NCBI GenBank assembly: GCA_006969625.1
Contig: CP030885.1
Location: 1,869,430 to 1,933,429 of the forward strand
Direction of reading: 5' to 3'
Length of the DNA stretch: 64,000 nucleotides
From: Rhodospirillaceae bacterium
Lineage (GTDB): Bacteria; Pseudomonadota; Alphaproteobacteria; Kiloniellales; DSM-21159
Translations under genes and position numbers: made by a program
Notes under the pieces: model-generated
What the model saw: the letters and a program-made list of their open reading frames with translations, nothing else
Databases searched by the model: none
What the model was told of the DNA's origin: nothing
Shown here: piece after piece, positions 1-64,000 of the stretch
How positions within the stretch are numbered: the first letter of the stretch is position 1
Layout of the letters: every line of letters begins with the position of its first letter

Positions 1-2
1 TC

Positions 3-107
3 ACCCTCCTGACCCGCGATGTCGCCCCCTACCTGGTCGAGCGCTACAGCGAGCGGAAGGAGAGCGCGGCCGAGCTGTCGGCGCGGGTGAACCAGCGGGC
101 GATCTGA
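3..107 (+). CDS. 3' end of an unidentified CDS (partial, runs off the window)
   Basis: Frame 3 is open from the window edge to TGA at 105-107 (TLLTRDVAPYLVERYSERKESAAELSARVNQRAI*) with G/C-rich third positions. The fragment is too short to assign a family. Confidence 0.35.
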   Translation, partial: TLLTRDVAPYLVERYSERKESAAELSARVNQRAI

Positions 108-285
108 GTCCCTGCACACACTGGAACGGCTGCTCCGACAGGCGGGTGCCGGCGAACGACATCGTCGGCCTCGACCCGACACGCGCTTGCCGCGGCCGCG
201 GACGATGCGATGACATGGGCGATAGCCGCCGCTGCCGCTACCCGGCTATAAGGCGGGCCAAGTCGACAGAAACGCGGAGGCAGAG

Positions 286-1356
286 GTGAGCAATCGTCGC
301 TATCGCATCGCCGTCATCCCCGGCGACGGCATCGGCCGCGAGGTGGTGCCGGAGGGCTTGCGGGTGCTCGAGAAGGCCGCCGGCGCCTTCCGTTTCGAGC
401 TGGAGCAGCGGCAGTTCGACTTCGCCTCCTGCGACTACTACCGCCACCACGGCCGGATGATGCCGGAGGACTGGAAGCAGCAGCTCGAGGGCTTCGACGC
501 CATCTACTTCGGTGCCGTCGGCTGGCCGGCGACGGTGCCCGACCACGTCTCCCTCTGGGGCTCGCTCTTGCAGTTCCGCCGCCACTACGACCAGTACGTC
601 AACCTGCGCCCGGTCAAGCTGATGCCAGGCGTTCCCTGTCCGCTGGCCGGCCGCGAGCCCGGCGACATCGACTTCTGGGTTGTGCGCGAGAACACCGAGG
701 GCGAGTACTCCTCGATCGGTGGGCGCATGTTCGAGGGCACCCCGCGCGAGTTCGTGGTGCAGGAGACGGTGATGACCCGCCACGGCGTCGACCGGGTGCT
801 GCGCTACGCCTTCGAGCTGGCGGCCCGCCGCGAGAAGAAGCACCTGACCTCGGCCACTAAGTCGAACGGCATCTCCATTTCGATGCCGTATTGGGACGAG
901 CGGGTGGAAGCCATGGCGGCGCACTATCCGCAAGTGCGCTGGGACAAGTACCATATCGACATCCTGACGGCGCAGTTCGTGCTGCATCCCGACTGGTTCG
1001 ACGTGGTGGTCGCCTCCAACCTCTTCGGCGACATCCTGTCGGACCTCGGCCCCGCCTGTGCCGGCACCATCGGCATCGCGCCCTCCGCCAACGTCAATCC
1101 CGAGGGGGATTTCCCCTCGCTGTTCGAGCCGGTGCACGGCTCGGCGCCGGATATCGCCGGCCGGGGACTCGCCAATCCGGTCGGGCAGATCTGGTCGGGC
1201 GCCATGATGCTGGAGCACCTGGGCGAGCGCGAAGCGGCGACCGCCGTGGTGGCGGCCATCGAGGCGACGCTGACGAGCGAGAGCGGGCGCACGCGCGACC
1301 TCGGCGGCCGGCTGTCGACGGCCGAGGCCGGCGCCGCCGTTGCCGCGAACCTTTAG
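286..1356 (+). CDS. tartrate dehydrogenase/decarboxylase (D-malate dehydrogenase, isocitrate/isopropylmalate dehydrogenase superfamily)
   Basis: 356-aa ORF with a GTG start after GGAGG. The N-terminus YRIAVIPGDGIGREVVPEG and NLFGDILSDLGPACAGTIGIAPSAN are hallmark beta-decarboxylating dehydrogenase motifs. Length and the tail match the TtuC/DmlA type. Confidence 0.8.
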   Translation: MSNRRYRIAVIPGDGIGREVVPEGLRVLEKAAGAFRFELEQRQFDFASCDYYRHHGRMMPEDWKQQLEGFDAIYFGAVGWPATVPDHVSLWGSLLQFRRHYDQYVNLRPVKLMPGVPCPLAGREPGDIDFWVVRENTEGEYSSIGGRMFEGTPREFVVQETVMTRHGVDRVLRYAFELAARREKKHLTSATKSNGISISMPYWDERVEAMAAHYPQVRWDKYHIDILTAQFVLHPDWFDVVVASNLFGDILSDLGPACAGTIGIAPSANVNPEGDFPSLFEPVHGSAPDIAGRGLANPVGQIWSGAMMLEHLGEREAATAVVAAIEATLTSESGRTRDLGGRLSTAEAGAAVAANL

Positions 1357-1365
1357 GGTCGCGCG

Positions 1366-2685
1366 ATGATCCTTCCGGAGCCGGCCCATCGCATCCGTCT
1401 CAGCGCCCGAGCGCGCGCCGAACGGGCGCTTGCGCGCGTCCACGATCTGGCGCCCGCCGAACTGGGGCGCATCTTCACACGCCTGGATCCGGCGCTCATC
1501 CGCGCGGCCGCCGTGGAAGCCGATACGGCTGCCGAGGCCGGGGCACATGTGCCGCTGCACGGCCTGACGGTCTCGATCAAGGATCTCTTCGACGAGGCCG
1601 GCGAGGTCACCGGTGCAGGCTCGACCGTCCTGCTGAGCGCGGCTCCGGCGGCGGAGGACGCGCCTGCGGTCGCGCGCCTGAAGGCTGCGGGCGCCGTGCC
1701 CTTCGGCCGCACGACGATGACCGAGTTCGCCTACTCGGGCATCGGTCTCAATCCGCACTATGGGACCTGCGGCAACGCCGCCGATCCGCACCGTATCCCC
1801 GGCGGCTCCACCTCGGGTGGCGCCGTGGCGGCGGCGCGCGGCCTGTGCGACGTGGCCCTGGGCTCGGACACCGGCGGATCGGTGCGGGTGCCGGCCGCGC
1901 TCAACGGGCTGGCCGGCTTCAAGTCCTCGCAGGCGGCGGTACCGCGCGCGGGCGTCTTCCCCCTGTCCGGCAGCTTCGACTCCGTCGGGCCCTTGGCTGC
2001 CGATATCGAAACCTGCGCCGCGGCGCATGCGGTGCTCTCGGGTACCGAGGGACGGATCGACCCGCTGGCCGGGGTGCGCGGCCTGCGGGTCGGCGCCCTG
2101 CAGGGCTTCTGGACCGACGGCCTGGATGCGGCCGTCGCCGGCGGTCTGCAGGGGGCGCTCGACACGCTTTCGCAGGCGGGGGCGGAGATCGAGGACGCCC
2201 AGGCGCCTTTCCTGGAGGTCGCCGGGCGATGCAACCGCGTCATCGTCGCCTGCGAGGCCCATGCGATCCACGCCGGACGCATGGCGGCGCTGGAGGCGGG
2301 CGGCGATCCGCTGGTCCTGCGCCGGCTGCGCTTCGCCGAGACGGTAAGCGAGGAGCAGGAGGCCGAGGCGCGGGCGCTGCGGGCCGAGGCGGTGGCGGGC
2401 TGGCGGCGGCTGTGTGCCGACTACGACGTTCTGGTGGCGCCCACCGTCGCGACGGTGGCGCCGCTGCTGTGGGAGGCACACGAGGACTTCGACCGCCTCA
2501 ACGGCCTGATGCTGCGCAACACCGGCGCGATCAACTTCGCGGACGGCTGCGCTGCCACGCTGCCCATGCAGGCGGCCGGGGAGCTGCCGACCGGGCTGAT
2601 GGTCTGCGCGGCGCCAGGTGCGGACTGGCGCTGCCTGGACATCGCCGCCCGAATCGAACTGCTGGTCGCGCGGCCCGCACGCTGA
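1366..2685 (+). CDS. amidase (amidase-signature family)
   Basis: 439 aa. Contains the AS-family Gly/Ser-rich signature GGSTSGGAVAAARGLCDVALGSDTGGSVRVPAALNGLAGFK. Starts 9 nt after the upstream stop, consistent with an operon. Confidence 0.85.
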   Translation: MILPEPAHRIRLSARARAERALARVHDLAPAELGRIFTRLDPALIRAAAVEADTAAEAGAHVPLHGLTVSIKDLFDEAGEVTGAGSTVLLSAAPAAEDAPAVARLKAAGAVPFGRTTMTEFAYSGIGLNPHYGTCGNAADPHRIPGGSTSGGAVAAARGLCDVALGSDTGGSVRVPAALNGLAGFKSSQAAVPRAGVFPLSGSFDSVGPLAADIETCAAAHAVLSGTEGRIDPLAGVRGLRVGALQGFWTDGLDAAVAGGLQGALDTLSQAGAEIEDAQAPFLEVAGRCNRVIVACEAHAIHAGRMAALEAGGDPLVLRRLRFAETVSEEQEAEARALRAEAVAGWRRLCADYDVLVAPTVATVAPLLWEAHEDFDRLNGLMLRNTGAINFADGCAATLPMQAAGELPTGLMVCAAPGADWRCLDIAARIELLVARPAR

Positions 2686-2686
2686 G

Positions 2687-4066
2687 CTACTGGCCGGTGC
2701 GCCGGTCAACCTCCTCGGCCAGCGCCTTCAGGCGATCCGACACGGCGACTTCGTAGGACGGTGGCGCGTCAGGACGCCGAAGGTCCGCCGGCAGGTGTGC
2801 GAGCTGCGCCGCCGTGCGCTCGCGCAGGCTCTCCAGCGAGGGCAGCGGCGCCAGCAGGCGACCGGCGCGCACGAAGGGCACGACCTGCGGCCGCCAGTCC
2901 GCGCCCGGCGCCTCGTCCGCCGTTGTCAGCAGATCCTCGGCCAGGGTGCCGTCCTCGGCGAAGCGCCGGTAGACCTGGACCGGTCCCGGCCAATAGGCCT
3001 TCTTCTCCGAGCGCTTGCGCCGCGCGATGCCGTCATAGGCCTTCAGCTTGTAGGCGCAGTCGAGGGCCGGCTGGTCGTCTGAGGTCACCAGACTGGTGCC
3101 GATCCCGTAGGCGGCGATCGGCGCCTTACGGTCGATCAATTCGGCCAGTGCGTACTCGTCGAGGCCGCCGCTCGCAACGATCCGCACCTCGTGCAGTCCG
3201 GCCGCGTCGAGGATGGCGCGCACCGTCAGGGCATGCGCGCCCAGGTCGCCGCTGTCGATACGCACGCCGCGGACAGGGATTCCGGCGGCTGCCAGCTTGG
3301 GCGCCAGGGCGCAGACCTTCTCCGCCGCAGCTTCGGTGTCGAAGGTGTCGATCAGGAAGGTGGTCTGGTCGGGCCGGGCGCGTGCGAAGGACAGGAAGGC
3401 CGCCCGCTCGTTCTCGTGCGCCTGCACGAAGGAATGCGCCATGGTGCCGAACAGCGGCACACCGAAGTGACGCGCGGCCGGCACGCTGGCGGTGCCGGCG
3501 AACCCTGCCAGGTAGGCGGCCCGGGCGGCCAGCAGTCCCGCCTCGCCGCTGTGGGCGCGGCGCAGGCCGAAGTCGACCAGCGCCGCCTCCGGCGCCGCCA
3601 GCTTCATGCGCGCCGCCTTGGTGGCGACAAGCGTCTGGTACTGCAGGAAGTTGATCAGCCGCGTCTCGACGAGCTGCGCCTCGGGCATGGGCGCGGTGAC
3701 CCGGATCAGGGGCTGGTCGGCGAAGCAGAGCGTGCCCTCGGGCAGGGCTTCGACGTCGCCGCTGAAGCGGAAGTCGCGCAGGAAGGCGATCAGTTGCTGG
3801 CTGAAGCGGCCGGAACCGTGCAGCCAGTCCAACTCGCCGCCATCGACCCGCGCCTCGAGCAAGAAACGGATCGCCTGCTCCAGGCCGGCGGTGAGCAGGA
3901 ACCCGCGGGTCTCGGGCAGCTTGCGTACGAAGAGCTCGAAAACCGCGGGCGCCTCCATCCCCTCGGCCAGGTAAGCCTCCACCATGTTGAGCTGGTAGAG
4001 GTCGGTGAGCAGCAGGCTGCGGCCATAGTCGATGGCGGCGGCTGGGTCGGGCTGCGGCGCGCTCAT
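2687..4066 (-). CDS. pncB: nicotinate phosphoribosyltransferase
   Basis: The ORF track entry (2687..4804) is over-extended. The conserved sequence begins at MSAPQPDPAAAIDYGRSLLLTDLYQLNMVEAYL (ATG complement at 4064-4066). LTDLYQLNM and FGTMAHSFVQ are typical NAPRTase motifs. Confidence 0.85.
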   Translation of the reverse strand: MSAPQPDPAAAIDYGRSLLLTDLYQLNMVEAYLAEGMEAPAVFELFVRKLPETRGFLLTAGLEQAIRFLLEARVDGGELDWLHGSGRFSQQLIAFLRDFRFSGDVEALPEGTLCFADQPLIRVTAPMPEAQLVETRLINFLQYQTLVATKAARMKLAAPEAALVDFGLRRAHSGEAGLLAARAAYLAGFAGTASVPAARHFGVPLFGTMAHSFVQAHENERAAFLSFARARPDQTTFLIDTFDTEAAAEKVCALAPKLAAAGIPVRGVRIDSGDLGAHALTVRAILDAAGLHEVRIVASGGLDEYALAELIDRKAPIAAYGIGTSLVTSDDQPALDCAYKLKAYDGIARRKRSEKKAYWPGPVQVYRRFAEDGTLAEDLLTTADEAPGADWRPQVVPFVRAGRLLAPLPSLESLRERTAAQLAHLPADLRRPDAPPSYEVAVSDRLKALAEEVDRRTGQ

Positions 4067-4725
4067 CCGGTGCCGATCTGGCTCGCCTGGGCAATGTGGG
4101 CGCCGGCCGTGCGCATCCGCTCCATGGCGGCGTCGAGCGAGCCTTCGAGGTCGATGGCGCGGCAGGCGTCCTCGATCAGTACGGCCTCGAAGCCCTCGGC
4201 GCGCGCATCCAAGACCGACCAGCCGACGCAGAAATCGGTCGCCAGCCCGGCGAAGAACAGGCGCTGGAAGCCGCGCTCGCGCAGGAAGCCTGCGAGGCCG
4301 GTCTTGGTCCGGCGGTCGTTCTCGGCGAAGGCCGAGTAGCTGTCGATCTCCGGCCGGAAGCCCTTGCGCACGACCAGCTCCAGCGGCTGGGTCTCCAGGT
4401 CCGGGTGGAACTCGGCCCCGAAAGTGCCTTGCACGCAGTGGTCCGGCCAGAGGACCTGGTCGCCGTAGGGCAGCCCAACGGTCTCGAAGGGCTGCCGTCC
4501 CGGATGCGCCGAGGCGAAGGAGCGATGGTCGGCCGGGTGCCAGTCCTGGGTGGCGACGGCATGGGGAAAACGCGCGAGCAGGGCGTTGATGACCGGCACA
4601 ACCGCATCGCCGTCCGGCACGGCGAGGGCGCCGCCCGGCACGAAGTCGTTCTGCACGTCGATCACGACGAGGCAATCCGCTTCGCCGGGTCGGTAGATTT
4701 CGGGGTCGGGCTGTTCTGCGGTCAT
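4063..4725 (-). CDS. pncA: nicotinamidase / pyrazinamidase (isochorismatase family)
   Basis: 220 aa. CLVVIDVQNDFVPGGALAV ... ATQDWHPADHRSF ... GLATDFCV match the PncA catalytic Asp/Lys/Cys and metal-site pattern. Its stop overlaps the pncB start (ATGA), consistent with an NAD salvage operon. Confidence 0.85.
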   Translation of the reverse strand: MTAEQPDPEIYRPGEADCLVVIDVQNDFVPGGALAVPDGDAVVPVINALLARFPHAVATQDWHPADHRSFASAHPGRQPFETVGLPYGDQVLWPDHCVQGTFGAEFHPDLETQPLELVVRKGFRPEIDSYSAFAENDRRTKTGLAGFLRERGFQRLFFAGLATDFCVGWSVLDARAEGFEAVLIEDACRAIDLEGSLDAAMERMRTAGAHIAQASQIGTG

Positions 4726-4852
4726 GTTTTCGCTCGCTCGGGCGGACGCGGCCCGAGCGTGCAGACCTACCGGTGGAAACGCAACACCCGCACGTGAGCG
4801 CCAATTCCGCGAGCCGGGGGCAGTCCGGCGTCGCCGCTGGCCTTGAGGCGCC

Positions 4853-5038
4853 TCAGGCCGCGTCGTTGTAGCGGTTCGGGCGCATGCGGGCGGCGGCCGA
4901 GCGCATCTCCCGGCGCACCGCGTCGGCCTCGAGGCGCCAGAGTCGCAGAAGCGGTGCCATCGTCGAGTCGGCGAGAAGCTCGTCCAAGCGAGGCTCCTCG
5001 TTTCCGGTCCAGAGTCGCTGCTGTCCTGGCATCGTCAT
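4853..5038 (-). CDS. hypothetical small protein (61 aa)
   Basis: Only ORF with a plausible amino-acid composition and G/C-rich third positions in the 650-bp gap between pncA and znuA. No clear SD and no recognisable family. Confidence 0.3.
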   Translation of the reverse strand: MTMPGQQRLWTGNEEPRLDELLADSTMAPLLRLWRLEADAVRREMRSAAARMRPNRYNDAA

Positions 5039-5279
5039 GGCCTCGTGCCGGTCCTTTCCGTGGCGTGGCGTCGCTGTCCGGCCCGGACCAGCGAGTGCGC
5101 TTGCGCCGCCCGCTGATACCAGGTCTGCGTGACAAGCAAATCACGAAAGCGAGGCTTTCGATGCGATCCTTATCACAGGCGAGGCTGGACGTAGGCTGAC
5201 AATTCTGTGGCGCTTTGCGGGCGCCGGGGAACGCCGTGCCTAAGAGTCCGTTTGAGAATACTCTGTTTCGTCCTGCGCC

Positions 5280-5327
5280 CCCACCCGGCCGCCCATCCAG
5301 GATACTGTCGTTGGGCGGCCGGGTGGG
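5280..5327. terminator. 16-bp perfect inverted repeat (CCCACCCGGCCGCCCA-N16-TGGGCGGCCGGGTGGG), likely terminator or structural element downstream of znuA
   Basis: Read directly from the sequence. It lies about 55 nt beyond the znuA stop (5383, - strand). There is no strong U-tract, so an intrinsic-terminator function is uncertain. Confidence 0.45.
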
Positions 5328-5382
5328 GCGCGGGACGGTACAGTGCCGAGAATGGGCCTCCAGGCCCTTTCTCAAACGGTCT

Positions 5383-6423
5383 CTAACTGCTTTCGGCCAG
5401 GCAGGTGCGGAGCGAGTCCGCCAGGTCCCGCATCAGGTCGAAGTAGAGCTCGGCGCCGTCCGGCAGCGCGCTGCCCAGCGGGTCCAGGACGCCCGATCGC
5501 GCCGGCGTGCCCTCGACGACGACCTGAACGAGCTTCGGCTCGAACTGCGGTTCCGAGAAGACGCAAGTCGCCCCAAGGTCGCGCACCTTGTCGCGCATCT
5601 CGGCGACCCTCTGGGCCCCGGGGATGACCTCGGGCGAGACCGTGATCGAGCCGGCGACCGAGAGGTCGAAGCGGCGCTCCAGGTATTGGTAGGCGTCGTG
5701 GAAGACCAGGAACGGGCGGTTGCGAACCGGCGCCAGGACCGCGTCCATCTCTTCGACCAGGGCGTCGATCCGCGCGTTGGTCGCCGCGGCATTCTCGGCA
5801 TAGCGCGCGGCATGGGTCGGATCGATCGCGGTCAGCGTTTCGGCGATGCGGTCGACCATGCGCTGCGCGTTGACCGGATCGAGCCAGTAGTGGCCGTCCA
5901 TCGTGCCGTGGCTGTGGCCATGCTCGTCGCCATGATCGTGCTCGTGATCGTGGCTGTGCTCGTGCGCATGGCCGTGCCCGTGCCCGTGCCCGTCTTCGTC
6001 GTGCCCGTGTCCATGCCCGTGGTCGTCCTCGTGCGCATGGGCTTCGAAGGGGCCGGTCTCGCGAAAGCCGAGGCGGATCAGGCCCTCGGTCTCCTGCAGC
6101 GTGACGCGCGTCGCCTGCGCCGCCAGGCTGTCCAGCGGACCCTCTAGGAAGGTCTCCATGTCCGGACCGATCCAGACCACGGCATCGGCAGCCTGCAGCG
6201 CCTGCGCGTCCGAAGGCTTGAGGCTGTAGGTATGCGGCGAGCCGGCGCCGGCGACCAGAAGGTGTGGGGTGCCGATACCCCGCATGACCGAGGCCACCAG
6301 CGAATGCACCGGCTTGATCGAGGCCACCACCTGCGGGGCTTCGGCGGCCGCGGCCGGCTGAGCGAACAGGGCGGCGAGGCCGGCGGCGAGGAGAGGGCGA
6401 AGGGCGCGGGCACGGAACCTCAT
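5383..6423 (-). CDS. znuA: zinc ABC transporter substrate-binding protein
   Basis: Start placed at MRFRARALRPLLAAGLAALFAQPAAAAEA (signal peptide); the track ORF is 22 codons longer. Cluster-9 SBP fold motifs are present, plus a long His/Asp/Glu-rich loop (HAHEDDHGHGHGHDEDGHGHGHGHAHEHSHDHEHDHGDEHGHSHG) typical of ZnuA. Divergent from znuCB. Confidence 0.9.
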   Translation of the reverse strand: MRFRARALRPLLAAGLAALFAQPAAAAEAPQVVASIKPVHSLVASVMRGIGTPHLLVAGAGSPHTYSLKPSDAQALQAADAVVWIGPDMETFLEGPLDSLAAQATRVTLQETEGLIRLGFRETGPFEAHAHEDDHGHGHGHDEDGHGHGHGHAHEHSHDHEHDHGDEHGHSHGTMDGHYWLDPVNAQRMVDRIAETLTAIDPTHAARYAENAAATNARIDALVEEMDAVLAPVRNRPFLVFHDAYQYLERRFDLSVAGSITVSPEVIPGAQRVAEMRDKVRDLGATCVFSEPQFEPKLVQVVVEGTPARSGVLDPLGSALPDGAELYFDLMRDLADSLRTCLAESS

Positions 6424-6539
6424 CGGGCAGCGTTCCTTTTCGAAGGGGCCCTGCGGTGGCAGGACGGCCTTGGGCGCGGACCCAGGCAAGACAGCGGTCT
6501 CGCAAACGGGCCTTGCCCCGCCGTCGTGGCACTGCCTAG

Positions 6540-6561
6540 GTTATGTTATAGTGTAACGTTT
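6540..6561. promoter_or_regulatory. candidate Zur box in the znuA / znuC divergent promoter
   Basis: An AT-rich imperfect palindrome TTATGTTATAGTGTAACGTTT (arms GTTA..TAAC / ATGTTAT..) sits in an otherwise GC-rich 167-bp intergenic region between divergent zinc uptake genes. It resembles the TGTTAT-N-ATAACA type of Zur operators. Confidence 0.55.
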
Positions 6562-6590
6562 GATGTCCTCCTGGCAAGAGTTCCACGCGC

Positions 6591-7421
6591 GTGTCTCAAC
6601 GTTCCGTCCGGCCTGCCGTGCCCCCTTGCGACGCGGAGCGCGCTCCCGCTGCGGCAGAGGTTCTGCTGCGTCTGCGGGGTGTGGGCGTGCGCCGTGGCAC
6701 GCCGGGCGACCTGCGCTGGCTGGTCGAGGACGTCGACCTCGCCGTGCGCCGCGGCGAGATCGTCTGCCTGATCGGCCCGAACGGGGCCGGCAAGTCGACT
6801 CTCGTGCGCGTCGCCGTCGGCGTGCAGGCGCCGACGGTCGGGAGCGTAGAGCGGGCGCCCGGCCTGACCGTCGGCTACGTGCCGCAGAGGCTGGCCATCG
6901 ACCGCACGCTGCCGCTGAGCGTGCGCCGCTTCATGAGCCTGACGGCACGCCACCGCGAGGCAGATGTCACGGAGGCGCTCTCGGCCACCGGTGTGACGCA
7001 CCTGGCCGGCCGGCTGCTCCAGAACCTGTCCGGCGGCGAGTTCCAGCGCGTGCTGATCGCCCGGGCGCTGGTGCGCCGACCGGACCTGCTGGTGCTGGAC
7101 GAGCCGGTGCAGGGCGTCGATTTCGCCGGCGAGATCGCGCTCTACGACCTGATCCGCGAAATCCGCGACCGCCTGGGCTGCGGCATCCTGCTGGTCTCCC
7201 ACGACCTGCACATCGTCATGGCGGCGACCGATACGGTGGTCTGCCTCAATCGCCACGTCTGCTGCACGGGCACTCCGCAGACGGTGGCGGAAACGCCGGC
7301 CTATCGGGACCTCTTCGGGACTCGCGCCGCGCAGGCCCTGGCAGTCTACGAACACCATCACGACCACGCCCACGACGCCGGCGGCCAGGCCGTGCCCCTG
7401 GCGCGCGATCGACAGGGCTGA
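6591..7421 (+). CDS. znuC: zinc ABC transporter ATP-binding protein
   Basis: 276 aa. Walker A GPNGAGKST, signature LSGGEFQR, Walker B LLVLDEP, and a His-rich C-terminal tail (YEHHHDHAHD) as in ZnuC. Confidence 0.88.
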   Translation: MSQRSVRPAVPPCDAERAPAAAEVLLRLRGVGVRRGTPGDLRWLVEDVDLAVRRGEIVCLIGPNGAGKSTLVRVAVGVQAPTVGSVERAPGLTVGYVPQRLAIDRTLPLSVRRFMSLTARHREADVTEALSATGVTHLAGRLLQNLSGGEFQRVLIARALVRRPDLLVLDEPVQGVDFAGEIALYDLIREIRDRLGCGILLVSHDLHIVMAATDTVVCLNRHVCCTGTPQTVAETPAYRDLFGTRAAQALAVYEHHHDHAHDAGGQAVPLARDRQG

Positions 7422-7427
7422 GGGCGC

Positions 7428-8240
7428 ATGCTGGACGACTTCTTCCTGCGCGCCCTGCTCGCCGGCCTCGGCGTCGCCCTGGTCGCCGGACCGCTCGGCT
7501 GCTTCATCGTCTGGCGGCGCATGGCCTACTTCGGCGACACCATGGCGCACTCGGCGCTGCTCGGCATCGCCCTCGCCGCCCTCTTCGAGGTGGACCTGAC
7601 GCTCGGCGTCTTCGCCGTCGCCGCCGGCGTGGCGCTGGCGCTGGTCGTCCTGGCGCGCAGCGAGCTTGTGCCGACGGACTCGCTGCTCGGGATCCTCTCG
7701 CACTCCACGCTGGCGCTTGGCCTGGTGCTGATCGCCTTCATGACCTGGCTGCGCATCGACCTGAGCGGGTATCTCTTCGGCGACATCCTAGCCGTCAACC
7801 GTGCGGACCTCGCCGTGATCTGGGGCGGCGGGCTGGCGGTTCTGGGGGTGCTGGCCTGGATCTGGCGGCCGCTGCTGGCCGGCACGGTGAATGCCGAGCT
7901 TGCGGCCGCCGAGGGCCTGCACCCCGAGCGCGCCCGGTTGGTCTTCATGCTGCTGATGGCCGGCGTCATCGCCACGGCGATGAAGGTGGTCGGCATCCTG
8001 CTGATCACGGCGCTGCTGATCATCCCGGCGGCGGCGGCACGCCGCTTCGCGCCGACACCCGAGGTCATGGCGATCCTGGCTGGGGCGCTGGGTGCTGCAG
8101 CGGCGTTGGCCGGGCTGTTCGCCTCGCTGCGCTTCGACACGCCCTCCGGCCCCTCGATCGTGGTGGCTGCCTTGGGCGTCTTCCTGTTCAGTCTGCTGCT
8201 CGGCGCCCTGCGCGACCGGCTGGCCGGGCTCAGGCCATGA
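7428..8240 (+). CDS. znuB: zinc ABC transporter permease
   Basis: 270 aa and highly hydrophobic. ABC-3 family pattern (YFGDTMAHSALLGIAL). Lies immediately downstream of znuC. Confidence 0.88.
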   Translation: MLDDFFLRALLAGLGVALVAGPLGCFIVWRRMAYFGDTMAHSALLGIALAALFEVDLTLGVFAVAAGVALALVVLARSELVPTDSLLGILSHSTLALGLVLIAFMTWLRIDLSGYLFGDILAVNRADLAVIWGGGLAVLGVLAWIWRPLLAGTVNAELAAAEGLHPERARLVFMLLMAGVIATAMKVVGILLITALLIIPAAAARRFAPTPEVMAILAGALGAAAALAGLFASLRFDTPSGPSIVVAALGVFLFSLLLGALRDRLAGLRP

Positions 8241-9012
8241 GCTGGCCGCCGTTGACCTCGATCACTTGGCCGGTGACGTAGCCGGAAAGCTCAGGGGCGG
8301 CGAGGAAGAGGTAGGCGCCGACGCAGTCTTCGGCCGTGCCCAGGCGCTTCATCGGGATGGCGGCGGCCGTGGCCTCCAGCTTCTCCGGCGTCGAGTAGCG
8401 GCGGTGGAAGTCCGTCATGATGGTGCCCGGGGAAACGGCGTTGACCCGGATGCCGTCCGGCGCCAGCTCGCGCGCCAGCGCCCGCGTGTGGGTGGCGACG
8501 AAGGCCTTGGCCGCGGAGTAGACGCTGGAGCCGGGGCTGCCGCCGGTCCGCGCCGAGATCGACACGGTGTTGACGATGGCACCGGCTTTCGACTGGCGCA
8601 GCAACGGAATGGCGCCGGAGCACAGCAGCACCACGGCGCGCGCGTTCAGGTCGGTGACGGCGGCATAGTGGGCGGCGCTCATCTCCTGCGCCGGCACCCG
8701 TCCCAGCATGGTGCCGGCGTTGTTGATCAGAATGTCGAGGCCGCCGAGCCTGGCTTCCGCCGTCTCCAGCAGCTTCTGGGCCGCGGCTTCCTGCGCCAGG
8801 TTCGCGGCGGTGACCAGCAAGCGCTCGGCCTCTGCGTCCGACAGCTCGGGAAAGACTTCCGCCGATGCGCGTGACGTCGTGCCGGTGTGCGCCAGGACGG
8901 TGGCGCCGCAGGCCAACAACGCGCGGGCCACCGCCTGGCCGATGCCGCGGCCGGCCCCGGTGACCAGGGCGCGACGGCCGGAGAAGAGTGCGGAGGAAAG
9001 AGGCCGGGGCAT
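8230..9012 (-). CDS. SDR family oxidoreductase
   Basis: 260 aa. TGAGRGIG cofactor motif, NNAG, and a catalytic S...YSAAK motif. Confidence 0.85.
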   Translation of the reverse strand: MPRPLSSALFSGRRALVTGAGRGIGQAVARALLACGATVLAHTGTTSRASAEVFPELSDAEAERLLVTAANLAQEAAAQKLLETAEARLGGLDILINNAGTMLGRVPAQEMSAAHYAAVTDLNARAVVLLCSGAIPLLRQSKAGAIVNTVSISARTGGSPGSSVYSAAKAFVATHTRALARELAPDGIRVNAVSPGTIMTDFHRRYSTPEKLEATAAAIPMKRLGTAEDCVGAYLFLAAPELSGYVTGQVIEVNGGQLMA

Positions 9013-9140
9013 CGCCTTTCGCTTTCTTTTTCGTTTTCATTTACCCGCCCATTCGTATCCTAAAGCGAAAGCGCTGGCGAGGGGGCGCAGTCGGGACTGT
9101 CGGCACACGGACGCCCGATTGTTCGACCGCGGGGGGACCG

Positions 9141-9914
9141 ATGCTGTTGGAGCGTCAGAACAGGATCCTGGAGATCGCCAAGCTCAGCGGCCGGGTGACC
9201 GTCGAGGGGCTGGCCGAGCAGTTCGAGGTGTCGGCCCAGACCATCCGCAAGGACCTCAACGATCTTTGCGAGCGCGGACTGCTCGAGCGCGTGCACGGCG
9301 GTGCGGTGATCGGCTCGCGGGTGGAAAACGTCGGCTACGAGGCCCGGCGTCTGATCGCCCGCGACGCCAAGCGGGCAATCGGCCGTGCAGCGGCGCAGCT
9401 AATCCCCAACGAGTCCTCGATCCTGATCAACATCGGGACCACCACCGAGGAGGTCGCCAAGGCCCTGCAGCATCACGTCGGGATCATGGCGATCACAAAT
9501 AATATAAATGTCGCCAATATCTTGCGCACACATTCTCAGAACGAGGTGATCATCGCCTCGGGCGTCGTCCGGCGCTCCGACGGCGGCATCGTCGGGGATG
9601 CGGCGGTCGAGTTCATCCGCCGCTTCAAGGTGGACTACGCCATCGTCGGCGTTTCCGCGATCGAGCCGAACGGCGATCTGATGGACTACGACTACCGCGA
9701 GGTCAGCGTTGCGCGCACCATCATGGACTGCGCGCGCAAGGTCATCCTGGTCGCCGATGCCACCAAGTGGGGGCGGGCGGCCCCGGTGCGCATCGCCGCC
9801 ATGGACTCGGTCGACGTCTTCGTCACCGACCGGCTACCGGACTCGGGAGTCCGCCGCATGCTGGTCGAGGCTGGCGTCGAGTTGGTCGAGGCGCTGCAGT
9901 CGTGCGCCGCTTAG
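9141..9914 (+). CDS. glpR: DeoR-family transcriptional repressor (glycerol-3-phosphate regulon type)
   Basis: Start set at MLLERQNRILEIAKLSGRVTVEGLAEQFEVSAQTIRKDLNDL (DeoR HTH); the track ORF begins 51 codons earlier. C-terminal sugar-phosphate-binding DeoR domain. Directly upstream of glpD. Confidence 0.8.
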   Translation: MLLERQNRILEIAKLSGRVTVEGLAEQFEVSAQTIRKDLNDLCERGLLERVHGGAVIGSRVENVGYEARRLIARDAKRAIGRAAAQLIPNESSILINIGTTTEEVAKALQHHVGIMAITNNINVANILRTHSQNEVIIASGVVRRSDGGIVGDAAVEFIRRFKVDYAIVGVSAIEPNGDLMDYDYREVSVARTIMDCARKVILVADATKWGRAAPVRIAAMDSVDVFVTDRLPDSGVRRMLVEAGVELVEALQSCAA

Positions 9915-10107
9915 ACCGGACCATTCCCCCGGCGGTTCCCGCAGCGACGCTGGTAAGCGAGTCAATCGCTTACCGCAGTTGCGAAAACCGCTCCGGAATC
10001 TTTCGGAATGAATTTCAAAAATCGGGTTTGTCTTTCGCTTTCCGAAACTTTAGTCTCCACACCGAAGGAAAAACGAAACTCGTTAGAACACGTACCGAGG
10101 GGTTCGC

Positions 10108-11682
10108 GTGCCGACTCGGCGCCAAGTTCGGCGGCGGCGCGCGCCATGGAGAGCCGCTTTGGACCGCTACGACATCGTCGTCATCGGGGGCGGGGTCAAC
10201 GGCTGCGGCATCGCGCGCGATGCCGTGGGCCGCGGCTACTCCGTGCTGGTGTGCGAGCAGAGCGATCTCGGGGGCGGCACTTCGGCGGCCTCGACCAAGC
10301 TGGTGCATGGCGGCCTGCGCTATCTGGAGCACTACGAGTTCCGTCTGGTGCGCGAGGCGCTGATCGAGCGCGAGGTCTTGCTGCGCGCCGCGCCTCATAT
10401 CATCTGGCCGCTGCGCTTCATCCTGCCGCATCACAAGGGCCTGCGTCCGGCCTGGCTGCTACGGCTCGGCCTGTTCCTCTACGATCACCTCGGCGGCCGC
10501 AAGCTGCTGCCACCGACGGCGGTGCGCGACCTGCGCCGGGAACCCGAGGGCGCGCCGCTCGACCCGCAGTACCGCAAAGGCTTCGAGTACTCCGACTGCT
10601 GGGTGGAAGATTCCCGGCTCGTGGTGCTGAACGCGATGGACGCGGCCGAGCGCGGCGCCGAAGTGCGGGTGCGCACCCGCTGCGCCGAGGCCAGGCGCGA
10701 AGGCGGCCACTGGCAGGTGGTCCTGGAGGATGCCGAGGGCAACCGCGAGACGGTGCACGCGGACGCACTGGTGAACGCCGCCGGACCCTGGGTCGATCAG
10801 GTGCTGAGCGGCAGCATGGGCAGCAACGCCCGCCGCAACGTCCGGCTGGTGCAAGGCAGCCACATCGTGGTGCGGCGCCTGTTCGACCACGACAAGGCCT
10901 ACATCTTCCAGAATGCGGACGGCCGCATCGTCTTCGCCATTCCCTACGAGCGCGACTTCACCCTGATCGGCACCACCGACCGCGACTGGCAGGGCGATCC
11001 GAAGGACGTTCGGATCAGCGAGGAGGAGATCGCCTACCTCTGCGAGGCGGTCGACGCCTACCTGGCGACGCCGGTGACCCCGGAGGACGTGGTCTGGACC
11101 TACTCTGGCGTGCGCCCGCTCTACGACGACGGCGCGTCCAAGGCGCAGGAGGCGACGCGCGACTACGTGCTGAAGCTGGAGCGCGGGCCGGACGGCAGCG
11201 GCGCACCGCTGCTCAACGTCTTCGGCGGCAAGATCACCACCTTCCGCAAGCTGGCCGAGGCGGCGATCGGGCGGCTGCAGGAGGCGCTGCCGGCCAAGGG
11301 CAGGCCCTGGACGGCCAAGGCCGCTCTGCCGGGGGGCGACTTCCCGGTTAGCGATTTCGAGAAGCTGGTCGGCGAGATCCTCGCAGACTACCCCTTCCTT
11401 GCACGCGAGACGGCGCGCCGCCTGGTGCGCGCCTATGGTACGCGTGCGCGCCGGCTGCTCGGCACGGCCCGCAGCGCCGAGGACCTCGGCCGCGTGTTCG
11501 GCGCCGACCTGACCGAGGCCGAGGTCGACTATCTGATGCAGGCCGAATGGGCGCGCGCCGCCGCGGACGTGGTCTGGCGGCGCAGCAAACTCGGCTTGCG
11601 CATGACGCAACAAGAAATCGCCGCCCTCGACGAATGGATGGCGGACCGTGCCCGCAAGCTGAAGCTGCAGGCCGCGGAATAA
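10108..11682 (+). CDS. glpD: FAD-dependent glycerol-3-phosphate dehydrogenase
   Basis: 524 aa with a GTG start. YDIVVIGGGVNGCGIARDAVGRGYSVLVCE is the FAD dinucleotide fold. GGKITTFRKLAE and the C-terminal GlpD-type alpha-helical domain are present. Confidence 0.9.
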   Translation: MPTRRQVRRRRAPWRAALDRYDIVVIGGGVNGCGIARDAVGRGYSVLVCEQSDLGGGTSAASTKLVHGGLRYLEHYEFRLVREALIEREVLLRAAPHIIWPLRFILPHHKGLRPAWLLRLGLFLYDHLGGRKLLPPTAVRDLRREPEGAPLDPQYRKGFEYSDCWVEDSRLVVLNAMDAAERGAEVRVRTRCAEARREGGHWQVVLEDAEGNRETVHADALVNAAGPWVDQVLSGSMGSNARRNVRLVQGSHIVVRRLFDHDKAYIFQNADGRIVFAIPYERDFTLIGTTDRDWQGDPKDVRISEEEIAYLCEAVDAYLATPVTPEDVVWTYSGVRPLYDDGASKAQEATRDYVLKLERGPDGSGAPLLNVFGGKITTFRKLAEAAIGRLQEALPAKGRPWTAKAALPGGDFPVSDFEKLVGEILADYPFLARETARRLVRAYGTRARRLLGTARSAEDLGRVFGADLTEAEVDYLMQAEWARAAADVVWRRSKLGLRMTQQEIAALDEWMADRARKLKLQAAE

Positions 11683-11706
11683 CGACGTTAGGGAGGTGCG
11701 GGGTCG

Positions 11707-12801
11707 ATGGCCCTGGAGTTGCTGGACGTCGGCAAGACGGTGCGCGACGAGGCGCACCTTGCCGGAATATCCCTGACCCTCGAGAAGGGCACGCTCAACG
11801 TGCTTCTGGGGCCGACGCTGTCGGGCAAGACCAGCCTGATGCGCGTGATGGCCGGCCTCGACGTGCCGACCAGCGGGCGCGTGCGCATGGGCGGACGCGA
11901 CGTCACCGGCGTGCCGGTGCGCAAGCGCAACGTCGCCATGGTCTACCAACAGTTCATCAATTATCCGACCCTGTCGGTCTACGAGAACATCGCCTCGCCG
12001 CTGAGGGTCGCCGACGTCGACCGCAAGGAGGTCGACCGGCAGGTGCGCGCGGCGGCCGAGTTGCTGCGCCTGACGCCGATGCTCGAGCGCACGCCGCTTG
12101 AGCTGTCCGGCGGACAGCAGCAACGCACCGCCCTGGCGCGCGCCCTGGTCAAGCGGGCCGAGTTGGTGCTGCTCGACGAGCCGCTGGCCAATCTCGACTA
12201 CAAGCTGCGCGAGGACCTGCGCAGCGAGCTGCCGCGCATCTTCAAGGAATCCGGCGCGGTTTTCGTCTATGCGACGACCGAGCCGAGCGAGGCCTTGCTG
12301 CTCGGCGGCAACACCGCGACGCTTCACCAGGGCCGGGTAACCCAGTTCGGACCGACCCCGGATGTGTACCGCCGGCCGCGGGACCTGATCACGGCGACCA
12401 CCTTTTCCGACCCGCCGATGAACACCGTGGCGGTCGCCAAGCGCGACGGGCGCCTGCGCTCGGCCGACAGCGCGCTCGATCTTCCGGTGCCGCGCGGTAC
12501 CGAGCTGGCCGACGGCGACTACACGCTCGGCTTCCGCCCGCACAATGTCTACGTCGACCGGCCGCACGCCGGCGCGGTCTCGGTGACGGCCACCGTGGCG
12601 GTCACCGAGATCACCGGATCGGAGAGCTTCGTGCACGTCGACTTCGGCGCCGAACGCTGGGTGGCCATCTGGCACGGCGTGCATACCCTGCAGGTCGACA
12701 GCCGGATCGAGGTCTGGCTCGACCCGGCCCAAGTCTACCTGTTCGACCGCGACCAGCGGCTGGTGATGGCGCCGTCGCGCGCCGCTGCGGCGGCGGCCTG
12801 A
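11707..12801 (+). CDS. ABC transporter ATP-binding protein (first of two; GlpS-like, glycerol-type importer)
   Basis: 364 aa. Walker A GPTLSGKTS, LSGGQQQR, LLDEP, and a MalK-like C-terminal regulatory domain. Gene order matches the rhizobial glpD-STPQUV glycerol uptake cluster. Confidence 0.85.
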   Translation: MALELLDVGKTVRDEAHLAGISLTLEKGTLNVLLGPTLSGKTSLMRVMAGLDVPTSGRVRMGGRDVTGVPVRKRNVAMVYQQFINYPTLSVYENIASPLRVADVDRKEVDRQVRAAAELLRLTPMLERTPLELSGGQQQRTALARALVKRAELVLLDEPLANLDYKLREDLRSELPRIFKESGAVFVYATTEPSEALLLGGNTATLHQGRVTQFGPTPDVYRRPRDLITATTFSDPPMNTVAVAKRDGRLRSADSALDLPVPRGTELADGDYTLGFRPHNVYVDRPHAGAVSVTATVAVTEITGSESFVHVDFGAERWVAIWHGVHTLQVDSRIEVWLDPAQVYLFDRDQRLVMAPSRAAAAAA

Positions 12802-12817
12802 GGCGGGAGCGCGGACG

Positions 12818-13906
<1,089 letters not shown>

Positions 13907-13913
13907 GCCGGCC

Positions 13914-14780
13914 ATGGACAAGCCGATCAACAACAAGGCCTGGCTGTTCGTCCTGCCGGTGCTGGTGCTGGTCGCCTTCTCGGCGGTCATCCCGCTGATG
14001 ACGGTGGTCAACTATTCCTTCCAGGACACCTTCGGCAACAACCAGTTCTTCTGGGCCGGGCTGGAATGGTACCGCGAAGTGCTGTCGTCCGAACGCTTCC
14101 ACAACGCCCTGTGGCGGCAGTTCCTCTTTACCGGCATCATCCTGGCGATCCAGATCCCCTTGGGGGTCGCCGTGGCGCTCGCCATGCCGCGCAAGGGCTG
14201 GGGCGTGCCGGTCTGCCTGGTGCTGATGGCGTTGCCGCTGCTGATCCCCTGGAACGTCGTCGGCACGATCTGGCAGATCTTCGGGCGCGTCGACATCGGC
14301 CTGCTCGGCTACACGCTGTTCAACCTCGGCATCGACTACAACTACACCCAGGATCCGCTGGACGCCTGGATCACGGTGGTGGTGATGGACGTCTGGCACT
14401 GGACCAGCCTGGTCGTGCTGCTGTGCTACGCGGGCCTGGTCTCGATCCCCGACGCCTATTACCAGGCGGCCAAGATCGACGGCGCCTCGCGCTGGGCGGT
14501 GTTCCGCTACATCCAGCTCCCGAAGATGCACCGCGTGCTGCTGATCGCGATTCTGCTGCGCTTTATGGACAGCTTCATGATCTATACCGAGCCCTTCGTG
14601 GTGACCGGCGGCGGGCCGGGCAGCGCCACCAGCTTCCTGTCGATCGACCTGGTGAAGATGGCGATCGGCCAGTTCGACGTGGGTCCGGCGGCCGCCATGT
14701 CGATCATCTACTTCCTGATCATCCTGGCGCTGTCCTACGTGTTCTACACCGTCATGACCAACGCCGGTCGGGAGCGCTGA
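13914..14780 (+). CDS. ABC transporter permease (carbohydrate type, GlpP-like)
   Basis: 288 aa, multi-TM. Contains the EAA-like loop AAKIDGASRWAVFRYIQLP. Confidence 0.85.
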   Translation: MDKPINNKAWLFVLPVLVLVAFSAVIPLMTVVNYSFQDTFGNNQFFWAGLEWYREVLSSERFHNALWRQFLFTGIILAIQIPLGVAVALAMPRKGWGVPVCLVLMALPLLIPWNVVGTIWQIFGRVDIGLLGYTLFNLGIDYNYTQDPLDAWITVVVMDVWHWTSLVVLLCYAGLVSIPDAYYQAAKIDGASRWAVFRYIQLPKMHRVLLIAILLRFMDSFMIYTEPFVVTGGGPGSATSFLSIDLVKMAIGQFDVGPAAAMSIIYFLIILALSYVFYTVMTNAGRER

Positions 14781-14784
14781 GCCG

Positions 14785-15675
<891 letters not shown>

Positions 15676-15693
15676 GCAGCAGGGAGCTTCGTC

Positions 15694-15975
15694 ATGGACC
15701 TCTCATGGATGGCCTGGACCTGGCCGACAGCGATCTTCTTCGTCGTCATCGCACTGCTGCTGTTCGGCATGGGGCTCTGGGAGTTCGCCCGCCCCGGCGG
15801 CGCGCCGCGCGTCGGCATCCTGCGCTTCGAGACGACGCGCGGAGACCGGCTGTTCATCTCGCTGCTGGGCAGCGCCTTCATCAATCTCGCCTGGTTGGGG
15901 CTGATCGGCCCGAACCTCTGGTGGGCGTTGGCCCTCTGCCTCGTCTACGCGGTTCTGGTGTTCCGCTACGTGTGA
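15694..15975 (+). CDS. small membrane protein, DUF2160-like (accessory protein of the glycerol-type ABC cluster)
   Basis: 93 aa with two or three hydrophobic helices. Lies between the permeases and the SBP, where the small conserved gene sits in rhizobial glp clusters. Confidence 0.65.
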   Translation: MDLSWMAWTWPTAIFFVVIALLLFGMGLWEFARPGGAPRVGILRFETTRGDRLFISLLGSAFINLAWLGLIGPNLWWALALCLVYAVLVFRYV

Positions 15976-16060
15976 GCAGGGGCAAGGTCGGCGGGCCGCC
16001 CGGTCCGCCGTTGTCAGGGACCGATTGCAACGGTCGAACTAGGGAGGAAGCGTAGGAGAC

Positions 16061-17785
16061 ATGAGACGGAATCTGCTGGGCGCCGCTGCGGCGGCCGCCC
16101 TCATGGCGACGGCCACGCCCGGCCACGCCGACATGGAGGCGGCGCGTGCCTTCCTCGATGCCGAGATCGGCGACCTCTCCACGCTCACGCGGGAGGAGCA
16201 GGAGGCCGAGATGCAGTGGTTCATCGACGCCGCTGCCCCGTTCCAGGGCATGGAGATCAGCGTCGTCTCGGAGACCATCACGACCCACGTCTACGAGGCC
16301 GAGGTTCTGGCACCGGCCTTCAGCGCCATCACCGGCATTCAGGTCACCCACGACCTGATCGGCGAGGGCGACGTGATCGAACGGCTGCAGACCCAGATGC
16401 AGACCGGCGAGAACATCTACGACATGTACGTCAACGACTCCGACCTGATCGGAACGCACTGGCGCTACCAGCAGGTCCGGAACCTGACCGACTGGATGGC
16501 CGGCGAGGGGGCCGACGTCACCAACCCCAACCTGGACATCGAGGACTTCGTCGGGATCAGCTTCACCACGGCGCCCGACGGCAAGATCTATCAGTTGCCG
16601 ATCCAGCAGTTCGCGAACCTCTACTGGTTCCGTTACGACTGGTTCACGGACCCGCAGATCATGGCCGACTTCCGCGAGCAGTACGGCTACGAACTGGGTG
16701 TACCGGTCAACTGGTCGGCCTATGAGGACATCGCCGAGTTCTTCACCGGCTACGAGATCGACGGCGAAGCGGTCTATGGCCACATGGACTACGGCCGGCG
16801 CGACCCCTCGCTCGGCTGGCGCTTCACCGACGCCTGGCTGTCGATGGCCGGGGCCGGCGACACGGGCATCCCCAACGGCGTGCCGGTCGACGAATGGGGC
16901 ATCCGCGTCGACGAGCAGTCGCGCCCGGTGGGCTCGTGCGTCGAGCGCGGCGGTGCCACCAACGGTCCGGCCGCGGTCTATTCGGTGCAGAAGTACGTCG
17001 ACTGGCTGCGCAACTTCGCGCCGCCGGAAGCCGCAGGCATGACCTTCTCGGAAGCCGGCCCGGTGCCGGCGCAGGGCGAAATCGCCCAGCAGATCTTCTG
17101 GTACACCGCCTTTACCGCGGACATGGTGACGGAGGGTCTGCCGGTGGTGAACGAGGATGGTACGCCGAAGTGGCGCATGGCGCCCTCGCCGCGCGGCGCC
17201 TACTGGGAGGACGGCATGAAGCTGGGCTACCAGGACGCCGGCTCCATCACGCTGATGCAGTCGACGCCGACCGACCGTGCGAAGGCGGCCTGGCTCTACG
17301 GCCAGTTCATCGCCTCGAAGACGGTCGACGTGAAGAAGTCGCACGTCGGCCTGACCTTCGTGCGCGAGTCGACCATCCGGCACGACAGCTTCACCGAGCG
17401 CGCCCCGCTGCTGGGCGGCCTGATCGAGTTCTACCGTTCGCCGGCGCGCGTGCAGTGGACCCCGACGGGCACCAACGTGCCCGACTATCCGCGTCTGGCA
17501 CAGCTCTGGTGGCAGTCGATCGGCAACGCTTCGGCCGGCGAGGCCACGGCGCAGGAAGCGATGGACAGTCTTTGTGCCGAGCAGGAGCGCGTCCTCGAAC
17601 GCCTCGAGCGCTCCGGCGTGCTGGGCGACCTGGGGCCGAGGATGAACGAGCCCCGGGACGCGGCGGAGTGGCTTTCGGAACCAGGCGCTCCGAAGGCGCG
17701 GCTCGACAACGAGGATCCCGAGCCGATCACCGTCAACTACGACGAGCTGGTGAAGTCCTGGCGCGACGCCAACGCCCAGAACTGA
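16061..17785 (+). CDS. extracellular solute-binding protein (large family-1 SBP, GlpV-like)
   Basis: 574 aa with a signal peptide (MRRNLLGAAAAAALMATATPGHA). Last gene of the glp transporter cluster. Confidence 0.8.
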   Translation: MRRNLLGAAAAAALMATATPGHADMEAARAFLDAEIGDLSTLTREEQEAEMQWFIDAAAPFQGMEISVVSETITTHVYEAEVLAPAFSAITGIQVTHDLIGEGDVIERLQTQMQTGENIYDMYVNDSDLIGTHWRYQQVRNLTDWMAGEGADVTNPNLDIEDFVGISFTTAPDGKIYQLPIQQFANLYWFRYDWFTDPQIMADFREQYGYELGVPVNWSAYEDIAEFFTGYEIDGEAVYGHMDYGRRDPSLGWRFTDAWLSMAGAGDTGIPNGVPVDEWGIRVDEQSRPVGSCVERGGATNGPAAVYSVQKYVDWLRNFAPPEAAGMTFSEAGPVPAQGEIAQQIFWYTAFTADMVTEGLPVVNEDGTPKWRMAPSPRGAYWEDGMKLGYQDAGSITLMQSTPTDRAKAAWLYGQFIASKTVDVKKSHVGLTFVRESTIRHDSFTERAPLLGGLIEFYRSPARVQWTPTGTNVPDYPRLAQLWWQSIGNASAGEATAQEAMDSLCAEQERVLERLERSGVLGDLGPRMNEPRDAAEWLSEPGAPKARLDNEDPEPITVNYDELVKSWRDANAQN

Positions 17786-17821
17786 GCCGGACCAGCCCGC
17801 TCGGCTGAAGCGGAACGGCGA

Positions 17822-17860
17822 AGGGGCCGGCCCCCATGCGGGGTCGGCCCCTTTTCCTTT
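17822..17860 (+). terminator. rho-independent terminator of the glp operon
   Basis: GGGGCCGGCCCC-ATGC-GGGGTCGGCCCC followed by TTTTCCTTT, about 35 nt after the SBP stop. Confidence 0.8.
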
Positions 17861-17897
17861 CGTGTGATCCGTTGCGCCGCTCGCGACGACGGCGACC

Positions 17898-18290
17898 TCA
17901 GCCCTGCTGCGGCTGCGCCTCTTCGGGCGCCGGGCCGCGATTGCGCCGCTCGGCCATGAACTGGTCGAACTCCGCCTTGTCGCGGGCGCGGCGCAGGCGC
18001 TCCAGGAAGTCGTGGAACTCCTGCTGCTCCTCCTCGAGCCGGCGCAGCGTCTCTTCCTTGTACTCGTCGAAGGCTGAGTTGCCGCTGCTGTTGCGCTCGA
18101 CACCGTACCAGCGGCCCCGCGCCTTGCCGAATTCGCCGAACTGCTTCTTGTTCCAGCACCCCATGCGACCGCTCCAGATCATGTATCCCAGGATGGCCAG
18201 TCCGACCGGCCAGAAGATGATGAAGCCCAGGACCATCACGGCGATCCAGGCGGGCTTCCCGTAGCCATCGAGCTTGGCTGCGATGTCCAT
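17898..18290 (-). CDS. DUF2852-like membrane protein
   Basis: Start favoured at MDIAAKLDGYGKPAWIAVMVLGFIIFWPVGLAILGYMIW (one or two TM helices). The C-terminus is a charged helical region (EEQQEFHDFLERLRRARDKAEFDQF) typical of this family. Confidence 0.6.
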   Translation of the reverse strand: MDIAAKLDGYGKPAWIAVMVLGFIIFWPVGLAILGYMIWSGRMGCWNKKQFGEFGKARGRWYGVERNSSGNSAFDEYKEETLRRLEEEQQEFHDFLERLRRARDKAEFDQFMAERRNRGPAPEEAQPQQG

Positions 18291-18425
18291 GCCGCACGCT
18301 CCACGCGCTGTTGAGTCGAATGTTAATGTTATTGACATTCACATAGGTGGGCAAGCCCGGATCGGGTTCAAGAGCGGACCAGACGAATTTTTTGCGCCCG
18401 CGGGACCGTCGTCGGTGGGCTTTCG

Positions 18426-19043
18426 TCAGCGGGGGTCGTCCAGGCCCAGGCCCTGCAGATAGATCAGCATCGCCGCCTCCAAGAGGTCCTCCGGGCTCAT
18501 CGGCAGGGACCTCCGGCTGGCGTCGCCGCGGGCGAACAGCGAGGCGATGCCGTGCGAGATCGCCCAGACGTGCAGCGCCATCATCAGGGCGGGCGGCCGG
18601 CGGTCCTTCGGCAGGCTGGCGCACAGGGCCTCGGAGGCGGTGCGCACGATGGCAAAGGCGCGATCGCCGGCTTGGCGCAGTTCCGGGTGATCGTCGAGCG
18701 GGATGCCGGCCTCGAACATGGCCGAGTAGTAGGCCGGCTCGCTGCGGGCGAAGGCGAGGTAGGCGCGTCCCATGTGGCCGAAGGCCATGCGCACGTCGGG
18801 GCGGCCGTCGTTCCAGGCCGTCCGCAGGAAGGCTTCGAAGCGCTCGAAGCCCTGGCGCGCGACGTCGGCCAACAGCGCGTCGCGATCGCGGAAATGTCGG
18901 TAGGGCGCCGCCGGGCTGACGCCGGCCGAACGCGCGGCCTCGGCGAAGGTGAAGCCGGCCGGGCCTTTGGAGGCGATCAGATCGAGCGCGGCCTGGACCA
19001 GCGCCTCGCGCAGATTGCCGTGATGATAGCCGCGTCGGGCCAT
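18426..19043 (-). CDS. TetR/AcrR family transcriptional regulator
   Basis: Start at MARRGYHHGNLREALVQAALDLIASKGPAGFTFAEAARSAGVSPAAPYRHFRDRDALL (TetR HTH). The track ORF is 46 codons longer. Confidence 0.85.
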   Translation of the reverse strand: MARRGYHHGNLREALVQAALDLIASKGPAGFTFAEAARSAGVSPAAPYRHFRDRDALLADVARQGFERFEAFLRTAWNDGRPDVRMAFGHMGRAYLAFARSEPAYYSAMFEAGIPLDDHPELRQAGDRAFAIVRTASEALCASLPKDRRPPALMMALHVWAISHGIASLFARGDASRRSLPMSPEDLLEAAMLIYLQGLGLDDPR

Positions 19044-19144
19044 GTGCCCTCGCTCTTTGCCCCGATACGGCTTCTTGATGTAAAGCCGATTCACATTTCT
19101 GGCAACGCGCGCCTGGCAACGCACGCCCGTCGGCGCGGGGCGGC

Positions 19145-20815
19145 TCAGCGCTGCGCCGTTTCCCACTGCGGGTGGATCCATACCGCCGCATCGGAGGCGG
19201 GCAGAGGTGGCCGGCAGCGGATCGCGTCGGCCAGCTTTTCGGCCAGCATGATCGTCGGCGCGTTCAGGTTGCCGCTGACGATATCTGGCATGATCGAGGC
19301 ATCGGCGACGCGCAGGCCCTCCAGTCCATAGACCCGGCCGGCGCCGTTGACCACCGCCATGGGGTCGCTGTCGGGCCCCATCTTGCAGGTGCAGGCGGGG
19401 TGGTAGGCGCTCTCCGTCCTGGCGCGCACGAAGGCGTCGATCTCGGCGTCGCTGCGCACCTCCGGGCCGGGGGCCAGCTCGCGCTCGCGCAGGGGCTCGA
19501 AGGCCGGTTGCGCGAAGATCTCGCGCGTCAGCCGCACCGCCTCGCGCATCTCCTGCCGGTCGCTCTCGGTCTGCATGTAGTTGAAGACGAAGGCCGGGGG
19601 CTGGCGCGGATCGGCCGAGCGCAGCCAGAGCCGGCCGCGGCTGGTCGGTCGCATGGGGCCGACGTGCGCCTGGAAGCCGTGGCCGCCGGCCGGGCTGGAG
19701 CCGTCGTAGTTAATCGCCAGCGGCAGGAAGTGGTACTGCAGGTCGGGATGCTCGATGCCTGCGCGGCTGCGGATGAAGCCGCCGACCTCGAACTTGTTGC
19801 TGGCGCCGTGGCCGCCGCGGAACAGGATCCACTGCAGCCCGATCGCCAGCTTGTTCCAAGGCTTGAGCGCGGGGTAGAGGCTCACCGGCCGGCGGGCGGC
19901 ATACTGGACGTAGATCTCCGGGTGGTCCTGCAGGTTCTCGCCCACGCCGGGCAAGTCGGCGACGACGCGAATGCCGAGCCCCCGCAGCGCATCGGCCGGG
20001 CCGATGCCGGACAGCATCAGGATCTGCGGCGAGCCGAAGGCGCCGCTCGCCAGGATCACTTCGCGCACGGCCCGCACCTGCCGCGGCCGGCCGCGCCGCG
20101 CGAAGCGGACCCCTGTCGTCCGTCCCGCTTCGACCTCGAGGCGCGTCACCAGCGCCCGGTCGATCACCGTCAGGTTCGGCCGCGCCATTGCAGGACGCAG
20201 GTAGGCCTTGGCGGCGCTCCAGCGCTCGCCCTGCCAAGCGGTCCGGTCCATCGGCCCCAGGCCTTCCTGCCGGTAGCCGTTCATGTCTTCGGTGACCGCA
20301 TAGCCGGCCTGCCGCCCGGCGGCGATCCAGGCCGCCTCCAGGGCGCCGACCTCGCGTCCCGCGGTCACCTTCAGCGGCCCGTCGCCGCCACGGTAGTCGT
20401 CGGCGCCGTGCTCGTGGCTCTGCGCCTTGCGGAAGTAGGGCAGGCAGTCGGCGTAGGTCCAGCCGCGCAGACCGTACTGGCCCCAGCGGTCGTAGTCGCG
20501 CGCGTGCCCGCGCACATAGGCCATGCCGTTGATGGAGCTGGACCCGCCGAGCACCTTGCCGCGCGGATGGTAGATGCGCCGGCCGTCCATGTAGGGCTCG
20601 GGCTCCGAGTGGAAGGCCCAGTTGTAGCGCGTGCCCTTCAGCGGCTCGGCGAAGGCCAGCGGCATGTGTACCTGCCAGGACATCGGCCCGCGGTCGGGTC
20701 CGCCGGCCTCGAGCAGCAGCACCGAAACCTCGGGGTCTTCGCTCAGGCGATTGGCGAGTACGCAGCCGGCCGAGCCGGCGCCGACGATGACGTAGTCGTA
20801 GGCCTTGACGGACAT
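19145..20815 (-). CDS. betA: choline dehydrogenase (GMC oxidoreductase)
   Basis: 556 aa. YDYVIVGAGSAGCVLANRLSED FAD motif, GMC signatures (GGSSSINGMAYVRG), and a C-terminal HPACTCKMG active-site region. Located in a bet operon. Confidence 0.9.
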   Translation of the reverse strand: MSVKAYDYVIVGAGSAGCVLANRLSEDPEVSVLLLEAGGPDRGPMSWQVHMPLAFAEPLKGTRYNWAFHSEPEPYMDGRRIYHPRGKVLGGSSSINGMAYVRGHARDYDRWGQYGLRGWTYADCLPYFRKAQSHEHGADDYRGGDGPLKVTAGREVGALEAAWIAAGRQAGYAVTEDMNGYRQEGLGPMDRTAWQGERWSAAKAYLRPAMARPNLTVIDRALVTRLEVEAGRTTGVRFARRGRPRQVRAVREVILASGAFGSPQILMLSGIGPADALRGLGIRVVADLPGVGENLQDHPEIYVQYAARRPVSLYPALKPWNKLAIGLQWILFRGGHGASNKFEVGGFIRSRAGIEHPDLQYHFLPLAINYDGSSPAGGHGFQAHVGPMRPTSRGRLWLRSADPRQPPAFVFNYMQTESDRQEMREAVRLTREIFAQPAFEPLRERELAPGPEVRSDAEIDAFVRARTESAYHPACTCKMGPDSDPMAVVNGAGRVYGLEGLRVADASIMPDIVSGNLNAPTIMLAEKLADAIRCRPPLPASDAAVWIHPQWETAQR

Positions 20816-20850
20816 GGTCGCTTCGCTCGAACGTTTTCGAGAGGGGGATC

Positions 20851-22336
<1,486 letters not shown>

Positions 22337-22344
<8 letters not shown>

Positions 22345-22930
22345 CGGCGGTCTCCCGCTCCAGGTGGGCGTCGAGGTAGTCGCGCAGCAGCCGGCGGGCG
22401 GCGGCGCTGTCGGGCTGGCCGCCGCCAAGCGTGGCGCGCAGCCACAGGCCGTCGATCAGCCCGGACACGCCGTGGGCGAGCTCGCGGGCGCGATGCGCCG
22501 GCAGCAGCCCGCGCAGGGCATGGCTGAGGTTGTCGAGCATGCGGCGTTGATAGATGCGCTGGATGCGGGCGAGGGACGGCACGTGCATGGCCTGGGCCCA
22601 GAACGCCAGCCAGACCTTGGCCAGGCGGGGGTCGAACTGGCGCGGCGACAGGTTGGCCTCGATCACCGCGTCGACCCGAGCGCGCGGCGTGCGCGCCGCC
22701 CGCAGCCGGGCCACAGTGTCGCGGGTCAGGTCGTCGAACAGCGCGCGCAAGGTCGCCTCCAGCAGGCCATTCTTGTCGTCGAAGTAGTGGGCGACCAGTC
22801 CCGGCGAGACCCCGGCGCGCCTGGCGATCGCCTGCAGACTGGAGGCGGCGAAGCCGACCTCGTGGATCGTGTCGATCGTCGCCTCGATCAGTTGCCGGCG
22901 ACGCACCGCCTCCATGCCGAGCTTCGGCAT
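22337..22930 (-). CDS. betI: TetR-family choline-responsive repressor
   Basis: Start at MPKLGMEAVRRRQLIEATIDTIHEVGFAASSLQAIARRAGVSPGLVAHYFDDKNGLLEATL (BetI-type HTH). First gene of betI-betB-betA. The track ORF (to 24301) is a gross over-extension. Confidence 0.9.
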
Positions 22931-23021
22931 CCGCCCGCCCCCTGGCCTCGCCCTTTGCCGCCCGCGTCCCGGGCCTGCGATCCACCTGCGATCCTGCTTG
23001 GCGCATAGGCTAACATTTTTC

Positions 23022-23035
23022 ATTGAACGTTCAAT
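23022..23035. promoter_or_regulatory. candidate BetI operator (perfect palindrome ATTGAACGTTCAAT)
   Basis: A perfect 14-bp palindrome within TTCATTGAACGTTCAATCAAG, about 90 bp upstream of betI in the betI / choX divergent region. It matches the TTGA-N-TCAA style of known BetI boxes. Confidence 0.7.
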
Positions 23036-23218
23036 CAAGAAACGATTGAATTCTACTACTGGTGAAAGCCCTGCCGTAGCGTACTGCCGTTCGCAAGCCG
23101 CACAGGGCAGGCTGCCGGCCGGAGGGCACGCCATGGCCGCAATCGGGCCCGGCCAAGACGGCCTCAGGCTGCTAGGCTGGCGCCAGGAGTGAGGAAACGG
23201 GAAGGGAGACCAGGTTCC

Positions 23219-24184
23219 ATGCGAATCCGAACGCTGCTGTCCACCACCACGCTCGCCGCCGCCGCCCTGGGGGCCGGCCTGGCGCTGTCCGCCGGCGCCG
23301 CCCGGGCGCAGGTTTCCGAGGCCTGCCAGACGGTCGTGTTCTCGGACGTCGGCTGGACCGACATCACCGCGACCACCGCCCTCGCCACCACGGTCTTGCA
23401 GGGTCTGGGCTACGAGACCGAGACCGAGGTGCTGTCCGTGCCGGTGACCTACGCCTCGCTGAAGAACGGCGACGTGGACGTGTTCCTCGGCAACTGGATG
23501 CCGACCATGGAAGCCGATCTCGCGCCCTACCGCGACGAGGGCTCGGTCGAAGTGGTCGGCGTCAACCTGGAGGGCGCCAAGTACACCCTGGCCACCCTGC
23601 GCTACACCGCCGACGCCGGCCTGACCGATTTCGCCGACATCGCCGCGTTCCAGGATCAGCTCGACGGCAAGATCTACGGCATCGAGCCGGGCAACGACGG
23701 CAACCGCCTGATCCAGGAGATGATCGACACCGACACCTTCGGGCTGGCGGACTTCGAAGTGGTGGAGTCGAGCGAGCAGGGCATGCTCAGCCAGGTCAAG
23801 CGCGCCGAGCGCGGCGAGGAGGCGGTGGTCTTCCTGGCCTGGGAGCCTCACCCGATGAACGCCAACCACGAGATCGTCTACCTGACCGGCGCCGACGAGA
23901 TCTTCGGCCCGAACTTCGGCGGCGCAACGGTCTACACCAACGTGCGCGCCGGCTATCTGGAGGAATGCCCCAACGTCGGCCGCTTCCTCGAGAACCTCGC
24001 GTTCACCCTGGCGATGGAGAACGAGATCATGGGCGCCATCCTGGACCAAGGCGCGCCCGCAGACGAGGCCGCGAGCGCCTGGTTGCAGGCCAACCCCGGC
24101 GTGCTCGAGGCCTGGCTGGAAAACGTCACGACGGTCGCCGGCGAGCCCGGCCTGCCGGCGGTTCGGGAGTCCCTGAGGCTGTAG
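23219..24184 (+). CDS. choX: choline ABC transporter substrate-binding protein
   Basis: Start at MRIRTLLSTTTLAAAALGAGLALSAGAARA (signal peptide) after GGGAAGGGAG. FSDVGWTDITATTA ... FLGNWMPTMEAD ... GIEPGNDGN closely follow my recollection of Sinorhizobium ChoX. Confidence 0.8.
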   Translation: MRIRTLLSTTTLAAAALGAGLALSAGAARAQVSEACQTVVFSDVGWTDITATTALATTVLQGLGYETETEVLSVPVTYASLKNGDVDVFLGNWMPTMEADLAPYRDEGSVEVVGVNLEGAKYTLATLRYTADAGLTDFADIAAFQDQLDGKIYGIEPGNDGNRLIQEMIDTDTFGLADFEVVESSEQGMLSQVKRAERGEEAVVFLAWEPHPMNANHEIVYLTGADEIFGPNFGGATVYTNVRAGYLEECPNVGRFLENLAFTLAMENEIMGAILDQGAPADEAASAWLQANPGVLEAWLENVTTVAGEPGLPAVRESLRL

Positions 24185-24315
24185 GCGCGCTATAGTCGCG
24201 ATCGTCGCTTCCGACGGCCTGCGTCCCCAGATCGCTTGCGGGCGTAGGCCGCGGTCGCGCGCCGTCGCCCGCTGCCGCTGGCCCGGCTGCTGCCAGCCCA
24301 CGAGGACAGCCGCCC

Positions 24316-25167
24316 ATGGAAGAGTGGTTCACCGCCTGGAAGATCCCCGTCGGCGCGGTCGGCGAGGCGGTCTTCGACTTCCTTCAGACTCACTTCTACT
24401 GGGCCTTCCGGGCCATCTCGGACGGCCTCGGTTTCGTCATCGAGGGGGTCAACGACGGCCTGCAGGCGGTCCCGCCGCTGCTGCTGATCTCCATCCTCGC
24501 CGGCCTCGCCTGGGCGCTGCACCGGGATTGGAAGCTACCGGCGGCGGTCCTGGGCTTCCTGCTGCTGGTGGTCAACCTCGGCTACTGGGAGGCGACGGTC
24601 GAGACGCTGACCCTGGTGCTCTTCGCCACGACGATCTGCATGACGCTCGGCGTGCCGCTCGGCATCGCCGCGGCGCACCGGCGCTGGCTCTACACCGGCA
24701 TCCGCCCGGTGCTCGACCTGATGCAGACCATCCCGACCTTCGTCTACCTGATCCCGACCCTGATCCTCTTCGGCCTCGGCATGGTGCCGGGCCTCATTTC
24801 CACCGTGATCTTCGCCATCCCGGCGCCGATCCGCCTGACCTACCTGGGCGTCTCCTCGGTGCCTAAGCAATTGCTAGAGGCGGGGGAGGCCTTCGGGGCG
24901 ACGCGCCGGCAACTCCTCTGGAAGGTCGAGCTGCCGCATGCCCTGCCGACGATCATGGCGGGGCTGACCCAGTGCATCATGCTGAGCCTGTCGATGGTGG
25001 TGATCGCGGCGCTGGTCGGCGCCGACGGGCTCGGCAAGCCGGTGGTGCGCGCGCTCAACTCGGTGAACGTCGAGATGGGCATCGAGGCGGGCCTCGCCAT
25101 CGTCGTCCTGGCCATCCTGCTCGACCGCTTCTGCAAGCAGCCGAAGCTCGGCGGTCGGCGGGACTGA
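24316..25167 (+). CDS. choW: choline/betaine ABC transporter permease
   Basis: 283 aa, multi-TM. ProW-type motifs (MQTIPTFVYLIP, EAGEAFGATRRQLLWKVELP). Confidence 0.85.
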   Translation: MEEWFTAWKIPVGAVGEAVFDFLQTHFYWAFRAISDGLGFVIEGVNDGLQAVPPLLLISILAGLAWALHRDWKLPAAVLGFLLLVVNLGYWEATVETLTLVLFATTICMTLGVPLGIAAAHRRWLYTGIRPVLDLMQTIPTFVYLIPTLILFGLGMVPGLISTVIFAIPAPIRLTYLGVSSVPKQLLEAGEAFGATRRQLLWKVELPHALPTIMAGLTQCIMLSLSMVVIAALVGADGLGKPVVRALNSVNVEMGIEAGLAIVVLAILLDRFCKQPKLGGRRD

Positions 25168-25178
25168 ACAGCTCGCCG

Positions 25179-26378
25179 ATGCGCCTGCCAGACACCAAAC
25201 CCGCGCGGGCGCTCGGCTTCCAGGAGGTCGACATCGTCTTCGGCGAGCGGCCGGGCGCGGCATTGCCGCTGATCGACCAAGGGCGCTCGCGCGACGAGAT
25301 CCTGGAGGCGACCGGCTGCGTCCTCGGCGTCGCCCAAGCCTCGCTCGACGTCGCGCCCGGCGAGATCTGCGTGCTGATGGGGCTGTCCGGCTCCGGCAAG
25401 TCGACCCTCCTGCGCGCCGTCAACCGCCTGAACCCGGTCACCCGGGGCCAGGTGATGGTGCGCGACGCGGGGGCCGAGATCGACGTCGCGGCCTGCGACG
25501 AGGCGACATTGCGGCGCCTGCGCACCCGGCGGATCGCCATGGTCTTCCAGCAGTTCGCCCTGCTGCCCTGGCGGACCGTAGGCGAGAACGTCGGCTTCGG
25601 GCTCGAGTTGCGCGGCCTCGCCAGGGCCGAGCGCAGCCGCATCGTCGCCGAAAAGCTCGAGCTGGTCGGGCTCGCCCAATGGGCCGAGAAGTACGCCCAC
25701 GAGCTGTCCGGCGGCATGCAGCAGCGCGTCGGCTTGGCGCGTGCCTTCGCCACAGACGGCGACCTGCTGTTGATGGACGAGCCCTTCAGCGCCCTCGACC
25801 CGCTGATCCGCACCCACCTGCAGGACGAGCTGCTGGAGCTGCAGCGGAACCTGAAGAAGACCATCCTCTTCGTCAGCCACGACCTGGACGAGGCGCTGAA
25901 GCTGGGCAACCGCATCGCCATCATGGAGGGCGGGCGCATCGTCCAGGTCGGCCGACCCGAAGCCATCGTGCTGGAGCCGGCAAACGACTATGTGCGGGAG
26001 TTCGTGGCTCACATGAACCCCCTCAACGTGCTGCGCGGCGCCTCGATGATGCGCCCGCTGGCCGAGCTGCCGTCGCGCGACGGCGCGCTGGAGCTGGATA
26101 CCGAGGGACGCCTGCTCTGCTGGATCGAGGGGACGGCGGTCCGGGCCGAGGCGGCGGGCCGGCCGGTGACGGTCCACACTTGGCGCGGCGAGCCGCCGCT
26201 GGAGACGGTCGCGCCAGGCAGCCTGATTCTTGCGCCTGCCGACACGGAAATGCGCCATGTCATCGAGCTGCGCCAGGCGAGCGGGCGGCCGGTGCTGCTG
26301 ACCGAGGCGGAGCGACCGGTCGGGGTCTGCGGCGATGCCGAGATCTACGCCGCGATCCTACGTCAGTCGGGCAAGTGA
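25179..26378 (+). CDS. choV: choline/betaine ABC transporter ATP-binding protein with C-terminal CBS-like domain
   Basis: Start at MRLPDTKPARALGF (ATG 25179); the track ORF begins upstream inside choW. GLSGSGKST, LSGGMQQRVGLARA, LLMDEP. Confidence 0.85.
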   Translation: MRLPDTKPARALGFQEVDIVFGERPGAALPLIDQGRSRDEILEATGCVLGVAQASLDVAPGEICVLMGLSGSGKSTLLRAVNRLNPVTRGQVMVRDAGAEIDVAACDEATLRRLRTRRIAMVFQQFALLPWRTVGENVGFGLELRGLARAERSRIVAEKLELVGLAQWAEKYAHELSGGMQQRVGLARAFATDGDLLLMDEPFSALDPLIRTHLQDELLELQRNLKKTILFVSHDLDEALKLGNRIAIMEGGRIVQVGRPEAIVLEPANDYVREFVAHMNPLNVLRGASMMRPLAELPSRDGALELDTEGRLLCWIEGTAVRAEAAGRPVTVHTWRGEPPLETVAPGSLILAPADTEMRHVIELRQASGRPVLLTEAERPVGVCGDAEIYAAILRQSGK

Positions 26379-26401
26379 TCCGTCCGCCCGATCGGCCTGC
26401 G

Positions 26402-26623
26402 TCAGCCCCTCCGGCCGACGCGGGAAGCCTTTACGGTCGCGACGGGGCGCGGCTTGGCCGGCGCCAGGGTCTGCGCGACGGCGGGATTCGAGGCATTGGC
26501 CGGCGCCGGCGCGTCGGCTGGCCTGCAACTGGCCGCATCGCGGATCAACTGGGTCAGGCGTCCGCTGCCGAAACTGCGCCACATCAGCATGAGGTTGTCG
26601 CTCCCCTTCCACAGGGCCAGCAT
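26402..26623 (-). CDS. hypothetical small protein (about 73 aa; start uncertain)
   Basis: G/C-rich third positions from MLALWKGSDNLMLMWRSFGSGRLTQLIRD onward. The upstream part of the track ORF overlaps the riboswitch and is discounted. No recognisable family. Confidence 0.25.
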   Translation of the reverse strand: MLALWKGSDNLMLMWRSFGSGRLTQLIRDAASCRPADAPAPANASNPAVAQTLAPAKPRPVATVKASRVGRRG

Positions 26624-26734
26624 GGTGTCGCGAATGCGAACCAATCGCAAGTTATTTTCGCCCCATGCGGTTGATCGACACGGACTGTGCTGCCAGGGGG
26701 TCTTGCATCCGGCACCGAAGCGTGCAGGATGCCC

Positions 26735-26870
26735 CTGCTCCGTAGGGGAGTAGCCGCCCCACAGACAGGGGATGCGCGTCAACAGACTCGGCCGGGCTGC
26801 CAAGCTCCGCCGTGGTGCGCGTGGCCGGCAACGGCTTGGCGAGACCTATGGCGAGGGCGCGCCTCCAGCG
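26735..26870 (+). ncRNA. yybP-ykoY (Mn2+-sensing) riboswitch
   Basis: Both hallmark conserved strands are present in the right order and spacing: CUCCGUAGGGGAGUAGCC (26738-26755) and UUGGCGAGACCUAUGGCGAGG (26836-26856). CCGUA pairs with UAUGG to close P1. It lies about 65 nt upstream of a UPF0016 Mn exporter-type gene, a classic regulon member. Confidence 0.8.
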
Positions 26871-26932
26871 GGGAGCCGGGGCGGCGCCGTCGCCACAGGT
26901 ACGCGCCGCGGCTCCCCCCATTCGGTGAACGC

Positions 26933-27211
26933 ATGGCCGCCTTCCTGCTCATTTTCGCGACCGTTTTCCTGGCCGAGCTGGGCGACAAGACGCAACTCGC
27001 GACGCTGCTGTTCTCCACCGGCAAGCAGCACGCGCCCCTCCTGGTCTTCGCCGCCGCGAGCGCCGCGCTGATCGCCTCGACGGCGGTGGCCGTGGTGTTG
27101 GGGACGCTGGCCGAGCGCTATCTCGTGGGCCTGCCGCTCAAGATGATGGCGGGGCTCGGCTTCGTCGGCATCGGGCTCTGGATCTTGGCCGAGTATGTCC
27201 GTGGCACGTGA
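26933..27211 (+). CDS. UPF0016 (GDT1/TMEM165/MneA) family cation exporter, half-size single-repeat form
   Basis: 92 aa. MAAFLLIFATVFLAELGDKTQLATLLF carries the family E-x-G-D-K-T/S motif, and there are three predicted TM helices. The track ORF (from 26687) reads through the riboswitch. Confidence 0.8.
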   Translation: MAAFLLIFATVFLAELGDKTQLATLLFSTGKQHAPLLVFAAASAALIASTAVAVVLGTLAERYLVGLPLKMMAGLGFVGIGLWILAEYVRGT

Positions 27212-27316
27212 GCGCGGACGCCGGCCGCGAACTCCCGTCGGCCTGGCTCGTAGGCAAACGGGGCCGACCCGGCGTCGCAAGGACCGTCGCGCCAGCCCGG
27301 AGGTAACGCGAAGGCG

Positions 27317-27919
27317 GTGGCAGCAAGCATGACCCGCGCCAAGAATTGGTCACGCCGCATCGCCCGGTCGCGCTGGGGCGATGCGGCGCTGGGCTTCGCC
27401 AGCTTCTCGGAGACCGTGATCGTACCGATCCCGATGGAGCTGGTGTTGATGCCGCACATGCAGGCGAACCGGGACCGCTTGTGGTGGCTGGCCAGCGTCG
27501 CCCTGCTGGGCTGCCTCGCCGGCGCCGTCCTGGGGTATGCCGTCGGCCTTCTGCTGTTCGAGTCCGTGGGGCGCTGGGCGCTGGAGACATTCGGCTGGCA
27601 GGAGGACTTCGCCACCTTCCGCCGCTGGTTCGACGCCTATGGTTTCTGGGCCATCGTTGCCATCGGGGTGGTGCCGATCCCCTTCCAGACGGCGATGCTG
27701 CTGGCCGGCGTCACGCAGTATCCCTTCGTCCTGTTCGTCGCCGCGGCCGTGCTGGCGCGCGGCCTGCGCTACTACGGCCTGGCGGCGCTGGTCGCCCTGT
27801 TCGGGGCCTACGCGGAGGCCCTCTGGCGGCGTCACTCTCGGCCTCTCGGCTTCGGCCTGACGCTGTCGGCCGCGGCGGGCCTTGCGGCGCTGTTGCTCTT
27901 GGCCGGCAGCCCGCAATAG
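27317..27919 (+). CDS. YqaA/DedA-like (SNARE-associated) inner membrane protein
   Basis: 200 aa. FASFSETVIVPIPMELVLMP and the following hydrophobic pattern are typical of the YqaA family. Confidence 0.65.
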   Translation: MAASMTRAKNWSRRIARSRWGDAALGFASFSETVIVPIPMELVLMPHMQANRDRLWWLASVALLGCLAGAVLGYAVGLLLFESVGRWALETFGWQEDFATFRRWFDAYGFWAIVAIGVVPIPFQTAMLLAGVTQYPFVLFVAAAVLARGLRYYGLAALVALFGAYAEALWRRHSRPLGFGLTLSAAAGLAALLLLAGSPQ

Positions 27920-27929
27920 CGCCGCGCCC

Positions 27930-29361
27930 CTAGCTCTCGAAGCGGGTCTTGCCGCGGCGGTGCACGTCGATCGGCAGGTCCATGTGCAGCGGCTGGTGCG
28001 CGCGCTGGGCGCAGTTCTGACGCGGGCAGAGCCGGCAGTTGATGCCGATCGGGGTGACCAGGTCCGGGTCGTCGAGCTGGAAGCGCTGGGCGTAGACGAG
28101 CTGGCTGGCGTGCTCGATGGCGCAACCGAGCGTCACCGCCAGCCGGTGGTCCTGCGAGGTGTGGCCGAGGCTGGGGCGGTCGACCGTGCGGTTGATCGTG
28201 AAATAGCGGCTGCCGTCCGGCATCTCGACGAATTGCGGCAGGATCCGCCCGGGCGTGCGGAAGGACAGGTGGATGTCCCAGCGCGGACAGGCCCCGCCGT
28301 ATTCCGCAAGATGGAAGGTGGTGGCGTTGAAGCGCTTCGTGACGTTGCCGGCCTTGTCGAGGCGCAAGAAGAAGAAGGGGACGCCGAGGGCGCCTTCGCG
28401 CTGCAGGGTGGTGACCCGGTGGCAGACCTGCTCGAAGGAGACCCCGAAGCGCAGCGCCAGATGGTCCAGGTCGTAGCGGCTGGCCAGCGCCTCCTCCAGC
28501 ACCTCGACGTAGGGCATCAGCACCGCGGCAGCGAAGTAGTTGGCGAGCTCCACCCGACAGCGCGCTTGGGCGCGCGGATCGCCGATGCCCGCCTCGGCGA
28601 TCACCACGTCGATCGTCTCGCGGTACTGCAGCAGGCCGGCCAAATGGGTGAGCTGGAAAACCTTGTTCGGATGGTCGAGTCCCTCCGACAGCAGCACTTC
28701 GCCGCGTCGCTCGTCGTAGGAGCGCAGCGTGTGCGGCAGCGTGGCGACCGGCACGGTGACCACGCGCAGGCCGAGGTCGCGCTTCAACCTCAGCTTCAGG
28801 TAGCCGTACATCTCGTCGGTCTCGATCGGCTCGCCGCGGCGGAAGTCCTCGGCGGCCCGCTCGAGCGCGTCGAAGTGGTTGCGATGGCGGCGAAAGAGGT
28901 CGTGGACGACGGTCTCCTGGGTGACGTCGGCGATCTGCTCGGCATCGCCGGTGCTGCCCACGCCCAGCGCCAGCAGGCGTTCGGTCAGGCTGCGGTAGCT
29001 CTTGTGCAGCGTCAGCAGGCTGGTGGCCAGCTTGGGGCTGTGGTCGACGGCGGCGCGCAGCTCCTGGAGGTCCGGCGTATCCGGTCCGAAGACCGGGTCC
29101 TGAAGCGCGTTGCGCAGGTCGCCGAGCAGGATGGTGGCGTCGTCGGCCAACAGGTCGCGCCAGTCGACGCCGTAGGCCTCCGACAGGCGCATCAGGACCT
29201 GGACCGACAGGCTACGCTGGTTGTTCTCCAAAAGGTTGACGTAGGCCGGGCTGACGCCGAGTTGGCGCGCCATCTCAGCCTGGCTTTGCCGACGCTCGCG
29301 GCGCAGTTGGCGCAGCCGTGGGCCGATGAAGGTTTTGCGCTGCTGCGCCGCCACGGCCATT
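27930..29361 (-). CDS. XRE-family HTH regulator with ImmA/IrrE-like and DUF2083-like C-terminal domains (ScfR/RamB type)
   Basis: Start at MAVAAQQRKTFIGPRLRQLRRERRQSQAEMARQLGVSPAYVNLLENNQRSLSVQVL (Cro/C1 HTH), followed by a long C-terminal domain containing a CPRWD ... Cys-rich region. Divergent from the aminotransferase gene. Confidence 0.7.
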
Positions 29362-29568
29362 GCCGCCTCCGGAGCCGTTCGCTGTGCATTTACAAATTTA
29401 CAAAAATCTGTGTTGTCAACAACACATCTTTCACGTTGACCCGATTTTCTTTCCCATATTGCCCGTGCACCGCCATCGTCGGGGCTCAATCGGCGGCCGG
29501 ACGCAACCTGGCTGCGGCGCCGCCGAACACGCGACACAACCAATGCCAGCTTGTGAGGACGCGGCCGA

Positions 29569-30803
29569 TGACGACTGCCACGCACCGCGGTGCGACCCGC
29601 CCCAAGCCCGGCATGACGCACCTGTTCATCCCCGGACCGACCAACGTGCCAGAGGCGGTGCGCCTGGCGATGAATGTCCCGATGCAGGACATGCGTGCGG
29701 CCGACTTCGGCGAACTCACGCTGCCGCTGTTCGACGGACTAAAGCGGGTCTTCAAGACCGACGCCGGCCGGGTCTTCATATTCCCCTCGTCGGGCACCGG
29801 CGCCTGGGAGGCGGCGATCACCAACACGCTCAATCCGGGCGACAAAGTGCTGATGTCGCGCTTCGGCCAATTCTCCCACCTCTGGGCCGAGATGGCCGGG
29901 CGGCTCGGGCTGCGGCCCGAGGTGATCGACGTCCCCTGGGGCGCCGGCGTGCCGGTGGAGGATTACGCCGCCACGCTGGCCGCCGACACGCGGCACGAGA
30001 TCAAGGCGGTCTTCGCCACCCACAACGAGACGGCGACGGGCGTCGCCTCCGACATTGCGGGCGTGCGCGCGGCCCTGGATGCCTGCGACCACCCGGCGCT
30101 GTTGTTCGTCGACGGCGTCAGCTCGATCGGCTCGATCGACTTCCGGATGGACGAGTGGGGCGTCGACCTCGCGGTCGCCGGTTCCCAGAAGGGCTTCATG
30201 ATGCCGGCTGGCTTGGCCTTCCTCGGCGTCAGCGCGAAGGCTCTGGCCGCCAGCGCCGGCTGTACGCAGCGGCGCGCGTACTTCGAGTTCGCCGACATGG
30301 TGCGCATGAACGCCGACGGCTTCTTCCCCTATACGCCGCCGACCCAGCTCTTCCACGGGCTCAAGGCGGCGCTCGAACTGCTGTTCGCCGAGGGCCTGGA
30401 GGCGGTCTTCGCCCGTCACGCGCGGCTGGCCGAAGGCGTGCGCCAGGGCGTCTTCGCCTGGGGGCTCGACCTCTGCGCCCTGGAGCCGCGCTGGTACTCG
30501 GATACGGTCAGCGCCGTGCTGGTGCCGGAAGACGTCGACGCCCGCGAAGTGATCCGCATCGGCTACGAGCGCTACCGCACCTCGTTCGGCAGCGGGCTGT
30601 CGCAGCTCGCCGGCCACGTTTTCCGCATCGGTCACCTCGGCGACCTCAACGAAGTGAGCTGCCTGGCCGCCCTGGCCAGCGCCGAGATGAGCCTGCGCGA
30701 CGCCGGCGCTGCCGTCGAACCGGGGGCGGGAGTCGCTGCGGCGCAGGAGTGGTTCCGCACCGGGGAGCGCCAGCCCCGGCTGCATGCGGTTGCCGCCGAA
30801 TAG
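29569..30803 (+). CDS. serine--glyoxylate / serine--pyruvate aminotransferase (class V, SgaA-like)
   Basis: HLFIPGPTNVPEAVRLAM ... FPSSGTGAWEAAITNTL ... ATHNETATGV ... GSQKGFMMPAGL (PLP lysine) ... FRIGHLGDLNE closely parallel my recollection of Methylobacterium SgaA. The start could also be the internal MTHLF. Confidence 0.8.
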
Positions 30804-30975
30804 CGGCCGAGACCTTTCCACTAGATTTCTCACGCGGCGGGAATAACCTGAAGATAAGCTTCAACCGTAGACGGAAGCAGAGCCGGAGCCCGCTCGGATC
30901 GAACGGCGCCGGTCCCCGCCGCGCCGGCACGGTCGAAGCCCAAAGAACTGCACCGACTAGGGAGGAGAAACCTTG

Positions 30976-31962
30976 ATGTTTCGAACCGCTTTGAAGACCG
31001 CCGCCGTCGCCGCCGGCGTCACGGCCGCGCTCTCGCTGGTTCCCACGACCGCCGTGCAGGCGGCCGACTGGCAGCCGAACAAGCCGGTCGAAATGGTGAT
31101 CATGGCCGGACAGGGCGGCGGCGCCGACCGTCTCGCGCGGCTGTTCCAGTCGATCATCGAGAAGAACGATCTGTCCAACATGCCCTTCCTTCCCGTCAAC
31201 AAGGGCGGCGGCTCGGGCGCCGAGGCGCTGCGCTACATGAAGGACAATGCGGGCGACGCCCACAAGGTGATGGCGACGCTCAACAGCTACTACACCACGC
31301 CGATCCGCACCGACATCGGAGTCGACATCGCGAACTATACCCCGTTGGCGCGCATGGCGGTCGATACCTTCGTGCTGTGGGTCAACGCCGACAGCGGCAT
31401 CACCACCCTGGAGGAGTTCGTCGAGGCGGTGAAGGCCGCGGGCGGCGAGTGGAAGATGGGTGGCACCGGCACCGGCCAGGAGGACTCCCTGGTCACCGCC
31501 ATGCTGGAGCAGGAGTTCGGCATCACGTTCACCTACGTGCCCTTCTCCGGCGGCGGCACCGTGGCCAAGAACCTGATCGGCAACCACATCGATTCCACGG
31601 TCAACAACCCGTCGGAGCAGATGGCCTTCTTCAAGGCCGGCAAGAGCACGCCGATCGCAGCCTTCACCGAAGACCGCCTGCAGGTCTTCCCGGACGTGCC
31701 GACCATGCGCGAGTTGGGCCACGACCTGGTCTACACCATGCAGCGCAGCTTCGTCGGCGCGCCGGACATGCCGGACGCCGCGCAGGCCTACTATGTCGAC
31801 CTCTTCACCAAGCTGGCCGCCACCGAGGAGTGGCAGACCTACGCCGCCGAGCAGGCACTGCTGACCGACCTGCTCACCGGCCAGGCTCTGCAGGACTACT
31901 TCCTCGCCGAGCGCGAGAAGCACGCCAAGCTGCTCGAAGCGCTGGAAGGCGGCGGCTCCTGA
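30976..31962 (+). CDS. tctC: tripartite tricarboxylate transporter substrate-binding protein (Bug/TctC family)
   Basis: ATG follows GGAGGAG. Has a signal peptide, and YVPFSGGGTVAKNLIGNHID is the family signature. Confidence 0.85.
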   Translation: MFRTALKTAAVAAGVTAALSLVPTTAVQAADWQPNKPVEMVIMAGQGGGADRLARLFQSIIEKNDLSNMPFLPVNKGGGSGAEALRYMKDNAGDAHKVMATLNSYYTTPIRTDIGVDIANYTPLARMAVDTFVLWVNADSGITTLEEFVEAVKAAGGEWKMGGTGTGQEDSLVTAMLEQEFGITFTYVPFSGGGTVAKNLIGNHIDSTVNNPSEQMAFFKAGKSTPIAAFTEDRLQVFPDVPTMRELGHDLVYTMQRSFVGAPDMPDAAQAYYVDLFTKLAATEEWQTYAAEQALLTDLLTGQALQDYFLAEREKHAKLLEALEGGGS

Positions 31963-32179
31963 GTCTCCCCTAGCCTCGGCGGGGCGGGCGCCGGCGCGCG
32001 CCCGTCCCGCCCGCTTTTTCTTTCCGAAAGGCTAGGACAGCCGGCGTGCCCGTGTCGGGCGCGCCGCGCGCCGAGTCCGAAGACCGGGCTTCGGCCCAGG
32101 GTCTTTCCGAGGTACCAGCACGCCCCGGCCGAACAGGGGCGGCATGCGCCAGTAACGACATCGAGGGGAGAACCGTCTC

Positions 32180-32677
32180 ATGCGAGCGGCCGAGATCGTC
32201 ATGGCGGCAGCGCTGATGGCGCTGTCGATCTATTTCATGGTGCACGCGACCGTCCTGCCGATCGGCTGGGCGCGCGGACAGGGGCCGGGCGGCGGCGCCT
32301 TTCCCTTCTGGCTGTCGCTCGTCATGCTGCTGTGCGCCGGCGGCATTCTGGTGCGCGAGCTGATGGCCGCCTACGCCGACCGCGGCGGCCACCGCGGCTT
32401 CGTCTCGCGCGGCGCGCTGCGCGACATCCTGATCGTCGCAGGCTCGCTGTTGGCGACCATCGCCTCGATCCATGTCGTCGGCGCCTACGTGGCCATCGTC
32501 GGCTTCCTGGTCTTCTATCTGCGCGTCATGGGCCGGGCGCGCTGGCGCACCATCGCGGCGCTCGCGGTGGCCACGCCGGTGGTCGTCTTCTTCTTCTTCG
32601 AGGTGGCGCTGAGGATCCTGTTGCCCAAGGGGATCACCGAGCCGCTGTTCATTCCCCTCTACGCGCAATTCTTCTGA
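32180..32677 (+). CDS. tctB: tripartite tricarboxylate transporter small membrane subunit
   Basis: 165 aa with four TM helices, located between tctC and tctA. Confidence 0.75.
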   Translation: MRAAEIVMAAALMALSIYFMVHATVLPIGWARGQGPGGGAFPFWLSLVMLLCAGGILVRELMAAYADRGGHRGFVSRGALRDILIVAGSLLATIASIHVVGAYVAIVGFLVFYLRVMGRARWRTIAALAVATPVVVFFFFEVALRILLPKGITEPLFIPLYAQFF

Positions 32678-32690
32678 GGCGCTGCGACTC

Positions 32691-34223
32691 ATGGACGTCC
32701 TGACTCTGCTGGCGGAAGGCTTCGTCGTCTCCCTCAGCCCGCTCAACCTGGCCGTGGTGATCGTCGGCGTCACGGTCGGCCTGTTCATCGGCGCCATGCC
32801 CGGGCTCGGCTCGGTGAACGGCGTCGCCATCCTGCTGCCGATGACCTTCCTGGTGCCGCCGGCCTCAGCCATCATCTTCCTGGCGGCGATCTACTACGGT
32901 GCCATGTACGGCGGCGCCATCTCCTCGATTCTCCTCGGCATACCCGGCGCCTCGACCGCGGTCGCGACGACCTTCGACGGGCGGCCGCTGGCGCAGAAGG
33001 GCAAGGCCGGCCTGGCCTTGATCGCCGCCGCCGCCGGCTCCTTCGTCGGCGGCACCATCTCGGTGATCCTCTTCACGTTGTTCGCCGTGCCGCTTGCGGA
33101 CGTGGCGCTCGCCTTCGGCCCGGCCGAGGAGTTCGCCCTCGTCCTGCTCGCCTTCACCACCTTCGTCGCCCTCGGCGGCGACGACGTGCTGAAGACGATC
33201 ATCACCATCGTGCTCGGCCTGGTGCTCTCGACCGTCGGCCTCGACCTGATCTCCGGGCAGCCGCGGCTGATCTTCGGCGACCTGCCGGGCTTCTACTCCG
33301 GCATCTCCTTCCTGGTGCTGGCGATCGGCATCTACGGCGTCGGCGAGATCCTCTGGACCATCGAGCAGACCCGCCACAAGCCGCACGTCACGCCGGCGCG
33401 CATCGGTGTGCGCGACCTGCTGGCCGGGCTGCGCAGCCTCGGCGGCTCGGTCAAGGCGATGCTCAGCGGCTCCTTCCTCGGCTACTTCGTGGGCATGCTG
33501 CCGGCAGCCGGTGCGACGCCGGCCTCGCTGATGGCCTACGGCGTCGCCAAGACCACCTCGAAGCACCCCGAGGAATTCGGCAAGGGCGCGGTCGAGGGCG
33601 TGGTGGCGCCGGAGACGGCGAACAACGCGGCCAGCACCGGCTCGCTGCTGCCGATGCTGACGCTGGGCATCCCCGGCTCGCCGACCACGGCGCTGCTGCT
33701 CGGCGGCATGGTGATGTGGGGCCTGATGCCCGGTCCCATGCTGTTCCTGGAGGAGCCGGAGTTCGTCTGGGGTCTGATCTCCAGCCTCTACACCGCCAAC
33801 TTCTTTGCCGTGGCGATCAACCTGGCGCTGATCCCGCTGTTCGTCTGGTCGCTGCGCATGCCGCTGCACGTGCTCTGCGCCATGGTCATCGTGCTGTGCA
33901 TCGTCGGCGGCTATGCCCCCGACCAGCGCATGCACGACGTCTGGCTGATCGCGGTCTTCGGCATCGCCGGCTACCTGCTGCGCAAGCTCGACTACCCCCT
34001 GGCGCCGCTGGTGCTGGCCCTGGTGCTCGGCCCGCTGATGGAGAAGTCGATGCGCCAGGCGCTGATCTCGGCCCAGGGCGACCCCATGACCTTCATCGAG
34101 CGGCCGATCTCCGGCACTTTCGTGGCCATCGCCGTCGTGTTGTTCCTTCTGCCGCTGGTGCGTAGATTGCGGCGGCGCCTCGCCGGCTCCGGCACGCCCG
34201 CCTCCGGCCGCACCTCGGCCTAG
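32691..34223 (+). CDS. tctA: tripartite tricarboxylate transporter large permease
   Basis: 510 aa, polytopic. GAMPGLGSVNGVAILLP and ETANNAASTGSLLPMLTLGIPGS are TctA motifs. Confidence 0.88.
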   Translation: MDVLTLLAEGFVVSLSPLNLAVVIVGVTVGLFIGAMPGLGSVNGVAILLPMTFLVPPASAIIFLAAIYYGAMYGGAISSILLGIPGASTAVATTFDGRPLAQKGKAGLALIAAAAGSFVGGTISVILFTLFAVPLADVALAFGPAEEFALVLLAFTTFVALGGDDVLKTIITIVLGLVLSTVGLDLISGQPRLIFGDLPGFYSGISFLVLAIGIYGVGEILWTIEQTRHKPHVTPARIGVRDLLAGLRSLGGSVKAMLSGSFLGYFVGMLPAAGATPASLMAYGVAKTTSKHPEEFGKGAVEGVVAPETANNAASTGSLLPMLTLGIPGSPTTALLLGGMVMWGLMPGPMLFLEEPEFVWGLISSLYTANFFAVAINLALIPLFVWSLRMPLHVLCAMVIVLCIVGGYAPDQRMHDVWLIAVFGIAGYLLRKLDYPLAPLVLALVLGPLMEKSMRQALISAQGDPMTFIERPISGTFVAIAVVLFLLPLVRRLRRRLAGSGTPASGRTSA

Positions 34224-34271
34224 AGCGCAGCCAGAACCGCAACAACCGAGAAGAAGCCTTCAGGGGAAGAC

Positions 34272-35813
34272 ATGTCCGATACGATCTGGGATCTGCTCGC
34301 GCCGCATCCGGCGGACGCGAAGGCGGTCGGCGCGGCCGATCGGGAGTGGTTGACGCACGGCGGTCTGCGCGACCTGGCCGAGGCCACGATCGCCCGCCTC
34401 AACGACTTGGGCATCGGGCGCGCTGACCGGGTCGCCATCGTCCTGCCGAACGGACCGGAGATGGCGACCGCCTTCGTCGCCATGGCGTGCGGCGTCACCA
34501 CGGCGCCGCTGAACCCGGCCTACCGCGAGGAGGAGTACGACTTCTACATCACCGACCTGGGCGCCAAGGCGCTGGTCGTCGCGGCCGACTACGACGGGCC
34601 GGCGCTGCCGGTGGCGGCCAAGCACGGGGTGCGGGTCTTGCGCCTGACCAGTGCCGCCGACAAGCCGGCCGGCTGGTTCGAGCTGGCAGCCGAAGGGCAG
34701 GGCGATACCGGCACCGCCGACTCGCCCGGCTTGGCCTCCCAGGACGATGTGGCGCTGGTGCTGCACACCTCCGGCACCACCTCGCGGCCGAAGATCGTGC
34801 CGCTGCTGCAGAGCAACCTGGCGGCTTCGGCCCGGCACATCGGCGCGGCACTGCGGCTGACGCCCGAAGACCGCTGCCTCAACATCATGCCGCTGTTCCA
34901 CATCCACGGCCTGATCGCCGCGGTGCTCTCCTCGCTGGCGGCCGGCGGCTCGATCTGGTGTTCGCCGGGCTTCAACGCGCTGCAGGTCTTCGCCTGGCTG
35001 CAGGCGGCCAGGCCGACCTGGTACACCGCCGTGCCGACGATGCATCAGGCGATCCTGGCGCGCGCCGCGCGCAACAAGCAGGCGCTGGCCGAGATCGACC
35101 TGCGCCTGATCCGCTCCTCCTCCTCCTCGCTGCCGCCGCAGGTGATGACGGCGCTCGAGGAAACCTTCGGCTGCCCGGTGATCGAGAGCTACGGCATGAC
35201 CGAGGCGACGCACCAGATGGCCTCCAACCAGTTGCCGCCGGGCCAGCGCAAGCCGGGCTCGGTGGGCGTCGAGGCCGGTCCGTTGGTACGCTTGGCCGAC
35301 GAGGCCGAGAACCGCCTGATCGACTCGAGCGGCATCGGCGAGGTGGTGATCTCCGGCCCCAACGTGACGCCCGGCTACGAGGCCAACCCGGCGGCCAACG
35401 AGACCTCCTTCTTCGCGTGCGACGGTCGCCGCTGGTTCCGCACCGGCGACCAGGGCAGCTTCGACGCCGACGGCTTCCTGCGCATCACCGGCCGCCTGAA
35501 GGAGATCATCAACCGCGGCGGCGAGAAGGTCTCGCCGCTGGAGGTGGACGAGGTGCTGATGGACCATCCCGCCGTCGCCCAGTGCGTCACCTTCGCCATG
35601 CCGCACCCCAAGCTGGGCGAGGAGGTCGCCGCCGCCGTGGTGCTGCGCGAGGGCGAGAGCGCCGACGAGCGGGCGATCCGCGACTTCGCCGCCCAGCGCC
35701 TGGCCGACTTCAAGGTGCCGCGCAAGGTGATGATCCTGGAGGAGATCCCCAAGGGCGCCACCGGCAAGCTGCAGCGCATCGGGCTGGCCGAGAAGCTGGG
35801 GCTGGCGTCATGA
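34272..35813 (+). CDS. AMP-dependent acyl-CoA synthetase/ligase (AAE3 / oxalate-CoA-ligase-like)
   Basis: 513 aa. AMP-binding motif LHTSGTTSRPK, YGMTEA, GEVVISGPNVTPGY, and a C-terminal PKGATGKLQR. The substrate is not determinable from sequence alone. Confidence 0.8.
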   Translation: MSDTIWDLLAPHPADAKAVGAADREWLTHGGLRDLAEATIARLNDLGIGRADRVAIVLPNGPEMATAFVAMACGVTTAPLNPAYREEEYDFYITDLGAKALVVAADYDGPALPVAAKHGVRVLRLTSAADKPAGWFELAAEGQGDTGTADSPGLASQDDVALVLHTSGTTSRPKIVPLLQSNLAASARHIGAALRLTPEDRCLNIMPLFHIHGLIAAVLSSLAAGGSIWCSPGFNALQVFAWLQAARPTWYTAVPTMHQAILARAARNKQALAEIDLRLIRSSSSSLPPQVMTALEETFGCPVIESYGMTEATHQMASNQLPPGQRKPGSVGVEAGPLVRLADEAENRLIDSSGIGEVVISGPNVTPGYEANPAANETSFFACDGRRWFRTGDQGSFDADGFLRITGRLKEIINRGGEKVSPLEVDEVLMDHPAVAQCVTFAMPHPKLGEEVAAAVVLREGESADERAIRDFAAQRLADFKVPRKVMILEEIPKGATGKLQRIGLAEKLGLAS

Positions 35814-36802
35814 AGATCTGCGTCTTCGGCGCCGGCGCCATCGGCGGCTACATGGGCGCCAAGCTGGCCCAGGCCGGCGCCGATCTCAGCCTGGTCGCGC
35901 GCGGCCCGCACCTGGCGGCGATGCGGGACAAGGGCCTGACCCTGATCGAGGCCGGCGAGTCGACGACCGTCGAGGTCGCCGCCTCGGAGGATCCGGCCGA
36001 ATTGGGCCCGCAGGACTACGTCATCGTCACCCTGAAGGCTCACTCGGTGCCGCCGGTGGTCGAGAAGATGCAGCCGCTGCTGGGACCGGACACCACCGTG
36101 GTGATGGGCGTCAACGGCGTGCCCTGGTGGTACTTCTACAAGCTGGAAGGGCCCTACGAGAACCGCCGGCTGCGCACGGTCGACCCGGGCGACGCCCAGT
36201 GGGACGGCCTCAAGCCGGAGCGCGTGCTCGGCTGCGTCGTCTATCCGGCCGCCGAGGTCGAGGAGCCGGGCGTCATCCGCCACATCGAGGGCAACCGCTT
36301 TTCGCTCGGCGAACCGGACGGCGCGAAGAGCGAGCGGGCGCAGGCCCTGTCCAAGGCGCTCGGCGCGGCTGGCCTGAAGGCGCCGGTGCGCCCGAAGATC
36401 CGCGACGAGATCTGGGTCAAGCTCTGGGGCAACCTCTCGTTCAATCCCATCTCGGCGCTGACCGGCGCCACCCTCGACGTGCTGTGCAGCGACGAGGGCG
36501 TCGGCGGCGGCACCCGGGCGGTCGCCCGCAACATGATGCTGGAGGCCCAGGCGGTGGCCGAGGCGTTGGGCGTGAAGTTCCCGATCGACGTCGACCGCCG
36601 CATCGAGGGCGGCCGGGAGGTGGGCGCGCACAAGACCTCCATGCTGCAGGACCTGGAGCGTGGCCGGCCGATGGAGATCGACGCCCTGGTCACCGCCGTG
36701 CACGAGATGGGCGAGCTGGTCGGCGTGCCGACCCCGACCCTCGACACGGTGCTCGCCCTGGTCCGCCTGCGCGCCCGCGTGGCGGGGTGCTATCCGGAGT
36801 AG
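35810..36802 (+). CDS. panE: 2-dehydropantoate 2-reductase (ketopantoate reductase family)
   Basis: MKICVFGAGAIGGYMGAKLAQAG Rossmann motif and a C-terminal ApbA_C pattern (KTSMLQDLERGRPMEIDAL). The ATG overlaps the stop of the ligase gene. Confidence 0.8.
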   Translation: MKICVFGAGAIGGYMGAKLAQAGADLSLVARGPHLAAMRDKGLTLIEAGESTTVEVAASEDPAELGPQDYVIVTLKAHSVPPVVEKMQPLLGPDTTVVMGVNGVPWWYFYKLEGPYENRRLRTVDPGDAQWDGLKPERVLGCVVYPAAEVEEPGVIRHIEGNRFSLGEPDGAKSERAQALSKALGAAGLKAPVRPKIRDEIWVKLWGNLSFNPISALTGATLDVLCSDEGVGGGTRAVARNMMLEAQAVAEALGVKFPIDVDRRIEGGREVGAHKTSMLQDLERGRPMEIDALVTAVHEMGELVGVPTPTLDTVLALVRLRARVAGCYPE

Positions 36803-36816
36803 CGGGGGCGCCCGAT

Positions 36817-36852
36817 CTGGCCTGGCTGCGCGGCGCAATCTATGATCGCGGC
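36817..36852 (+). promoter_or_regulatory. conserved A-gene upstream architecture CTGGCC-N18-TATGAT-N6-ATG (candidate promoter producing a leaderless or near-leaderless mRNA)
   Basis: Read directly from the sequence. The same spacing recurs upstream of every A gene. There is no SD sequence. Confidence 0.45.
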
Positions 36853-37860
36853 ATGCGCCGGTTTCTGCTCGCCCTCTGCCTGCCGATCGCGCTGGCCCTC
36901 GCCCCCGCCGCCGCGCCGGCCGAGCCTGTCGCGCCGCGCGACCGGGCGGTGCCGGAGGGCACCGAAGGGCTGAGCGGCGAGGAGATCTACTGGCGCGCGC
37001 TGGAGGCGGCGGAGGCGGGCGACAGCCTGCGCTACGAGCGGCTGCTGGCGGCGGCGGCGGACAAGGGCGACCGCTTCGCCGGCCAGGACCTCGTGCGCCT
37101 GCACTACCTGCGCGGCGCGCCGGATTGGCGGGAGACGGCGCTCCGCTACCTGCGCCCCATCCCCCGCGACCCGCTCGTCGACGAGCAACACCTCTACTGG
37201 CTGGCGGCGGCGGGCGAGCGCCGGGAGCCGCCGCTGCCGCAGGCCCAGACCGACCTCTGGTACCGGATCGCCGCCTGGTCCTCGACGGATCTGCTGTGGC
37301 CGAACCGCGCCGACCTGCAGACCAAGCTGGCGCGCGCCGAAGAGCGCTGGCTGCTCGGCGGCGAGATCTCCTGGCGCTACCGCGAGCTGGTCGGCGAGGC
37401 GCTGCGCCTGCGGCGCGCCGACGGCGCCCGCCTGTACGCGGCCAGCCGCACGGTCTGCGACGCCCCCCTCGAGGACGCCGAATTGCTGTGCATGCAGTAT
37501 CTCGAAGCGGCCGCGGACAAGGATCATGCAAAAGCGCAGTTCGCCTACGCATCCAGGGTCCTGGATGCCCCACCGTACACACACCACGATACGGTCATCG
37601 TCTGGGCGGTCGGCTTGCTTTGTCGCGCCGGACAGAGCGGGATTGCCGAAGCCACTATTCGATTGGCACAGGCAGTCTTGGAACTTGAGGTGGCGCCGTC
37701 GCGGTTTCGTCTACAAGCCTACCTGCAACTAGAAGCGCTAGGTGAACCGCCTGCAGACCTCGGCGGGTTGCAGGATTTGCTGCGGATGTCTCTTACGAAC
37801 GAGCAGCTCAAATGGCTCGCGGACATGGCGGCGTGGGGCCGGTCTGCACCGGGCTGTTGA
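36853..37860 (+). CDS. array protein A1: secreted helical (Sel1/TPR-like?) protein, class I
   Basis: 335 aa. Sec signal MRRFLLALCLPIALALAPAAAPA. Collinear with A2/A4 (TDLWYRIAAW, GGEISWRYRELVGEA, CMQYLEAAADKDHAKAQF, LLCRAGQSG). Four Cys in the mature part, including a C-terminal Cys. Confidence 0.75.
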   Translation: MRRFLLALCLPIALALAPAAAPAEPVAPRDRAVPEGTEGLSGEEIYWRALEAAEAGDSLRYERLLAAAADKGDRFAGQDLVRLHYLRGAPDWRETALRYLRPIPRDPLVDEQHLYWLAAAGERREPPLPQAQTDLWYRIAAWSSTDLLWPNRADLQTKLARAEERWLLGGEISWRYRELVGEALRLRRADGARLYAASRTVCDAPLEDAELLCMQYLEAAADKDHAKAQFAYASRVLDAPPYTHHDTVIVWAVGLLCRAGQSGIAEATIRLAQAVLELEVAPSRFRLQAYLQLEALGEPPADLGGLQDLLRMSLTNEQLKWLADMAAWGRSAPGC

Positions 37861-37890
37861 GTGCGGGCGCGACGTTCCGGCCCATCCAGA

Positions 37891-39282
37891 TCAAGCCACC
37901 GGATCTCCCCCGCAGTGCCGGGCGATCTCGCGCTTCAGTTCCTCCATCGCCGCCAGGGCTTCGGCGATCGCGGCGTTGAGCTCTTCGATCTGCTCCGTCA
38001 GCTCGCGCCGCCGTTGCTGCCATGCTTCGAGTGCCGCAGAGGTCTCGGCGATGTCCGGGTCCAGATAGGTCGACGAGGGTCCCGGTTGCGGGCGAAACGG
38101 CTCTTCCTTCTCTGACTGTTTACGGCGTTGCAGGGCCTCGACGCCACGCCCGACGACGACGGCCAGCCGGCCGTAGGGGTGCCTCGACAGCAGCCAGAGC
38201 CCGAGGTCGATCGCCAATTCCAGCGCACCCAAGGCCGCTTGCGTTCGTCGGTAAGCTTGCCAAAGCCTCTCGAGCTCCTGTTCGAGCCGCGTTACCTCTT
38301 TCTGAGCTTTGTCGAGCAGTTCGGGCAGGCCTTTCTTCTTTTCCAGCGCCGTCTCGTATTCGCCCTCGCGCACGCGCAGTTCGTGCCGCAGGGCGCGGCA
38401 TTTCGCAGCACGGTCCGGCCCGTCCGGATGCTGGTCGCCGGGCGGCTTCGGCTTGACGCCGCCGGAGCCCGGCGCGTCGGGCTGCTCCGGCGTGCCCGGT
38501 TCCTCGGGCGGCGCCGGCGGGTTGGGCGTTGGCTCGGGTGTCGGATGTGGCTCCGGCGTTGGCTCCGGCTCCGGCGGCGTGTCGGCGTCCCGTTCGGGCG
38601 CCTGGAGTGGCAGGCCGGCGGCTTGGGCGAGGCTGCGCAGGGTCGGACCGTCGGGAGTGACGAGTCCGTCGACCATCAGGCCGTGCGCCTGCTGGAAGGC
38701 GCGGATGGCGGCGTCGAGGGCCTCGGTGACCTGCCCGCTCGGCTCGTGCGGCGGCTGCCAGTGGTACCAGCCGGTCCCCGCCAGGGCCTTCTGCAGGCCG
38801 ACCACGTCGCGCCGGGCGTTGCCGGGGGTGTTGACGGGAGCGTTGCCGGGGCGCCGGGAGCCGGCCGCCTGCGGCGCGGCGCCGCCGGTCGAAACGCTGC
38901 GGCCGACGGGCCCGCGCGGGTGCAGGTCCTGGGGCTTCGGCTCGGGGGCGAACCAGTCGAGCCCGCGGCGGCCCTCGGCGTACTCGGGCTTGGGCGCGGT
39001 CTCGCGCTGCCGGCCGGTAGCGTCCCGCTGGACCTTGCCGCTGCCGTAAACCTGGGCGTACTGGCGCCGGACGTACTGAAAATAATCCTCGTCCTGGTCC
39101 TGCCAGTACAGCGGGTCGGCCACCAGGCCGGTCAGCGCCCGCTCGATCGGCGTCGGTTCCTCGGGCCGCCGCCGGCGCCGTGCGGCGCGCGGGGCATAGG
39201 GATCGTAGGGATCGTCGGGATCGCCGCGCGAACGGCCACTGGAATCGGGGGCGAGGGGAGATCGAAAGCTGCCGCGGGCCAT
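37891..39282 (-). CDS. array protein B1: conserved N-region + PG_binding_1-like segment + PEPT linker + class I variable helical C-module
   Basis: Start favoured at MARGSFRSP (ATG 39282, GGAG 8 nt upstream); the track ORF begins at GTG 39333. RRDVVGLQKALAGTGWYHWQPPHEPSGQVTEALDAAIRAFQQAHGLMVDGLVTPDGPTLRSL resembles a peptidoglycan-binding repeat. The C-terminal 170 aa have heptad-like, charged coiled-coil character. Confidence 0.75.
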   Translation of the reverse strand: MARGSFRSPLAPDSSGRSRGDPDDPYDPYAPRAARRRRRPEEPTPIERALTGLVADPLYWQDQDEDYFQYVRRQYAQVYGSGKVQRDATGRQRETAPKPEYAEGRRGLDWFAPEPKPQDLHPRGPVGRSVSTGGAAPQAAGSRRPGNAPVNTPGNARRDVVGLQKALAGTGWYHWQPPHEPSGQVTEALDAAIRAFQQAHGLMVDGLVTPDGPTLRSLAQAAGLPLQAPERDADTPPEPEPTPEPHPTPEPTPNPPAPPEEPGTPEQPDAPGSGGVKPKPPGDQHPDGPDRAAKCRALRHELRVREGEYETALEKKKGLPELLDKAQKEVTRLEQELERLWQAYRRTQAALGALELAIDLGLWLLSRHPYGRLAVVVGRGVEALQRRKQSEKEEPFRPQPGPSSTYLDPDIAETSAALEAWQQRRRELTEQIEELNAAIAEALAAMEELKREIARHCGGDPVA

Positions 39283-39428
39283 GGTCCTGCTCCGGGTCGG
39301 TGGCACAGAGGGCATGGACCATAGCAAGAACACTCATCCAAGAGAAGAACAAAAAGGCATCAACTTGCGCGGCGGGAATCCGGCCGTCGGCGGCAGTTGG
39401 CCGGTGGTGTCGCGCGTGCGCTTGTCGT

Positions 39429-39464
39429 CTGGCAGAGCATGGCGCTGCGACCTATAGTGGCGGC
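39429..39464 (+). promoter_or_regulatory. conserved A-gene upstream architecture CTGGCA-N18-TATAGT-N6-ATG
   Basis: Read directly from the sequence. Same layout as upstream of A1, A3 and A5. A duplicate lies at 44295..44330. Confidence 0.45.
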
Positions 39465-40508
39465 ATGCTTCGCACGCTCGCCCGGAGCCTGGCACCGTTG
39501 ATCGCGGCCGTGTGGCTGGCCGCGGACCTTGGCGTGCCCGCGCAGGCCGAGCAAACCACGCCGCAGCCCGAGCCGCCGCGCGACCAAGTGGTGCCGGAGG
39601 GGATCGAGGGGCTGACGGCCGAGGAGATTGCTGAGTTAGCGATCGAGGCGGCACAGGCCGGGGACACCGAGCGCTATCTCGAACTCCTGGCGGCAGCGGC
39701 CTACGCTGGCGATGCACACTCCGCACGTCAGATGGCGCGCTTGGCATATGGGCGCCAGTGGCCGGGCTGGCCAGAGACGGCGCTTCGCTACGTCCGACCT
39801 ATTGCCGATGGTGCTGTTCTGAAGGCTGAATCCTTCTATTGGTTGGGATTCGCCGGGGAGAACGCCATCCCGTCTCTGCCCGAGGAACAAACCGATCTCT
39901 GGTACCGGATCGCCGCTTGGCACATGGCGAACAGCTACGGGGACAGCCGTGCCGACCTGCAAGTGCTTCTCGACCATTATGGAGAGGACTGGCTGAGCGG
40001 CGGCGAGGTTTCGTGGCGGTTTCGCGAGCTGGTGGGCGAAGCCTACGCGTTTCAGGCCAAGAGCGGGTCCTGGTTCTACGAGCAAGCTCTCAGCTATTGC
40101 AGCATGGCCCTCGAGCATGCAGGGATCCTCTGCCTGGACTATTTGGAGGTTGCGGCGCGAAAGGACCACCCGCGCGCGCAGTTCGACTTCGCTTGGCAGG
40201 TGTTGAACGCCTCGCCGGAGACAGCGTCGGAATCACGTCGGGCATGGGCGATGTCGCTCTTGTGTTTGAGCGGACAAAGCGGGGTCCGTGAAGCCACCAT
40301 CCTGCTGGCCCGAAAGATCGTCGAGAACGATCTCGGAGAAGGCCACTTCCGACCGCAAGCCTACTATCAGATTGGATTGATCGAGGAGCGAAATGAAGAG
40401 CTGGAGGAGCTTTTTCTGGAAATCGATAAGCGATTAAGTCACAATGAGCGATGGCAGTTGGAATACTCATATAAAAACGCCTTTCCCATTTCATGCTCAC
40501 ATCGCTGA
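39465..40508 (+). CDS. array protein A2: secreted helical protein, class I (identical to A4)
   Basis: 347 aa. Signal MLRTLARSLAPLIAAVWLAADLGVPAQA. Collinear with A1. Noticeably more AT-rich at its 3' end. Confidence 0.75.
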   Translation: MLRTLARSLAPLIAAVWLAADLGVPAQAEQTTPQPEPPRDQVVPEGIEGLTAEEIAELAIEAAQAGDTERYLELLAAAAYAGDAHSARQMARLAYGRQWPGWPETALRYVRPIADGAVLKAESFYWLGFAGENAIPSLPEEQTDLWYRIAAWHMANSYGDSRADLQVLLDHYGEDWLSGGEVSWRFRELVGEAYAFQAKSGSWFYEQALSYCSMALEHAGILCLDYLEVAARKDHPRAQFDFAWQVLNASPETASESRRAWAMSLLCLSGQSGVREATILLARKIVENDLGEGHFRPQAYYQIGLIEERNEELEELFLEIDKRLSHNERWQLEYSYKNAFPISCSHR

Positions 40509-40529
40509 CGCTGGACCGATGGCCTGCGC

Positions 40530-41375
40530 TCAACTCTGTGGCGGTGCAGGTGGCCGGCCGCCACAGTTCCGAGCAATCTCTTCCTGTAGTCGGTCTATGG
40601 CTGCCCGAGCTTCAGCGATCTCGGCATTCAGGCTTTCGATCTCGTCTGTGAGATCACGCCGTTCCTTCTGAAGCCTCTGCAGCCTCTCGGAGCTCTGCAC
40701 GATTTCGGGGTCAATCGGGCTGGGGGCACTCGGATTCCTGCGCCCCGCGTTCGCATGCTCCTTTAGCGCGCGCCGAAGCTCACGCATGCCGCGATGGACC
40801 GAGGTTGCTAGGAACCCGAGGGGGTGACGCCTGATCAACCACATGCCGAGTTCTATGGTTAACTCGATTGTAGCCTTCGTAGCCGCTTGCTGACGCTCCT
40901 TCTCCCAAAGCTGCGAAATCTTCTCTTCTAACGCTGTGATTCGTCCTTGAAGATCTTGTAGCGCTTCGGGCAGGCCTTTCTTCTTCTCCAGCGCCGTCTC
41001 GTATTCGCCCTCGCGCACGCGGAGTTCGTGCCGCAGGGCGCGGCATTTCGCAGCTCGGTCCGGCCCGTCCGGATGCTGGTCGCCGGGCGGCTTCGGCTTG
41101 ACGCCGCCGGAGTCAGGTTCTTCCGGTTCCTCGGGCTCCTCTGGCGTTGGCGTCGGCGTTGGCTCCGGCTCCGGCGGCGTGTCGGCGTCCCGGTCGGGCG
41201 CCTGGAGGGGCAGGCCGGCGGCTTGGGCGAGGCTGCGCAGGGTCGGGCCGTCGGGAGTGACGAGTCCGTCGACCGTCAGGCCGTGCGCCTGCTGGAAGGC
41301 GCGGATGGCGGCGTCGAGGGCCTCGGTGACCTGCCCGCTCGGCTCGTGCGGCGGCTGCCAGTGGTACCAGCCGGT
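40530..41375 (-). pseudogene. orphan B module B2': 5'-truncated B copy (partial PG-binding segment + linker + class I variant C-module)
   Basis: Homology to B1 starts abruptly at GTGWYHWQPPHEPSGQV. The frame is open up to a TAA at 41475-41477, but there is no ATG/GTG/TTG until GTG 41018 (VREGEYE...). The N-terminal 180 codons and the RBS of full-length B are absent. Confidence 0.7.
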
Positions 41376-41435
41376 GCCGGCCCGCAGGCTCTTCGAGCCT
41401 GCATCCGTGAAAGGTTTGGGACCGCGCGAACGCGG
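41376..41435. repeat. 60-nt double-hairpin element at the 5' breakpoint of orphan B2' (duplicate at 46242..46301)
   Basis: GCAGGCTC-TTC-GAGCCTGC (41384-41402) and GGGACCGCG-CGAA-CGCGGTCCC (41418-41439). B-like sequence (CCTTCTGCAG..) resumes briefly on the far side, so this looks like an insertion into B coding sequence. Confidence 0.6.
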
Positions 41436-41518
41436 TCCCCCGCCTTCTGCAGCCCGAGCAGGACGCGGCGTGCTTTAGTGGCGGCGCTGGCTAGGGGCTG
41501 GCGCGCTGCGGGCGGGCC

Positions 41519-41554
41519 CTGGCGGGGCGGCGGCGAAGCGCCTAGTCTGGTGGC
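41519..41554 (+). promoter_or_regulatory. conserved A-gene upstream architecture CTGGCG-N18-TAGTCT-N6-ATG
   Basis: Read directly from the sequence. A duplicate lies at 46385..46420 upstream of A5. Confidence 0.4.
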
Positions 41555-42646
41555 ATGCGCTGCCAAGTCGCCCTGTTGCTGTGCGTGTGTCTCGCGCTGG
41601 TGCTCGCGCCGGTGCCGGCGCAGGCGGCGCCGATGCAGGAGCGGGGCGCAGGGCAGGACGCCGAGGCGCCGCCCGCGTGGGATTGGCCGCCCGGCCCGAG
41701 CGTGATCTTCGATCCGACGACCGGCGAGACCCTGCGCATGCCGGACGAGCTGCGCGGCCTGCCACCGGAAGAGGTGTATGCGTTTTCCGAGGAGCTGCGC
41801 GCCGAAGGCGACGAGCGGCGAGCGGATACGCTCTTCGCCTTCGCCGGCTACATGGGATACCCTTTCGCGGCCGAGTGGCTGGCGCGTTTGGCTTTCGGTG
41901 AAGACTGGCCGGACGACCCGTCCCGCGTCTTCTACTTCGCCCATCTGGCGACCGAGCGTACCAACATGGCGAGGCGTGCCCACTTCTGGCTGGCGCTTGC
42001 CGGCGGCCATCCGGACATCGGCCTGGCGCCGGAGCAGCTCGAGATCTGGACCTTGGCGGCGGCGGCGGCCATGACGCGGAGTGACCAAGAGCTGTCTCAC
42101 CTCGAGCGCCGCCTCGAGCTGTTGCGCAGCGCACTTGGAGATTACTCCGAGTTGTTGGCGCCCACGGAGAGCGCCGCGCGAGACCTGCGGGCCAGTTTCG
42201 ACGCTGGACCGCACGCGCTTCTGGAGACGTACGCGCCCATCTGCGAAGGGCCTGACCTGCCCGGCCGTGACGTATTCTGTGCCGACATTTTTCTCTTCTT
42301 CCATGGCGACGATCCAAGGGCGATGCGACTGGGGAGCTTTGCGCTTTCGAACTTGGATCTTCGGTTCGAGCAATGGTTCCGCATCAGCAAAGCGCAGCGC
42401 CTGCTCTGTAAGCTGGCCTTGGAGGGTGACTCCGAGGCTGCGTATCGCCTCGGGATCCTGTTCCCCCATCATCAGTCCGCTAGCGGTCCGCAATCTCTCG
42501 ACGTCGCCGTGCTCCTTGCCCGTGCCGCACCTAGACTGCCAGCCGCAGCACCCTTGCTCGAAAACCTGATGGCCGACATGAGCGCGCGCGATAGGAGGCA
42601 AGTCGCGGTCTTGGCCGATGTCGATCGACCCCCGATCCGGTGTTAG
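41555..42646 (+). CDS. array protein A3: secreted helical protein, class II
   Basis: 363 aa. Signal MRCQVALLLCVCLALVLAPVPAQA. The first 100 or so aa are identical to A5 apart from one substitution, then the sequence is homologous but diverged. Motifs YAPICEGPDLPGRDVFC, RLLCKLALEGD, and a C-terminal Cys. Confidence 0.75.
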   Translation: MRCQVALLLCVCLALVLAPVPAQAAPMQERGAGQDAEAPPAWDWPPGPSVIFDPTTGETLRMPDELRGLPPEEVYAFSEELRAEGDERRADTLFAFAGYMGYPFAAEWLARLAFGEDWPDDPSRVFYFAHLATERTNMARRAHFWLALAGGHPDIGLAPEQLEIWTLAAAAAMTRSDQELSHLERRLELLRSALGDYSELLAPTESAARDLRASFDAGPHALLETYAPICEGPDLPGRDVFCADIFLFFHGDDPRAMRLGSFALSNLDLRFEQWFRISKAQRLLCKLALEGDSEAAYRLGILFPHHQSASGPQSLDVAVLLARAAPRLPAAAPLLENLMADMSARDRRQVAVLADVDRPPIRC

Positions 42647-42710
42647 CTGTCTCGAAATCCGGCCCACGCGCCGTGCACGCGACCGCAGGGTTAGCTAAGC
42701 GCACGGCCGG

Positions 42711-44148
42711 CTACGCGCAGTGCCGGCGGATCAGCTCTTCCAGCGCCTCGATGCGCGCCGTCACCTCTGCCTTCCACGCTCGCTCGCGCTCCACCTCGTC
42801 CATGAGCCGAGCCTCCTCGGCCTTTGCCTCCAGATAGGCGTCCCAGAGGGCCCGCAGGTCGCCCGACGCCGCGAGGAGCTCCGGGTCCGGATCCGGCAAG
42901 TCGGGGCTTCCGCGGGGCCGGTCGGGCGCCTCCCGATCATCGCGCCGATCCCGCCTGTCGCGGTCGCCTCCGCCGGGTCGGCTGCGACCCCGGCCGTAGC
43001 GCCAGGACAAACCTTCCAGAATCCATTCTCCTACTTCCTCTGCCAAGTCTTTAAGCATAGAGTCTCGCCGCTTTTCTTGTACCTCTTTCAGTGTTTCTCG
43101 ATATTCCACGACGATATCTGATATTTTCCTCCCTTGTTCGATCAGCGCTTTGTCGAGGCGCTGGATTTCCTCCTCGGCCACCTCGAGCACGATGCGCAGG
43201 CGGGCGAGATCGCGGCGCGACTGCGCGCACTTGGCCGCGTCGGGGTCGTCCGGCGTGTCGGGGTCGTCCGGCGTGTCGGGCTCCTCCGGCTCCTCGGGCG
43301 GCGTTGGCGTCGGCTCCGGCGTCGGCTCCGGCGTCGGCTCCGGGGCCGGCGTCGGCTCCGGCTCCGGCTCCGGCGGCGTGTCGGCGTCCCGGTCGGGCGC
43401 CTGGAGGGGCAGGCCGGCGGCTTGGGCGAGGCTGCGCAGGGTCGGGCCGTCGGGAGTGACGAGTCCGTCGACCGTCAGGCCGTGCGCCTGCTGGAAGGCG
43501 CGGATGGCGGCGTCGAGGGCCGCGGTGACCTGCCCGCTCGGCTCGTGCGGCGGCTGCCAGTGGTACCAGCCGGTCCCCGCCAGGGCCTTCTGCAGGCCGA
43601 CCACGTCGCGCCGGGCGTTGCCGGGGGTGTTGACGGGAGCGTTGCCGGGGCGCCGGGAGCCGGCCGCCTGCGGCGCGGCGCCGCCGGTCGAAACGCTGCG
43701 GCCGACGGGCCCGCGCGGGTGCAGGTCCTGCGGCTTCGGCTTGGGCGCGAACCAGTCGAGCCCGCGGCGGCCCTCGGCGTACTCGGGCTTGGGCGCGGTC
43801 TCGCGCTGCCGGCCGGTGGCGTCGCGCTGGACCTTGCCGCTGCCGTAGACCTGGGCGTACTGGCGCCGGACGTGCTGAAAATAATCCTCGTCCAGGAGCG
43901 AGTTGCTCTGCAACTCGCTCCAGAACGTCGATTCTCGACCGAGGTCACTCGGTCCGGTCCTGCCAGTACAGCGGGTCGGCCACCAGGCCGCTCAGCGCCT
44001 GCTCGATCGGCGCCGGCTCCTCGGGCCGCCGCCGGCGGCGCCTTGCGGCGCGCGGGGCATAGGGATCGTAAGGGTCGCCGGTCGGATCGCCGGTCGGATC
44101 GCCACTGGAATCGGGGGTGAGGGGAGAACGGAAGCTGCCGCGGGCCAT
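42711..44148 (-). pseudogene. array protein B3 (class II C-module), reading frame split by a 62-nt insertion
   Basis: The N-terminal fragment 43945..44148 (MARGSFRSPLTPDSS...LYWQDRTE*) and the C-terminal ORF 42711..43913 lie in different frames. Alignment with B1/B5 shows an extra segment between ..AATAATCCTCGTCC and GGTCCTGCCAGTAC.. . The C-fragment could still be expressed from its internal ATG (MQSNSLLDEDYFQ). Confidence 0.7.
43894..43955. repeat. 62-nt double-hairpin insertion (MITE/REP-like) interrupting B3
   Basis: GGAGCGAGTTGC-TCT-GCAACTCGCTCC (43895-43921) and GACCGAG-GTCA-CTCGGTC (43937-43954). Absent from the equivalent position of B1 (about 39085) and B5 (about 48720). The net +61 nt causes a frameshift. 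Confidence 0.75.
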
Positions 44149-44330
44149 GGTCCTGCTCCGGGTCGGTGGCACAGAGGGAAGCGACCATAGCAAGAACACT
44201 CATCCAAGAGAAGAACAAAAAGGCATCAACTTGCGCGGCGGGAATCCGGCCGTCGGCGGCAGTTGGCCGGTGGTGTCGCGCGTGCGCTTGTCGTCTGGCA
44301 GAGCATGGCGCTGCGACCTATAGTGGCGGC

Positions 44331-45374
44331 ATGCTTCGCACGCTCGCCCGGAGCCTGGCACCGTTGATCGCGGCCGTGTGGCTGGCCGCGGACCTTGGCG
44401 TGCCCGCGCAGGCCGAGCAAACCACGCCGCAGCCCGAGCCGCCGCGCGACCAAGTGGTGCCGGAGGGGATCGAGGGGCTGACGGCCGAGGAGATTGCTGA
44501 GTTAGCGATCGAGGCGGCACAGGCCGGGGACACCGAGCGCTATCTCGAACTCCTGGCGGCAGCGGCCTACGCTGGCGATGCACACTCCGCACGTCAGATG
44601 GCGCGCTTGGCATATGGGCGCCAGTGGCCGGGCTGGCCAGAGACGGCGCTTCGCTACGTCCGACCTATTGCCGATGGTGCTGTTCTGAAGGCTGAATCCT
44701 TCTATTGGTTGGGATTCGCCGGGGAGAACGCCATCCCGTCTCTGCCCGAGGAACAAACCGATCTCTGGTACCGGATCGCCGCTTGGCACATGGCGAACAG
44801 CTACGGGGACAGCCGTGCCGACCTGCAAGTGCTTCTCGACCATTATGGAGAGGACTGGCTGAGCGGCGGCGAGGTTTCGTGGCGGTTTCGCGAGCTGGTG
44901 GGCGAAGCCTACGCGTTTCAGGCCAAGAGCGGGTCCTGGTTCTACGAGCAAGCTCTCAGCTATTGCAGCATGGCCCTCGAGCATGCAGGGATCCTCTGCC
45001 TGGACTATTTGGAGGTTGCGGCGCGAAAGGACCACCCGCGCGCGCAGTTCGACTTCGCTTGGCAGGTGTTGAACGCCTCGCCGGAGACAGCGTCGGAATC
45101 ACGTCGGGCATGGGCGATGTCGCTCTTGTGTTTGAGCGGACAAAGCGGGGTCCGTGAAGCCACCATCCTGCTGGCCCGAAAGATCGTCGAGAACGATCTC
45201 GGAGAAGGCCACTTCCGACCGCAAGCCTACTATCAGATTGGATTGATCGAGGAGCGAAATGAAGAGCTGGAGGAGCTTTTTCTGGAAATCGATAAGCGAT
45301 TAAGTCACAATGAGCGATGGCAGTTGGAATACTCATATAAAAACGCCTTTCCCATTTCATGCTCACATCGCTGA
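44331..45374 (+). CDS. array protein A4 (identical to A2), class I
   Basis: The translation is identical to 39465..40508. Confidence 0.75.
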   Translation: MLRTLARSLAPLIAAVWLAADLGVPAQAEQTTPQPEPPRDQVVPEGIEGLTAEEIAELAIEAAQAGDTERYLELLAAAAYAGDAHSARQMARLAYGRQWPGWPETALRYVRPIADGAVLKAESFYWLGFAGENAIPSLPEEQTDLWYRIAAWHMANSYGDSRADLQVLLDHYGEDWLSGGEVSWRFRELVGEAYAFQAKSGSWFYEQALSYCSMALEHAGILCLDYLEVAARKDHPRAQFDFAWQVLNASPETASESRRAWAMSLLCLSGQSGVREATILLARKIVENDLGEGHFRPQAYYQIGLIEERNEELEELFLEIDKRLSHNERWQLEYSYKNAFPISCSHR

Positions 45375-45395
45375 CGCTGGACCGATGGCCTGCGC

Positions 45396-46241
45396 TCAAC
45401 TCTGTGGCGGTGCAGGTGGCCGGCCGCCACAGTTCCGAGCAATCTCTTCCTGTAGTCGGTCTATGGCTGCCCGAGCTTCAGCGATCTCGGCATTCAGGCT
45501 TTCGATCTCGTCTGTGAGATCACGCCGTTCCTTCTGAAGCCTCTGCAGCCTCTCGGAGCTCTGCACGATTTCGGGGTCAATCGGGCTGGGGGCACTCGGA
45601 TTCCTGCGCCCCGCGTTCGCATGCTCCTTTAGCGCGCGCCGAAGCTCACGCATGCCGCGATGGACCGAGGTTGCTAGGAACCCGAGGGGGTGACGCCTGA
45701 TCAACCACATGCCGAGTTCTATGGTTAACTCGATTGTAGCCTTCGTAGCCGCTTGCTGACGCTCCTTCTCCCAAAGCTGCGAAATCTTCTCTTCTAACGC
45801 TGTGATTCGTCCTTGAAGATCTTGTAGCGCTTCGGGCAGGCCTTTCTTCTTCTCCAGCGCCGTCTCGTATTCGCCCTCGCGCACGCGGAGTTCGTGCCGC
45901 AGGGCGCGGCATTTCGCAGCTCGGTCCGGCCCGTCCGGATGCTGGTCGCCGGGCGGCTTCGGCTTGACGCCGCCGGAGTCAGGTTCTTCCGGTTCCTCGG
46001 GCTCCTCTGGCGTTGGCGTCGGCGTTGGCTCCGGCTCCGGCGGCGTGTCGGCGTCCCGGTCGGGCGCCTGGAGGGGCAGGCCGGCGGCTTGGGCGAGGCT
46101 GCGCAGGGTCGGGCCGTCGGGCGTGACGAGTCCGTCGACCGTCAGGCCGTGCGCCTGCTGGAAGGCGCGGATGGCGGCGTCGAGGGCCTCGGTGACCTGC
46201 CCGCTCGGCTCGTGCGGCGGCTGCCAGTGGTACCAGCCGGT
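45396..46241 (-). pseudogene. orphan B module B4' (identical to B2')
   Basis: The ORF 45396..45884 translation is identical to 40530..41018. The upstream in-frame B-like sequence lacks a start codon, as in B2'. Confidence 0.7.
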
Positions 46242-46420
46242 GCCGGCCCGCAGGCTCTTCGAGCCTGCATCCGTGAAAGGTTTGGGACCGCGCGAACGCG
46301 GTCCCCCGCCTTCTGCAGCCCGAGCAGGACGCGGCGTGCTTTAGTGGCGGCGCTGGCTAGGGGCTGGCGCGCTGCGGGCGGGCCCTGGCGGGGCGGCGGC
46401 GAAGCGCCTAGTCTGGTGGC

Positions 46421-47512
46421 ATGCGCTGCCAAGTCGCCCTGTTGCTGTGCGTGTGTCTCGCGCTGGTGCTCGCGCCGGTGCCGGCGCAGGCGGCGCCGAT
46501 GCAGGAGCGGGGCGCAGGGCAGGACGCCGAGGAGCCGCCCGCGTGGGATTGGCCGCCCGGCCCGAGCGTGATCTTCGATCCGACGACCGGCGAGACCCTG
46601 CGCATGCCGGACGAGCTGCGCGGCCTGCCACCGGAAGAGGTGTATGCGTTTTCCGAGGAGCTGCGCGCCGAAGGCGACGAGCGGCGAGCGGATACGCTCT
46701 TCGCCTTCGCCGGCTACATGGGGTATCCGCCCGCTGCGTCAAACCTGGCGCGTTTGGCTTTCGGTGAAGATTGGCCGGACGACCCGTCGCGCGTCTTCTA
46801 CCTCGCCCATCTGGCGACCGAGCGCAGCACGCTACCCAGCTCTGCCTATTTTTGGCTCGCGATTGCCGGCGCCCATCCCAAGATCGCTCTCGGACCGGAG
46901 CAAATCGAGATCTGGACGCTCGTCACCGCTGCCTCCATGGCGTATCCAGATCAGGAGCCGGCGTTTCTCGATGAAGCGCTCGGTCGTCTGAGCCGGTGGC
47001 TCGGCAACTACACCGAGCTGCTGCGCCCGGTTGAGATGACAACTCGGCGCCTGCAGGCCAAGTTCGACGAAGGTTCAGCGGCGCTCGTGGACGCCTATGC
47101 GCCCGTCTGCGAGGGGCCCGACCTGCCCGGCCGGGACGTGTTCTGCGCCAACGTTTTCCTATTCGATCACGGTGACGATCCGAAAGCGATGCGCTTCGGC
47201 AGTTTCGCGCTCTCGAACCTCGATTTGCGCTTCGTTGCCTGGTACCGGATCAATGCAGCGCAAAGGCTACTTTGCAACCTGGCGAATGGCGGCGATATCG
47301 AGGCTCTGCGGCGGTTGGCACGGCTGTACCAATATCATCAGCCGGCCAGTCGGCCGCATCCGAGAGATGTTGCCGTCCTGTTTACCCGCGCCGCACCGAC
47401 CATGCCGAGCGTTGCCTCAGCGCTCGAGAAGCTGCTGGCAGACATGAGCGCGGAAGACCGGACCCAGGTGGAAGCTCTGGCAGCGACCGACGGATTGCCG
47501 CCGAGGTGCTAA
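46421..47512 (+). CDS. array protein A5: secreted helical protein, class II
   Basis: 363 aa. Shares the signal peptide and first 100 or so residues with A3 (one substitution, A/E), then diverges while staying collinear (YAPVCEGPDLPGRDVFC, RLLCNLANGGD, C-terminal Cys). Confidence 0.75.
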   Translation: MRCQVALLLCVCLALVLAPVPAQAAPMQERGAGQDAEEPPAWDWPPGPSVIFDPTTGETLRMPDELRGLPPEEVYAFSEELRAEGDERRADTLFAFAGYMGYPPAASNLARLAFGEDWPDDPSRVFYLAHLATERSTLPSSAYFWLAIAGAHPKIALGPEQIEIWTLVTAASMAYPDQEPAFLDEALGRLSRWLGNYTELLRPVEMTTRRLQAKFDEGSAALVDAYAPVCEGPDLPGRDVFCANVFLFDHGDDPKAMRFGSFALSNLDLRFVAWYRINAAQRLLCNLANGGDIEALRRLARLYQYHQPASRPHPRDVAVLFTRAAPTMPSVASALEKLLADMSAEDRTQVEALAATDGLPPRC

Positions 47513-47564
47513 CCGAGCCTTCGCCGCCGATTGACCTGATCGACGGAGTAAGCGGTGTGGTGGA

Positions 47565-48917
47565 TTAGGTACACTGCTCGCGGATCAGTTTCTCCAAAGC
47601 GTCGATACGCCTTACGATGTTGCTCTTTCTCCGCCTTTCGCTCTCCAGCTCGCGAGCGAGCTTCGCGTGCTCCGCTTTCGCTTCCCGGTAATCGTCCCAT
47701 AAGCCCCGCAGCTTGATCGAAGCTTCGAGGAGTTCCGGGTCCGGCTCTGGCAAATCGGGCACATCCTCGGTGTCGCCCCGGCGCTTGCCGTCGTTGCGTT
47801 CGTCTGGAGACCTGGTGTCTCTGGGGCGGCGGCGCCCGATTTTCAATCTTTGGAGAAAAAGCCCGAGCGCATACTCTGCAGCATCTTCGAGGATAGATCC
47901 TTTAGCCTTTTCGACTGCGTCATTGTAAGCAATTTGGAATTCTTCTGCTTTGTCCCATACGGTTTCCGCCTGCTCTGCTTGCATGGATTCGAGGCGCTGG
48001 ATTTCCTCCTCGGCCACCTCGAGCACGATGCGCAGGCGGGCGAGATCGCGGCGCGACTGCGCGCACTTGGCCGCGTCGGGGTCGTCCGGCACGTCGGGGT
48101 CGTCCGGCGTGTCGGGCTCCTCCCGCTCCTCGGGCGGCGTTGGCGTCGGCTCCGCGTCTGGCTTTGGCTCCGGGTTCGGCGTTGGCGTCGGCGTTGGCTC
48201 CGGCTCCGGCGGCGTGTCGGCGTCCCGGTCGGGCGCCTGGAGTGGCAGGCCGGCGGCTTGGGCGAGGCTGCGCAGGGTCGGGCCGTCGGGCGTGACGAGT
48301 CCGTCGACCGTCAGGCCGTGCGCCTGCTGGAAGGCGCGGATGGCGGCGTCGAGGGCTTCGGTGACCTGCCCGCTCGGCTCGTGCGGCGGCTGCCAGTGGT
48401 ACCAGCCGGTCCCCGCCAGGGCCTTCTGCAGGCCGACCACGTCGCGCCGGGCGTTGCCGGGGGTGTTGACGGGAGCGTTGCCGGGGCGCCGGGAGCCGGC
48501 CGCCTGCGGCGCGGCGCCGCCGGTCGAAACGCTGCGGCCGACGGGCCCGCGCGGGTGCAGGTCCTGGGGCTTCGGCTCGGGCGCGAACCAGTCGAGCCCG
48601 CGGCGGCCCTCGGCGTACTCGGGCTTGGGCGCGGTCTCGCGCTGCCGGCCGGTAGCGTCCCGCTGGACCTTGCCGCTGCCGTAAACCTGGGCGTACTGGC
48701 GCCGGACGTACTGAAAATAATCCTCGTCCTGGTCCTGCCAGTACAGCGGGTCGGCCACCAGGCCGCTCAGCGCCCGCTCGATCGGCGCCGGTTCCTCGGG
48801 CCGCCGCCGGCGCCGTGCGGCGCGCGGGGCATAGGGATCGTAGGGATCGTCGGGATCGCCGCGCGAACGGCCACTGGAATCGGGGGCGAGGGGAGATCGA
48901 AAGCTGCCGCGGGCCAT
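47565..48917 (-). CDS. array protein B5: full-length, class II variable C-module
   Basis: MARGSFRSP start at 48917 with the same GGAG context. The N-terminal 260 or so aa are nearly identical to B1. The C-module shares AAKCAQSRRDLARLRIVLEVAEEEIQRL with B3, then diverges. Ends ..LIREQCT. Confidence 0.75.
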   Translation of the reverse strand: MARGSFRSPLAPDSSGRSRGDPDDPYDPYAPRAARRRRRPEEPAPIERALSGLVADPLYWQDQDEDYFQYVRRQYAQVYGSGKVQRDATGRQRETAPKPEYAEGRRGLDWFAPEPKPQDLHPRGPVGRSVSTGGAAPQAAGSRRPGNAPVNTPGNARRDVVGLQKALAGTGWYHWQPPHEPSGQVTEALDAAIRAFQQAHGLTVDGLVTPDGPTLRSLAQAAGLPLQAPDRDADTPPEPEPTPTPTPNPEPKPDAEPTPTPPEEREEPDTPDDPDVPDDPDAAKCAQSRRDLARLRIVLEVAEEEIQRLESMQAEQAETVWDKAEEFQIAYNDAVEKAKGSILEDAAEYALGLFLQRLKIGRRRPRDTRSPDERNDGKRRGDTEDVPDLPEPDPELLEASIKLRGLWDDYREAKAEHAKLARELESERRRKSNIVRRIDALEKLIREQCT

Positions 48918-49082
48918 GGTCCTGCTCCGGGTCGGTGGCACAGAGGGCATGGACCATAGCAAGAACATTTGCCCGAGAGAAGAACAAAAAGTGTATATTC
49001 AGGCATTGCCGCCGATGCCTTGCGGCACGCCGGCCGGCGTCCGACACTGTCGCTCCCGCTGGCGGTGCAGGAGGCGAGGCCA

Positions 49083-49937
49083 ATGCGCAGTGCTGGCCCC
49101 GTGCGGGCCGTCCACGCCGTGTCCACCGGCCGCGGCTGGCAGCACCGCGAGCATCGCCGCGGCAGCCGCCTGCCGCGGCTGATCTGGGCGCTCGCCTCGC
49201 GAAGCTGGATCGAAGTGCCGATCTACTTCTTCGTGGTCGAGCACCGCGAAGGCCTGGTGCTGTTCGACACCGGCCTCGACCCGGCGATCGCAAGCGACCC
49301 GCACTACGTCGCCGGCCCGATCGGCCGCTTCTTCCTGCGCCGGCTGTTCCGAATCCGCATCGCACCGGAAGACGGTTTGGCGCCGCAACTGGCCGCGCTG
49401 GGCTACGCGGCGGAGCAGGTCCGCACGGTCGTCGTCTCGCACCTGCACTTCGACCATATCGGCGGGATCGCCGCCGTGCCGCAGGCGGAACTGCTCGTCG
49501 GCGAGGCGGAGTGGGCGCAGCTTTCGGGACCGCACCCGGAGCGCGACTTCATCCTGCGCGAGCACATCGCGTTGCCGGGGGCCAGGTGGCGGCAAGTCGG
49601 CTTTGCGCCGAGCGACGATCCGCTGCTCGCCGACTTTGCCGGCACCTACGACCTGCTGGGCGATGGCACCCTGGTCCTGCTGCCGACACCCGGGCACACC
49701 CCGGGTTCGCTATCGATGCTGCTGCGCGCGCCCGGTTGGCCGCCGCTGCTGTTCGTCGCCGACCTGACCTACGAAGCCGCCTTGCTGCTGCAGGACCGCC
49801 TGCCCGGCATCGGCGACCCGGCGCGGCTGCGCGCCTCCTTCGCCCAGGTGCGTGCCCTCAAGGCGGCGCTGCCGGACCTCGTCATCCTCGCCGCGCACGA
49901 CCCGGCGGCCGGGGCGGCGCTGCGCGCGGCGACCTGA
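49083..49937 (+). CDS. MBL-fold metallo-hydrolase (N-acyl-homoserine-lactonase-like)
   Basis: Start at MRSAGPVRAV. Metal motif VVSHLHFDHIGG, later TPGHTPGS and AHD. Size and motifs resemble AiiA/AttM-type lactonases, but substrate is not inferable. Confidence 0.75.
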   Translation: MRSAGPVRAVHAVSTGRGWQHREHRRGSRLPRLIWALASRSWIEVPIYFFVVEHREGLVLFDTGLDPAIASDPHYVAGPIGRFFLRRLFRIRIAPEDGLAPQLAALGYAAEQVRTVVVSHLHFDHIGGIAAVPQAELLVGEAEWAQLSGPHPERDFILREHIALPGARWRQVGFAPSDDPLLADFAGTYDLLGDGTLVLLPTPGHTPGSLSMLLRAPGWPPLLFVADLTYEAALLLQDRLPGIGDPARLRASFAQVRALKAALPDLVILAAHDPAAGAALRAAT

Positions 49938-49940
49938 GCC

Positions 49941-50636
49941 GTGCCGGCGGCCGACATCAGGCGCGGCATCCGGCGCCGCCTCACGCAGGTGGCGCTGCTG
50001 CTCGCGGCGCAGCTCGCGATCCTGCTGGCGGCGGCGGGCGACCCGGTCTGGCTGTGGGCCTGGGTCTACCTGGCGCTCTATCTTGCCGGCGCGACGCTCA
50101 ACACGGCGGCGCTGCTGCGGCGCAATCCGGCCATGCTGGCCGAGCGCGGCCGGGCCGCCGGCATGCAGACCTGGGAGAAGCGGATCGGCGGCGCCTGGGC
50201 GCTGGCCTACTTCCTGGCGCTGCCCGCCGTCGCCGGGCTGGACGTGCGCTTCGGCTGGTCGCCGCCCGTCGCCCTGTCGGCGCACCTGGCCGGCGCACTG
50301 CCGTTCGTCGCCGGCGGCGCGCTGGTCAGTTGGGCGATGCTGGAGAACGCCTTCTTCGCCACCGTGGCACGGCTGCAGCCGGAGCGGGGGCAGACGGTGT
50401 GCGACAGCGGGCCCTACCGCTGGGTGCGCCACCCGGGCTATCTCGGCGCCGTCCTGCAGGGGCTGTCGGCGCCGCTGCTGCTCGGCTCGCTCTGGGCGCT
50501 GGTGCCCGCCGTCGCTGCCGCCGCGCTGATGACCCTGCGCACCGCCTTCGAGGACCGCATGCTGCGGCACGGACTGGCGGGCTATCCGGCCTACGCCGCG
50601 CGGGTGCGATGGCTGCTGCTGCCGGGGGTTTGGTGA
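49941..50636 (+). CDS. isoprenylcysteine carboxyl methyltransferase (ICMT/PEMT) family membrane protein
   Basis: 231 aa with a GTG start and several TM helices. C-terminal GPYRWVRHPGYLGAVL ... EDRMLR is the family motif. Confidence 0.7.
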   Translation: MPAADIRRGIRRRLTQVALLLAAQLAILLAAAGDPVWLWAWVYLALYLAGATLNTAALLRRNPAMLAERGRAAGMQTWEKRIGGAWALAYFLALPAVAGLDVRFGWSPPVALSAHLAGALPFVAGGALVSWAMLENAFFATVARLQPERGQTVCDSGPYRWVRHPGYLGAVLQGLSAPLLLGSLWALVPAVAAAALMTLRTAFEDRMLRHGLAGYPAYAARVRWLLLPGVW

Positions 50637-50703
50637 TGTGGAGGACGCGTGCTTGCCGGTGGCACTGCTGGACCGGCCGCGTTCTTGGGCTAACTCTCGC
50701 GGC

Positions 50704-50844
50704 ATGAGCCTGGGCGAGATCCTCGTGGCCGGCAAGGCGCTGATCTGGTTCGCGATCCCCCTGGCGCTGGGGGCCTGGGAACTGCGCTGCCTGGCGCGTG
50801 ACCGGGCAGAGCGGGACGCACGCCGGCACGACGGCGGCCGATAG
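50704..50844 (+). CDS. hypothetical small membrane protein (46 aa)
   Basis: MSLGEILVAGKALIWFAIPLALGAWELRCLARDR... has one TM helix and G/C-rich third positions. No SD and no family assignment. Confidence 0.25.
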   Translation: MSLGEILVAGKALIWFAIPLALGAWELRCLARDRAERDARRHDGGR

Positions 50845-51000
50845 GGCGGCGGCGGCGGGCCGCCGCCGGGATGGCAACGGACTTTTCATCGCTTCGGCAT
50901 CGGCTGGCGGCTGTCTGTCGCGCGCCTTTGGCTCATACTGGGGCGCGAATCCCAAGCCGGGCGATCCCTGCTTGGCCCACCGCATCGAAGGGGAGAAACC

Positions 51001-51780
51001 ATGATCCGCACCTTGAGCCTGCTGCCTGCCGCCGCGCTGCTGGCGGCCGCCCTGGGCGCCGTGACCGCCGCCACGCCGGCTGCCGCACAGATCGTCGGCG
51101 AGAGCGTCGCCTACGAGATCGACGGCGAGCGCTTCGAGGGCTACGTCGCGCGCAACGCCGCGCTCGCTGGCGCACAGCCGGTGGTGGTGCTCGTCCACGA
51201 CTGGGACGGCCTGGGCACCTACGAACGGCGCCGCGCCGAGATGCTGGCCGAACTCGGTTACGCCGCCGTCGCCATCGATCTCTACGGCGAGGGCGTGCGC
51301 CCCACCGACGTCGAGGACAAGCGCGCCCACTCCGGCGCCCTCTACCAGGACCGCACCCGCATGCGCCGGCTGATGACCGGCGGCGTCGCCGCGCTGGTCG
51401 GCGAGGGCATGGACGGCGAGCGGATGGTCGCCATGGGCTACTGCTTCGGCGGTGCGGCGGTCCTGGAGCTGGCGCGCAGCGGCGCCGAAGCGGAGGGCTT
51501 CGTCGCCTTCCACGGCGGCCTGGGCACGCCGGGGGACCAGGACTATAGCGCGGTGACGGCGCCAATCCTGATCCTGCACGGCACCGCCGATCCGGTCGCG
51601 CCGATGAGCCAGGTGGCCGAGCTGGCCGGCCTGATGGACGCGGCGGGCGCCGCCTACACCATGGAGCTCTACGGTGGCGTCGATCACGCCTTCACGGTTT
51701 GGGGCGGCGAACGCTACCATGGCGGTGCCGACCTCGCCTCCTGGGACGCCTTTACGGCCTTCCTCGAGGCCCGCTTCTAG
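51001..51780 (+). CDS. dienelactone hydrolase family protein (secreted)
   Basis: 259 aa. Signal peptide after AGGGGAG. GYCFGG nucleophile elbow and a DLH-like layout (ILHGTADP, DHAF). Confidence 0.8.
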   Translation: MIRTLSLLPAAALLAAALGAVTAATPAAAQIVGESVAYEIDGERFEGYVARNAALAGAQPVVVLVHDWDGLGTYERRRAEMLAELGYAAVAIDLYGEGVRPTDVEDKRAHSGALYQDRTRMRRLMTGGVAALVGEGMDGERMVAMGYCFGGAAVLELARSGAEAEGFVAFHGGLGTPGDQDYSAVTAPILILHGTADPVAPMSQVAELAGLMDAAGAAYTMELYGGVDHAFTVWGGERYHGGADLASWDAFTAFLEARF

Positions 51781-52307
51781 GCGCCGAGACAGGGCGGTTA
51801 AGCCGCTGGAGCGTGGAAGAAAATCAAACGGCTGTCGGGTTTGTCCCGCAGCACTCCATCGGCCTGTCCCGAGCCGCCTTAAGTATGGCCGCCACGCCCC
51901 GCGTGTCGCGGCAAGCACGCGTCGCCGCGCCGCGCCGCAGACTGTGCCCTTGCCTTCTCCGCAGCTCTCGTACTAGGCTGGATATTGCTTGAAGCCGGCT
52001 GCGATCAGTCGGCTTTCGTTTTGCCTTTGCAGCGTCCGAGAGTCGCCTGTTCCAAACGTTCAGACTTGTCTTTCCGGAGCGCGACACAAAGGTTGCAGAT
52101 GGCGCCTGAGAAACCAGCCCGACCGCGGGCATCTGGGGCGCGCTGTGTGAACCGCCCGCGAGGCTGCGGCTCGGTCGGTTTCCGGTGGAGCAGGTGCCGG
52201 GGCGGTAAGGTCCTTTTGGCGGCGACTGCACTCATCGTCCGCGCGACCCGATCGCGCCACGACCTGCGTCCCAGCGGGCCGAAATCAACCACAGGGAGTT
52301 CCGAACA

Positions 52308-53270
52308 ATGAGGAAATCCATCATCGGATTGGCCTTCGGCCTGGCTGCGGTGCCCGCCACCGCCCAGGCCGAGTGCGGCGAGGTCTCGATCACCGAGATG
52401 AACTGGGCCTCGGCCCAGGTGGTCACCACCGTCGCTGCCTTCATCATGGATCAGGGCTACGGCTGCGAGGTCGCCAAGGTGCCCTCCGATACCGTGCCGG
52501 CCGTGACTTCGGTCGCGGAGAACGGCGAGCCCGACATCGTCACCGAGCTGTGGCTGAACTCGACGGGGGAGGCCTACGCCCGGCTGGAGGAGCAGGGCAA
52601 GGTCGAGCGCGTCGCCAAGGTGCTTGAGCCCGGCGGGGTCGAGGGCTGGTGGATCCCCACCTATCTCGCCGAAGAGCATCCGGAGTTGAAGACCCTCGAG
52701 GGCATCCTGGCGAACCCCGAGCTGGTCGGCGGGCGCTTCAACAACTGCCCGAGCGGCTGGGGCTGCCGAATCGTCAACGACAACATGATCAAGGCGCTCG
52801 ACCTGGAGTCGCATGGCATCGAGGTCTTCGACCACGGCTCCGGCGAAACGTTGGCCACCTCGATGGCCGCGGCCTACCAGGACGGCGAGCCCTGGTTCGG
52901 CTACTACTGGGGCCCGACGGTGCCGCTCGGCAAGTTCGACATGACCAAGGTCGACCTCGGCCCGGTCAAGCCGGAGGTACACGCGCGCAACCAGAACCCG
53001 GACACTGAGGACCCCGGTGTCTCGGACTTCCCGGCCGCACCCGTGCTGACCAGCGTGACGGCGGATTTCAAGGAGCGCGAGCCGGAGATCGCCGAGCTGA
53101 TGAGCAAGGTGGCCTTCCCGACCGACACCATGAGCGCGGTGCTCGCCTGGAAGGACGAGAACAACGCGTCGGCGGAAGAGGCGGCCGTCTACTTCCTGAC
53201 GACCTACACCGATCTGTGGCGCGACTGGCTCAGCGACGAAGCGCGCGAGCGTCTGGCCAAGGTCCTGTAG
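52308..53270 (+). CDS. glycine betaine-type ABC transporter substrate-binding protein
   Basis: 320 aa with a signal peptide. ECGEVSITEMNWASAQVV ... ELWLNS ... CPSGWGC are typical of the OpuAC/ProX-like family. Confidence 0.8.
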   Translation: MRKSIIGLAFGLAAVPATAQAECGEVSITEMNWASAQVVTTVAAFIMDQGYGCEVAKVPSDTVPAVTSVAENGEPDIVTELWLNSTGEAYARLEEQGKVERVAKVLEPGGVEGWWIPTYLAEEHPELKTLEGILANPELVGGRFNNCPSGWGCRIVNDNMIKALDLESHGIEVFDHGSGETLATSMAAAYQDGEPWFGYYWGPTVPLGKFDMTKVDLGPVKPEVHARNQNPDTEDPGVSDFPAAPVLTSVTADFKEREPEIAELMSKVAFPTDTMSAVLAWKDENNASAEEAAVYFLTTYTDLWRDWLSDEARERLAKVL

Positions 53271-53452
53271 GGCGATCGGGCGACCGCGTGCCGGAAGCGA
53301 CGGGGCGGCCGCGCCGCCCCGTCGTCGCGTTTTCCGCAGCGGTCCACGCGTCCTGGCAGCGCGCTCCGACACGGCTTCGGGGCCGCTGCTTTCGCGCATG
53401 ACCGGAACATGCAGGGGCATGCGGTTCAAGGGGGGCGAAAGAGCGAAACGTC

Positions 53453-54496
53453 ATGGCCAGCTACGACTTCGTGTTCGACGCGCTGGGATTGCGCGACTGG
53501 TGCGACAAGGACGCCGCGGAGGGCGGCGGCCCGATGACCATGGACCAGCTTCTCGGCCAGGCGGCCGGTGGCGACGGTTCAGCACAGACATCGATCTGGG
53601 ACCTGCCGTTCCCCTCGCTCGATGCCTTGCACGATGCCTGTAACGCGATGCCGCAGACGCGCAACGTCACCAAAGGGCTGGAAGAGGCGTTCCTTGGGGT
53701 CAAGGACAGCCTCAAGTTCATTCTCGACCCGCTGACCCAGCCGCTGAGCTGGATGCTCGAGGGCGCGCTCTACGGCATTCTGAATACCCCCTGGTACTTC
53801 GTCGTGCCGCTGCTGCTGGTCGTCGTCTGGGCGGTCAGCCGTTCGAGCAAGCTGGTCGCCTTCGTGGCCGCCTGCATCCTCGGCATGGCCTTTATCGACC
53901 ACTACGACTACGCCATGCAGACGCTGTCGATCATCTTCGTCTGCGCCTTCCTGTGCGTGCTGTTCGGGGTGCCGATCGGCATCGCCATGTCGCGCAGCGA
54001 CGGCATGCAGCGCGGCACCATCCCGATCCTCGACATGCTGCAGACGCTGCCGCCCTTCGTCTATCTGATCCCGTTGATCTTCCTGTTCAGCGTGACCGAG
54101 CCGAAGCTCTACGGCATCGCCATCATCCTCTACGCCATCGTGCCGGTGATCCGTCTGACCGACCTGGGAATCCGGCTTGTCGACAAGGACGTCATCGAGG
54201 CGGCCGACGCCTTCGGCATGACCGAACGCCAAAAGCTGTTCGGCGTGCAGGTTCCGCTCGCCCTGCCGACGATCATGGCCGGGGTCAACCAAACCATCAT
54301 GATGTCGCTGGCGATGGTTGTGATCGCCTCGCTGGTCTCGGCCCCCGGCCTGGGCGTCCTGGTGCTGCGCGGCATCCGCAACTTGGAGCTGGGCGTCGGA
54401 TTGGTCGCCGGCTTGGGCATCGTGCTGCTGGCGGTTATCCTCGACCGCGTGACCAAGGCGTCGCTGGCGCGGATCAACCCCGAACAGTCCGACTGA
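53453..54496 (+). CDS. glycine betaine/proline-type ABC transporter permease
   Basis: 347 aa. ProW-like core (LQTLPPFVYLIP, EAADAFGMTERQKLFGVQVP) with an N-terminal extension of about 100 aa. Confidence 0.8.
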   Translation: MASYDFVFDALGLRDWCDKDAAEGGGPMTMDQLLGQAAGGDGSAQTSIWDLPFPSLDALHDACNAMPQTRNVTKGLEEAFLGVKDSLKFILDPLTQPLSWMLEGALYGILNTPWYFVVPLLLVVVWAVSRSSKLVAFVAACILGMAFIDHYDYAMQTLSIIFVCAFLCVLFGVPIGIAMSRSDGMQRGTIPILDMLQTLPPFVYLIPLIFLFSVTEPKLYGIAIILYAIVPVIRLTDLGIRLVDKDVIEAADAFGMTERQKLFGVQVPLALPTIMAGVNQTIMMSLAMVVIASLVSAPGLGVLVLRGIRNLELGVGLVAGLGIVLLAVILDRVTKASLARINPEQSD

Positions 54497-54509
54497 GGAG
54501 GACCGCGCG

Positions 54510-55568
54510 ATGGGCGAAGACATCAAGGTCTCGATCCGCCACCTCTACAAGATCTTCGGCTCCGACCCGCTGGCGGCGCTGCAGGACGTCAAGGCCGGCA
54601 TGGGCAAGCCCGAACTGCTGGAAAAGCGCAACCATGTGCTCGGCTTGAGGGACATCAACGTCGACATGCGGGCGGGCGAGATCACCGTGATCATGGGCCT
54701 GTCCGGGTCCGGCAAGTCGACCCTGATCCGCCATCTCAACCGCCTGATCGAGCCGACCGCCGGCGAGATCGAGGTCGATGGCGAGGACGTGCTGGCCTAC
54801 AACGACGAGCAACTGCGTAAGTTGCGGCGCGAGCGCATGTCGATGGTCTTCCAGAAGTTCGCCCTGCTGCCGCACCGTACAGTGCTGGAGAACGCCGGCC
54901 TGGCGCTGGCCACGCGCGGCTACGGCCGCGAGGAGTTCGAGTCGGAGGCCAACCGCTGGCTCGACCGCGTTGGCCTGGGCGGCTACGGCAACCACCGCCC
55001 CAACCAGCTCTCGGGCGGCATGCAGCAGCGGGTCGGCATCGCCCGAGCGCTGACGTCGAACTCCGAGATCATGCTGATGGACGAAGCCTTCTCGGCGCTC
55101 GACCCGCTGATCCGCACCGACATGCAGGATCTGCTGATCGAACTGCAGAAGGAACTGCACAAGACCATCGTCTTCATCACTCACGATCTCGACGAGGCGC
55201 TGAAGCTCGCCGACCACCTGGTGATTCTGAACGAAGGCGAGGTGATCCAGCAGGACGAACCGCAGCAGATCCTGCTGCACCCGAGCGACCCCTACATCGA
55301 GGACTTCATCAGCGACATCAACCGCGCCCGCGTGCTGCGGGTGCGCTCCGTCATGGAGCCCAATCCCAACGCCGAGGGTGCTTCGGGCGACGTCGAAGCG
55401 GACGACAACCTGGAGAGCGTGATCGCCAAGGCCCAAGGCGACACCAACGCCAGCTTCCGCGTCATGCGCGACGGCAAGCCGGTCGGCGTACTGAACATGA
55501 AGAGCCTGGTGCGCGCGCTGGTGCCGACCAAGGCCTCGGAGAACGGGCTGCGCTCGACCGCCGCCTGA
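54510..55568 (+). CDS. glycine betaine/proline-type ABC transporter ATP-binding protein (ProV-like, CBS tail)
   Basis: 352 aa. GLSGSGKST, LSGGMQQRVGIARA, MLMDEA, and a C-terminal CBS-like region. Confidence 0.85.
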   Translation: MGEDIKVSIRHLYKIFGSDPLAALQDVKAGMGKPELLEKRNHVLGLRDINVDMRAGEITVIMGLSGSGKSTLIRHLNRLIEPTAGEIEVDGEDVLAYNDEQLRKLRRERMSMVFQKFALLPHRTVLENAGLALATRGYGREEFESEANRWLDRVGLGGYGNHRPNQLSGGMQQRVGIARALTSNSEIMLMDEAFSALDPLIRTDMQDLLIELQKELHKTIVFITHDLDEALKLADHLVILNEGEVIQQDEPQQILLHPSDPYIEDFISDINRARVLRVRSVMEPNPNAEGASGDVEADDNLESVIAKAQGDTNASFRVMRDGKPVGVLNMKSLVRALVPTKASENGLRSTAA

Positions 55569-55595
55569 GCGGTTTGGGGCGCGCGCTGCCCTCTG

Positions 55596-56261
55596 TCAGT
55601 CGGCGTCGACCAAGCCGGCGCCGGCGCCGGTGGCGCGCGAGGTCTCGCTCGCCGGCACAAGACTAAGATGCACCAGCGTCTGTACGCGGGTCCATACGCC
55701 CTGGTCCACCGACACGCCTTCGTCCAGGACCGGTAGGAGCGCCCGCCGTCTGCCCTGCTCGCGGGGGCTGGCGCAAGCGGCCTGGATGAAAGGTAATGGT
55801 GCCTCCAGGTCGGCCCAGGCGCCGGCGACCAGGTAGGCTGCGCCGTTGCGGCAGAGCGCCGTGCCGTCGTCCCAGCGCAACAGCAGGCCCGGCCCCTTCG
55901 CTGCGCTGTAGACGCCGAAGGCGGCCAGCAGCAGCAACGGCTGCACGACCGGTTCGAAGCTCAGAGGGCCGAGCCCGGCACGCAGCAGGTCGGCGGCGCT
56001 CGGCCCCGAGTGCCAAGCCGCCGGCGGCTTCGCTCCGTCTCCGGCGAGATGCGGCGTCGGCGCGGCGGTCAGACGGCCGAGCCCGGTCTCGCCGGCGGAC
56101 CAAGCCTCCAGCTCGGCCAGGACGACCGGTACGCCGTCAAAGCCCTGCGTGCACAGCCAGGCGGCGGAGGCACCCAGATCCTCGGCATAGCCTTGCGGCA
56201 CCCCACAGCCGAGGGCGGCGCGCCGCAGGTAGGTCTCGACCTCGTTGAGCGACAGCCTCAT
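55596..56261 (-). CDS. DUF3726-like hypothetical protein
   Basis: Start at MRLSLNEVETYLRRAALGCGVPQGYAEDLGASAAWLCTQGFDG (ATG complement 56259-56261), overlapping the upstream stop by 4 nt. The family call is from memory of this N-terminal pattern and is tentative. Confidence 0.55.
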   Translation of the reverse strand: MRLSLNEVETYLRRAALGCGVPQGYAEDLGASAAWLCTQGFDGVPVVLAELEAWSAGETGLGRLTAAPTPHLAGDGAKPPAAWHSGPSAADLLRAGLGPLSFEPVVQPLLLLAAFGVYSAAKGPGLLLRWDDGTALCRNGAAYLVAGAWADLEAPLPFIQAACASPREQGRRRALLPVLDEGVSVDQGVWTRVQTLVHLSLVPASETSRATGAGAGLVDAD

Positions 56262-57982
56262 GCGGCGGTGGCGTCGTCCGGCGCCAGCACGGGCAGGCAC
56301 CAGGTGTCGGCCTCGGGTGCGCCCAGTTCCTCGGGCAGGGGGGCGCCCTGGTACATGGCGATCCGGGTCCAGCGGTCCGACTTCGGGTCGAACTTGGCGG
56401 CGCCGAAGAACGACAGCTTGCACCGCAGCAGGTCGATCGGCCGCATCGAGGCGGCGATCAGATTGTCGCGGATCTCGCCGTAGGGGTGCTGGGCGATCAC
56501 CTGGGCGCGGCGGACCAAGTGGCGGAACTGTGGGTGGCGCAGCAGGAAGACCGCCAGCGGTTCCTGCGCGTCGCCCGTCTCCAGCGCGGCGGCCAGCGCC
56601 CGGATGTCGCGGGCGACGGCAATCGACATCTCCAGCTCGCTGCCGGCTTCGGCGGAGCGGTCGCCCAGGCGCGGCTCGAGCTTCTCGGCCGAGACGTACC
56701 AGAAGACGCGGCTGGCTTCGGGGTCGGCGAAGTCGATCGCCAGCGCCCAGTCGTAGTGCGTCTGCAGCAGCCGACGCAGCGCGCCCACCGACATCGCCGG
56801 GTCGAGCTGGCCGCCCTCGCTCGCGGTCATGCAGCAGGCCAACCCGTCCACCAGCTCGCCGTGCGGCTCCAGCATCAGGGCGAACAGCAGTTCTTGGGCT
56901 TCCGGTCCCAGCTCCGCCTCCGCCCAGCCGAACAGGCGGTCCCACGGGCGGAGTTCGTCCCAGAGCCGGGCTTCGGGCCGGCCCTGCACGGCCAGGCGGT
57001 CGAGATCCCGGCTGAGACGGGCGTTGGCCTCGGTCTGCTGCCGGTCTTCGACGTGCCACTCGGCGATATGGGCCCGCGCGCGCTCCAGCAGGTGGCCGAA
57101 GGCGGCAATGTCCTCGGGTGCGGCCGTCGGCAGGCTGCGCACCCGCGCCAGCGCCGTTTCGCGCGCCAGAATCCAGTTGTTGATCAGCACCGGGTGGTTG
57201 ACCAGAAACGGGGCCATGCCCAGTCCGGTCGAGTTGCCGACGCCCAGGTAGCGCTTCAGATGGGGATGCAGCGCGACGGCGGTGATCGGCGCGCGGCAGC
57301 GCGCCACGTGCTCGGCCAGGGCCGTGGTGAAGCAGCGAATCAGGTAGACGGCGAGCATCTCCGCCTGGAAGGCGCCGGTGAACTCCGGCCTATCGGCGAT
57401 TCGCCCGCGGTCGGCGATGCCGAACTTGCCGTTGCCGTAGACCGCCGTGGTGCGCATCAGGTAGCCGACGGCGCGGAGCATGTCCCGATCCGGCTGCTGC
57501 CCCGCGGTGAGACGTTGGACCACGTGCTCGAACATCCGCACCGACTTGTTGGCCCGGCTCAGAACCAGGTCGCGCGGGCTGAAGCGCCCGGCCTCCTGGC
57601 GCGGCGCGTTGGCGGCGAGACGGTCGATCTCGCCCGGGTCCGGCACGCCGTCGTAGAGCACGAAGGTAGCGTCCCAGGCCTCGGCGATGACCCGGTCGCT
57701 GCGCGCCTCGGCGGCGAGCGGCTGGGAAAACGCGACCAGACTGTAGGTGCGTTCTTCGACCCGCATCGAGAGCACGGCGGTGCCGTAGCCTTCCTCGTCC
57801 AGCTCCCAGCGGTCGTAGCGCAGGCGCGCGCCGCAGCGGCCGAGCCGACGTAGCAGCGTCGGCATGAAGCTGAGGCGGGTGGCGAAGAAACAGCCGAGGC
57901 GGGCCAGCCGCATCACCTGCGCCGGCGGCCGCAGTGGCACCTCGGGCTCGCCGGTCGCGCGGAGCTGCGGGTCAGCCGGCAT
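56258..57982 (-). CDS. conserved hypothetical protein (about 550-574 aa), function unknown
   Basis: Long ORF with good composition, translationally coupled on both sides (to the dipeptidase upstream and the DUF3726 gene downstream). An alternative start is MRLARLGCFF at 57913. I see no recognisable motif. Confidence 0.6.
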   Translation of the reverse strand: MPADPQLRATGEPEVPLRPPAQVMRLARLGCFFATRLSFMPTLLRRLGRCGARLRYDRWELDEEGYGTAVLSMRVEERTYSLVAFSQPLAAEARSDRVIAEAWDATFVLYDGVPDPGEIDRLAANAPRQEAGRFSPRDLVLSRANKSVRMFEHVVQRLTAGQQPDRDMLRAVGYLMRTTAVYGNGKFGIADRGRIADRPEFTGAFQAEMLAVYLIRCFTTALAEHVARCRAPITAVALHPHLKRYLGVGNSTGLGMAPFLVNHPVLINNWILARETALARVRSLPTAAPEDIAAFGHLLERARAHIAEWHVEDRQQTEANARLSRDLDRLAVQGRPEARLWDELRPWDRLFGWAEAELGPEAQELLFALMLEPHGELVDGLACCMTASEGGQLDPAMSVGALRRLLQTHYDWALAIDFADPEASRVFWYVSAEKLEPRLGDRSAEAGSELEMSIAVARDIRALAAALETGDAQEPLAVFLLRHPQFRHLVRRAQVIAQHPYGEIRDNLIAASMRPIDLLRCKLSFFGAAKFDPKSDRWTRIAMYQGAPLPEELGAPEADTWCLPVLAPDDATAA

Positions 57983-59000
57983 GATGCGCCGGCTCGCGCG
58001 CCGCCACTGCCGGCGCCCGGCCGAAGGAACGGTCGAAGAAGGTCAGCCAGTTGCCGCCCATGATGCGCGCCACCTCGGCGGTGTCGAAGCCGACGGCGCG
58101 CAGGCCCGCGCCGATGCGCGCGAAGTCGCGATTGTCGCGGAACCAGGCGGGCTGCCGCGGAAAGCCGGCCTGCGCAGCCGAGCCCTCGCCGTAGTCGGTC
58201 TGCTTCGACCAGCGCCCGTTGCGCATCCAGGCGACCACGCTGTCGGGCTGGTCCTGGCACAGGTCGCTGCCCAGGCCGATGTGCGCGACGCCCATCAGGT
58301 CGGCGGTGCGCGCCACCATCTCGCAGAAGGACTCCAGCGTGCAGTCGGACTTGTGCTTGAGGTGGTGGGGATAGAGCGAAAAGCCCAGCATGCCGCCGCC
58401 CTCGGCCAGCGCCTTCAGAACCGTGTCGGACTTGTTGCGCAGGGCCGGGTGCCAGAAGGCGGGATTGGCGTGGGTGATCGCGATCGGCCGACTGCTCAGC
58501 TCGATCGCCTCGAGGGTCGAGCGCTCGGCGGAATGGCTCATGTCGAGGACCAAGCCGACGCGGTTCATCTCGGCGATCACTTGGCGGCCCATGCGGGTGA
58601 TGCCGGGATCTTCCGCCTCGTAGCAGCCGGTCGCCAGCAGCGACTGGTTGTTGTAGCTGAGCTGCATGAAGCGCAGGCCGAGAGTGTGCAGGATCTCGAC
58701 GAGCCCAATGTCGTCTTCCATCGGCGCGCAATTTTGGGCACCGAAGAAGATCGCCGTGCGTCCCTCGCGATCGGCCTGGCGCACGTCGTCGCCCGTGCGG
58801 CCCGGGAAGATCAGATCCGGGTAGGCCTCGAAGCGCCGGTTCCAGGCGGCGATGTTGGCCACGGTTTCGCGGAAGGTTTCGTGATAGCAGATCGTCACGT
58901 GAACGGCGGCGACGCCGCCTGCACGCATCTGTCGAAAGATTTCCTCCGACCAGGCACTGTACTGCAGAGCATCGATTAGAGGCGCTGAGGACATCGACAC
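57972..59000 (-). CDS. membrane (renal-type) dipeptidase family protein, peptidase M19
   Basis: 342 aa. LGLRFMQLSYNNQS, VLDMSHS and ITHANP are M19 metal-ligand motifs. Confidence 0.8.
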   Translation of the reverse strand: MSMSSAPLIDALQYSAWSEEIFRQMRAGGVAAVHVTICYHETFRETVANIAAWNRRFEAYPDLIFPGRTGDDVRQADREGRTAIFFGAQNCAPMEDDIGLVEILHTLGLRFMQLSYNNQSLLATGCYEAEDPGITRMGRQVIAEMNRVGLVLDMSHSAERSTLEAIELSSRPIAITHANPAFWHPALRNKSDTVLKALAEGGGMLGFSLYPHHLKHKSDCTLESFCEMVARTADLMGVAHIGLGSDLCQDQPDSVVAWMRNGRWSKQTDYGEGSAAQAGFPRQPAWFRDNRDFARIGAGLRAVGFDTAEVARIMGGNWLTFFDRSFGRAPAVAAREPAHHAG

Positions 59001-59107
59001 CTATCCGATCGAGACCGAACTACGCTGGCGCAGGCTTGCGTTTCAGGCAAACCGAATCTTCTGGGTTACAGTTAAGCCGATCTGAACCTGGGGGCATGGA
59101 GCGGGGG

Positions 59108-64000: not shown

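Follow-up and report, generated by a model that had tools for sequence, protein, structure and literature searches.

The window analysed here, a stretch of 64,000 nucleotides, carries a ten-gene array of two undescribed protein families, A and B, in a toxin/immunity-like layout that resembles the cassettes bacteria deploy against relatives. We read this locus as a polymorphic effector/periplasmic-immunity array with orphan cassettes, in which B would be the effector and A the protector, and we give this reading a probability of about one half.

Layout and history of the array

The gene order from 36853 to 48917 is A1> <B1 A2> <B2' A3> <B3 A4> <B4' A5> <B5. Open reading frames and translations bear out this order and the tail-to-tail layout, as given in the original prediction. 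The "five-fold" unit did not stand: the array is made of A1-B1 followed by a tandemly duplicated unit. The features, in window coordinates, are:

36853..37860, + strand: A1, predicted secreted Sel1-like-repeat (SLR) protein, class I-a, 335 aa (ORF, signal peptide, AF2, Foldseek)
37891..39282, - strand: B1, intact full-length B, class I-a, 463 aa (ORF, Pfam, structure model)
37894-38409, - strand: C-module of B1, class I-a, aa 292-463 (helices with pLDDT ~90)
38653-38808, - strand: PG_binding_1 of B1, aa 159-210 (PF01471, E=1.4e-9, 38 bits vs cutoff 23)
39283..39464, unstranded: divergent B1/A2 intergenic region (alignment), with a promoter-like site at 39429-39458
39283..48991, unstranded: tandem duplication, two copies of a ~4.87-kb unit A(I-b) B' A(II) B (self-BLAST and identity profile)
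39465..40508, + strand: A2, predicted secreted SLR-like protein, class I-b, 347 aa (ORF, class comparison)
40530..~41405, - strand: B2', orphan stub with class I-b C-module (ORF, self-BLAST)
41555..42646, + strand: A3, predicted secreted SLR-like protein, class II-a, 363 aa (ORF, class comparison)
41800..43177, unstranded: variable cassette II-a, A3 from ~codon 80 onward and the C-module of B3 (sliding identity, dS)
42711..44148, - strand: B3, full-length B disrupted near codon 63, class II-a C-module (translation, alignment)
43895..43955, - strand: 61-bp twin-hairpin insertion in B3 (alignment)
44331..45374, + strand: A4, identical duplicate of A2, class I-b (DNA identity)
45396..~46271, - strand: B4', identical duplicate of the B2' stub (DNA identity)
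46421..47512, + strand: A5, predicted secreted SLR-like protein, class II-b, 363 aa (ORF, class comparison)
~46666-48013, unstranded: variable cassette II-b, counterpart of II-a (sliding identity)
47565..48917, - strand: B5, intact full-length B, class II-b C-module, 450 aa (ORF, Pfam)

Self-BLAST aligned 38469-42586 with 43268-47452 in a 4.2-kb match, and E-values within the array were effectively 0, so that these repeats are not due to chance. The DNA of A2/B2' and A4/B4' is 100% identical, in agreement with the earlier equation of A2 with A4 and B2' with B4'. About 75 bp upstream of B are conserved before B1, B3 and B5; no alphaproteobacterial-type LexA box was found upstream of B. The neighbours of the A/B loci are ordinary metabolic genes. 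As had been noticed for the near surroundings, no secretion system, recombinase or phage gene occurs within the 64-kb window, and the same holds for lysis genes.

The A and B proteins

All A proteins start with a Sec-type signal peptide, as initially proposed, with a maximum 12-aa hydropathy of 2.2-3.4. The AF2 model of A1 is an all-helical solenoid (pLDDT 86.8) whose top Foldseek matches are SLR proteins; HcpC (1ouv) is among the top five, and the T6SS immunity proteins PA5088 and PA5087 also appear. Accordingly, profile and structure model indicate that A is a divergent Sec-exported SLR solenoid. In Pfam, where PF08238/TPR had been suggested as a check, A stays below the Sel1 threshold. Four cysteines are invariant, two of them 11 residues apart, one in mid-protein and one at the very C-terminus. 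Selection on A is purifying (dN/dS 0.2 between A3 and its ortholog in L003), and all 13 copies examined are intact.

B proteins are composed of a disordered Arg/Pro/Gly-rich N-terminal region of ~155 aa, a PG_binding_1 domain (PF01471, correctly suspected in the mid-region), a Pro-rich linker and a C-module of ~170 aa. Both proteins, formerly said to fit no named family, can therefore be placed in part. The near-identical region of B spans ~235 aa plus the linker rather than ~260 aa, B1 and B5 being 98% identical over aa 1-234. We found no signal peptide in B, its N-terminal 12-aa hydropathy peaking at 0.9, and no membrane anchor. Of the proposal that both partners look extracytoplasmic, only the half concerning A was retained, although PF01471 and a conserved Cys pair are periplasm-type features of B. 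According to the model, the C-module folds into an antiparallel coiled-coil hairpin, both ends of which bear a single Cys. It carries neither an enzymatic signature nor a transmembrane segment, and Foldseek returned just generic coiled-coil matches (E>=0.08). Coiled-coil arms of EnvC and RipA are among these weak structural matches. Neither the C-module nor the B N-terminus matched known toxin, bacteriocin or defence families.

Several B copies are broken. What is left of B2' is the second half of PG_binding_1, the linker and a C-module of class I-b; the stub lacks the N-terminal 166 aa and has no start codon ahead of its first Cys, while 240 bp (41143-41382) remain 98% identical to full-length B. 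B3, previously counted as intact, is interrupted by the 61-bp insertion, which brings a TGA and a frameshift; its DNA folds at -27.5 kcal/mol (z=-7.95), and no second copy was found in the window or in the other loci compared. Overall, B is intact in 3/11 cases, against 13/13 for A (Fisher p=2e-4), the other B copies often being truncated or frameshifted. With the majority of B copies disrupted, the system may for the most part be inactive.

Exchangeable cassettes and co-varying classes

The variable cassette is formed by the 3' part of A and the 3' third of B, tail to tail. By sliding identity, cassettes II-a and II-b are 45-85% identical between flanks of 98-100%. dS is 0.8-2.7 (saturated; omega 0.2-0.5) within the cassette compared with 0-0.03 in the arms, and the jump from ~0 to saturation is sharp and lies inside one duplicated unit. 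This argues for cassette exchange rather than local divergence, and for cassettes that are old alleles set between homogenised arms. These arms are the 5' two-thirds of B and, in relatives, also the first ~45 codons of A: in two relatives, A paralogues are 64-93% identical over the first 45 aa and 24-39% over the remainder.

The identities confirmed two classes each of A and of B C-modules, matched in every convergent pair (I-I, I-I, II-II, I-I, II-II), whereas three of the four divergent pairs are mismatched. Among A proteins, A1/A2 share 45% and A3/A5 71%, against 24-27% between classes; among C-modules, B1/B2' and B3/B5 each share 53%, against 25-31%. Identities of A and of the B C-module co-varied over seven pairs (r=0.71, 15/5040 permutations), and co-variation, which the original prediction had proposed to check in other organisms, held in a Mantel test on 11 pairs with the relatives' loci included (r=0.64, 3/100000). 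Physical linkage of adjacent segments alone predicts such co-variation, so it is no proof of A-B interaction.

At least four related organisms, all uncultured, carry tail-to-tail A/B pairs beside panE and moaA, and the C-modules of these loci represent at least six classes:

L002: panE, A, B class I
L014/L015/L001: panE, A (P0013), B class III, DLH
L008: moaA, A, new-class stub, A, B class I
L010: moaA and three pairs
L017: one further C-module class

Several organisms share this architecture, which occupies two chromosomal sites. Copy number and class vary between close relatives, and two of them whose panE is 88% identical differ in the class found at one shared site. The family, about 13 clusters among 1.84 billion representatives, is known just from one genome and uncultured relatives.

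Thus the logic first sketched for this locus (conserved N-region, variable C-module, co-varying neighbour, promoterless spares) holds; it is strengthened by the dS mosaic and further backed by the relatives' loci, the 11-pair Mantel test and the asymmetric decay of B and A. In the proposed mechanism, B would leave the producer independently of Sec, by bacteriocin-like release or through a contact-dependent apparatus encoded elsewhere, and reach a related cell's cell wall or periplasm; its PG-binding domain may anchor it there. The disulfide-closed hairpin would inflict damage or perform recognition, and cognate A would bind it in the periplasm and neutralise it. Homologous recombination over the two arms could swap both halves together and displace old cassettes as orphans, and immunity genes would be kept even where the effector decays. 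Intact A beside decayed B is expected if A protects alone.

That asymmetry also bears on a non-lethal alternative, which we consider unlikely: hairpin and solenoid might form a strain-specific binding pair for kin recognition or for adhesion, cell-to-cell or to the wall, much like Proteus IdsD/IdsE, a mismatch having a behavioural outcome. The non-enzymatic coiled-coil hairpin, the nature of SLR solenoids as protein-binding scaffolds (PMC7108748) and co-varying classes polymorphic between strains at one locus would all suit such a pair. However, frequent loss of B with A always intact is easier to explain by protection than by an identity tag working both ways, several different pairs lie within one genome, and no transfer apparatus is linked in the 64-kb window. 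Improbable too are envelope housekeeping paralogues, B being a peptidoglycan-tethered coiled-coil protein and A its SLR partner, which would organise or regulate cell-wall enzymes like EnvC, NlpI or PodJ-type proteins and have multiplied and diverged, with phages or predators as one conceivable pressure. PF01471, the EnvC and RipA matches, a periplasmic A (signal-peptide evidence) and the metabolic surroundings agree with this, but B lacks both signal peptide and membrane anchor, and the narrow spread, variable copies and classes, orphan stubs with broken B genes, and saturated cassettes between identical arms are all atypical of housekeeping genes.

Silent-cassette antigenic variation, in which full-length B would be an exposed wall antigen that takes on new tails through gene conversion from B' stubs, with A carried along as chaperone or dock of the tail, seems very unlikely. 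The stubs are indeed promoterless and 5'-truncated, with a homology arm common to the expressed copies, and the arms are homogenised; yet each locus has one or two stubs, both stubs of this window are identical, no recombinase or conversion-promoting element lies nearby in the 64-kb window, the organisms are uncultured, and A varies as well and is intact in every case, neither of which an antigen model would call for. A purely neutral history, in which a gene pair of no special function was duplicated in tandem and decayed and the class pattern mirrors those duplications, could draw on the recent 4.87-kb duplication and the B pseudogenes but is already disfavoured, as the least probable reading, by the sharp dS jumps in one duplicated unit, omega of 0.2-0.5, four Cys (A) and two Cys (B) invariant across 25%-identical members, and the architecture repeated at two sites in several organisms.

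Comparison with known systems

IdsD and IdsE of Proteus mirabilis are membrane proteins encoded co-directionally in a T6SS-linked operon, and their variable regions bind in cognate combinations only. A and B are likewise two proteins with co-varying, strain-specific variable regions, but their genes are convergent, without linked T6SS genes in the 64-kb window, and no homology to IdsD/IdsE was found. Helicobacter HcpB/HcpC and other secreted SLR proteins are, similarly to A, Sec-exported, disulfide-stabilised solenoids; A differs by its four fixed-pattern Cys instead of one pair per repeat and by its constant pairing with a B C-module.

CdiA-CT/CdiI and Rhs-CT/RhsI combine a conserved N-part, a hypervariable C-part past a junction, a co-varying adjacent partner and orphan CT modules. 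A/B shares the conserved N-part, hypervariable C-part and co-varying neighbour (general scheme, PMC3482391), the displaced 5'-truncated orphan modules retaining a homology arm, and different alleles at one locus in close relatives. In contrast, A is convergent rather than co-directional and has its own homogenised 5' arm, B is merely ~450 aa long, its C-module is a predicted coiled-coil hairpin instead of a nuclease, deaminase or similar enzyme, and a Pfam search found no TPS, FHA, Rhs/YD, PAAR or VENN/PxxxxDPxGL elements. PGB1-type adhesion domains have been found in polymorphic toxins (PMC3482391).

The partner type has a precedent in T6SS effectors: Sel1E neutralises VgrG4 of K. pneumoniae (PMC7108748). 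As A/B would, this pair and P. aeruginosa PldB with PA5086-5088 join an effector without signal peptide to an SLR protector; SLR immunity genes can be tandem paralogues, and PA5088 and PA5087 match A structurally. Unlike them, A falls below the Pfam Sel1 threshold, and vgrG, hcp, PAAR, adaptor genes and a MIX/FIX-type marker are absent from both B and the 64-kb window.

A convergent, periplasmic partner had been taken as unusual but is normal for colicin M, whose cmi lies downstream in the opposite direction and encodes a periplasmic product with two Cys (PMC5821083), and is also seen in colicin Z, whose cza and czi run in opposite directions (PMC6668396). B differs from these bacteriocins in having no ColM, pore-forming or nuclease domain (Pfam) and a central domain predicted to bind peptidoglycan rather than an outer-membrane receptor; A would be a soluble 340-aa SLR solenoid instead of a small membrane-anchored immunity protein, and the array is chromosomal, with several gene copies and orphan stubs, neither lysis gene nor SOS box being found. 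Shared are a modular effector (in A/B a putative one) without signal peptide, with an unstructured N-terminal region and a C-terminal functional module, an immunity gene (in A/B a candidate) directly downstream on the opposite strand, a periplasmic immunity domain with conserved Cys, and diversification by recombination (PMC5821083, PMC6668396). Colicin M/Cmi and T6SS effectors with Sel1-type immunity are thus the systems closest to A/B in logic.

Layout of the A/B array

Ten features fill the interval between panE and a metallo-beta-lactamase-fold gene, as delineated by ORF listing and frame-by-frame translation. The A genes encode secreted helical-repeat proteins, and the B genes encode proteins with a peptidoglycan-binding domain and an exchangeable C-terminal module (C-module).

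Features of the array and its borders, from ORF listing and translation
35813-36802, panE, one border of the array
36853-37860, + strand, A1
37891-39282, - strand, B1, full-length B
39465-40508, + strand, A2
40530-~41405, - strand, B2', 5'-truncated stub
41555-42646, + strand, A3
42711-44148, - strand, B3, full-length B with an insertion
44331-45374, + strand, A4
45396-~46271, - strand, B4', 5'-truncated stub
46421-47512, + strand, A5
47565-48917, - strand, B5, full-length B
48969-49937, metallo-beta-lactamase-fold gene, other border of the array

The original prediction described a five-fold array. All ten features were confirmed, but self-BLAST resolved them into A1-B1 plus two tandem units of ~4.87 kb, each arranged as A(I-b) B' A(II) B. 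A and B pairs are convergent, with stop codons facing each other 21-64 bp apart. A1 and A2 share 45% identity and A3 and A5 71%, against 24-27% between the A classes; similarly, C-modules are 53% identical within a class and 25-31% between classes. These pairwise identities bear out the predicted class match of A with B at facing 3' ends: convergent neighbours match in every case and divergent neighbours do not.

B3 had been taken for a whole gene, and this proved incorrect: a 61-bp insertion (43895-43955) at ~codon 63 breaks it by adding a TGA and a frameshift. Two perfect hairpins make up the insertion, whose DNA fold is -27.5 kcal/mol (z=-7.95) and which resembles a miniature REP/MITE-type element; neither the window nor the fetched loci contain a second copy. 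The B2' and B4' stubs begin within the peptidoglycan-binding domain, have no start codon ahead of the first C-module Cys and keep 240 bp at 98% homology. A promoter-like site, CTGGCA-18-TATAGT, was also observed at 39429-39458 and 44295-44324, ending 7 nt ahead of the annotated ATG of A2 and A4, which would imply a leaderless transcript or another start codon.

The rest of the 64-kb window that we examined consists of metabolism or transport genes. As predicted, no secretion system, phage or recombinase gene was seen in it, nor any lysis gene. The SOS box GTTC-N7-GTTC was absent upstream of B, and scans for LexA boxes and terminators were negative or at background. Elsewhere in the window, a ~590-codon ORF (56258-58042, - strand) has coding-type G+C3 (0.91) and shows neither a Pfam match nor any relationship to A or B; a second ORF overlapping it (55797-56483, + strand) has no Pfam match either and is possibly not a gene.

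Exchangeable cassettes and decay of B in relatives

The two 4.87-kb units were aligned in 100-bp windows, and dS and omega were calculated by the Nei-Gojobori method. The segments 39283-41780 and 44149-46650 are 99-100% identical. Identity then falls to 45-85% over ~41800-~43177, corresponding to A3 past codon ~80 and the B3 C-module, and returns to ~98% in the 5' part of B. Since dS is 0-0.03 in these near-identical arms but 0.8-2.7 (saturated) in the cassette (the 3' part of A plus the 3' third of B), with omega of 0.2-0.5, the cassettes are old, selectively maintained alleles between recently homogenised arms rather than products of fast local divergence. Because saturation extends to the synonymous sites, positive selection was discarded as the cause of the mosaic. 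Omega was likewise 0.2 between A3 and its ortholog in the Logan contig L003. The variable cassettes have a G+C content of 0.58-0.60 (positions 40001-41000, 45001-46000 and 47001-48000), compared with ~0.70 elsewhere. In two relatives, A paralogues are 64-93% identical over their first 45 residues and 24-39% over the remainder, hence A bears a second homology arm.

When 1.84 billion representatives were searched exhaustively with an A profile, only ~13 full-length A clusters were recovered, beyond which lay multi-stretch matches to Pfam-called Sel1-repeat proteins; a homologue search with a 14-member A profile gave no further proteins. The B family comprises 4 clusters. They include P0003, another intact full-length B (the third) whose C-module is of a different class; it is encoded in the same 4.62-Mb genome outside the window, as is a sixth A (P0012). 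B-profile matches in genome contigs (a phage region and a transglycosylase fusion) were generic PG_binding_1 proteins and were discarded, and scans of metagenome contigs with one B motif and one A motif gave no matches. The A/B family does not extend beyond a few uncultured relatives.

Related loci on contigs of uncultured relatives
L002 (JGI metagenome): AMP-binding gene, panE, A (P0008) convergent with a class I B
L014+L015+L001 (one organism): TctA, AMP-binding gene, panE, A (P0013) convergent with B (P0004, another class), DLH, OpuAC
L008/L009: moaA, A (P0014) convergent with a stub of a further class, A (P0010) convergent with a class I B
L010/L012 (1.2-Mb ENA contig): moaA, then three convergent A/B pairs
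L017: A (P0016) convergent with a B of an additional class
L016: A, an 18-codon B remnant, A

The L014+L015+L001 organism has a single A/B pair at the site holding five in the window; the panE genes of this organism and of L002 share 88% identity, yet the two cassette classes differ. Orphan stubs occur also in L008 and L010. The predicted class co-variation extended to other organisms: A identity correlated with cognate C-module identity over 11 pairs from 4 organisms (Mantel r=0.64, 3 of 100000 permutations as high), and an earlier test with 7 pairs had given r=0.71 (15/5040). Physical linkage alone can make adjacent segments co-vary even without interaction and could contribute to this correlation.

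Decay was asymmetric. All 13 A copies are intact, compared with 3 of the 11 assessable B copies (p=2e-4), and none of the L010/L012 B genes is whole, each showing an N-terminal truncation, a frameshift or an internal deletion. In one relative, the B gene at the panE locus is frameshifted by a 13-bp tandem duplication that directly follows the 'PLYW' codons (L001 ~9940-9960, L015 ~3190-3210). Two independent samples carry this duplication, and it is no more than ~10 nt away from the point at which the 61-bp insertion breaks B3; it may mark a disruption hot spot.

The neighbours in L001, L008, L010 and L014 are metabolic too, and secretion-system, phage, recombinase and lysis genes were likewise not seen around the related loci; the exceptions are IS481-family and IS630-family transposase genes (L010 1507-2478 and 16958-19104) that flank the moaA-linked array at 3-7 kb. 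On the same contig, G+C drops to 16-33% over a ~250-350-bp stretch (~8760-9000) lying between the 3' end of A (P0009) and that of the second B, against ~70% for the genome.

Domains and predicted folds of A and B

The suspected PF01471 (PG_binding_1) domain in the B mid-region was found above the Pfam gathering score in B1, B3 and B5 (aa 159-210, 38 bits against a cutoff of 23), and the half-domain left in the stubs scores 30.5 bits. Between B1 and B5, aa 1-234 are 98% identical, followed by 25-53% identity, which places a sharp junction between the conserved N-terminal region and the hypervariable C-module. Outside the peptidoglycan-binding domain, searches of B against Pfam, NCBIfam, PHROGs, PADLOC and PDB sequences returned only coiled-coil noise; across A and B, the NCBIfam, PHROGs and PADLOC matches were limited to that domain (as endolysin-type entries) and the same noise. 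Searching PDB sequences with profiles of A and B, and with the N-terminus of B, yielded nothing significant except a weak repeat-protein match, and no relative of the B N-terminus. Both partners had been expected to look extracytoplasmic. This holds for A, whose signal peptides reach a 12-residue hydropathy of 2.2-3.4, but not for B, which has no signal peptide (best value 0.9). R, P, A and G make up 49% of the first 155 residues of B, a stretch modelled as disordered (pLDDT <50 over aa 1-150).

The C-module is the sole confidently modelled part of B. Its long helices (289-316, 319-367, 371-392 and 409-457) are predicted to form an antiparallel coiled-coil hairpin, and its only two Cys lie at position 4 and ~6 residues before the end. 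No class has a transmembrane segment in the C-module; a transmembrane or pore role was rejected, with no hydrophobic 19-mer above 1.34. Foldseek with the low-confidence B model retrieved generic hairpins only, for example SMC arms, EnvC and RipA (all E>=0.08), and neither these searches nor Pfam, NCBIfam and PDB sequences revealed a known toxin fold or family. A short motif of the Pro-rich linker, (K)PPGDQHPD or PGDH(N/Q)PDEP, lies just ahead of the first C-module Cys in several classes and organisms (window 38410-38470 and 41020-41080, the L008 and L002 B linkers, and P0003 outside the window); it may serve as a junction, or in recombination or processing.

For A, a check against PF08238 was negative: no A matches Pfam or NCBIfam and the PF08238 threshold was not reached. 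The A profile does hit bona fide Sel1 proteins (E 1e-11 to 1e-4), and Sel1-like repeat (SLR) structures head the Foldseek results. The A1 model (pLDDT 86.8, pTM 0.80, 14-sequence alignment) shows 16 paired helices forming an alpha/alpha repeat solenoid, with the SLR proteins c5321, LpnE, Oxalobacter Sel1 proteins, HcpC and LceB as best PDB matches (Foldseek probability 1.0). Lower in the match list are the T6SS immunity proteins PA5088 and PA5087 (PDB 5jjo and 5jkp). Four Cys are invariant across A members only 25% identical, one of them at or beside the C-terminus. The original statement that neither protein could be placed in a named family needs revising for the B mid-region and for the Sel1-like character of A; it stands in that A, the B N-terminus and the C-module belong to no curated family, and we found no paper describing any of them in the literature.

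A candidate effector/immunity pair and its relation to known systems

What was observed directly is the anatomy and mosaic structure of the locus, the co-variation of A with B, their distribution and the asymmetric decay. The logic of the locus is that of known polymorphic effector/immunity systems, and our main claim rests on this architecture: with a probability of about one half, B would be an effector and A its periplasmic neutraliser. Several features jointly make up the signature that argues for it: B has a conserved 5' part and, beyond a linker that often ends in a PGDQHPD-like motif, an exchangeable 3' module; the neighbouring gene co-varies; 5'-truncated orphans retain a homology arm; close relatives have differing alleles at one site; and the partner outlives its decayed effector. 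By analogy, the export asymmetry is the pattern of effectors acting in another cell's periplasm: B combines the lack of a signal peptide with a peptidoglycan-binding domain and a Cys-closed module, and A has a signal peptide and four Cys. B would accordingly have to be exported from the producer cell, its hairpin would be active and bound by A, and cassettes would be swapped by recombination.

This effector reading is weakened by a hairpin unlike any toxin and devoid of enzymatic or membrane-insertion signatures, by the lack of linked delivery machinery in the 64-kb window, by linkage as a possible source of the co-variation and by the decay of most B copies. A and B could instead be a non-lethal recognition pair or an envelope-organising pair, both of which we consider improbable; if non-toxic, they are a compact candidate for a strain-specific periplasmic protein-protein recognition code. 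An antigen-variation system of the pilE/pilS type is very unlikely: the stubs are likewise promoterless partial copies sharing conserved flanks with the full-length expression copy, but pilE/pilS has many different silent copies and switches within a clone, and the stubs in the window are two, identical to each other.

If B and A do work as effector and immunity protein, the pair would extend the known effector modules by one in which a disulfide-closed coiled-coil hairpin sits on a peptidoglycan-binding stalk, and the Sel1-like immunity proteins by a dedicated branch; whole tail-to-tail cassettes would be exchangeable between two homology arms, one per gene. Repeated B loss with A kept would then be a clean natural case of immunity genes outliving toxins. 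More speculatively, and with considerable doubt, the ~170-aa two-Cys hairpin might be a new non-enzymatic, peptidoglycan-tethered periplasmic effector or identity tag with Sec-independent exit, and the Sel1-like solenoid its co-evolved receptor or neutraliser. Such an unseen class of interbacterial recognition or antagonism would have been missed by polymorphic-toxin screens because they require co-directional gene pairs (PMC3482391).

B shares with polymorphic toxin systems a conserved N-terminal region joined sharply to a hypervariable C-module, an adjacent partner gene co-varying with that module, and stand-alone cassettes like the B2' and B4' stubs (PMC3482391); these toxins are known to carry peptidoglycan-binding adhesion domains as accessories (PMC3482391). 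In those systems, however, the immunity gene is co-directional and directly downstream, and there is a recognisable trafficking module and a known toxin fold (PMC3482391); A is convergent, and Pfam, NCBIfam, PHROGs and PADLOC revealed no trafficking module (TPS, PAAR, LXG, MuF and the like) in B. The survey demanded co-directional genes, so the tail-to-tail layout would have been hidden from it, and convergent effector/immunity layouts are likely to be overlooked by screens of this kind (PMC3482391).

The convergent partner, presented originally as a departure from known systems, does differ from the co-directional CdiA/Rhs type but has counterparts among colicins. The immunity genes of pore-forming colicins are likewise opposed. 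In most cases the cmi immunity gene sits downstream of the colicin M gene on the other strand, and its product is a periplasmic protein with two structural Cys (PMC5821083); the colicin Z gene and its immunity gene point in opposite directions as well (PMC6668396). Like ColM/Cmi-type bacteriocins, B has no signal peptide and an unstructured N-terminal region, and A is downstream on the opposite strand, periplasmic-type and Cys-containing. Those bacteriocins have a known killing domain, SOS control or a linked lysis gene, none of which was found for B in the window (Pfam: no PF14859 ColM, PF01024 pore-former or nuclease). T6SS cargo pairs similarly combine an effector without signal peptide and an exported partner, but they come with vgrG/hcp/PAAR/adaptor linkage or a marker domain, absent from the 64-kb window and from B respectively. 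Sel1E, an SLR protein, protects against VgrG4 (PMC7108748). By analogy, the layout most similar to this one is that of colicin M/Cmi, and among immunity folds the SLR immunity proteins of T6SS come closest.

Follow-up and report, generated by a model that had tools for sequence, protein, structure and literature searches.

A tandem array of signal-less, peptidoglycan-binding proteins with variable helical-hairpin C-termini: candidate polymorphic antibacterial effectors and their putative Sel1-like immunity partners

The window (the whole 64-kb stretch of DNA that was analysed) contains an array of five tandem copies of a gene here named B, two of which are intact, one broken and two 5′-truncated orphans, and each is accompanied by an intact gene named A (Table 1). 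Every B copy lies tail-to-tail (convergent) with its A gene, which encodes a Sel1-like solenoid protein with a Sec signal. The orphan B2-delta starts in the middle of a PG_binding_1 domain and has no start codon before 41018, while its C-terminal module (C-module) is 51% identical to that of B1. A second copy of this orphan, B4-delta, and its partner A4 result from a segmental duplication (39218-41560 vs 44084-46426, 99.5% identical). In B3 the codons DPLYWQD are followed by an insertion and a stop that break the gene, the insertion being a palindrome which is unique within the window (chance expectation 0).

Table 1. Features of the A/B array (positions in the window; aa, amino acids; AF2, AlphaFold2; KD, Kyte-Doolittle hydropathy)
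Feature	Position	Strand	Basis
A1, 335 aa, putative cognate immunity protein of B1 (type I), Sec-signal Sel1-like solenoid	36853..37860	+	N-terminal KD 2.8, AF2, Foldseek
B1, intact full-length putative effector gene, type I C-module	37891..39282	-	ORF, 463 aa
B1 variable C-module, aa 295-457, helical hairpin between C295 and C457	37912..38400	-	AF2, Cys alignment
B1 Pro/Glu/Thr linker, aa ~228-290, containing the paralogue DNA identity break (~38546-38450)	38413..38601	-	Sliding identity B1 vs B5
B1 PG_binding_1 (PF01471), aa 159-210	38653..38808	-	E=1.4e-9, 38.4 bits
B1 conserved N-domain, aa ~46-131, ~85 aa	38890..39147	-	Kept in 15 distant cluster representatives
B1 leader, aa 1-45, Arg/Pro/Asp-rich, without hydrophobic core	39148..39282	-	Composition, Kyte-Doolittle scan, pLDDT <50
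A2, 347 aa, type I' immunity-like	39465..40508	+	43% identical to A1, 100% to A4
B2-delta, 5′-truncated orphan, type I' C-module	40530..41474	-	Frame translation, alignment
A3, 363 aa, type II immunity-like	41555..42646	+	73% identical to A5, 24-27% to type I A proteins
B3, full-length but broken, type II C-module	42711..44148	-	DNA alignment with B1 and B5
~61-nt palindromic insertion breaking B3	43895..43960	-	Perfect 12-bp stem at 43895-43921
A4, duplicate of A2	44331..45374	+	Segment identity
B4-delta, duplicate of orphan B2-delta	45396..46340	-	Sequence comparison
A5, 363 aa, type II' immunity-like	46421..47512	+	Identity match to NCBI protein P0005
B5, intact full-length putative effector gene, 450 aa, type II' C-module	47565..48917	-	Matches NCBI protein P0002

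The B1 gene product is identical (100%) to NCBI protein P0001, and an RBS-like GGAG is positioned 9-12 nt 5′ of its ATG. Its first 45 residues include 10 Arg, 9 Pro and 5 Asp, and the absence of a hydrophobic h-region from its N-terminus, proposed in the original prediction, is borne out by a top 12-aa window of KD 0.90 in the first 70 residues vs 2.2-3.35 in the adjoining A proteins. No h-region is gained with an alternative longer start (39333). The leader is followed by the conserved N-domain, with the consensus L..L..DPLYW...D.(E/D)(F/Y)..V..Q(F/Y)..V(F/Y)G.G....DATGR...P.P...F.P....D....PVG. An aromatic and acidic block had also been noticed in B1, and this block (DPLYWQD...YFQYVRRQYAQVYGSG) is the core of the N-domain common to distant relatives. 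Profile searches with the N-domain gave no match in Pfam, NCBIfam, PHROGs or PDB, including none to a known trafficking domain.

PG_binding_1 is the sole Pfam match of B. The score of B1 lies above the Pfam gathering cut-off of 23 bits, making it a member of this family, and the matches of B5 (E=1.5e-9) and B3 are equally good. A repeat resembling PG_binding_1 had been predicted; the domain itself is real, but it is a single domain and not a repeat. PHROG endolysin families match B1 only over aa ~140-221, the PG-binding part, and the possibility that B1 is a phage endolysin was rejected, as Pfam and PHROGs reveal no catalytic muralytic domain beside it. The anticipated proline-rich linker with Glu and Thr is found between this domain and the C-module. 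AlphaFold2 confidence is low outside the hairpin, PG domain included, because of the shallow alignment.

The C-module of B1 is modelled by AlphaFold2 as the helical hairpin that had been expected, with helices at residues 289-316, 319-367, 371-391 and 409-457, a pLDDT of 89-96 over ~290-350 and 410-455 (about 90-96 for the hairpin), and a disordered loop (392-408) interrupting the return arm of this long hairpin. At its tip is the motif W-L-x-x-R-H-P-x-G, which is kept in homologs from a metagenome contig (L011) and an unrelated MAG (L020). B1 has exactly two cysteines, C295 and C457, situated at the hairpin base. The pair is invariant in 7/7 aligned sequences, and exactly two cysteines, in the first and last hairpin turns, are present in each of B1, B5, P0003, P0061, P0079 and P0143. 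This pattern is an extracytoplasmic signature, and the two residues may be joined by a disulfide. B1 has no transmembrane-grade segment, its top 19-aa window (KD 1.34) being located at the hairpin tip, and no catalytic motif was found in the hairpin. Its position in the gene is what suggests that the C-module may be toxic.

A Foldseek search of the PDB with the B1 model returned generic coiled coils only, all at E of at least 0.13. The periplasmic hairpins of EnvC and RipA are among the nearest of these fold matches, which are not significant and carry no evidential weight. Nothing significant was detected in the viral fold search against BFVD (E of at least 0.006), where the list includes an internal virion protein of a Roseobacter podophage (E=0.094, not significant). 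Two described domains were also weighed for B, the pore-forming toxin domain W-TIP (PMC3482391) and WHIX (PMC12135965); both were rejected, as neither fits in defining motif and size.

For A1, the AlphaFold2 model (pLDDT 84, pTM 0.79) has 16 paired helices forming an alpha-alpha solenoid that resembles solved SLR proteins. Foldseek places the SLR protein 4bwr first (E=1.8e-4), then 6onw, 8sxq and HcpC 1ouv, with a probability of 1.0 for all and low TM scores (0.25-0.35). The periplasmic T6SS immunity proteins PA5088 (E=0.012), PA5087 and PA5086 are also matched (E=0.012-0.095, probability 0.94-1.0). The Sel1 Pfam repeat has no match at E<=1 in A1, A2, A3 or A5, and the A proteins can be termed Sel1-like by their predicted fold alone, not by Pfam. 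The mature A proteins have four invariant cysteines and, apart from the signal peptide, are soluble; no signalling domain is present. A is probably an immunity protein which shields its producer.

Comparison of the copies shows the array to be a mosaic. Between the start codon and ~38546 the DNA of B1 and B5 is 95-100% identical, after which sliding identity falls to 63%, 50% and 35%; this collapse takes place in the linker, and the low identity (35-50%) spans the C-module plus the entire A gene. Among the B proteins the PG core is 97-100% identical and the C-modules 24-51%, while the A proteins are 24-73% identical among themselves. A3 and A5 are 99-100% identical over their first ~300 nt and diverge after. 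The C-modules cluster as {B1, B2/B4} and {B3, B5}, and the A proteins cluster to match, as {A1, A2/A4} and {A3, A5}. Neither orphan has the N-domain or a start codon, but over 38786-38597, in the PG-binding/linker region, 85-97% identity is retained. The array has three features of polymorphic toxin loci, these being an N-terminal region that is conserved next to C-terminal modules that diverge sharply, an adjoining partner gene at the 3′ end which covaries with C-module type (in an atypical, convergent orientation), and orphan cassettes with their own putative immunity genes and a homology patch. The orphan pattern agrees with the way in which such loci with orphan modules have been defined (PMC4436062). 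The GC content of the A genes and C-modules is 0.59-0.71, vs 0.71-0.73 in the flanks and 0.75 in the conserved 5′ part of B, with the lowest values in A2/A4 and the modules of B2, B4 and B5; by this measure the A genes and C-modules are foreign-looking cassettes.

Relatives of B are few. An exhaustive profile search of 1.8 billion cluster representatives identified ~15 distant relatives sharing the ~85-aa N-domain and PG_binding_1, and a library of 5.8 billion proteins gave four matches to B and four to A. No Sec, Tat or lipoprotein signal peptide is present in any of the ~15 distant relatives. Their C-termini vary, being M23, lysozyme-like, SLT-like, coiled-coil or without a recognised domain; P0022 ends in Peptidase_M23, P0026 in a tail-lysozyme-like domain (PHROG E=2.7e-10) and P0023 in a lytic-transglycosylase-like domain. 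For P0022, P0023, P0026 and P0158, the four gene contexts that were read, the gene that comes next codes for a protein with a signal peptide or a membrane anchor, and one of the four also has an orphan C-terminal fragment. Closer to the array, the metagenome contig L011 carries a type I C-module with a type I A at the same chromosomal site, and the MAG L020 has the same combination, again tail-to-tail. In L020 three intact A genes accompany three degenerate copies of B, and its sister assembly L021 has a single pair, though a good number of the broken copies found beyond the window are in metagenome assemblies, in which frameshifts may be artefacts. The source genome itself has a second locus with P0003 and P0059, the latter an orphan.

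Further searches added little. A GTDB genome scan with the B profile found generic PG_binding_1 proteins only and no family member, a four-sequence N-domain alignment gave no confirmed relative in IMG/VR and JGI metagenomes, and a word-indexed search with the N-domain profile added only fragments. By tblastn, B1, its N-terminal half, P0079 and A2 had no match in 50,697 phage genomes or in plasmids. NCBIfam yielded nothing over its curated cut-offs and PADLOC nothing significant, with one marginal coiled-coil match (E=0.009).

It had been pointed out that B1 has a peptidoglycan-binding domain yet no visible Sec, Tat or lipoprotein signal. This paradox is real and extends family-wide, across the ~15 distant relatives. 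It was further reasoned that any export must use something unrecognised, which is not required, as one-step machines such as the T6SS carry signal-less cargo. The other option that was raised, action after lysis or transfer, fits best with a signal-less B and a covarying A with a signal peptide. The context that proved decisive, namely the mosaic of conserved 5′ and variable 3′ parts, the orphans, the covarying A genes, the two-cysteine clamp and the enzymatic C-termini among relatives, had not been part of the original prediction. No secretion system, adaptor, vgrG/hcp/PAAR, lysis or phage gene or mobile element was found among the 30 ORFs scanned in the window, and the 10-kb flanks of four relatives are likewise free of them, which leaves the delivery route unsupported.

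The best explanation for these features, to which somewhat better than even confidence can be attached, is that B1 belongs, as an intact copy, to a rare and unannotated family whose members are polymorphic antibacterial effectors acting in the periplasm of target cells. The members of the B family are probable bacterial competition toxins, and B likely has no export signal because it is delivered into rival cells.

This effector reading can be compared with known systems. Like the polymorphic toxins with orphan modules (Rhs, CdiA and MafB; Zhang et al. 2012, PMC3482391; Jamet & Nassif 2015, PMC4436062), B has a conserved N-terminal region and exchangeable C-terminal modules, with a partner gene linked to the variable end, 5′-truncated orphans bearing a recombination homology patch and a cassette number that varies by strain. 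With 450-463 aa, B is far smaller than these toxins and lacks RHS and filamentous haemagglutinin repeats as well as a VENN-type or PT-type pre-toxin motif, and neither a known trafficking domain nor a linked secretion apparatus was recognised in the window or in the flanks of its relatives; the partner gene is also convergent and not downstream in one operon. An immunity-like gene that is convergent and not co-transcribed is atypical of polymorphic toxin loci and counts against the effector reading.

PG_binding_1 has been found fused to T6SS toxins (PMC10673891) and PGB adhesion domains are present in polymorphic toxins (PMC3482391). In the T6SS toxins with PG_binding_1 or WHIX (PMC10673891, PMC12135965), as in the B family, PG_binding_1 is N-terminal to the (in B putative) toxin domains, and a further likeness is that the polymorphic C-termini of the wider B family are mostly PG-targeting enzymes. 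The T6SS cargo effectors with Sel1-like immunity (PldB/Tle5b with PA5086-5088; K. pneumoniae VgrG4 with Sel1E, PMC7108748) are signal-less and have their target in the periplasm, as B would, and their neutraliser is a signal-peptide SLR solenoid, the role proposed for A. Unlike T6SS effectors, B has no MIX, FIX, RIX, WHIX, PAAR or VgrG marker, and no adaptor or vgrG/hcp neighbourhood was found among the 30 ORFs scanned in the 64-kb window; its C-module is also no lipase or hydrolase.

The absence of a signal peptide, the disordered N-terminal region and the modular build of B, with a putative C-terminal killing domain, are shared with pore-forming colicins and related protein bacteriocins. Long helical hairpins are also part of colicin architecture. 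The only locus feature in common is the immunity gene on the opposite strand, which in pore-forming colicins has its own promoter (PMC4436062). Unlike colicin loci, that of B is chromosomal, with no lysis gene and no colicin domain, receptor-binding or translocation domain or Tol/Ton box recognised; A is a soluble periplasmic solenoid instead of an integral membrane protein, and the hairpin lacks a hydrophobic helical core (maximum KD 1.34). The Xanthomonas X-Tfe/X-Tfi pairs of the T4SS (PMC6536674) likewise comprise signal-less PG_binding_1 effectors, acting on the target cell wall, and periplasmic immunity partners. In X-Tfes, however, it is the C-terminal part, the XVIPCD secretion domain, that is conserved and the N-terminal toxin that varies, the reverse of the polarity of B, where the N-terminus is conserved and the C-terminus variable.

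A relative in a phage context raises the alternative that B originated as, and remains, an ejection, internal-virion or tail-associated protein of a phage or phage-like particle, entering the periplasm through the tail, with the arrays being cargo or accessory genes of a particle (phage-tail-like or gene-transfer-agent-type) encoded elsewhere. This relative, P0079, has a B-like layout (PG_binding_1, PT linker, two-Cys coiled coil) and in contig L019 sits among phage structural genes, between those for tail proteins phrog_394 and phrog_376 and near portal, scaffold and capsid genes. Similarity to tail lysozyme and lytic tail proteins is also seen at the C-terminal ends of P0026 and P0023, and the podophage internal virion protein in the viral fold list would agree, had its match been significant. 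P0079, however, is without the first half of the N-domain and, together with its two small membrane-protein genes, occupies a low-GC patch, so that these genes look like a moron, a phage-borne toxin cassette. Neither the window nor four other family loci contain a phage gene, the IMG/VR scan and the 50,697 phage genomes hold no relative, and a virion protein has no need of covarying signal-peptide partners or orphan arrays. A virion role is accordingly considered unlikely.

A and B could also be non-lethal identity determinants for kin recognition, with a logic like that of Proteus IdsD/IdsE, in which B would be a delivered, variable coiled-coil ligand, and A the variable receptor that reads it in the recipient. 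The non-enzymatic hairpin, the concentration of variation in matched types of C-module and A, and the differing copy number among related assemblies would all suit such a role. It is nevertheless rather improbable, as the same slot is occupied in relatives by peptidoglycan hydrolases, which are toxins, as the soluble periplasmic solenoid A lacks a signalling domain, and as the retention of an intact A beside a decayed B is a pattern expected of protection, not of signalling. That A and B are housekeeping envelope proteins of one cell, B being exported by some unrecognised signal to form a coiled-coil scaffold anchored to PG and A being its partner in the periplasm, is most improbable, for while PG_binding_1, cysteine patterns typical of periplasmic proteins and the (non-significant) EnvC and RipA hairpins can be cited for it, it sits badly with the extreme rarity of the family in 5.8 billion proteins, with a tandem array of truncated and broken copies having hypervariable tails and atypical GC, and with the lack of a signal peptide in every member.

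Under the effector reading, B would be made in the cytoplasm and would leave the producer without passing through its periplasm, by a contact-dependent injector such as a T6SS, a phage-tail-like particle or lysis-type release, and so arrive in the periplasm of a neighbouring cell. There PG_binding_1 may dock it on the sacculus while the C-module does the damage. In the array this module would be a non-enzymatic helical hairpin of ~170 aa with its base closed by the only two cysteines, and the C295-C457 disulfide could form only outside the cytoplasm. The moderately hydrophobic or basic hairpin tip is the likely business end, either disturbing the inner membrane or binding a periplasmic target. 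In the periplasm of kin, the Sec-exported, Cys-containing solenoid A would bind and neutralise the matching hairpin type. The array itself may serve as a store of alternative toxin/immunity cassettes, which recombination in the PG-binding/linker region could join to the conserved 5′ half.

A more speculative combined proposal goes further and is offered tentatively, being itself doubtful. It holds that the DPLYW...DATGR domain is a new delivery tag, possibly derived from podophage ejection proteins, which marks a new class of signal-less effectors acting in the periplasm, and that the two-Cys hairpin is a new non-enzymatic toxin, active only once it has been oxidatively clamped in the periplasm of the victim and neutralised in a type-specific manner by Sel1-like proteins.

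If the effector reading is true, the B family would enlarge the known range of bacterial competition systems by three things, namely an N-terminal module that is new and conserved, a candidate tag for secretion or loading, and a new non-catalytic toxin fold whose activity is maybe disulfide-dependent in the target, and would also provide a further case of Sel1-like immunity proteins. As the family is tiny and lies outside secretion gene clusters, it would be missed by neighbourhood-based effector searches. With three types in one genome, the array offers a small natural collection of putative pairs, both cognate and non-cognate, well suited to studies of binding specificity between coiled coil and solenoid.

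The array comprises five effector-like B genes, each lying tail-to-tail with an A gene that encodes a Sec-signal, Sel1-like solenoid protein with a putative immunity role, and it is rather likely that the two together form a polymorphic effector-immunity system. B2 and B4 begin partway through the PG-binding domain and have no start codon ahead of the variable C-terminal part (C-module), and B3 is disrupted immediately 3′ of its DPLYWQD codons. The palindromic insertion in B3 occurs once in the window and contains two palindromes, one being a perfect 12-bp stem (GGAGCGAGTTGC/GCAACTCGCTCC); candidates for its nature are a small mobile element, a terminator-like insert or a repair scar. The gene of the metagenome protein P0004 is disrupted at these codons too (PLYW), in this case through a direct duplication of ~14 nt (contig L001, 9950-9975), and another relative is split into two pieces (P0030 and P0009). 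Two independent breaks within a few nucleotides of each other could point to a hot spot; chance or assembly error could also account for them.

Positions in the window of the A/B gene pairs and associated features
Feature	Position	Strand	Description
A1	36853-37860	+	Type I
B1	37891-39282	-	Type I; intact
A2	39465-40508	+	Type I'
B2	40530-41474	-	Type I'; 5′-truncated orphan
A3	41555-42646	+	Type II
B3	42711-44148	-	Type II; interrupted by insertion
B3 insertion	43895-43960		~61 nt, palindromic
A4	44331-45374	+	Type I'
B4	45396-46340	-	Type I'; 5′-truncated orphan
A5	46421-47512	+	Type II'
B5	47565-48917	-	Type II'; intact
Duplicated segments	39218-41560; 44084-46426		99.5% identity
B1 patch shared with B2/B4	38786-38597		85-97% identity
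A3/A5 shared 5′ stretch	41515-41814; 46381-46680		~300 nt, 99-100% identity
Regulator	27930-29738	-	HTH, Peptidase_M78, ScfRs
DabB-like/DabA pair	60091-63997		Right end of window

The near identity of the two duplicated segments indicates a recent tandem duplication. The remaining genes of the 64-kb window are involved in metabolism and transport, and no secretion, phage, lysis or mobile-element genes were found in it. The DabB-like (Proton_antipo_M) and DabA (PF10070, E-value 1e-265) pair is probably an inorganic-carbon pump with no relation to the array. The domain combination of the regulator, which is of the short-chain fatty acyl-CoA type, also occurs near the family locus in contig L016, probably by coincidence.

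The B1 product (463 aa, identical to NCBI protein P0001; GGAG motif upstream of the ATG) contains all the elements named in the original prediction, in the order stated. The absence of a signal peptide is borne out. Residues 1-45 include ten Arg, nine Pro and five Asp, the best 12-residue window of residues 1-70 reaches a Kyte-Doolittle (KD) value of only 0.90, against 2.2-3.35 in the neighbouring A proteins, and on the same scale an alternative longer start at 39333 gains no hydrophobic core. The proposed PG-binding-like repeat is indeed PG-binding but is a single domain rather than a repeat (Pfam PG_binding_1, residues 159-210, E-value 1.4e-9, 38.4 bits, cut-off 23), with equally good matches in B5 and B3. 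The C-module is helical as predicted, with AlphaFold2 placing helices at residues 289-316, 319-367, 371-391 and 409-457 (block pLDDT 89-96 for most) and a disordered loop at 392-408; the model was built from a shallow seven-sequence alignment and is of low confidence outside the C-module. The hairpin has neither a catalytic motif nor a transmembrane-grade segment (highest 19-residue KD 1.34), and structure searches with it returned generic coiled coils as sole matches.

Exactly two cysteines are present in each of B1, B5, P0003, P0061, P0079 and P0143. One sits in the opening turn of the C-terminal helical module and the other in its final turn, and both are invariant in the seven-sequence alignment. 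Judged solely from the AlphaFold2 helix boundaries, the pair should be adjacent at the ends of an antiparallel hairpin, and such a clamp points to an oxidising compartment. Four cysteines are invariant in the mature A proteins, the C-terminal residue among them. The A1 model (pLDDT 84, pTM 0.79) has 16 paired helices and, although the Pfam Sel1 model gives no match on A, Foldseek finds Sel1-like repeat proteins (4bwr, E-value 1.8e-4; 6onw; 8sxq; HcpC) and also lists PA5088, PA5087 and PA5086, which are periplasmic T6SS immunity proteins.

The pairs are mosaic. B1 and B5 share 95-100% DNA identity from the start codon to ~38546, which falls inside the linker to 63%, 50% and then 35%, and remains at 35-50% over the C-module and the entire A gene. 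The five B proteins agree at 97-100% in their PG-binding core, and their C-modules (24-51% identity) form two groups, {B1, B2/B4} and {B3, B5}, a grouping matched by the A proteins (24-73%). The patch that the orphans B2/B4 retain with B1 could serve as a substrate for recombination. A3 and A5 are alike where they encode the signal peptide and the first helices; beyond this point identity falls to 40-80%, which indicates that the immunity-like genes are themselves mosaic with a recombination breakpoint within the gene. GC content is 0.59-0.71 in the A genes and C-modules (minima in A2/A4 and the modules of B2, B4 and B5), compared with 0.71-0.73 in the flanks and 0.75 in the conserved B 5′ part; GC3 is 0.65-0.85 compared with 0.92-0.96 in flanking genes.

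A word-indexed search of 5.8 billion proteins gave four matches for B and four for A, and no more. The metagenome contig L011 represents the same chromosomal site, with the left-flank genes AMP-binding and ApbA followed by a tail-to-tail pair, a type I A gene (51% to A1) and a B bearing a type I C-module. In L001, P0004 carries a third C-module type beside some right-flank genes of the window (DLH, OpuAC). An unrelated MAG (L020, 10001-16285) has three B copies tail-to-tail with three A homologs (30-46% to A1/A2); each B copy is degenerate, through loss of the PG domain, 5′ truncation or truncation of the C-module, while each A gene is intact, and a sister assembly (L021, 10001-11920) has one pair at the site instead of three. 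The type I tip motif W-L-x-x-R-H-P-x-G is found in B1, B2/B4, the L011 copy and one L020 copy, with a second L020 copy retaining R-H-P-x-G but not the tryptophan. Outside the window, a further locus of the source genome encodes a third full-length paralogue (P0003) and a 186-aa orphan fragment (P0059); both have a distinct C-module type, which the metagenome proteins P0004 and P0009 share.

When 1.84 billion representatives were searched exhaustively with HMMER, using a profile built on the conserved B half, ~15 distant clusters matched from the first profile positions, and in none of these relatives is there a signal peptide. Their N-domain of ~85 residues (L..L..DPLYW...DPEF..V..QF..VFG.GP...DATGR...P.P...F.P....D....PVG.G..N) has no match in Pfam or PDB and is directly followed by PG_binding_1, behind which the C-termini vary: Peptidase_M23 (P0022), a tail-lysozyme-like domain (P0026, PHROG E-value 2.7e-10), a lytic-transglycosylase-like domain (P0023, from its source name and PDB 9vi7 at E-value 0.009), an unassigned domain (P0015, P0016, P0101) or coiled coils (P0025, P0044, P0061, P0079, P0143). 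In the four contexts read (P0022, P0023, P0026, P0158), the next gene always encodes a signal-peptide or membrane-anchored product, one with a weak Sel1 match. That after P0022 (L013, 1282-2748) is a 488-aa signal-peptide protein in which a cysteine-rich unit (ITPTEADSACIGDPVTPVCAVET...) occurs three times in tandem; a fourth, partial copy begins at 2830, and the protein has no Pfam match. The SLT-like P0023 is followed first by a small signal-peptide protein and then by a 145-aa ORF (L014, 11793-12230; L015, 2386-2823), whose similarity to the P0015/P0016 C-terminal domain suggests an orphan module belonging to a different toxin type. This combination is the hallmark of polymorphic toxin/immunity families as previously defined (PMC3482391, PMC4436062).

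The distant relative P0079 sits between two tail-protein genes of a podovirus-like block (L019, 9429-13710) and has PG_binding_1, a PT linker and a two-cysteine coiled coil with a glycine-zipper-like tip. Behind it come two small multi-pass membrane proteins (136 and 67 aa) in a stretch with 40% GC, compared with ~50% in the surroundings; the arrangement may represent either a toxin encoded beside its membrane immunity proteins or a module of the lysis type. The B module may thus have originated as a virion protein, or P0079 may equally be a toxin cassette borne by the phage as a moron; scans of phage and viral collections turned up no further relative.

If B is an effector that bypasses the periplasm of its producer and acts in that of another cell, the missing signal peptide is explained, and A would be the resident, type-specific antidote. 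The interpretation in the original prediction is partly supported: of the export routes it raised, transfer fits this reading and an unrecognised export pathway is not required. The hairpin stands where relatives carry hydrolases, and from this position we infer that it is the toxic part; candidate actions are that its tip perturbs the membrane or that it binds a target in the periplasm. The convergent putative immunity gene recalls pore-forming colicins (PMC4436062); the array shows no other colicin feature. T6SS cargo is the closest precedent for delivery: PG_binding_1, among other domains, occurs as a fusion partner of T6SS toxins (PMC10673891), peptidoglycan is the target of WHIX effectors (PMC12135965), and immunity proteins of the SLR type have been described (PMC7108748). 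No T6SS marker was found in this analysis. The locus is best regarded as a polymorphic effector-immunity array, a kind of system already known, with an unannotated N-terminal domain, a new two-cysteine hairpin module and convergent Sel1-like partners.

Follow-up and report, generated by a model that had tools for sequence, protein, structure and literature searches.

The conserved cysteines of two protein families, A and B, which are encoded by five tail-to-tail gene pairs, most likely form disulfide bonds. The preferred reading, to which we assign a probability of roughly 0.55, is that these are structural disulfides in the extracytoplasmic A/B pair of a polymorphic effector/immunity-like cassette system. 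A would bind and neutralize B, which is putatively toxic or active on the membrane or cell wall. The genes apparently form an undescribed toxin/immunity-like cassette family with a putative peptidoglycan-binding effector; no description of this architecture was found in the literature searched, which is not proof that none exists. Conservation of the cysteines is confirmed both in the window (the whole 64 kb stretch of DNA that was analysed) and beyond it.

Gene organization

The five pairs lie at 36.8–49.0 kb of the window, with the A genes on the + strand and the B genes on the − strand. The A proteins comprise a signal peptide and a Sel1-like α-solenoid. The parts of B are, in order, an N-domain, a PG_binding_1 domain, a proline linker and a variable coiled-coil module of ~170 residues. 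The features are listed below in window coordinates.

36853–37860, + strand: A1, 335-residue partner of class I; signal peptide and Sel1-like α-solenoid
37456, 37489, 37621 and 37855, + strand: codons of the mature A1 cysteines C202, C213, C257 and C335
37891–39282, − strand: B1, intact 463-residue effector-like protein; N-domain, PG_binding_1, proline-rich linker and coiled-coil hairpin module
B1 N-domain, − strand: motif span DPLYWQDQDEDYF..DATGR
38653–38808, − strand: PG_binding_1 of B1
37891–38400, − strand: predicted coiled-coil hairpin C-module of B1, bounded by the stop codon and the Cys295 codon
38398–38400 and 37912–37914, − strand: codons of Cys295 and Cys457 of B1
39429–39458, + strand: σ70-like promoter match just upstream of A2 (consensus match only)
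39465–40508, + strand: A2, 347-residue partner of class I, ~44% identical to A1
40098, 40131, 40263 and 40494, + strand: four cysteine codons of A2
40530–41447, − strand: B2, 5′-truncated silent cassette with an open frame that begins within PG_binding_1
41043–41045 and 40563–40565, − strand: the two cysteine codons, both kept, of B2
41555–42646, + strand: A3, 363-residue partner of class II
42242, 42278, 42407 and 42641, + strand: four mature cysteine codons of A3
42711–43913, − strand: B3, class II copy, the 5′ part of which (to ~44148) is severed by a stop-bearing 61 nt insertion
43227–43229 and 42717–42719, − strand: the two cysteine codons, both kept, of B3
44295–44324: σ70-like site upstream of A4, identical to that of A2 (consensus match only)
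44331–45374, + strand: A4, identical to A2
45396–46313, − strand: B4, silent 5′-truncated cassette identical to B2
46421–47512, + strand: A5, 363-residue partner of class II, 73% identical to A3
47108, 47144, 47273 and 47507, + strand: four mature cysteine codons of A5
47565–48917, − strand: B5, intact 450-residue effector-like protein of class II
48063–48065 and 47571–47573, − strand: codons of Cys285 and Cys449 of B5
48288–48443, − strand: PG_binding_1 of B5

B2 and B4 lack both their 5′ half and a usable start codon but retain ~300 nt of homology; the first start codon in B2 is a GTG at 41018, downstream of Cys1. The A2 and A4 genes beside them are intact and are preceded by the promoter-like sites. 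A5 and A3 are identical over the first 80 codons and diverged over the remainder. Likewise, B1, B5 and P0003, a third B class encoded in the same genome outside the window, share 88–98% identity over residues 1–233 and are unrelated beyond. The class of A matches that of the convergent B in all five window pairs. In the variable block pS is 0.6–0.8 with pN below pS, and in the flanks pS is near 0; GC3 is 0.69–0.79 in the cassette compared with 0.89–0.96 in the constant part. One contiguous variable block, made up of the 3′ part of B together with the 3′-terminal two-thirds of the convergent A gene, is probably exchanged by recombination, with the N-domain and PG_binding_1 of B as the constant scaffold and B2 and B4 as probable silent donor cassettes, the A genes of which are intact.

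The wider family has a common N-terminal scaffold with swappable C-termini (Peptidase_M23, DUF6973, a weak Hydrolase_2 match, the coiled-coil hairpin and others). A convergent partner gene stands beside a B-family gene in seven independent settings and is Sel1-like wherever it could be typed. Six of these are other loci (L006, L008, L009/L010, L014, L018/L019 and L020): the L006 partner is a 51% homologue of A1, the Sel1 match is weak or faint in L008, L009/L010, L018/L019 and L020, and the L014 partner has no Pfam match. At L011, by contrast, the homologue P0158 lacks a Sel1 neighbour. One pair (L009/L010) lies within a T7-like prophage, where the B homologue is situated between scaffold and capsid genes. 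The hallmarks of polymorphic toxin–immunity systems that were found are swapped C-terminal domains, a co-varying adjacent gene and silent cassettes with partner genes; a recognized N-terminal trafficking or secretion domain was not found in the B proteins of the window. The A and B genes are convergent and not co-directional, in a departure from the classical toxin–immunity layout.

Conservation of the cysteines

A sequence-only reading of the DNA had proposed that each B copy has only two cysteines, the positions of which are held despite divergence of the module, and that every mature A protein has four at collinear positions. These proposals were borne out. B1–B5 each contain two cysteines (C295 and C457 in the 463 residues of B1, C285 and C449 in the 450 residues of B5), with a span of 160–170 residues between them and the second 2–11 residues from the C-terminus. 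As B2 and B4 are startless and B3 is interrupted, 'every B variant' here includes silent or broken copies. Between classes the aligned modules are 16–29% identical, and the only invariant residues of the variable region are the two cysteines, one glutamate and one leucine. The four cysteines of mature A occupy invariant alignment columns across both classes; the signal peptide adds one in A1, three in A3 and A5 and none in A2 and A4. Homologous cysteine codons alternate between TGC and TGT among the copies, which indicates that the residue itself is conserved and not the DNA alone. The background cysteine content, taken from 14 housekeeping proteins of the window, is 0.86%, at which the probability of finding no internal cysteine in 160 residues is ~0.25 per module.

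The pattern extends to relatives outside the window. Both B cysteines are kept in P0003, in the metagenomic P0004 and P0036 (context LTEC...ERC/QRC) and in the L006 B fragment (RERC...KLC), and all four A cysteines are retained in P0007 and P0008 (51% identity to A1). Among the modules and cysteines tallied, which cover part of the 976 family matches, 17 complete coiled-coil modules (12 classes) have both cysteines, three (two classes) have neither and none has one. Cys1 is followed by x-x-L/I in 15 of the 17 cysteine-bearing modules, and in most modules a hydrophobic residue lies three or four positions ahead of Cys2. The contexts of Cys1 are otherwise unrelated (AAKC, LTEC, RERC, RARC, KRDC, GKKC, KEKC, PDQC, EDPC and TETC). 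When 61 family proteins were sorted by cysteine number, 33 had none, 19 had two, one had four and eight had an odd number, so that 52 have 0 or 2; their overall cysteine content is 0.22%, against the 0.86% background. Such a cysteine-poor, 0-or-2 pattern is known for extracytoplasmic proteins (PMC7678975). The partner proteins have two or four mature cysteines, one of them with an extra cysteine beside the presumed signal-peptide cleavage site, and a near-C-terminal cysteine occurs in three partner families (A, L014 and L020).

Searches for close homologues, with either B1 or the A alignment as query, each returned only the same genome and one or two metagenome or Logan matches. A scan of genome contigs gave generic PG_binding matches only, a scan of viral contigs with P0111 gave no match and a scan of metagenome contigs gave three short contigs only. 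Matches in PHROGs were confined to the PG-binding regions of endolysins, PADLOC returned only coiled-coil noise and PDB sequence searches were uninformative.

Predicted structure of the B module

AF2 models were obtained for the class I module of B1 and for A1. The B1 module model (pLDDT 80.9, from an alignment six sequences deep) is an antiparallel helical hairpin with helices at residues 8–35, 38–86, 91–112 and 128–176; Cys1 (residue 14) falls within the first of these, and the last one ends with Cys2 (residue 176). Helix-length arithmetic is compatible with anything between an in-register pair and an axial offset of ~9 Å. Heptad fitting of seven modules assigned Cys1 to core position a and Cys2 to position e, a turn beyond the final core residue, in all seven. 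In 14 of 17 modules the most hydrophobic 19-mer maps close to the middle of the span, where the hairpin has its tip. Foldseek matched the module best to antiparallel coiled coils, namely Smc arms, EnvC (TMq 0.61) and the RipA N-domain; against the PDB and BFVD only generic coiled coils were returned, none of them significant. Several 'internal virion protein' matches at E values of 0.15–0.6 constitute a weak lead only.

The variable module is thus predicted to form a long coiled-coil hairpin of antiparallel helices, the tip of which is moderately hydrophobic. Its closing layer would consist of Cys1, a core a residue where the first helix begins, and Cys2, which caps the C-terminal end of the last helix; when oxidized, the two would staple the hairpin at its open end. 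A staple of this kind had been suggested from the sequence alone. It agrees with a predicted hairpin that carries one cysteine at each end, with the heptad fit and with the both-or-neither pattern; the three modules without cysteines count against it and show that the staple is dispensable.

Predicted structure of the A proteins

The A1 model (pLDDT 84.5) contains 16 helices of 8–16 residues, arranged as the tandem α/α repeats in a superhelix that define Sel1-like repeat (SLR) proteins by the AF2 model and Foldseek together. The top Foldseek matches are SLR proteins (c5321, E = 1.6 × 10−4; Oxalobacter Sel1, 4.6 × 10−4; HcpC, 1.4 × 10−3), and the match to the PA5086–88 immunity proteins is weak (E = 0.02–0.12). 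The Pfam Sel1 profile (PF08238) did not match A1–A5 at E values up to 0.1. Helix 191–202 ends with C202, and C213 is the fifth residue of helix 209–222. A is probably a Sec-exported Sel1-like solenoid in which C1 and C2 (CX10–11C) most likely connect two consecutive helices, end to start, in the manner of Helicobacter Hcp proteins, and C3 and C4 most likely pin the C-terminal tail onto an internal helix. A was also considered as a lipoprotein, and this was rejected: the residue preceding the cysteine of LALC is leucine, which leaves no lipobox, and the A2 signal peptide is free of cysteine.

Export and compartment

The proposal that both partners occupy an oxidizing compartment is supported for A, which has a Sec-type signal peptide. 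For B it stands less directly: no signal peptide, Tat motif, transmembrane segment or recognizable trafficking domain was found in the protein. PG_binding_1 (PF01471) is matched at residues 159–210 of B1 with a score of 38.4 bits, above the gathering cut-off of 23 (E = 1.4 × 10−9), and nothing else in B was matched in Pfam or NCBIfam. From this domain and the periplasmic partner we infer that B reaches an oxidizing compartment. No secretion or phage genes were found in the 64 kb window.

Alternative explanations

The phage λ i-spanin Rz is a periplasmic coiled-coil protein with two cysteines, the penultimate residue included, both of which take part in homodimer links (PMC5295617). With this precedent, the B cysteines might make homotypic disulfides between chains and so lock a parallel B–B coiled-coil dimer, an arrangement that we consider unlikely but credible. 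It would suit a near-C-terminal cysteine with a short tail and a Cys1 at core a, where an a–a′ disulfide could form; one family member is prophage-encoded, and AF2 was run on a monomer and so could not show dimers. However, the 17:3:0 both-or-neither distribution fits an intramolecular pair better, the homotypic bonds of Rz being separately dispensable, and the monomer model packs the last helix on the first with confidence (pLDDT 91–97 in both arms). Cys2, at position e or the helix cap, occupies no parallel-dimer core position, and B has no spanin membrane anchor. It is improbable, too, that B stays in the reducing cytoplasm with its cysteines as free thiols, for metal or redox sensing, acylation or module-boundary processing, a reading under which A may still be disulfide-bonded. 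B and its relatives do lack a signal peptide or known export domain, and the position of Cys1 coincides with the constant/variable boundary, the place at which polymorphic toxins have their processing sites. Yet the substrate of PG_binding_1, and of the peptidoglycan hydrolases that replace the module in other members, is extracytoplasmic, the partner is Sec-exported, and the family-wide depletion of cysteine, with counts of 0 or 2, is against free thiols. A standard metal site cannot be built from two cysteines. Cys1 was rejected as a processing nucleophile, as it is a helix-core residue in a conserved C-x-x-L pattern and is lost together with Cys2 in the cysteine-less classes.

A mixed disulfide between the C-terminal cysteine of A and a cysteine of B, trapping or anchoring B, had also been put forward and is not supported; we regard it as very unlikely. 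Both proteins have a cysteine at or near the extreme C-terminus, and the co-variation of A and B classes implies physical contact. On the other hand, the numbers are even, so that the four cysteines of A and the two of B can all pair internally, and the Sel1 partners of the cysteine-bearing modules at L008, L009 and L018 have no C-terminal cysteine. The converse case is L020, where the partner has a penultimate and one internal cysteine and the C-terminal part of its B protein (P0162) is free of cysteine; the tail cysteine of that partner must therefore pair within the partner. An origin of the pattern by chance, or as a by-product of DNA homology at a recombination boundary, is effectively refuted. 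Cys1 does lie in a stretch common to same-class copies (pS 0.10 for B1 versus B2, codons 281–320), but it is conserved in unrelated sequence contexts, Cys2 lies within fully diverged sequence, and the TGC/TGT differences and the background cysteine frequency also oppose this origin.

Implications

Beyond the preferred reading of structural disulfides in an extracytoplasmic pair, a broader picture is offered tentatively, as one that we judge possible rather than probable. The genes would be an undescribed polymorphic, envelope-targeting effector family, prophage-borne in at least one lineage, with a non-enzymatic hairpin warhead that has a hydrophobic tip. The warhead would be disulfide-locked, and possibly activated, only in the oxidizing periplasm of the producer or the target (a hijack of DsbA). 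Each effector would be neutralized by its cognate periplasmic Sel1-like protein, and the 3′ ends of effector and immunity genes would be exchanged as one tail-to-tail cassette.

If this were true, the disulfide-closed coiled-coil hairpin would be a new non-enzymatic warhead fold in bacterial or phage conflict, with the sequence rules C-x-x-L/I ... h-x-x-x-C. The N-terminal scaffold (DPLYW..DATGR plus PG_binding_1) would likewise be new, and a lead to an unrecognized, possibly phage-dependent, delivery mechanism. The convergent genes would make the specificity regions of effector and immunity protein physically contiguous, and this cassette design would explain the linkage of matched pairs through recombination. 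The cysteine pair would also provide a cheap experimental handle on localization and activity. A conserved cysteine pair in envelope proteins is in itself unsurprising; its value here is as evidence of compartment and fold in an unannotated system.

Comparison with known systems

Close organizational parallels are the polymorphic toxin–immunity loci with orphan cassettes, CdiA-CT/CdiI and Rhs (Zhang et al., 2012; PMC3482391). In these, too, closely related proteins exchange their C-termini behind a constant N-terminal part, the neighbouring partner gene co-varies, silent 5′-truncated cassettes preserve a homology arm along with an undamaged partner gene (as B2 and B4 do) and the cassettes are compositionally foreign. 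In contrast to these loci, B has no recognized trafficking domain (signal peptide, TPS, PAAR/VgrG, LXG or MuF), the A and B genes are tail to tail, so that the variable block spans both 3′ ends, and the B module is a predicted non-enzymatic coiled-coil hairpin and only a putative toxin.

Periplasm-acting T6SS effectors resemble B in lacking a signal peptide, and the immunity proteins PA5086–5088 are Sel1-like and Sec-exported, as is A. Incoming T6SS effectors can need the DsbA of the target cell for toxicity (PMC5792426). Unlike in T6SS pairs, however, no VgrG, Hcp or PAAR gene, T6SS cluster or MIX/FIX-type marker was found in the 64 kb window or beside those relatives whose flanks were examined; the fold of B differs, and the similarity of A to PA5086–88 is at the weak level given above. 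Helicobacter HcpB and HcpC (PDB entry 1OUV; PMC3851747) are, like A, exported Sel1-like solenoids. Their disulfides run from the C-end of a repeat to the N-end of its successor (PMC3851747), and the topology of C202 and C213 in the A1 model would suit such a link. Every Hcp repeat has a disulfide, whereas A would have one such pair and a tail-tethering pair; A also differs in having no Pfam Sel1 score, and the biology of Hcp is one of host interaction.

Rz shares with B exactly two conserved cysteines, one adjoining the C-terminus, a coiled coil and a phage association, and its disulfides stabilize the coiled-coil assembly. They are intermolecular, and Rz is membrane-anchored and paired with a lipoprotein; B differs in its PG-binding domain, the absence of a transmembrane segment and its both-or-neither cysteines. 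B as a spanin was rejected on the latter absence, on the Sel1-like partner with a signal peptide and no lipobox, and on finding no holin or endolysin nearby. EnvC, RipA and PcsB also carry long extracytoplasmic antiparallel coiled-coil hairpins on cell-wall-directed domains (TMq up to 0.61). These matches are fold-generic, with E values of 0.09 or more and no sequence relationship, and the hairpins regulate a fused hydrolase via FtsX, a role that nothing suggests for B.

MuF toxins of temperate phages (PMC5576092) have a polymorphic C-terminus, a head-morphogenesis gene setting and a neighbouring immunity-like gene, a combination comparable to that at L009/L010. B differs from them in having no MuF domain or phage-structural match in Pfam or PHROGs, and both the window locus and the majority of the relatives lie on chromosomes, without phage genes in the vicinity. 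The MuF toxins are from phages of Firmicutes (PMC5576092), whereas the one taxonomically labelled relative of the B family is alphaproteobacterial.

Gene array and cassette structure

Five tail-to-tail pairs of a partner gene (A) and an effector-like gene (B) occupy 36.8-49.0 kb of the window.

Gene pairs of the array (coordinates, strand, state)
A1: 36853-37860 (+), intact
B1: 37891-39282 (-), intact
A2: 39465-40508 (+), intact
B2: 40530-41447 (-), 5'-truncated
A3: 41555-42646 (+), intact
B3: 42711-43913 (-), 5' part interrupted
A4: 44331-45374 (+), identical to A2
B4: 45396-46313 (-), identical to B2
A5: 46421-47512 (+), intact
B5: 47565-48917 (-), intact

The stretch 37891-38400 is exactly the C-terminal module of B1, bounded by its stop codon and by the codon for the first cysteine. 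The array is flanked by metabolic genes (TctABC, acyl-CoA ligase, ApbA, MBL hydrolase, DLH, a betaine ABC transporter, DabAB and others), and no secretion or phage genes were found in the 64 kb window. The N-terminal region of B carries the motif DPLYWQDQDEDYF...DATGR and no signal peptide; B also has a PG_binding_1 domain (PF01471; 38.4 bits against a cut-off of 23) and a Pro/Glu-rich linker, then the variable coiled-coil module of about 170 residues. A, which has a Sec-type signal peptide, gave no match in Pfam or NCBIfam. No model in Pfam, NCBIfam, PHROGs or PADLOC covers the B N-domain, the hairpin module or A.

The sequence class of A equals that of its convergent B in all five pairs (I-I, I-I, II-II, I-I and II-II) and does not match that of the divergent neighbour B. 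In a sliding-window comparison, copies hardly differ over codons 1-80 of A3/A5 and codons 1 to ~240 of B (pS 0-0.06); in the rest of A and in the B module synonymous sites are saturated (pS 0.6-0.8), with pN below pS. This profile defines the variable unit as one contiguous DNA block comprising both converging 3' ends, which is best read from its sequence as a set of old functional alleles shifted by recombination. GC3 is 0.69-0.79 in the variable cassettes (B modules 0.69-0.76, calculated over 37891-38400, 40530-41050, 42711-43230 and 47565-48070; A2 0.72, A3 0.79, A5 0.77), against 0.89-0.96 in the constant part of B and mostly 0.85-0.97 in housekeeping genes; the lower values suggest horizontal exchange of cassettes.

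B2 and B4 begin inside PG_binding_1, retain homology for ~300 nt and have no start codon ahead of the first cysteine (Cys1); A2 and A4 are intact, with promoter-like sites. B2 and B4 are thus orphan cassettes of the sort described for CDI and Rhs loci (PMC3482391). Matches to a sigma-70-like promoter (CTGGCA-18-TATAGT), identical to each other, were located at 39429-39458 and 44295-44324 (+), just a few bases ahead of the start codons annotated for A2 and A4. There are hints that these orphan partner genes may be expressed independently, possibly leaderless.

Segments 39334-44199 and 44200-49065 form a tandem duplication of 4,866 bp, in which A2-B2 is identical to A4-B4 and A3-B3 is strongly unlike A5-B5. 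A3 and A5 share 73% amino-acid identity, with pS of 0.6-0.8 in the cassette part. The mosaic indicates recent gene conversion or cassette replacement, not simple duplication. B3 is broken at ~43886-43946 by a 61-nt insertion directly after ..PLYWQD that brings in a stop; it contains a perfect hairpin with a 12 bp stem (GGAGCGAGTTGC-AGA-GCAACTCGCTCC), unique within the window, and a second, shorter hairpin recognized by eye. A distant homologue on a metagenome contig (L001, ~9930-9990) also has its frame broken at PLYW, by a short insertion unlike that in B3.

Cysteine conservation

Cysteines occur only at positions 295 and 457 in B1 and 285 and 449 in B5, and B2, B3 and B4 have two each at equivalent places, as the sequence-only reading had claimed for every B module. 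Its second claim, of four collinear cysteines in every mature A protein, also held: all four occupy invariant alignment columns in A1-A5, across classes that are only ~27% identical. The two cysteines, one Glu and one Leu are the only invariant residues in the variable part of B. At the background cysteine content of 0.86% (14 housekeeping proteins of the window), a Cys-free stretch of 160 residues has P ~0.25 per module; an invariant cysteine column across the diverged classes is far beyond chance expectation. TGC and TGT alternate at homologous codons among copies, which indicates selection on the residue. The sequence-only reading had named loss of the cysteines in homologues as a refuting result, and relatives outside the window went against such a loss. 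Both B cysteines are kept, in differing sequence contexts, by P0003 (from this genome, a third B class), by the metagenomic proteins P0004 and P0036, and by the L006 fragment, which is syntenic; all four A cysteines are kept by P0007 and P0008, which are 51% identical to A1. P0003 is a third intact B paralogue with a third hairpin class (LTEC...ESKC), on the same 4.62 Mb contig outside the window.

A profile of the B N-domain and PG_binding_1 gave 976 matches at E < 1e-3 among 1.84 billion representative proteins. The family combines one scaffold, in two forms (DPLYW..DATGR with PG_binding_1, or two PG_binding_1 domains), with interchangeable C-termini: Peptidase_M23 (P0021, 34.4 bits against a cut-off of 28.7; also P0159 and P0160), DUF6973 (P0069), a weak cell-wall hydrolase match (P0038), several unknown domains, and coiled-coil hairpins resembling that of B1. 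Among complete coiled-coil modules, 17 (12 classes) have both bracketing cysteines, three (two classes: P0029; P0057/P0064) have neither, with small residues (Ala/Ser) at roughly equivalent places as judged by eye, and none has one; P0100 has an additional cysteine five residues past the second (Cys2). Total cysteines in 61 family members were zero in 33, two in 19, four in one and odd in eight, several of the latter being visibly frameshifted or mis-started; the overall content was 0.22%. Even numbers and depletion of cysteine are a known signature of extracytoplasmic proteins (PMC7678975).

Two cysteines 120-126 residues apart also occur in at least two other C-terminal domains of this scaffold family, of non-coiled-coil type, one common to P0024, P0046 and P0110 and another in P0063, which has a third cysteine elsewhere. 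The enzymatic C-termini checked (M23, DUF6973, Hydrolase_2-like) have no cysteine, except one in P0160. Paired cysteines may be a general trait of non-enzymatic warheads.

Loci outside the window where a convergent B/partner pair recurs
L006: syntenic with the window; partner is a 51% homologue of A1
L008: B, then two Sel1-like genes
L018/L019: convergent B/partner pair, chromosomal
L020: convergent B/partner pair, chromosomal
L014: partner of 349 residues with signal peptide, four cysteines and no Pfam match
L009/L010: pair within a T7-like prophage, flanked by the scaffold gene and the major capsid gene

In the prophage, from an alphaproteobacterial MAG with a Phage_T7_Capsid scaffold gene, a B-like gene (two PG_binding_1 domains and a two-Cys hairpin) converges with a Sel1 gene (L009 8001-10127; L010 1910-4036). 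Elsewhere, N-termini closely related to that of this gene are joined to an M23 peptidase in place of the hairpin. The L011 homologue has no such partner neighbour, and the M23 variant on L013 has a convergent neighbour of another kind, small and Cys-rich.

Predicted structures

The B1 module was modelled with AF2 from a six-sequence alignment (pLDDT 80.9, pTM 0.59). Helices span residues 8-35, 38-86, 91-112 and 128-176; there is a turn at RHPYG, and residues 113-127 form a disordered loop rich in Pro. Foldseek returned only antiparallel coiled-coil hairpins, none significant (Smc arms, EnvC with TMq 0.61, RipA N-domain, PcsB and PI3K iSH2). The earlier proposal that a disulfide staples the helical hairpin is partly supported: the model is a hairpin, with Cys1 (Cys14) within the first helix and Cys2 (Cys176) as the final helical residue. 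In a heptad fit, all seven modules examined have Cys1 in an 'a' position, while Cys2 takes an 'e' position a turn beyond the last core residue. Leu/Ile occupies Cys1+3 in 15 of the 17 two-Cys modules, and in most of them the residue at -3 or -4 from Cys2 is hydrophobic. If the last core residue packs on this Leu/Ile, the cysteines would form the next, closing layer. In 14/17, the 19-mer of highest hydrophobicity falls close to the mid-point between the two cysteines.

The A1 model (pLDDT 84.5) has 16 short helices. The best Foldseek matches were Sel1-like repeat (SLR) proteins (c5321, 1.6e-4; Oxalobacter Sel1 proteins; HcpC, 1.4e-3), and the T6SS immunity proteins PA5088/87/86 matched weakly. 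C202 is the last residue of a helix, and C213 is near the start of the helix that follows; C257 is within helix 246-261, and the chain ends with C335. The L020 partner has just two mature cysteines, one internal and one penultimate, which must pair together, and the L014 partner has a cysteine three residues before its end; by analogy, a C257-C335 bond tethering the tail is thus the likely second bond of A.

Proposed mechanism and alternatives

We propose that B is a polymorphic effector aimed at the envelope and held at the wall by PG_binding_1. Its coiled-coil hairpin, with a hydrophobic or amphipathic tip, would act as a warhead of non-enzymatic type or as a recognition module, and the Cys1-Cys2 disulfide would shut its open end once B reaches an oxidising compartment. 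A would serve in the periplasm as the cognate SLR binder or immunity protein, and two disulfides within the chain would stabilise it. One candidate export route for B is phage lysis or ejection, to which the prophage-borne member and the MuF precedent (PMC5576092) point; the other is a route so far unrecognised.

Homotypic, intermolecular disulfides of the Rz kind (PMC5295617) are possible in B, but less likely than the intramolecular bond, being disfavoured by the both-or-neither cysteine pattern and by the confident intramolecular packing of the model. The terminal cysteines of A and B had also been suggested to bond with each other; such a mixed disulfide is opposed by cysteine parity, by partners that lack a C-terminal cysteine and by one partner that has it, the C-terminal part of its B having none. 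Domain content and the family-wide cysteine statistics argue against a non-disulfide role of the B cysteines in the cytoplasm. Chance or hitch-hiking as the source of the pattern was excluded.

As a kind, polymorphic effector/immunity systems with orphan cassettes are already known. Literature searches, within the library covered, found no description of this architecture; the features that appear to be new are the scaffold, the hairpin warhead with its predicted disulfide bracket, the tail-to-tail arrangement of the cassette and its occasional carriage by a phage.

Other genes of the window

An ORF of 574 residues at 56258-57982 (-) adjoins a dipeptidase-like gene and has a strong coding signal (GC3 0.92); it has no Pfam match at E <= 1e-5 and is a conserved-looking, unannotated protein. 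At 60103-63997 (+), a DabB-like (proton antiporter-like) gene is paired with a DabA gene (PF10070, 884 bits); together they probably encode a transporter of inorganic carbon, which has no relation to the cysteine finding.

Follow-up and report, generated by a model that had tools for sequence, protein, structure and literature searches.

An array of two gene families, A and B, in the stretch of Rhodospirillaceae DNA analysed here (the window, 64,000 nucleotides in full) raises the question of what its truncated B copies, B2' and B4', represent: silent cassettes, remnants of decay, by-products of an expanding pair of envelope proteins, or short genes in their own right. Full-length and truncated B units alternate along the array, and each truncated unit stands beside an A gene of its own. 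The best supported of the readings we weighed is the first, and on balance we consider it probable that B2' and B4' belong to a hitherto undescribed polymorphic effector family as silent cassettes that have lost their 5' ends. The features on which the argument turns are listed below by their positions in the window.

36853..37860, plus strand: A1, class 1, an ORF with a signal-peptide-like N-terminus, predicted to encode a secreted Sel1-like-repeat-fold protein; convergent partner of B1
37891..39282, minus strand: B1 (P0001), intact and full-length, 463 aa, with N-domain, PG_binding_1, Pro-rich linker and class-1 coiled-coil C-terminal module (CT)
39283..39464: B1/A2 divergent control region, with the T-rich conserved B upstream element and the A2 promoter-like site
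~39319-39359, minus strand: T-rich conserved B upstream element of B1
CTGGCA 39429 ... TATAGT 39458: A2 promoter-like site, abutting the A2 ATG
39465..40508, plus strand: A2 (P0006), intact class-1 A, partner of the orphan B2'
40530-41474, minus strand: B2', a start-less B copy
40530..41044, minus strand: class-1 variable CT module of B2', intact and in frame, both flanking Cys kept; holds the 162-aa GTG-41018 ORF
41045..41385, minus strand: Pro-rich linker and partial PG_binding_1 of B2' (Pfam profile positions 19-51 only)
41143-41382, minus strand: B2' arm of ~240 nt, 97-98% identical to B1, B3 and B5
41386..41441, minus strand: 56-nt two-hairpin insertion, which breaks the B2' frame; the "breakpoint" of the first-pass annotation
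41442..~41520, minus strand: diverged, out-of-frame B remnant, B codons ~130-167 (...ARRVLLGLQKA)
41519..41554, plus strand: A3 promoter-like element, CTGGCG-N18-TAGTCT, whose end lies 6 nt upstream of the ATG
41555..42646, plus strand: A3, class-2 A
42711..44148, minus strand: B3, class-2 B, disrupted by a 62-nt insertion at 43894-43955
44331..45374, plus strand: A4, intact, identical copy of A2
45396..46340, minus strand: B4', copy of B2' with its 56-nt insertion (here 46252-46307)
46421..47512, plus strand: A5, class-2 A, partner of B5
47565..48917, minus strand: B5 (P0002), intact full-length class-2 B, 450 aa
39310..41830 and 44176-46700: duplicated 2.5-kb block, ~99.9% identical, running from the B upstream region through A2, B2' and the junction into A3 (its first ~270 nt)

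The signals from which a B protein would be read are missing from the orphans. On the minus strand, the B2' frame is open between a TAA at 41475-41477 and its stop at 40530-40532, and the first ATG, GTG or TTG in it is indeed, as had been claimed from the letters of the sequence, GTG 41018, from which only a 162-aa ORF would follow. The T-rich upstream region conserved at B1, B3, B5 and the B gene of L006, a locus in another organism, is missing upstream of B2', our promoter scan found no sigma-70-like site on the B2' strand, and the orphans are devoid of the B promoter, RBS and N-terminal domain. The 162-aa ORF, or a longer B3 read-through product across antisense A3, could in principle be expressed as a stand-alone CT protein: the ORF is open and its CT intact, no terminator-like site is predicted on the minus strand between B3 and B2', and in one truncated L006 copy a GTG where the PG domain begins opens a 262-aa ORF. 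Such expression nevertheless strikes us as very improbable, since the scan detected nothing promoter-like on that strand and the region upstream of the B2' homology, with a G+C content of 0.57 at third codon positions, looks non-coding. Querying the protein collection with the B2' CT gave zero matches, a weak result given that B1 and B2' themselves were not returned either, which hints that the orphan ORF is not annotated. The 162-aa ORF was rejected as a real gene because GTG 41018 is an internal Val codon of LRVREGEYE, present in full-length B1 too, with no Shine-Dalgarno-like sequence before it.

B4' repeats the sequence of B2' at a 4866-nt offset, bearing out the duplication reported earlier, and residues 161 to 463 of full-length B1 match both orphans with E ~1e-96 (tblastn), so the similarity is not due to chance. 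The first-pass annotation had this homology begin simply at GTGWYHW, with a breakpoint inside the PG-binding segment. What lies at that point is instead the 56-nt insertion (41386-41441), which consists of two perfect hairpins (MFE -33.4, z -4.8) and lies between the 98%-identical segment and a remnant, "GPPAARQPLASAATKARRVLLGLQKA" (41442-~41520), that is diverged and out of frame and matches approximately B residues 130-167. Excision of the insertion in silico puts B2' back in frame (GLQKARAGTGWY). Identity in the remnant is ~68% and its DNA-level support is modest (z about 2.6-3.9); its ARRxVxGLQKA motif and the restored frame make it credible. The remnant runs up to the A3 promoter, so that the truncation abuts that promoter, and, judged from the sequence, the true truncation of B2' lies at about codon 125-130. 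The insertion and the remnant therefore imply that ~125-130 codons are truly missing rather than the ~180 first estimated, while the reported loss of the RBS, the B promoter region and the N-terminal domain stands. B3 carries a 62-nt insertion (43894-43955), which differs in sequence from that of B2' and B4' and shares its two-hairpin architecture; it introduces a frameshift and a stop, and the resulting 67-aa N-terminal fragment forms a separate entry (P0010) in the protein collection. An Rfam search of the window found no RNA family. Lacking promoter, RBS, start codon and N-domain, and with their frame broken by the insertion, the orphans would be untranslatable as B, and the same frame break would leave B2' usable as a donor only downstream of the insertion.

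B is built from a conserved N-domain, PG_binding_1, a Pro-rich linker and a variable coiled-coil CT of ~170 aa flanked by two invariant Cys; a C295-C457 bond is predicted in B. B1 matches PG_binding_1 (PF01471) with E=1.5e-9 and 38.3 bits, against a gathering cut-off of 23, and B2' matches it with 30.3 bits over profile positions 19-51 of 57. Beyond this domain, Pfam gave only coiled-coil noise on B1, B3, B5 and B2', and PADLOC, NCBIfam and PHROGs returned for the array proteins only coiled-coil noise and PG-domain matches. Neither the B N-domain nor the A family has any Pfam, NCBIfam or PHROG annotation; neither a signal peptide nor a recognised secretion or trafficking domain was found in B; and the B profile matched no PDB sequence. 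No enzymatic signature is seen in the CT, which in the databases matches only generic coiled coils. In B1 it was modelled as long helices at 289-367 and 409-457, in a structure model whose pLDDT of 52 is too poor for a fold search. Two CT classes occur in the window and a third in P0003 and P0004.

The A proteins are 340-360 aa long (A2, ~347 aa) and share four invariant Cys and a signal peptide; no Sel1 or other Pfam or NCBIfam match was found in them. The AF2 model of A2 (pLDDT 86) is an all-helical, Sel1-like solenoid, and Foldseek gives Sel1-like-repeat proteins as its best PDB matches (E 1e-4, probability 1.0), with TM-scores of only 0.2-0.3; LpnE and HcpC are among the matches, as are, with weaker scores, the immunity proteins PA5086-5088. 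From its signal peptide, Cys and model, A appears to be a secreted, disulfide-containing protein of Sel1-like-repeat fold.

The family is sparse, and its C-termini are varied. In 28 representative clusters, the body of N-domain and PG_binding_1 is joined to unrelated C-termini, among them Cys-flanked coiled coils, a weakly MltC/transglycosylase-like domain and globular domains of unknown type, and the G+C content of the variable modules (0.58-0.66) departs from that of the constant body (0.75-0.77). Among 5.8 billion proteins, we found four relatives for B1 and four for A2; close relatives occur in only about three organisms, which gives the family low comparative power. Scanning GTDB-representative genomes with the B profile recovered only unrelated PG-binding proteins, and a first metagenome scan with the same profile found nothing. 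Exact matching of the proteins A3, P0001 and P0003 retrieved no contigs. A degenerate DNA pattern for LYW...DATGR recovered no viral contigs and six metagenome loci, all belonging to a distant MYPYDE subgroup with housekeeping neighbours.

These features bear on whether the array is a conflict system at all. B might instead be a peptidoglycan-anchored coiled-coil envelope protein and A its periplasmic Sel1-like-repeat partner, serving, for example, in envelope tethering or scaffolding, with the array an expansion of paralogue pairs and the truncated copies its by-products. Such a role would suit a CT devoid of toxin-like domains whose predicted form is a long helical hairpin, as well as the generic use of Sel1-like-repeat proteins as protein-binding adaptors; it would also suit the surroundings, since the flanking genes (TctA, an AMP-binding enzyme, PanE, an MBL-fold protein, ICMT and DLH) include no secretion system or mobile element adjoining the array. 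We nonetheless think it unlikely. The extremely sparse distribution, the low G+C content of the variable modules, the attachment of the same body to unrelated C-termini (one of them weakly transglycosylase-like), the frequent inactivation of B with retention of A, and the conserved Cys of both partners in spite of a B that lacks a signal peptide are typical of conflict systems, not of housekeeping envelope proteins.

The relationship between the two genes is most apparent in how they vary. Across the pairs, A and the CT of the convergent B co-vary (Mantel r=0.80, p about 6e-4), which makes A most likely a specific binding or neutralising (immunity-like) partner. Pairing each B with its divergent A instead gives r=0.15, and this pairing was rejected. 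The orphans conform to the rule: A2 and A4, identical to each other, belong to the class of A1, just as the B2' CT belongs to that of B1, and the earlier statement that each orphan keeps an intact, class-matched A gene is upheld. As to orientation, A points towards B instead of following it in the same direction, an unusual layout for a toxin-immunity pair that counts against the silent-cassette reading.

The constant parts of the array follow a different course from the variable ones. All five copies in the window, orphans included, share a 195-nt PG/linker segment at 97.4-99.5% identity, and identity of this arm is 98.5% within L006 as against 70-79% between organisms; dS is 0-0.075 in the arms versus ~1.0-1.4 in the variable cassettes, with dN/dS of 0.23-0.42. 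On the A side, the first ~92 codons of A3 and A5 are 99% identical and the remainder 65%, and a CTGGCG-N18-TAGTCT-type motif precedes all eight A genes compared, the A2 and A4 sites being found by the promoter scan as well. The 2.5-kb A2-B2' block, ~99.9% identical between its two units and with abrupt edges, is a recent duplication within the array. Taken together, arm identity, cassette dS and the duplicated block indicate that the array is recombinationally active in the very PG-binding/linker segment that the first-pass annotation had proposed as the recombination substrate. Concerted evolution extending to the orphans supports that proposal; its further step, the joining of an orphan CT to an expressed 5' region, has no counterpart among the alleles we saw, none of which is such a chimera. 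The array thereby offers a clean natural example of concerted constant segments beside ancient, trans-specific variable alleles.

Disruption of B extends beyond the window. The only two other organisms in which the family was found also have B copies, truncated or with internal deletions, beside intact A genes, and across the known loci the majority of B copies are disrupted, while the A genes are kept (10 of 10 read intact). In L006, all three B copies are affected (one by truncation and frameshift, one by truncation, and one by internal deletion and frameshift), and two of its B' copies are cut near residue 122, where they immediately adjoin A promoters; the middle B copy of L008 has no PG domain, and a B copy of L001 carries a 13-nt duplication. 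This pattern could reflect plain decay, with B2' and B4' as pseudogene remnants that serve no reservoir role, selection keeping only the A genes, either for orphan immunity or just because such paralogues are useful, and the arms being homogenised passively as repeats recombine. We regard this as a possible, though clearly less probable, account. The breakage of B, by the insertion in B3, by truncation and insertion in B2' and B4', and by the lesions in L006, L008 and L001, is what decay would produce, as are the uniformly intact A genes and the drift of the sequence upstream of the B2' insertion. Yet the B2' CT is intact over 314 codons, with both Cys and the RHPLGFLATSV motif retained, and is no further than that of B1 from the CT of the last B in L008 (normalised similarity 0.50 for B2', 0.40 for B1), so there is no accelerated decay of the orphan CT; moreover, truncated units set against an A promoter recur in a second organism. 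The main difference between decay and the silent-cassette reading is whether the remnants are ever used. Broken B copies alongside wholly intact A genes fit either equally well.

If the orphans are silent cassettes, the layout suggests how they could operate. Convergence of the two genes places the variable body of A beside the variable CT of B as one cassette of ~1.5 kb, bracketed by two constant arms: on one side the 5' end of A, including its promoter, and on the other the B PG/linker segment. Homologous recombination or gene conversion in these arms would keep them near-identical within the genome and could shift the whole A-body and B-CT specificity unit between positions. The A genes beside the orphans, having promoters of their own, would stay expressed, so that such units could confer standing protection as well as a reservoir of alternative specificities. 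We infer that the B CT and A have toxin and immunity activity, that they act in the periplasm with an export route for B, and that the orphans actually serve as donors; if this is true, the array also implies a still unrecognised way of exporting a peptidoglycan-binding protein that lacks a signal peptide. A bolder version, in which the array represents a new periplasm-acting effector/immunity class, with a double-recombined convergent cassette, an undescribed N-terminal export domain and B switching by hairpin insertion, is speculative and seems to us rather improbable; under it, the ~56-62-nt two-hairpin mini-insertions may switch off single B copies, perhaps reversibly.

Several known systems offer partial parallels. 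The silent copies of pilE/pilS and vlsE/vls exchange sequence with their expression locus by gene conversion. As in those systems, promoterless partial copies in the array share conserved segments with expressed genes, but each array cassette carries a second, expressed partner gene, several full-length B copies are potentially expressed rather than one expression site, the cassettes are few, and there is no sign of high-frequency switching. The analogy drawn in the first-pass annotation therefore survives in the loose sense of silent cassettes with gene conversion, the match being no closer than that. On the immunity side, PA5086-PA5088 are periplasmic and occur in several tandem copies beside their effector, the T6SS phospholipase PldB. 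They are Sel1-like-repeat immunity proteins and are among the weaker fold matches of A2 (PDB 6lch, 5jkp, 5jjo); in contrast to a close relationship, Foldseek gives E 0.03-0.08 with TM about 0.2, they have no sequence similarity to A, and their effector is unrelated.

Orphan cassette behaviour has been described for CDI (PMC3150448), Rhs (PMC3967940) and polymorphic toxins (PMC3482391). The array resembles the orphan cdiA-CT/cdiI modules of CDI (PMC3150448) in having fragments without translation initiation signals, a variable length of constant sequence before the CT, a cognate partner gene for each fragment, a tandem position on the 3' side of a full-length gene, and an identity to that gene that drops abruptly at the CT boundary. 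The orphan CT/partner anatomy first read into the locus is supported by the truncation, the missing initiation signals, the constant stretch with its intact CT and the co-varying partner, and departs from it in the convergent A. Pfam on B1, B3, B5 and B2' and inspection of the flanks revealed no CdiB/CdiA, FHA repeats or VENN/DUF638 domain; the partner converges on B with its own promoter, whereas the CDI partner is co-directional and downstream; it is a 340-360-aa protein, predicted to be secreted and of Sel1-like-repeat fold; full-length and truncated units alternate; and toxicity and delivery in the array are putative. With the main and orphan Rhs loci of Salmonella (PMC3967940), the array has in common a silent orphan tip and partner gene that share a stretch of homology with the expressed gene, as well as a G+C discontinuity between constant body and variable tip. 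In Rhs, recombination in the shared stretch moves the orphan CT onto the expressed rhs as the activating step (PMC3967940), whereas the array displays only concerted arm evolution and a recent cassette duplication, with no recombinant. YD repeats and an Rhs core ending in PxxxxDPxGL are also absent, no B has an RHS/YD Pfam match, and no T6SS is in view. The array is a member of neither CDI nor Rhs.

The broader polymorphic toxin systems (Zhang et al. 2012, PMC3482391) share with the array a constant 5' body with diverse C-terminal modules and several cassettes per active gene. Their cassettes are toxin-immunity pairs swapped in one event, and PGB1-type peptidoglycan-binding domains are reported among their accessory domains (PMC3482391). 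Differences remain, in that the B N-domain matches no described trafficking domain, the CT falls in no listed toxin family, and the convergent array would need a two-arm exchange rather than a single 3'-tip crossover. This geometry, in which both specificity determinants would sit in one swappable cassette between two homogenised arms, differs from that of CDI, Rhs and Maf loci, and, if the silent-cassette reading is true, the array would represent an undescribed polymorphic effector family.

Five convergent A/B gene pairs lie within 36.8-49.0 kb of the window, each consisting of a secreted partner gene (A) facing a PG-binding-domain gene (B); the orphans B2' and B4' are 5'-truncated B copies without a start codon.

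Genes of the A/B array (window positions)
36853-37860, plus strand: A1, paired with B1
37891-39282, minus strand: B1, intact, 463 aa
39465-40508, plus strand: A2, paired with B2'
40530-41474, minus strand: B2', orphan
41555-42646, plus strand: A3, paired with B3
42711-44148, minus strand: B3, full-length class-2 gene, frameshifted
44331-45374, plus strand: A4, paired with B4'
45396-46340, minus strand: B4', orphan, copy of B2'
46421-47512, plus strand: A5, paired with B5
47565-48917, minus strand: B5, intact, 450 aa

Ordinary metabolic genes flank the array, with TctC/TctA, an AMP-binding enzyme and PanE on the left and an MBL-fold protein, ICMT, DLH and OpuAC on the right. The A and B stop codons are separated by 21-64 nt (37861-37890, 40509-40529, 42647-42710, 47513-47564). 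No terminator-like hairpin was predicted in these four convergent gaps of the window, and transcriptional collision or antisense overlap between the partners is possible.

From N- to C-terminus, the intact proteins B1 and B5 comprise a conserved stretch of ~150 aa, a PG_binding_1 domain (Pfam PF01471, E about 1.5e-9), a Pro-rich linker and a variable C-terminal module (CT) of ~170 aa. Flanked by two invariant cysteines, the CT gave coiled-coil matches of a generic kind only, and long helices are predicted in it at 289-367 and 409-457 (local pLDDT 82-89) by a whole-protein model that is poor. Class-1 CTs occur in B1, B2' and B4' and class-2 CTs in B3 and B5, while a third class is carried by P0003, a 450-aa protein from another locus of the same 4.62-Mb genome. 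Relatives are few, with four each for B1 and A2 among 5.8 billion proteins. The B N-terminal domain alone recovered 28 representative clusters, in which it and a PG-binding-like domain are joined to unrelated C-termini: a Cys-flanked coiled coil (P0030; that of P0023 is similar), a weakly MltC/transglycosylase-like region (P0028) and globular domains of no known identity (P0018, P0029 and P0033). Diverse C-termini on a constant body are a hallmark of polymorphic toxins (PMC3482391); a structural, non-conflict role for A and B is, in our assessment, unlikely.

Alignment of the A proteins revealed signal-peptide-like N-termini and four invariant cysteines, and searches against Pfam, NCBIfam, PHROG and PADLOC returned no match. 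The AlphaFold model of A2 is an all-helical solenoid (pLDDT 86, pTM 0.81); the structures that it matches best in the PDB are those of Sel1-like-repeat proteins, LpnE and HcpC among them, followed more weakly by the T6SS immunity proteins PA5086-5088, all with low TM-scores. A further A protein of 347 aa (P0009), encoded elsewhere in the same genome, has about 83% of its first ~54 residues in common with A2 (hand count) and about 40% identity overall. All 10 A genes read in the window and related loci are intact. A promoter-like CTGGC-N18-CTAnnnT is conserved before every A, including all those of the related loci L006 and L008 (window sites 39429-39458, 41519-41548 and 44295-44324). Because it ends 6-7 nt 5' of the ATG in 8/8 genes compared, leaderless or near-leaderless mRNAs are suggested; no Shine-Dalgarno sequence lies between motif and ATG in these eight. 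In a comparison of nine A/CT pairs, drawn from the window and from two of the related loci, A similarity follows the CT similarity of the convergent B (Mantel r=0.80, permutation p about 6e-4), which upholds the proposal of the first-pass annotation that each orphan retains a class-matched A. The alternative that the functional pair is B with its divergent A was rejected (r=0.15 vs 0.80).

The same annotation correctly described B2' as lacking a start before GTG 41018, its minus-strand frame staying open between a TAA at 41475-41477 and the stop at 40530, and as lacking the B promoter: the T-rich element conserved upstream of B1, B3, B5 and the related L006 gene is absent. B4' is, as proposed, a duplicate of identical sequence, offset by 4866 nt. 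Independent expression of the 162-aa ORF that the open frame offers from this GTG is highly improbable; the codon is an internal Val of LRVREGEYE, also present in B1, no Shine-Dalgarno sequence precedes it, and a scan of the B2' strand found no promoter-like site. The breakpoint at GTGWYHW had been read as a deletion end-point, and here the evidence pointed elsewhere: alignments with B1 and related-locus junctions place a 56-nt insertion at this position.

Palindromic insertions in B genes (window positions)
41386-41441, minus strand: 56-nt insertion in B2'
46252-46307, minus strand: 56-nt insertion in B4', same sequence
43894-43955, minus strand: 62-nt insertion in B3

Folding of the B2' insertion gives a pair of perfect hairpins (MFE -33.4 kcal/mol, z -4.8), and perfect hairpins this good are rare in the window. 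On its 5' side, in another frame, stands '...ATKARRVLLGLQKA', a diverged form of '...GNARRDVVGLQKA' in B1, and deleting the 56 nt fuses this remnant in frame with 'RAGTGWYHW'. Since the remnant extends to the A3 promoter, the genuine truncation amounts to about codons 1-125/130. The DNA-level significance of the remnant is modest (z 2.6-3.9); the motif and the restored frame are persuasive, and on this sequence evidence the case for a true B remnant appears convincing. The B3 insertion, which occurs once in the window, likewise forms two strong hairpins (perfect stems of 7 bp and 12 bp; MFE -36.3, z -5.4). It takes the place of a single base where the LYWQD codons meet those of DEDYFQ, bringing a frameshift and a stop, and the 67-aa N-fragment is a separate protein (P0010) in the protein collection. 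Both insertions have the architecture hairpin, roughly 15-nt spacer, hairpin, with different sequences; GGACCG starts the B3 insertion and lies three bases into that of B2'. Two independent palindromic mini-insertions, both in B, could represent a mini mobile element, scars of template switching during replication, or a switch.

Broken B genes recur in related arrays, namely L006/L007 on a 1.2-Mb ENA contig, and L008/L009 and L001 from one JGI metagenome, of which L001 shares synteny with the right flank of the window. The L006 array (5636-12010, and L007) adjoins moaA and holds three intact A genes with every B disrupted. Two B copies begin at about residue 122 and directly abut the promoter of the following A, and one of these two is frameshifted as well; the third has its N-terminus joined to the linker in the wrong frame and lacks the PG domain. 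Genes for IS481- and IS630-family transposases lie within 10 kb of this array. The middle B of L008 is missing residues ~95-285. In the L001 homologue beside DLH, the frame is broken at the PLYW codons (~9947-9972) by a tandem duplication of 13 nt, possibly an assembly artefact, so that the annotated P0004 begins at an internal GTG. The only intact B are B1, B5, P0003 and, as far as visible, the last of L008. In the distant P0028 group (L015 430-2206, L010 345-1989), a gene with N-domain, PG-binding domain and weakly transglycosylase-like CT is followed by a small, apparently two-TM gene. Further 3' in L015, a fragment that combines the PG-binding domain's C-terminal portion with the 3' half of a second small-gene copy is another relic with its edge inside the PG-binding domain; several frameshifts at these two loci may be sequencing errors.

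This high frequency of broken B genes is accounted for by plain decay of B copies with A kept by selection, the main rival, which we consider possible but rather doubtful. It differs from our preferred reading of B2'/B4' as silent cassettes chiefly in whether remnants get reused. Normalised similarity to the L008 counterpart is 0.50 for the orphan CT and 0.40 for B1; the orphan CT is decaying no faster than intact CTs.

Identity in the 195-nt PG/linker arm is 97.4-99.5% across 5/5 window copies, orphans included. It reaches 98.5% for the two copies of L006 and 96% for L008 compared with L001, against only 70-79% between organisms, a pattern that bears out the earlier suggestion of a shared recombination segment. 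The value of dS is 0-0.075 in constant parts and 1.0-1.4 (dN/dS 0.23-0.42) in variable parts (A3/A5 codons 93-363, B3/B5 CT, B1/B2' CT, A1/A2). Class-1 CTs of three organisms are closer to each other than class 1 is to class 2 within one genome, which marks the cassettes as old alleles and the arms as homogenised per genome. The homogenised tract of B2' ends at the 56-nt insertion, past which identity is about 68%; this drop would fit a conversion tract halted by heterology, unlike the equal drift of a dead gene. Within the 4866-nt repeat unit, a 2.5-kb block (39310-41830 vs 44176-46700) differs at 2 positions (~99.9% identity), whereas the remainder is only 58-78% identical. The block runs from the region upstream of B through A2, B2' and the junction into the first 270 nt of A3. 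It indicates a recent conversion or duplication, and its edges are abrupt, one falling in the B upstream region and the other near codon 92 of A3/A5. The A genes are themselves mosaic, A3 and A5 being 99% identical over 92 codons and 65% thereafter. The convergent orientation places the variable body of A next to the variable CT of B, so that the two make up a single uninterrupted ~1.5-kb cassette with a constant arm on either side; exchange through the pair of arms would swap the two specificity determinants at once.

Our preferred reading, to which we give somewhat better than even odds, takes B2' and B4' for silent orphan cassettes belonging to a polymorphic system of effector/immunity-like type that is so far undescribed. 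The B CT would be a putative toxin and A its putative neutraliser; the PG-binding domain, conserved Cys pairs and A signal peptide hint that both may act in the periplasm. B, which has no signal peptide, would be exported by some route, and the orphans might donate to an expressed B.

The description given by the first-pass annotation is for the most part confirmed, its breakpoint being corrected, and its orphan CT/immunity interpretation has partial support: the class-matched A and the homogenised arm agree with it, a cdiA/rhs-type layout does not. In their manner of working B2' and B4' would resemble the orphans of the cdiA-CT/cdiI and rhs loci (PMC3150448, PMC3967940) while belonging to neither family: Pfam searches found no CdiA, CdiB, VENN or YD features in B, these being missing from the A/B system, and the geometry differs in that the A/B pairs are convergent. 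G+C is 0.58-0.60 at 40001-41000, 45001-46000 and 47001-48000 vs ~0.70 for the window; these tracts are the variable 3' parts of A and the B CTs, and the constant B body stands at 0.75-0.77, a body/tip discontinuity of the kind known from Rhs elements. The A/B proteins form a family without annotation, and the system would be of a known kind in convergent form.
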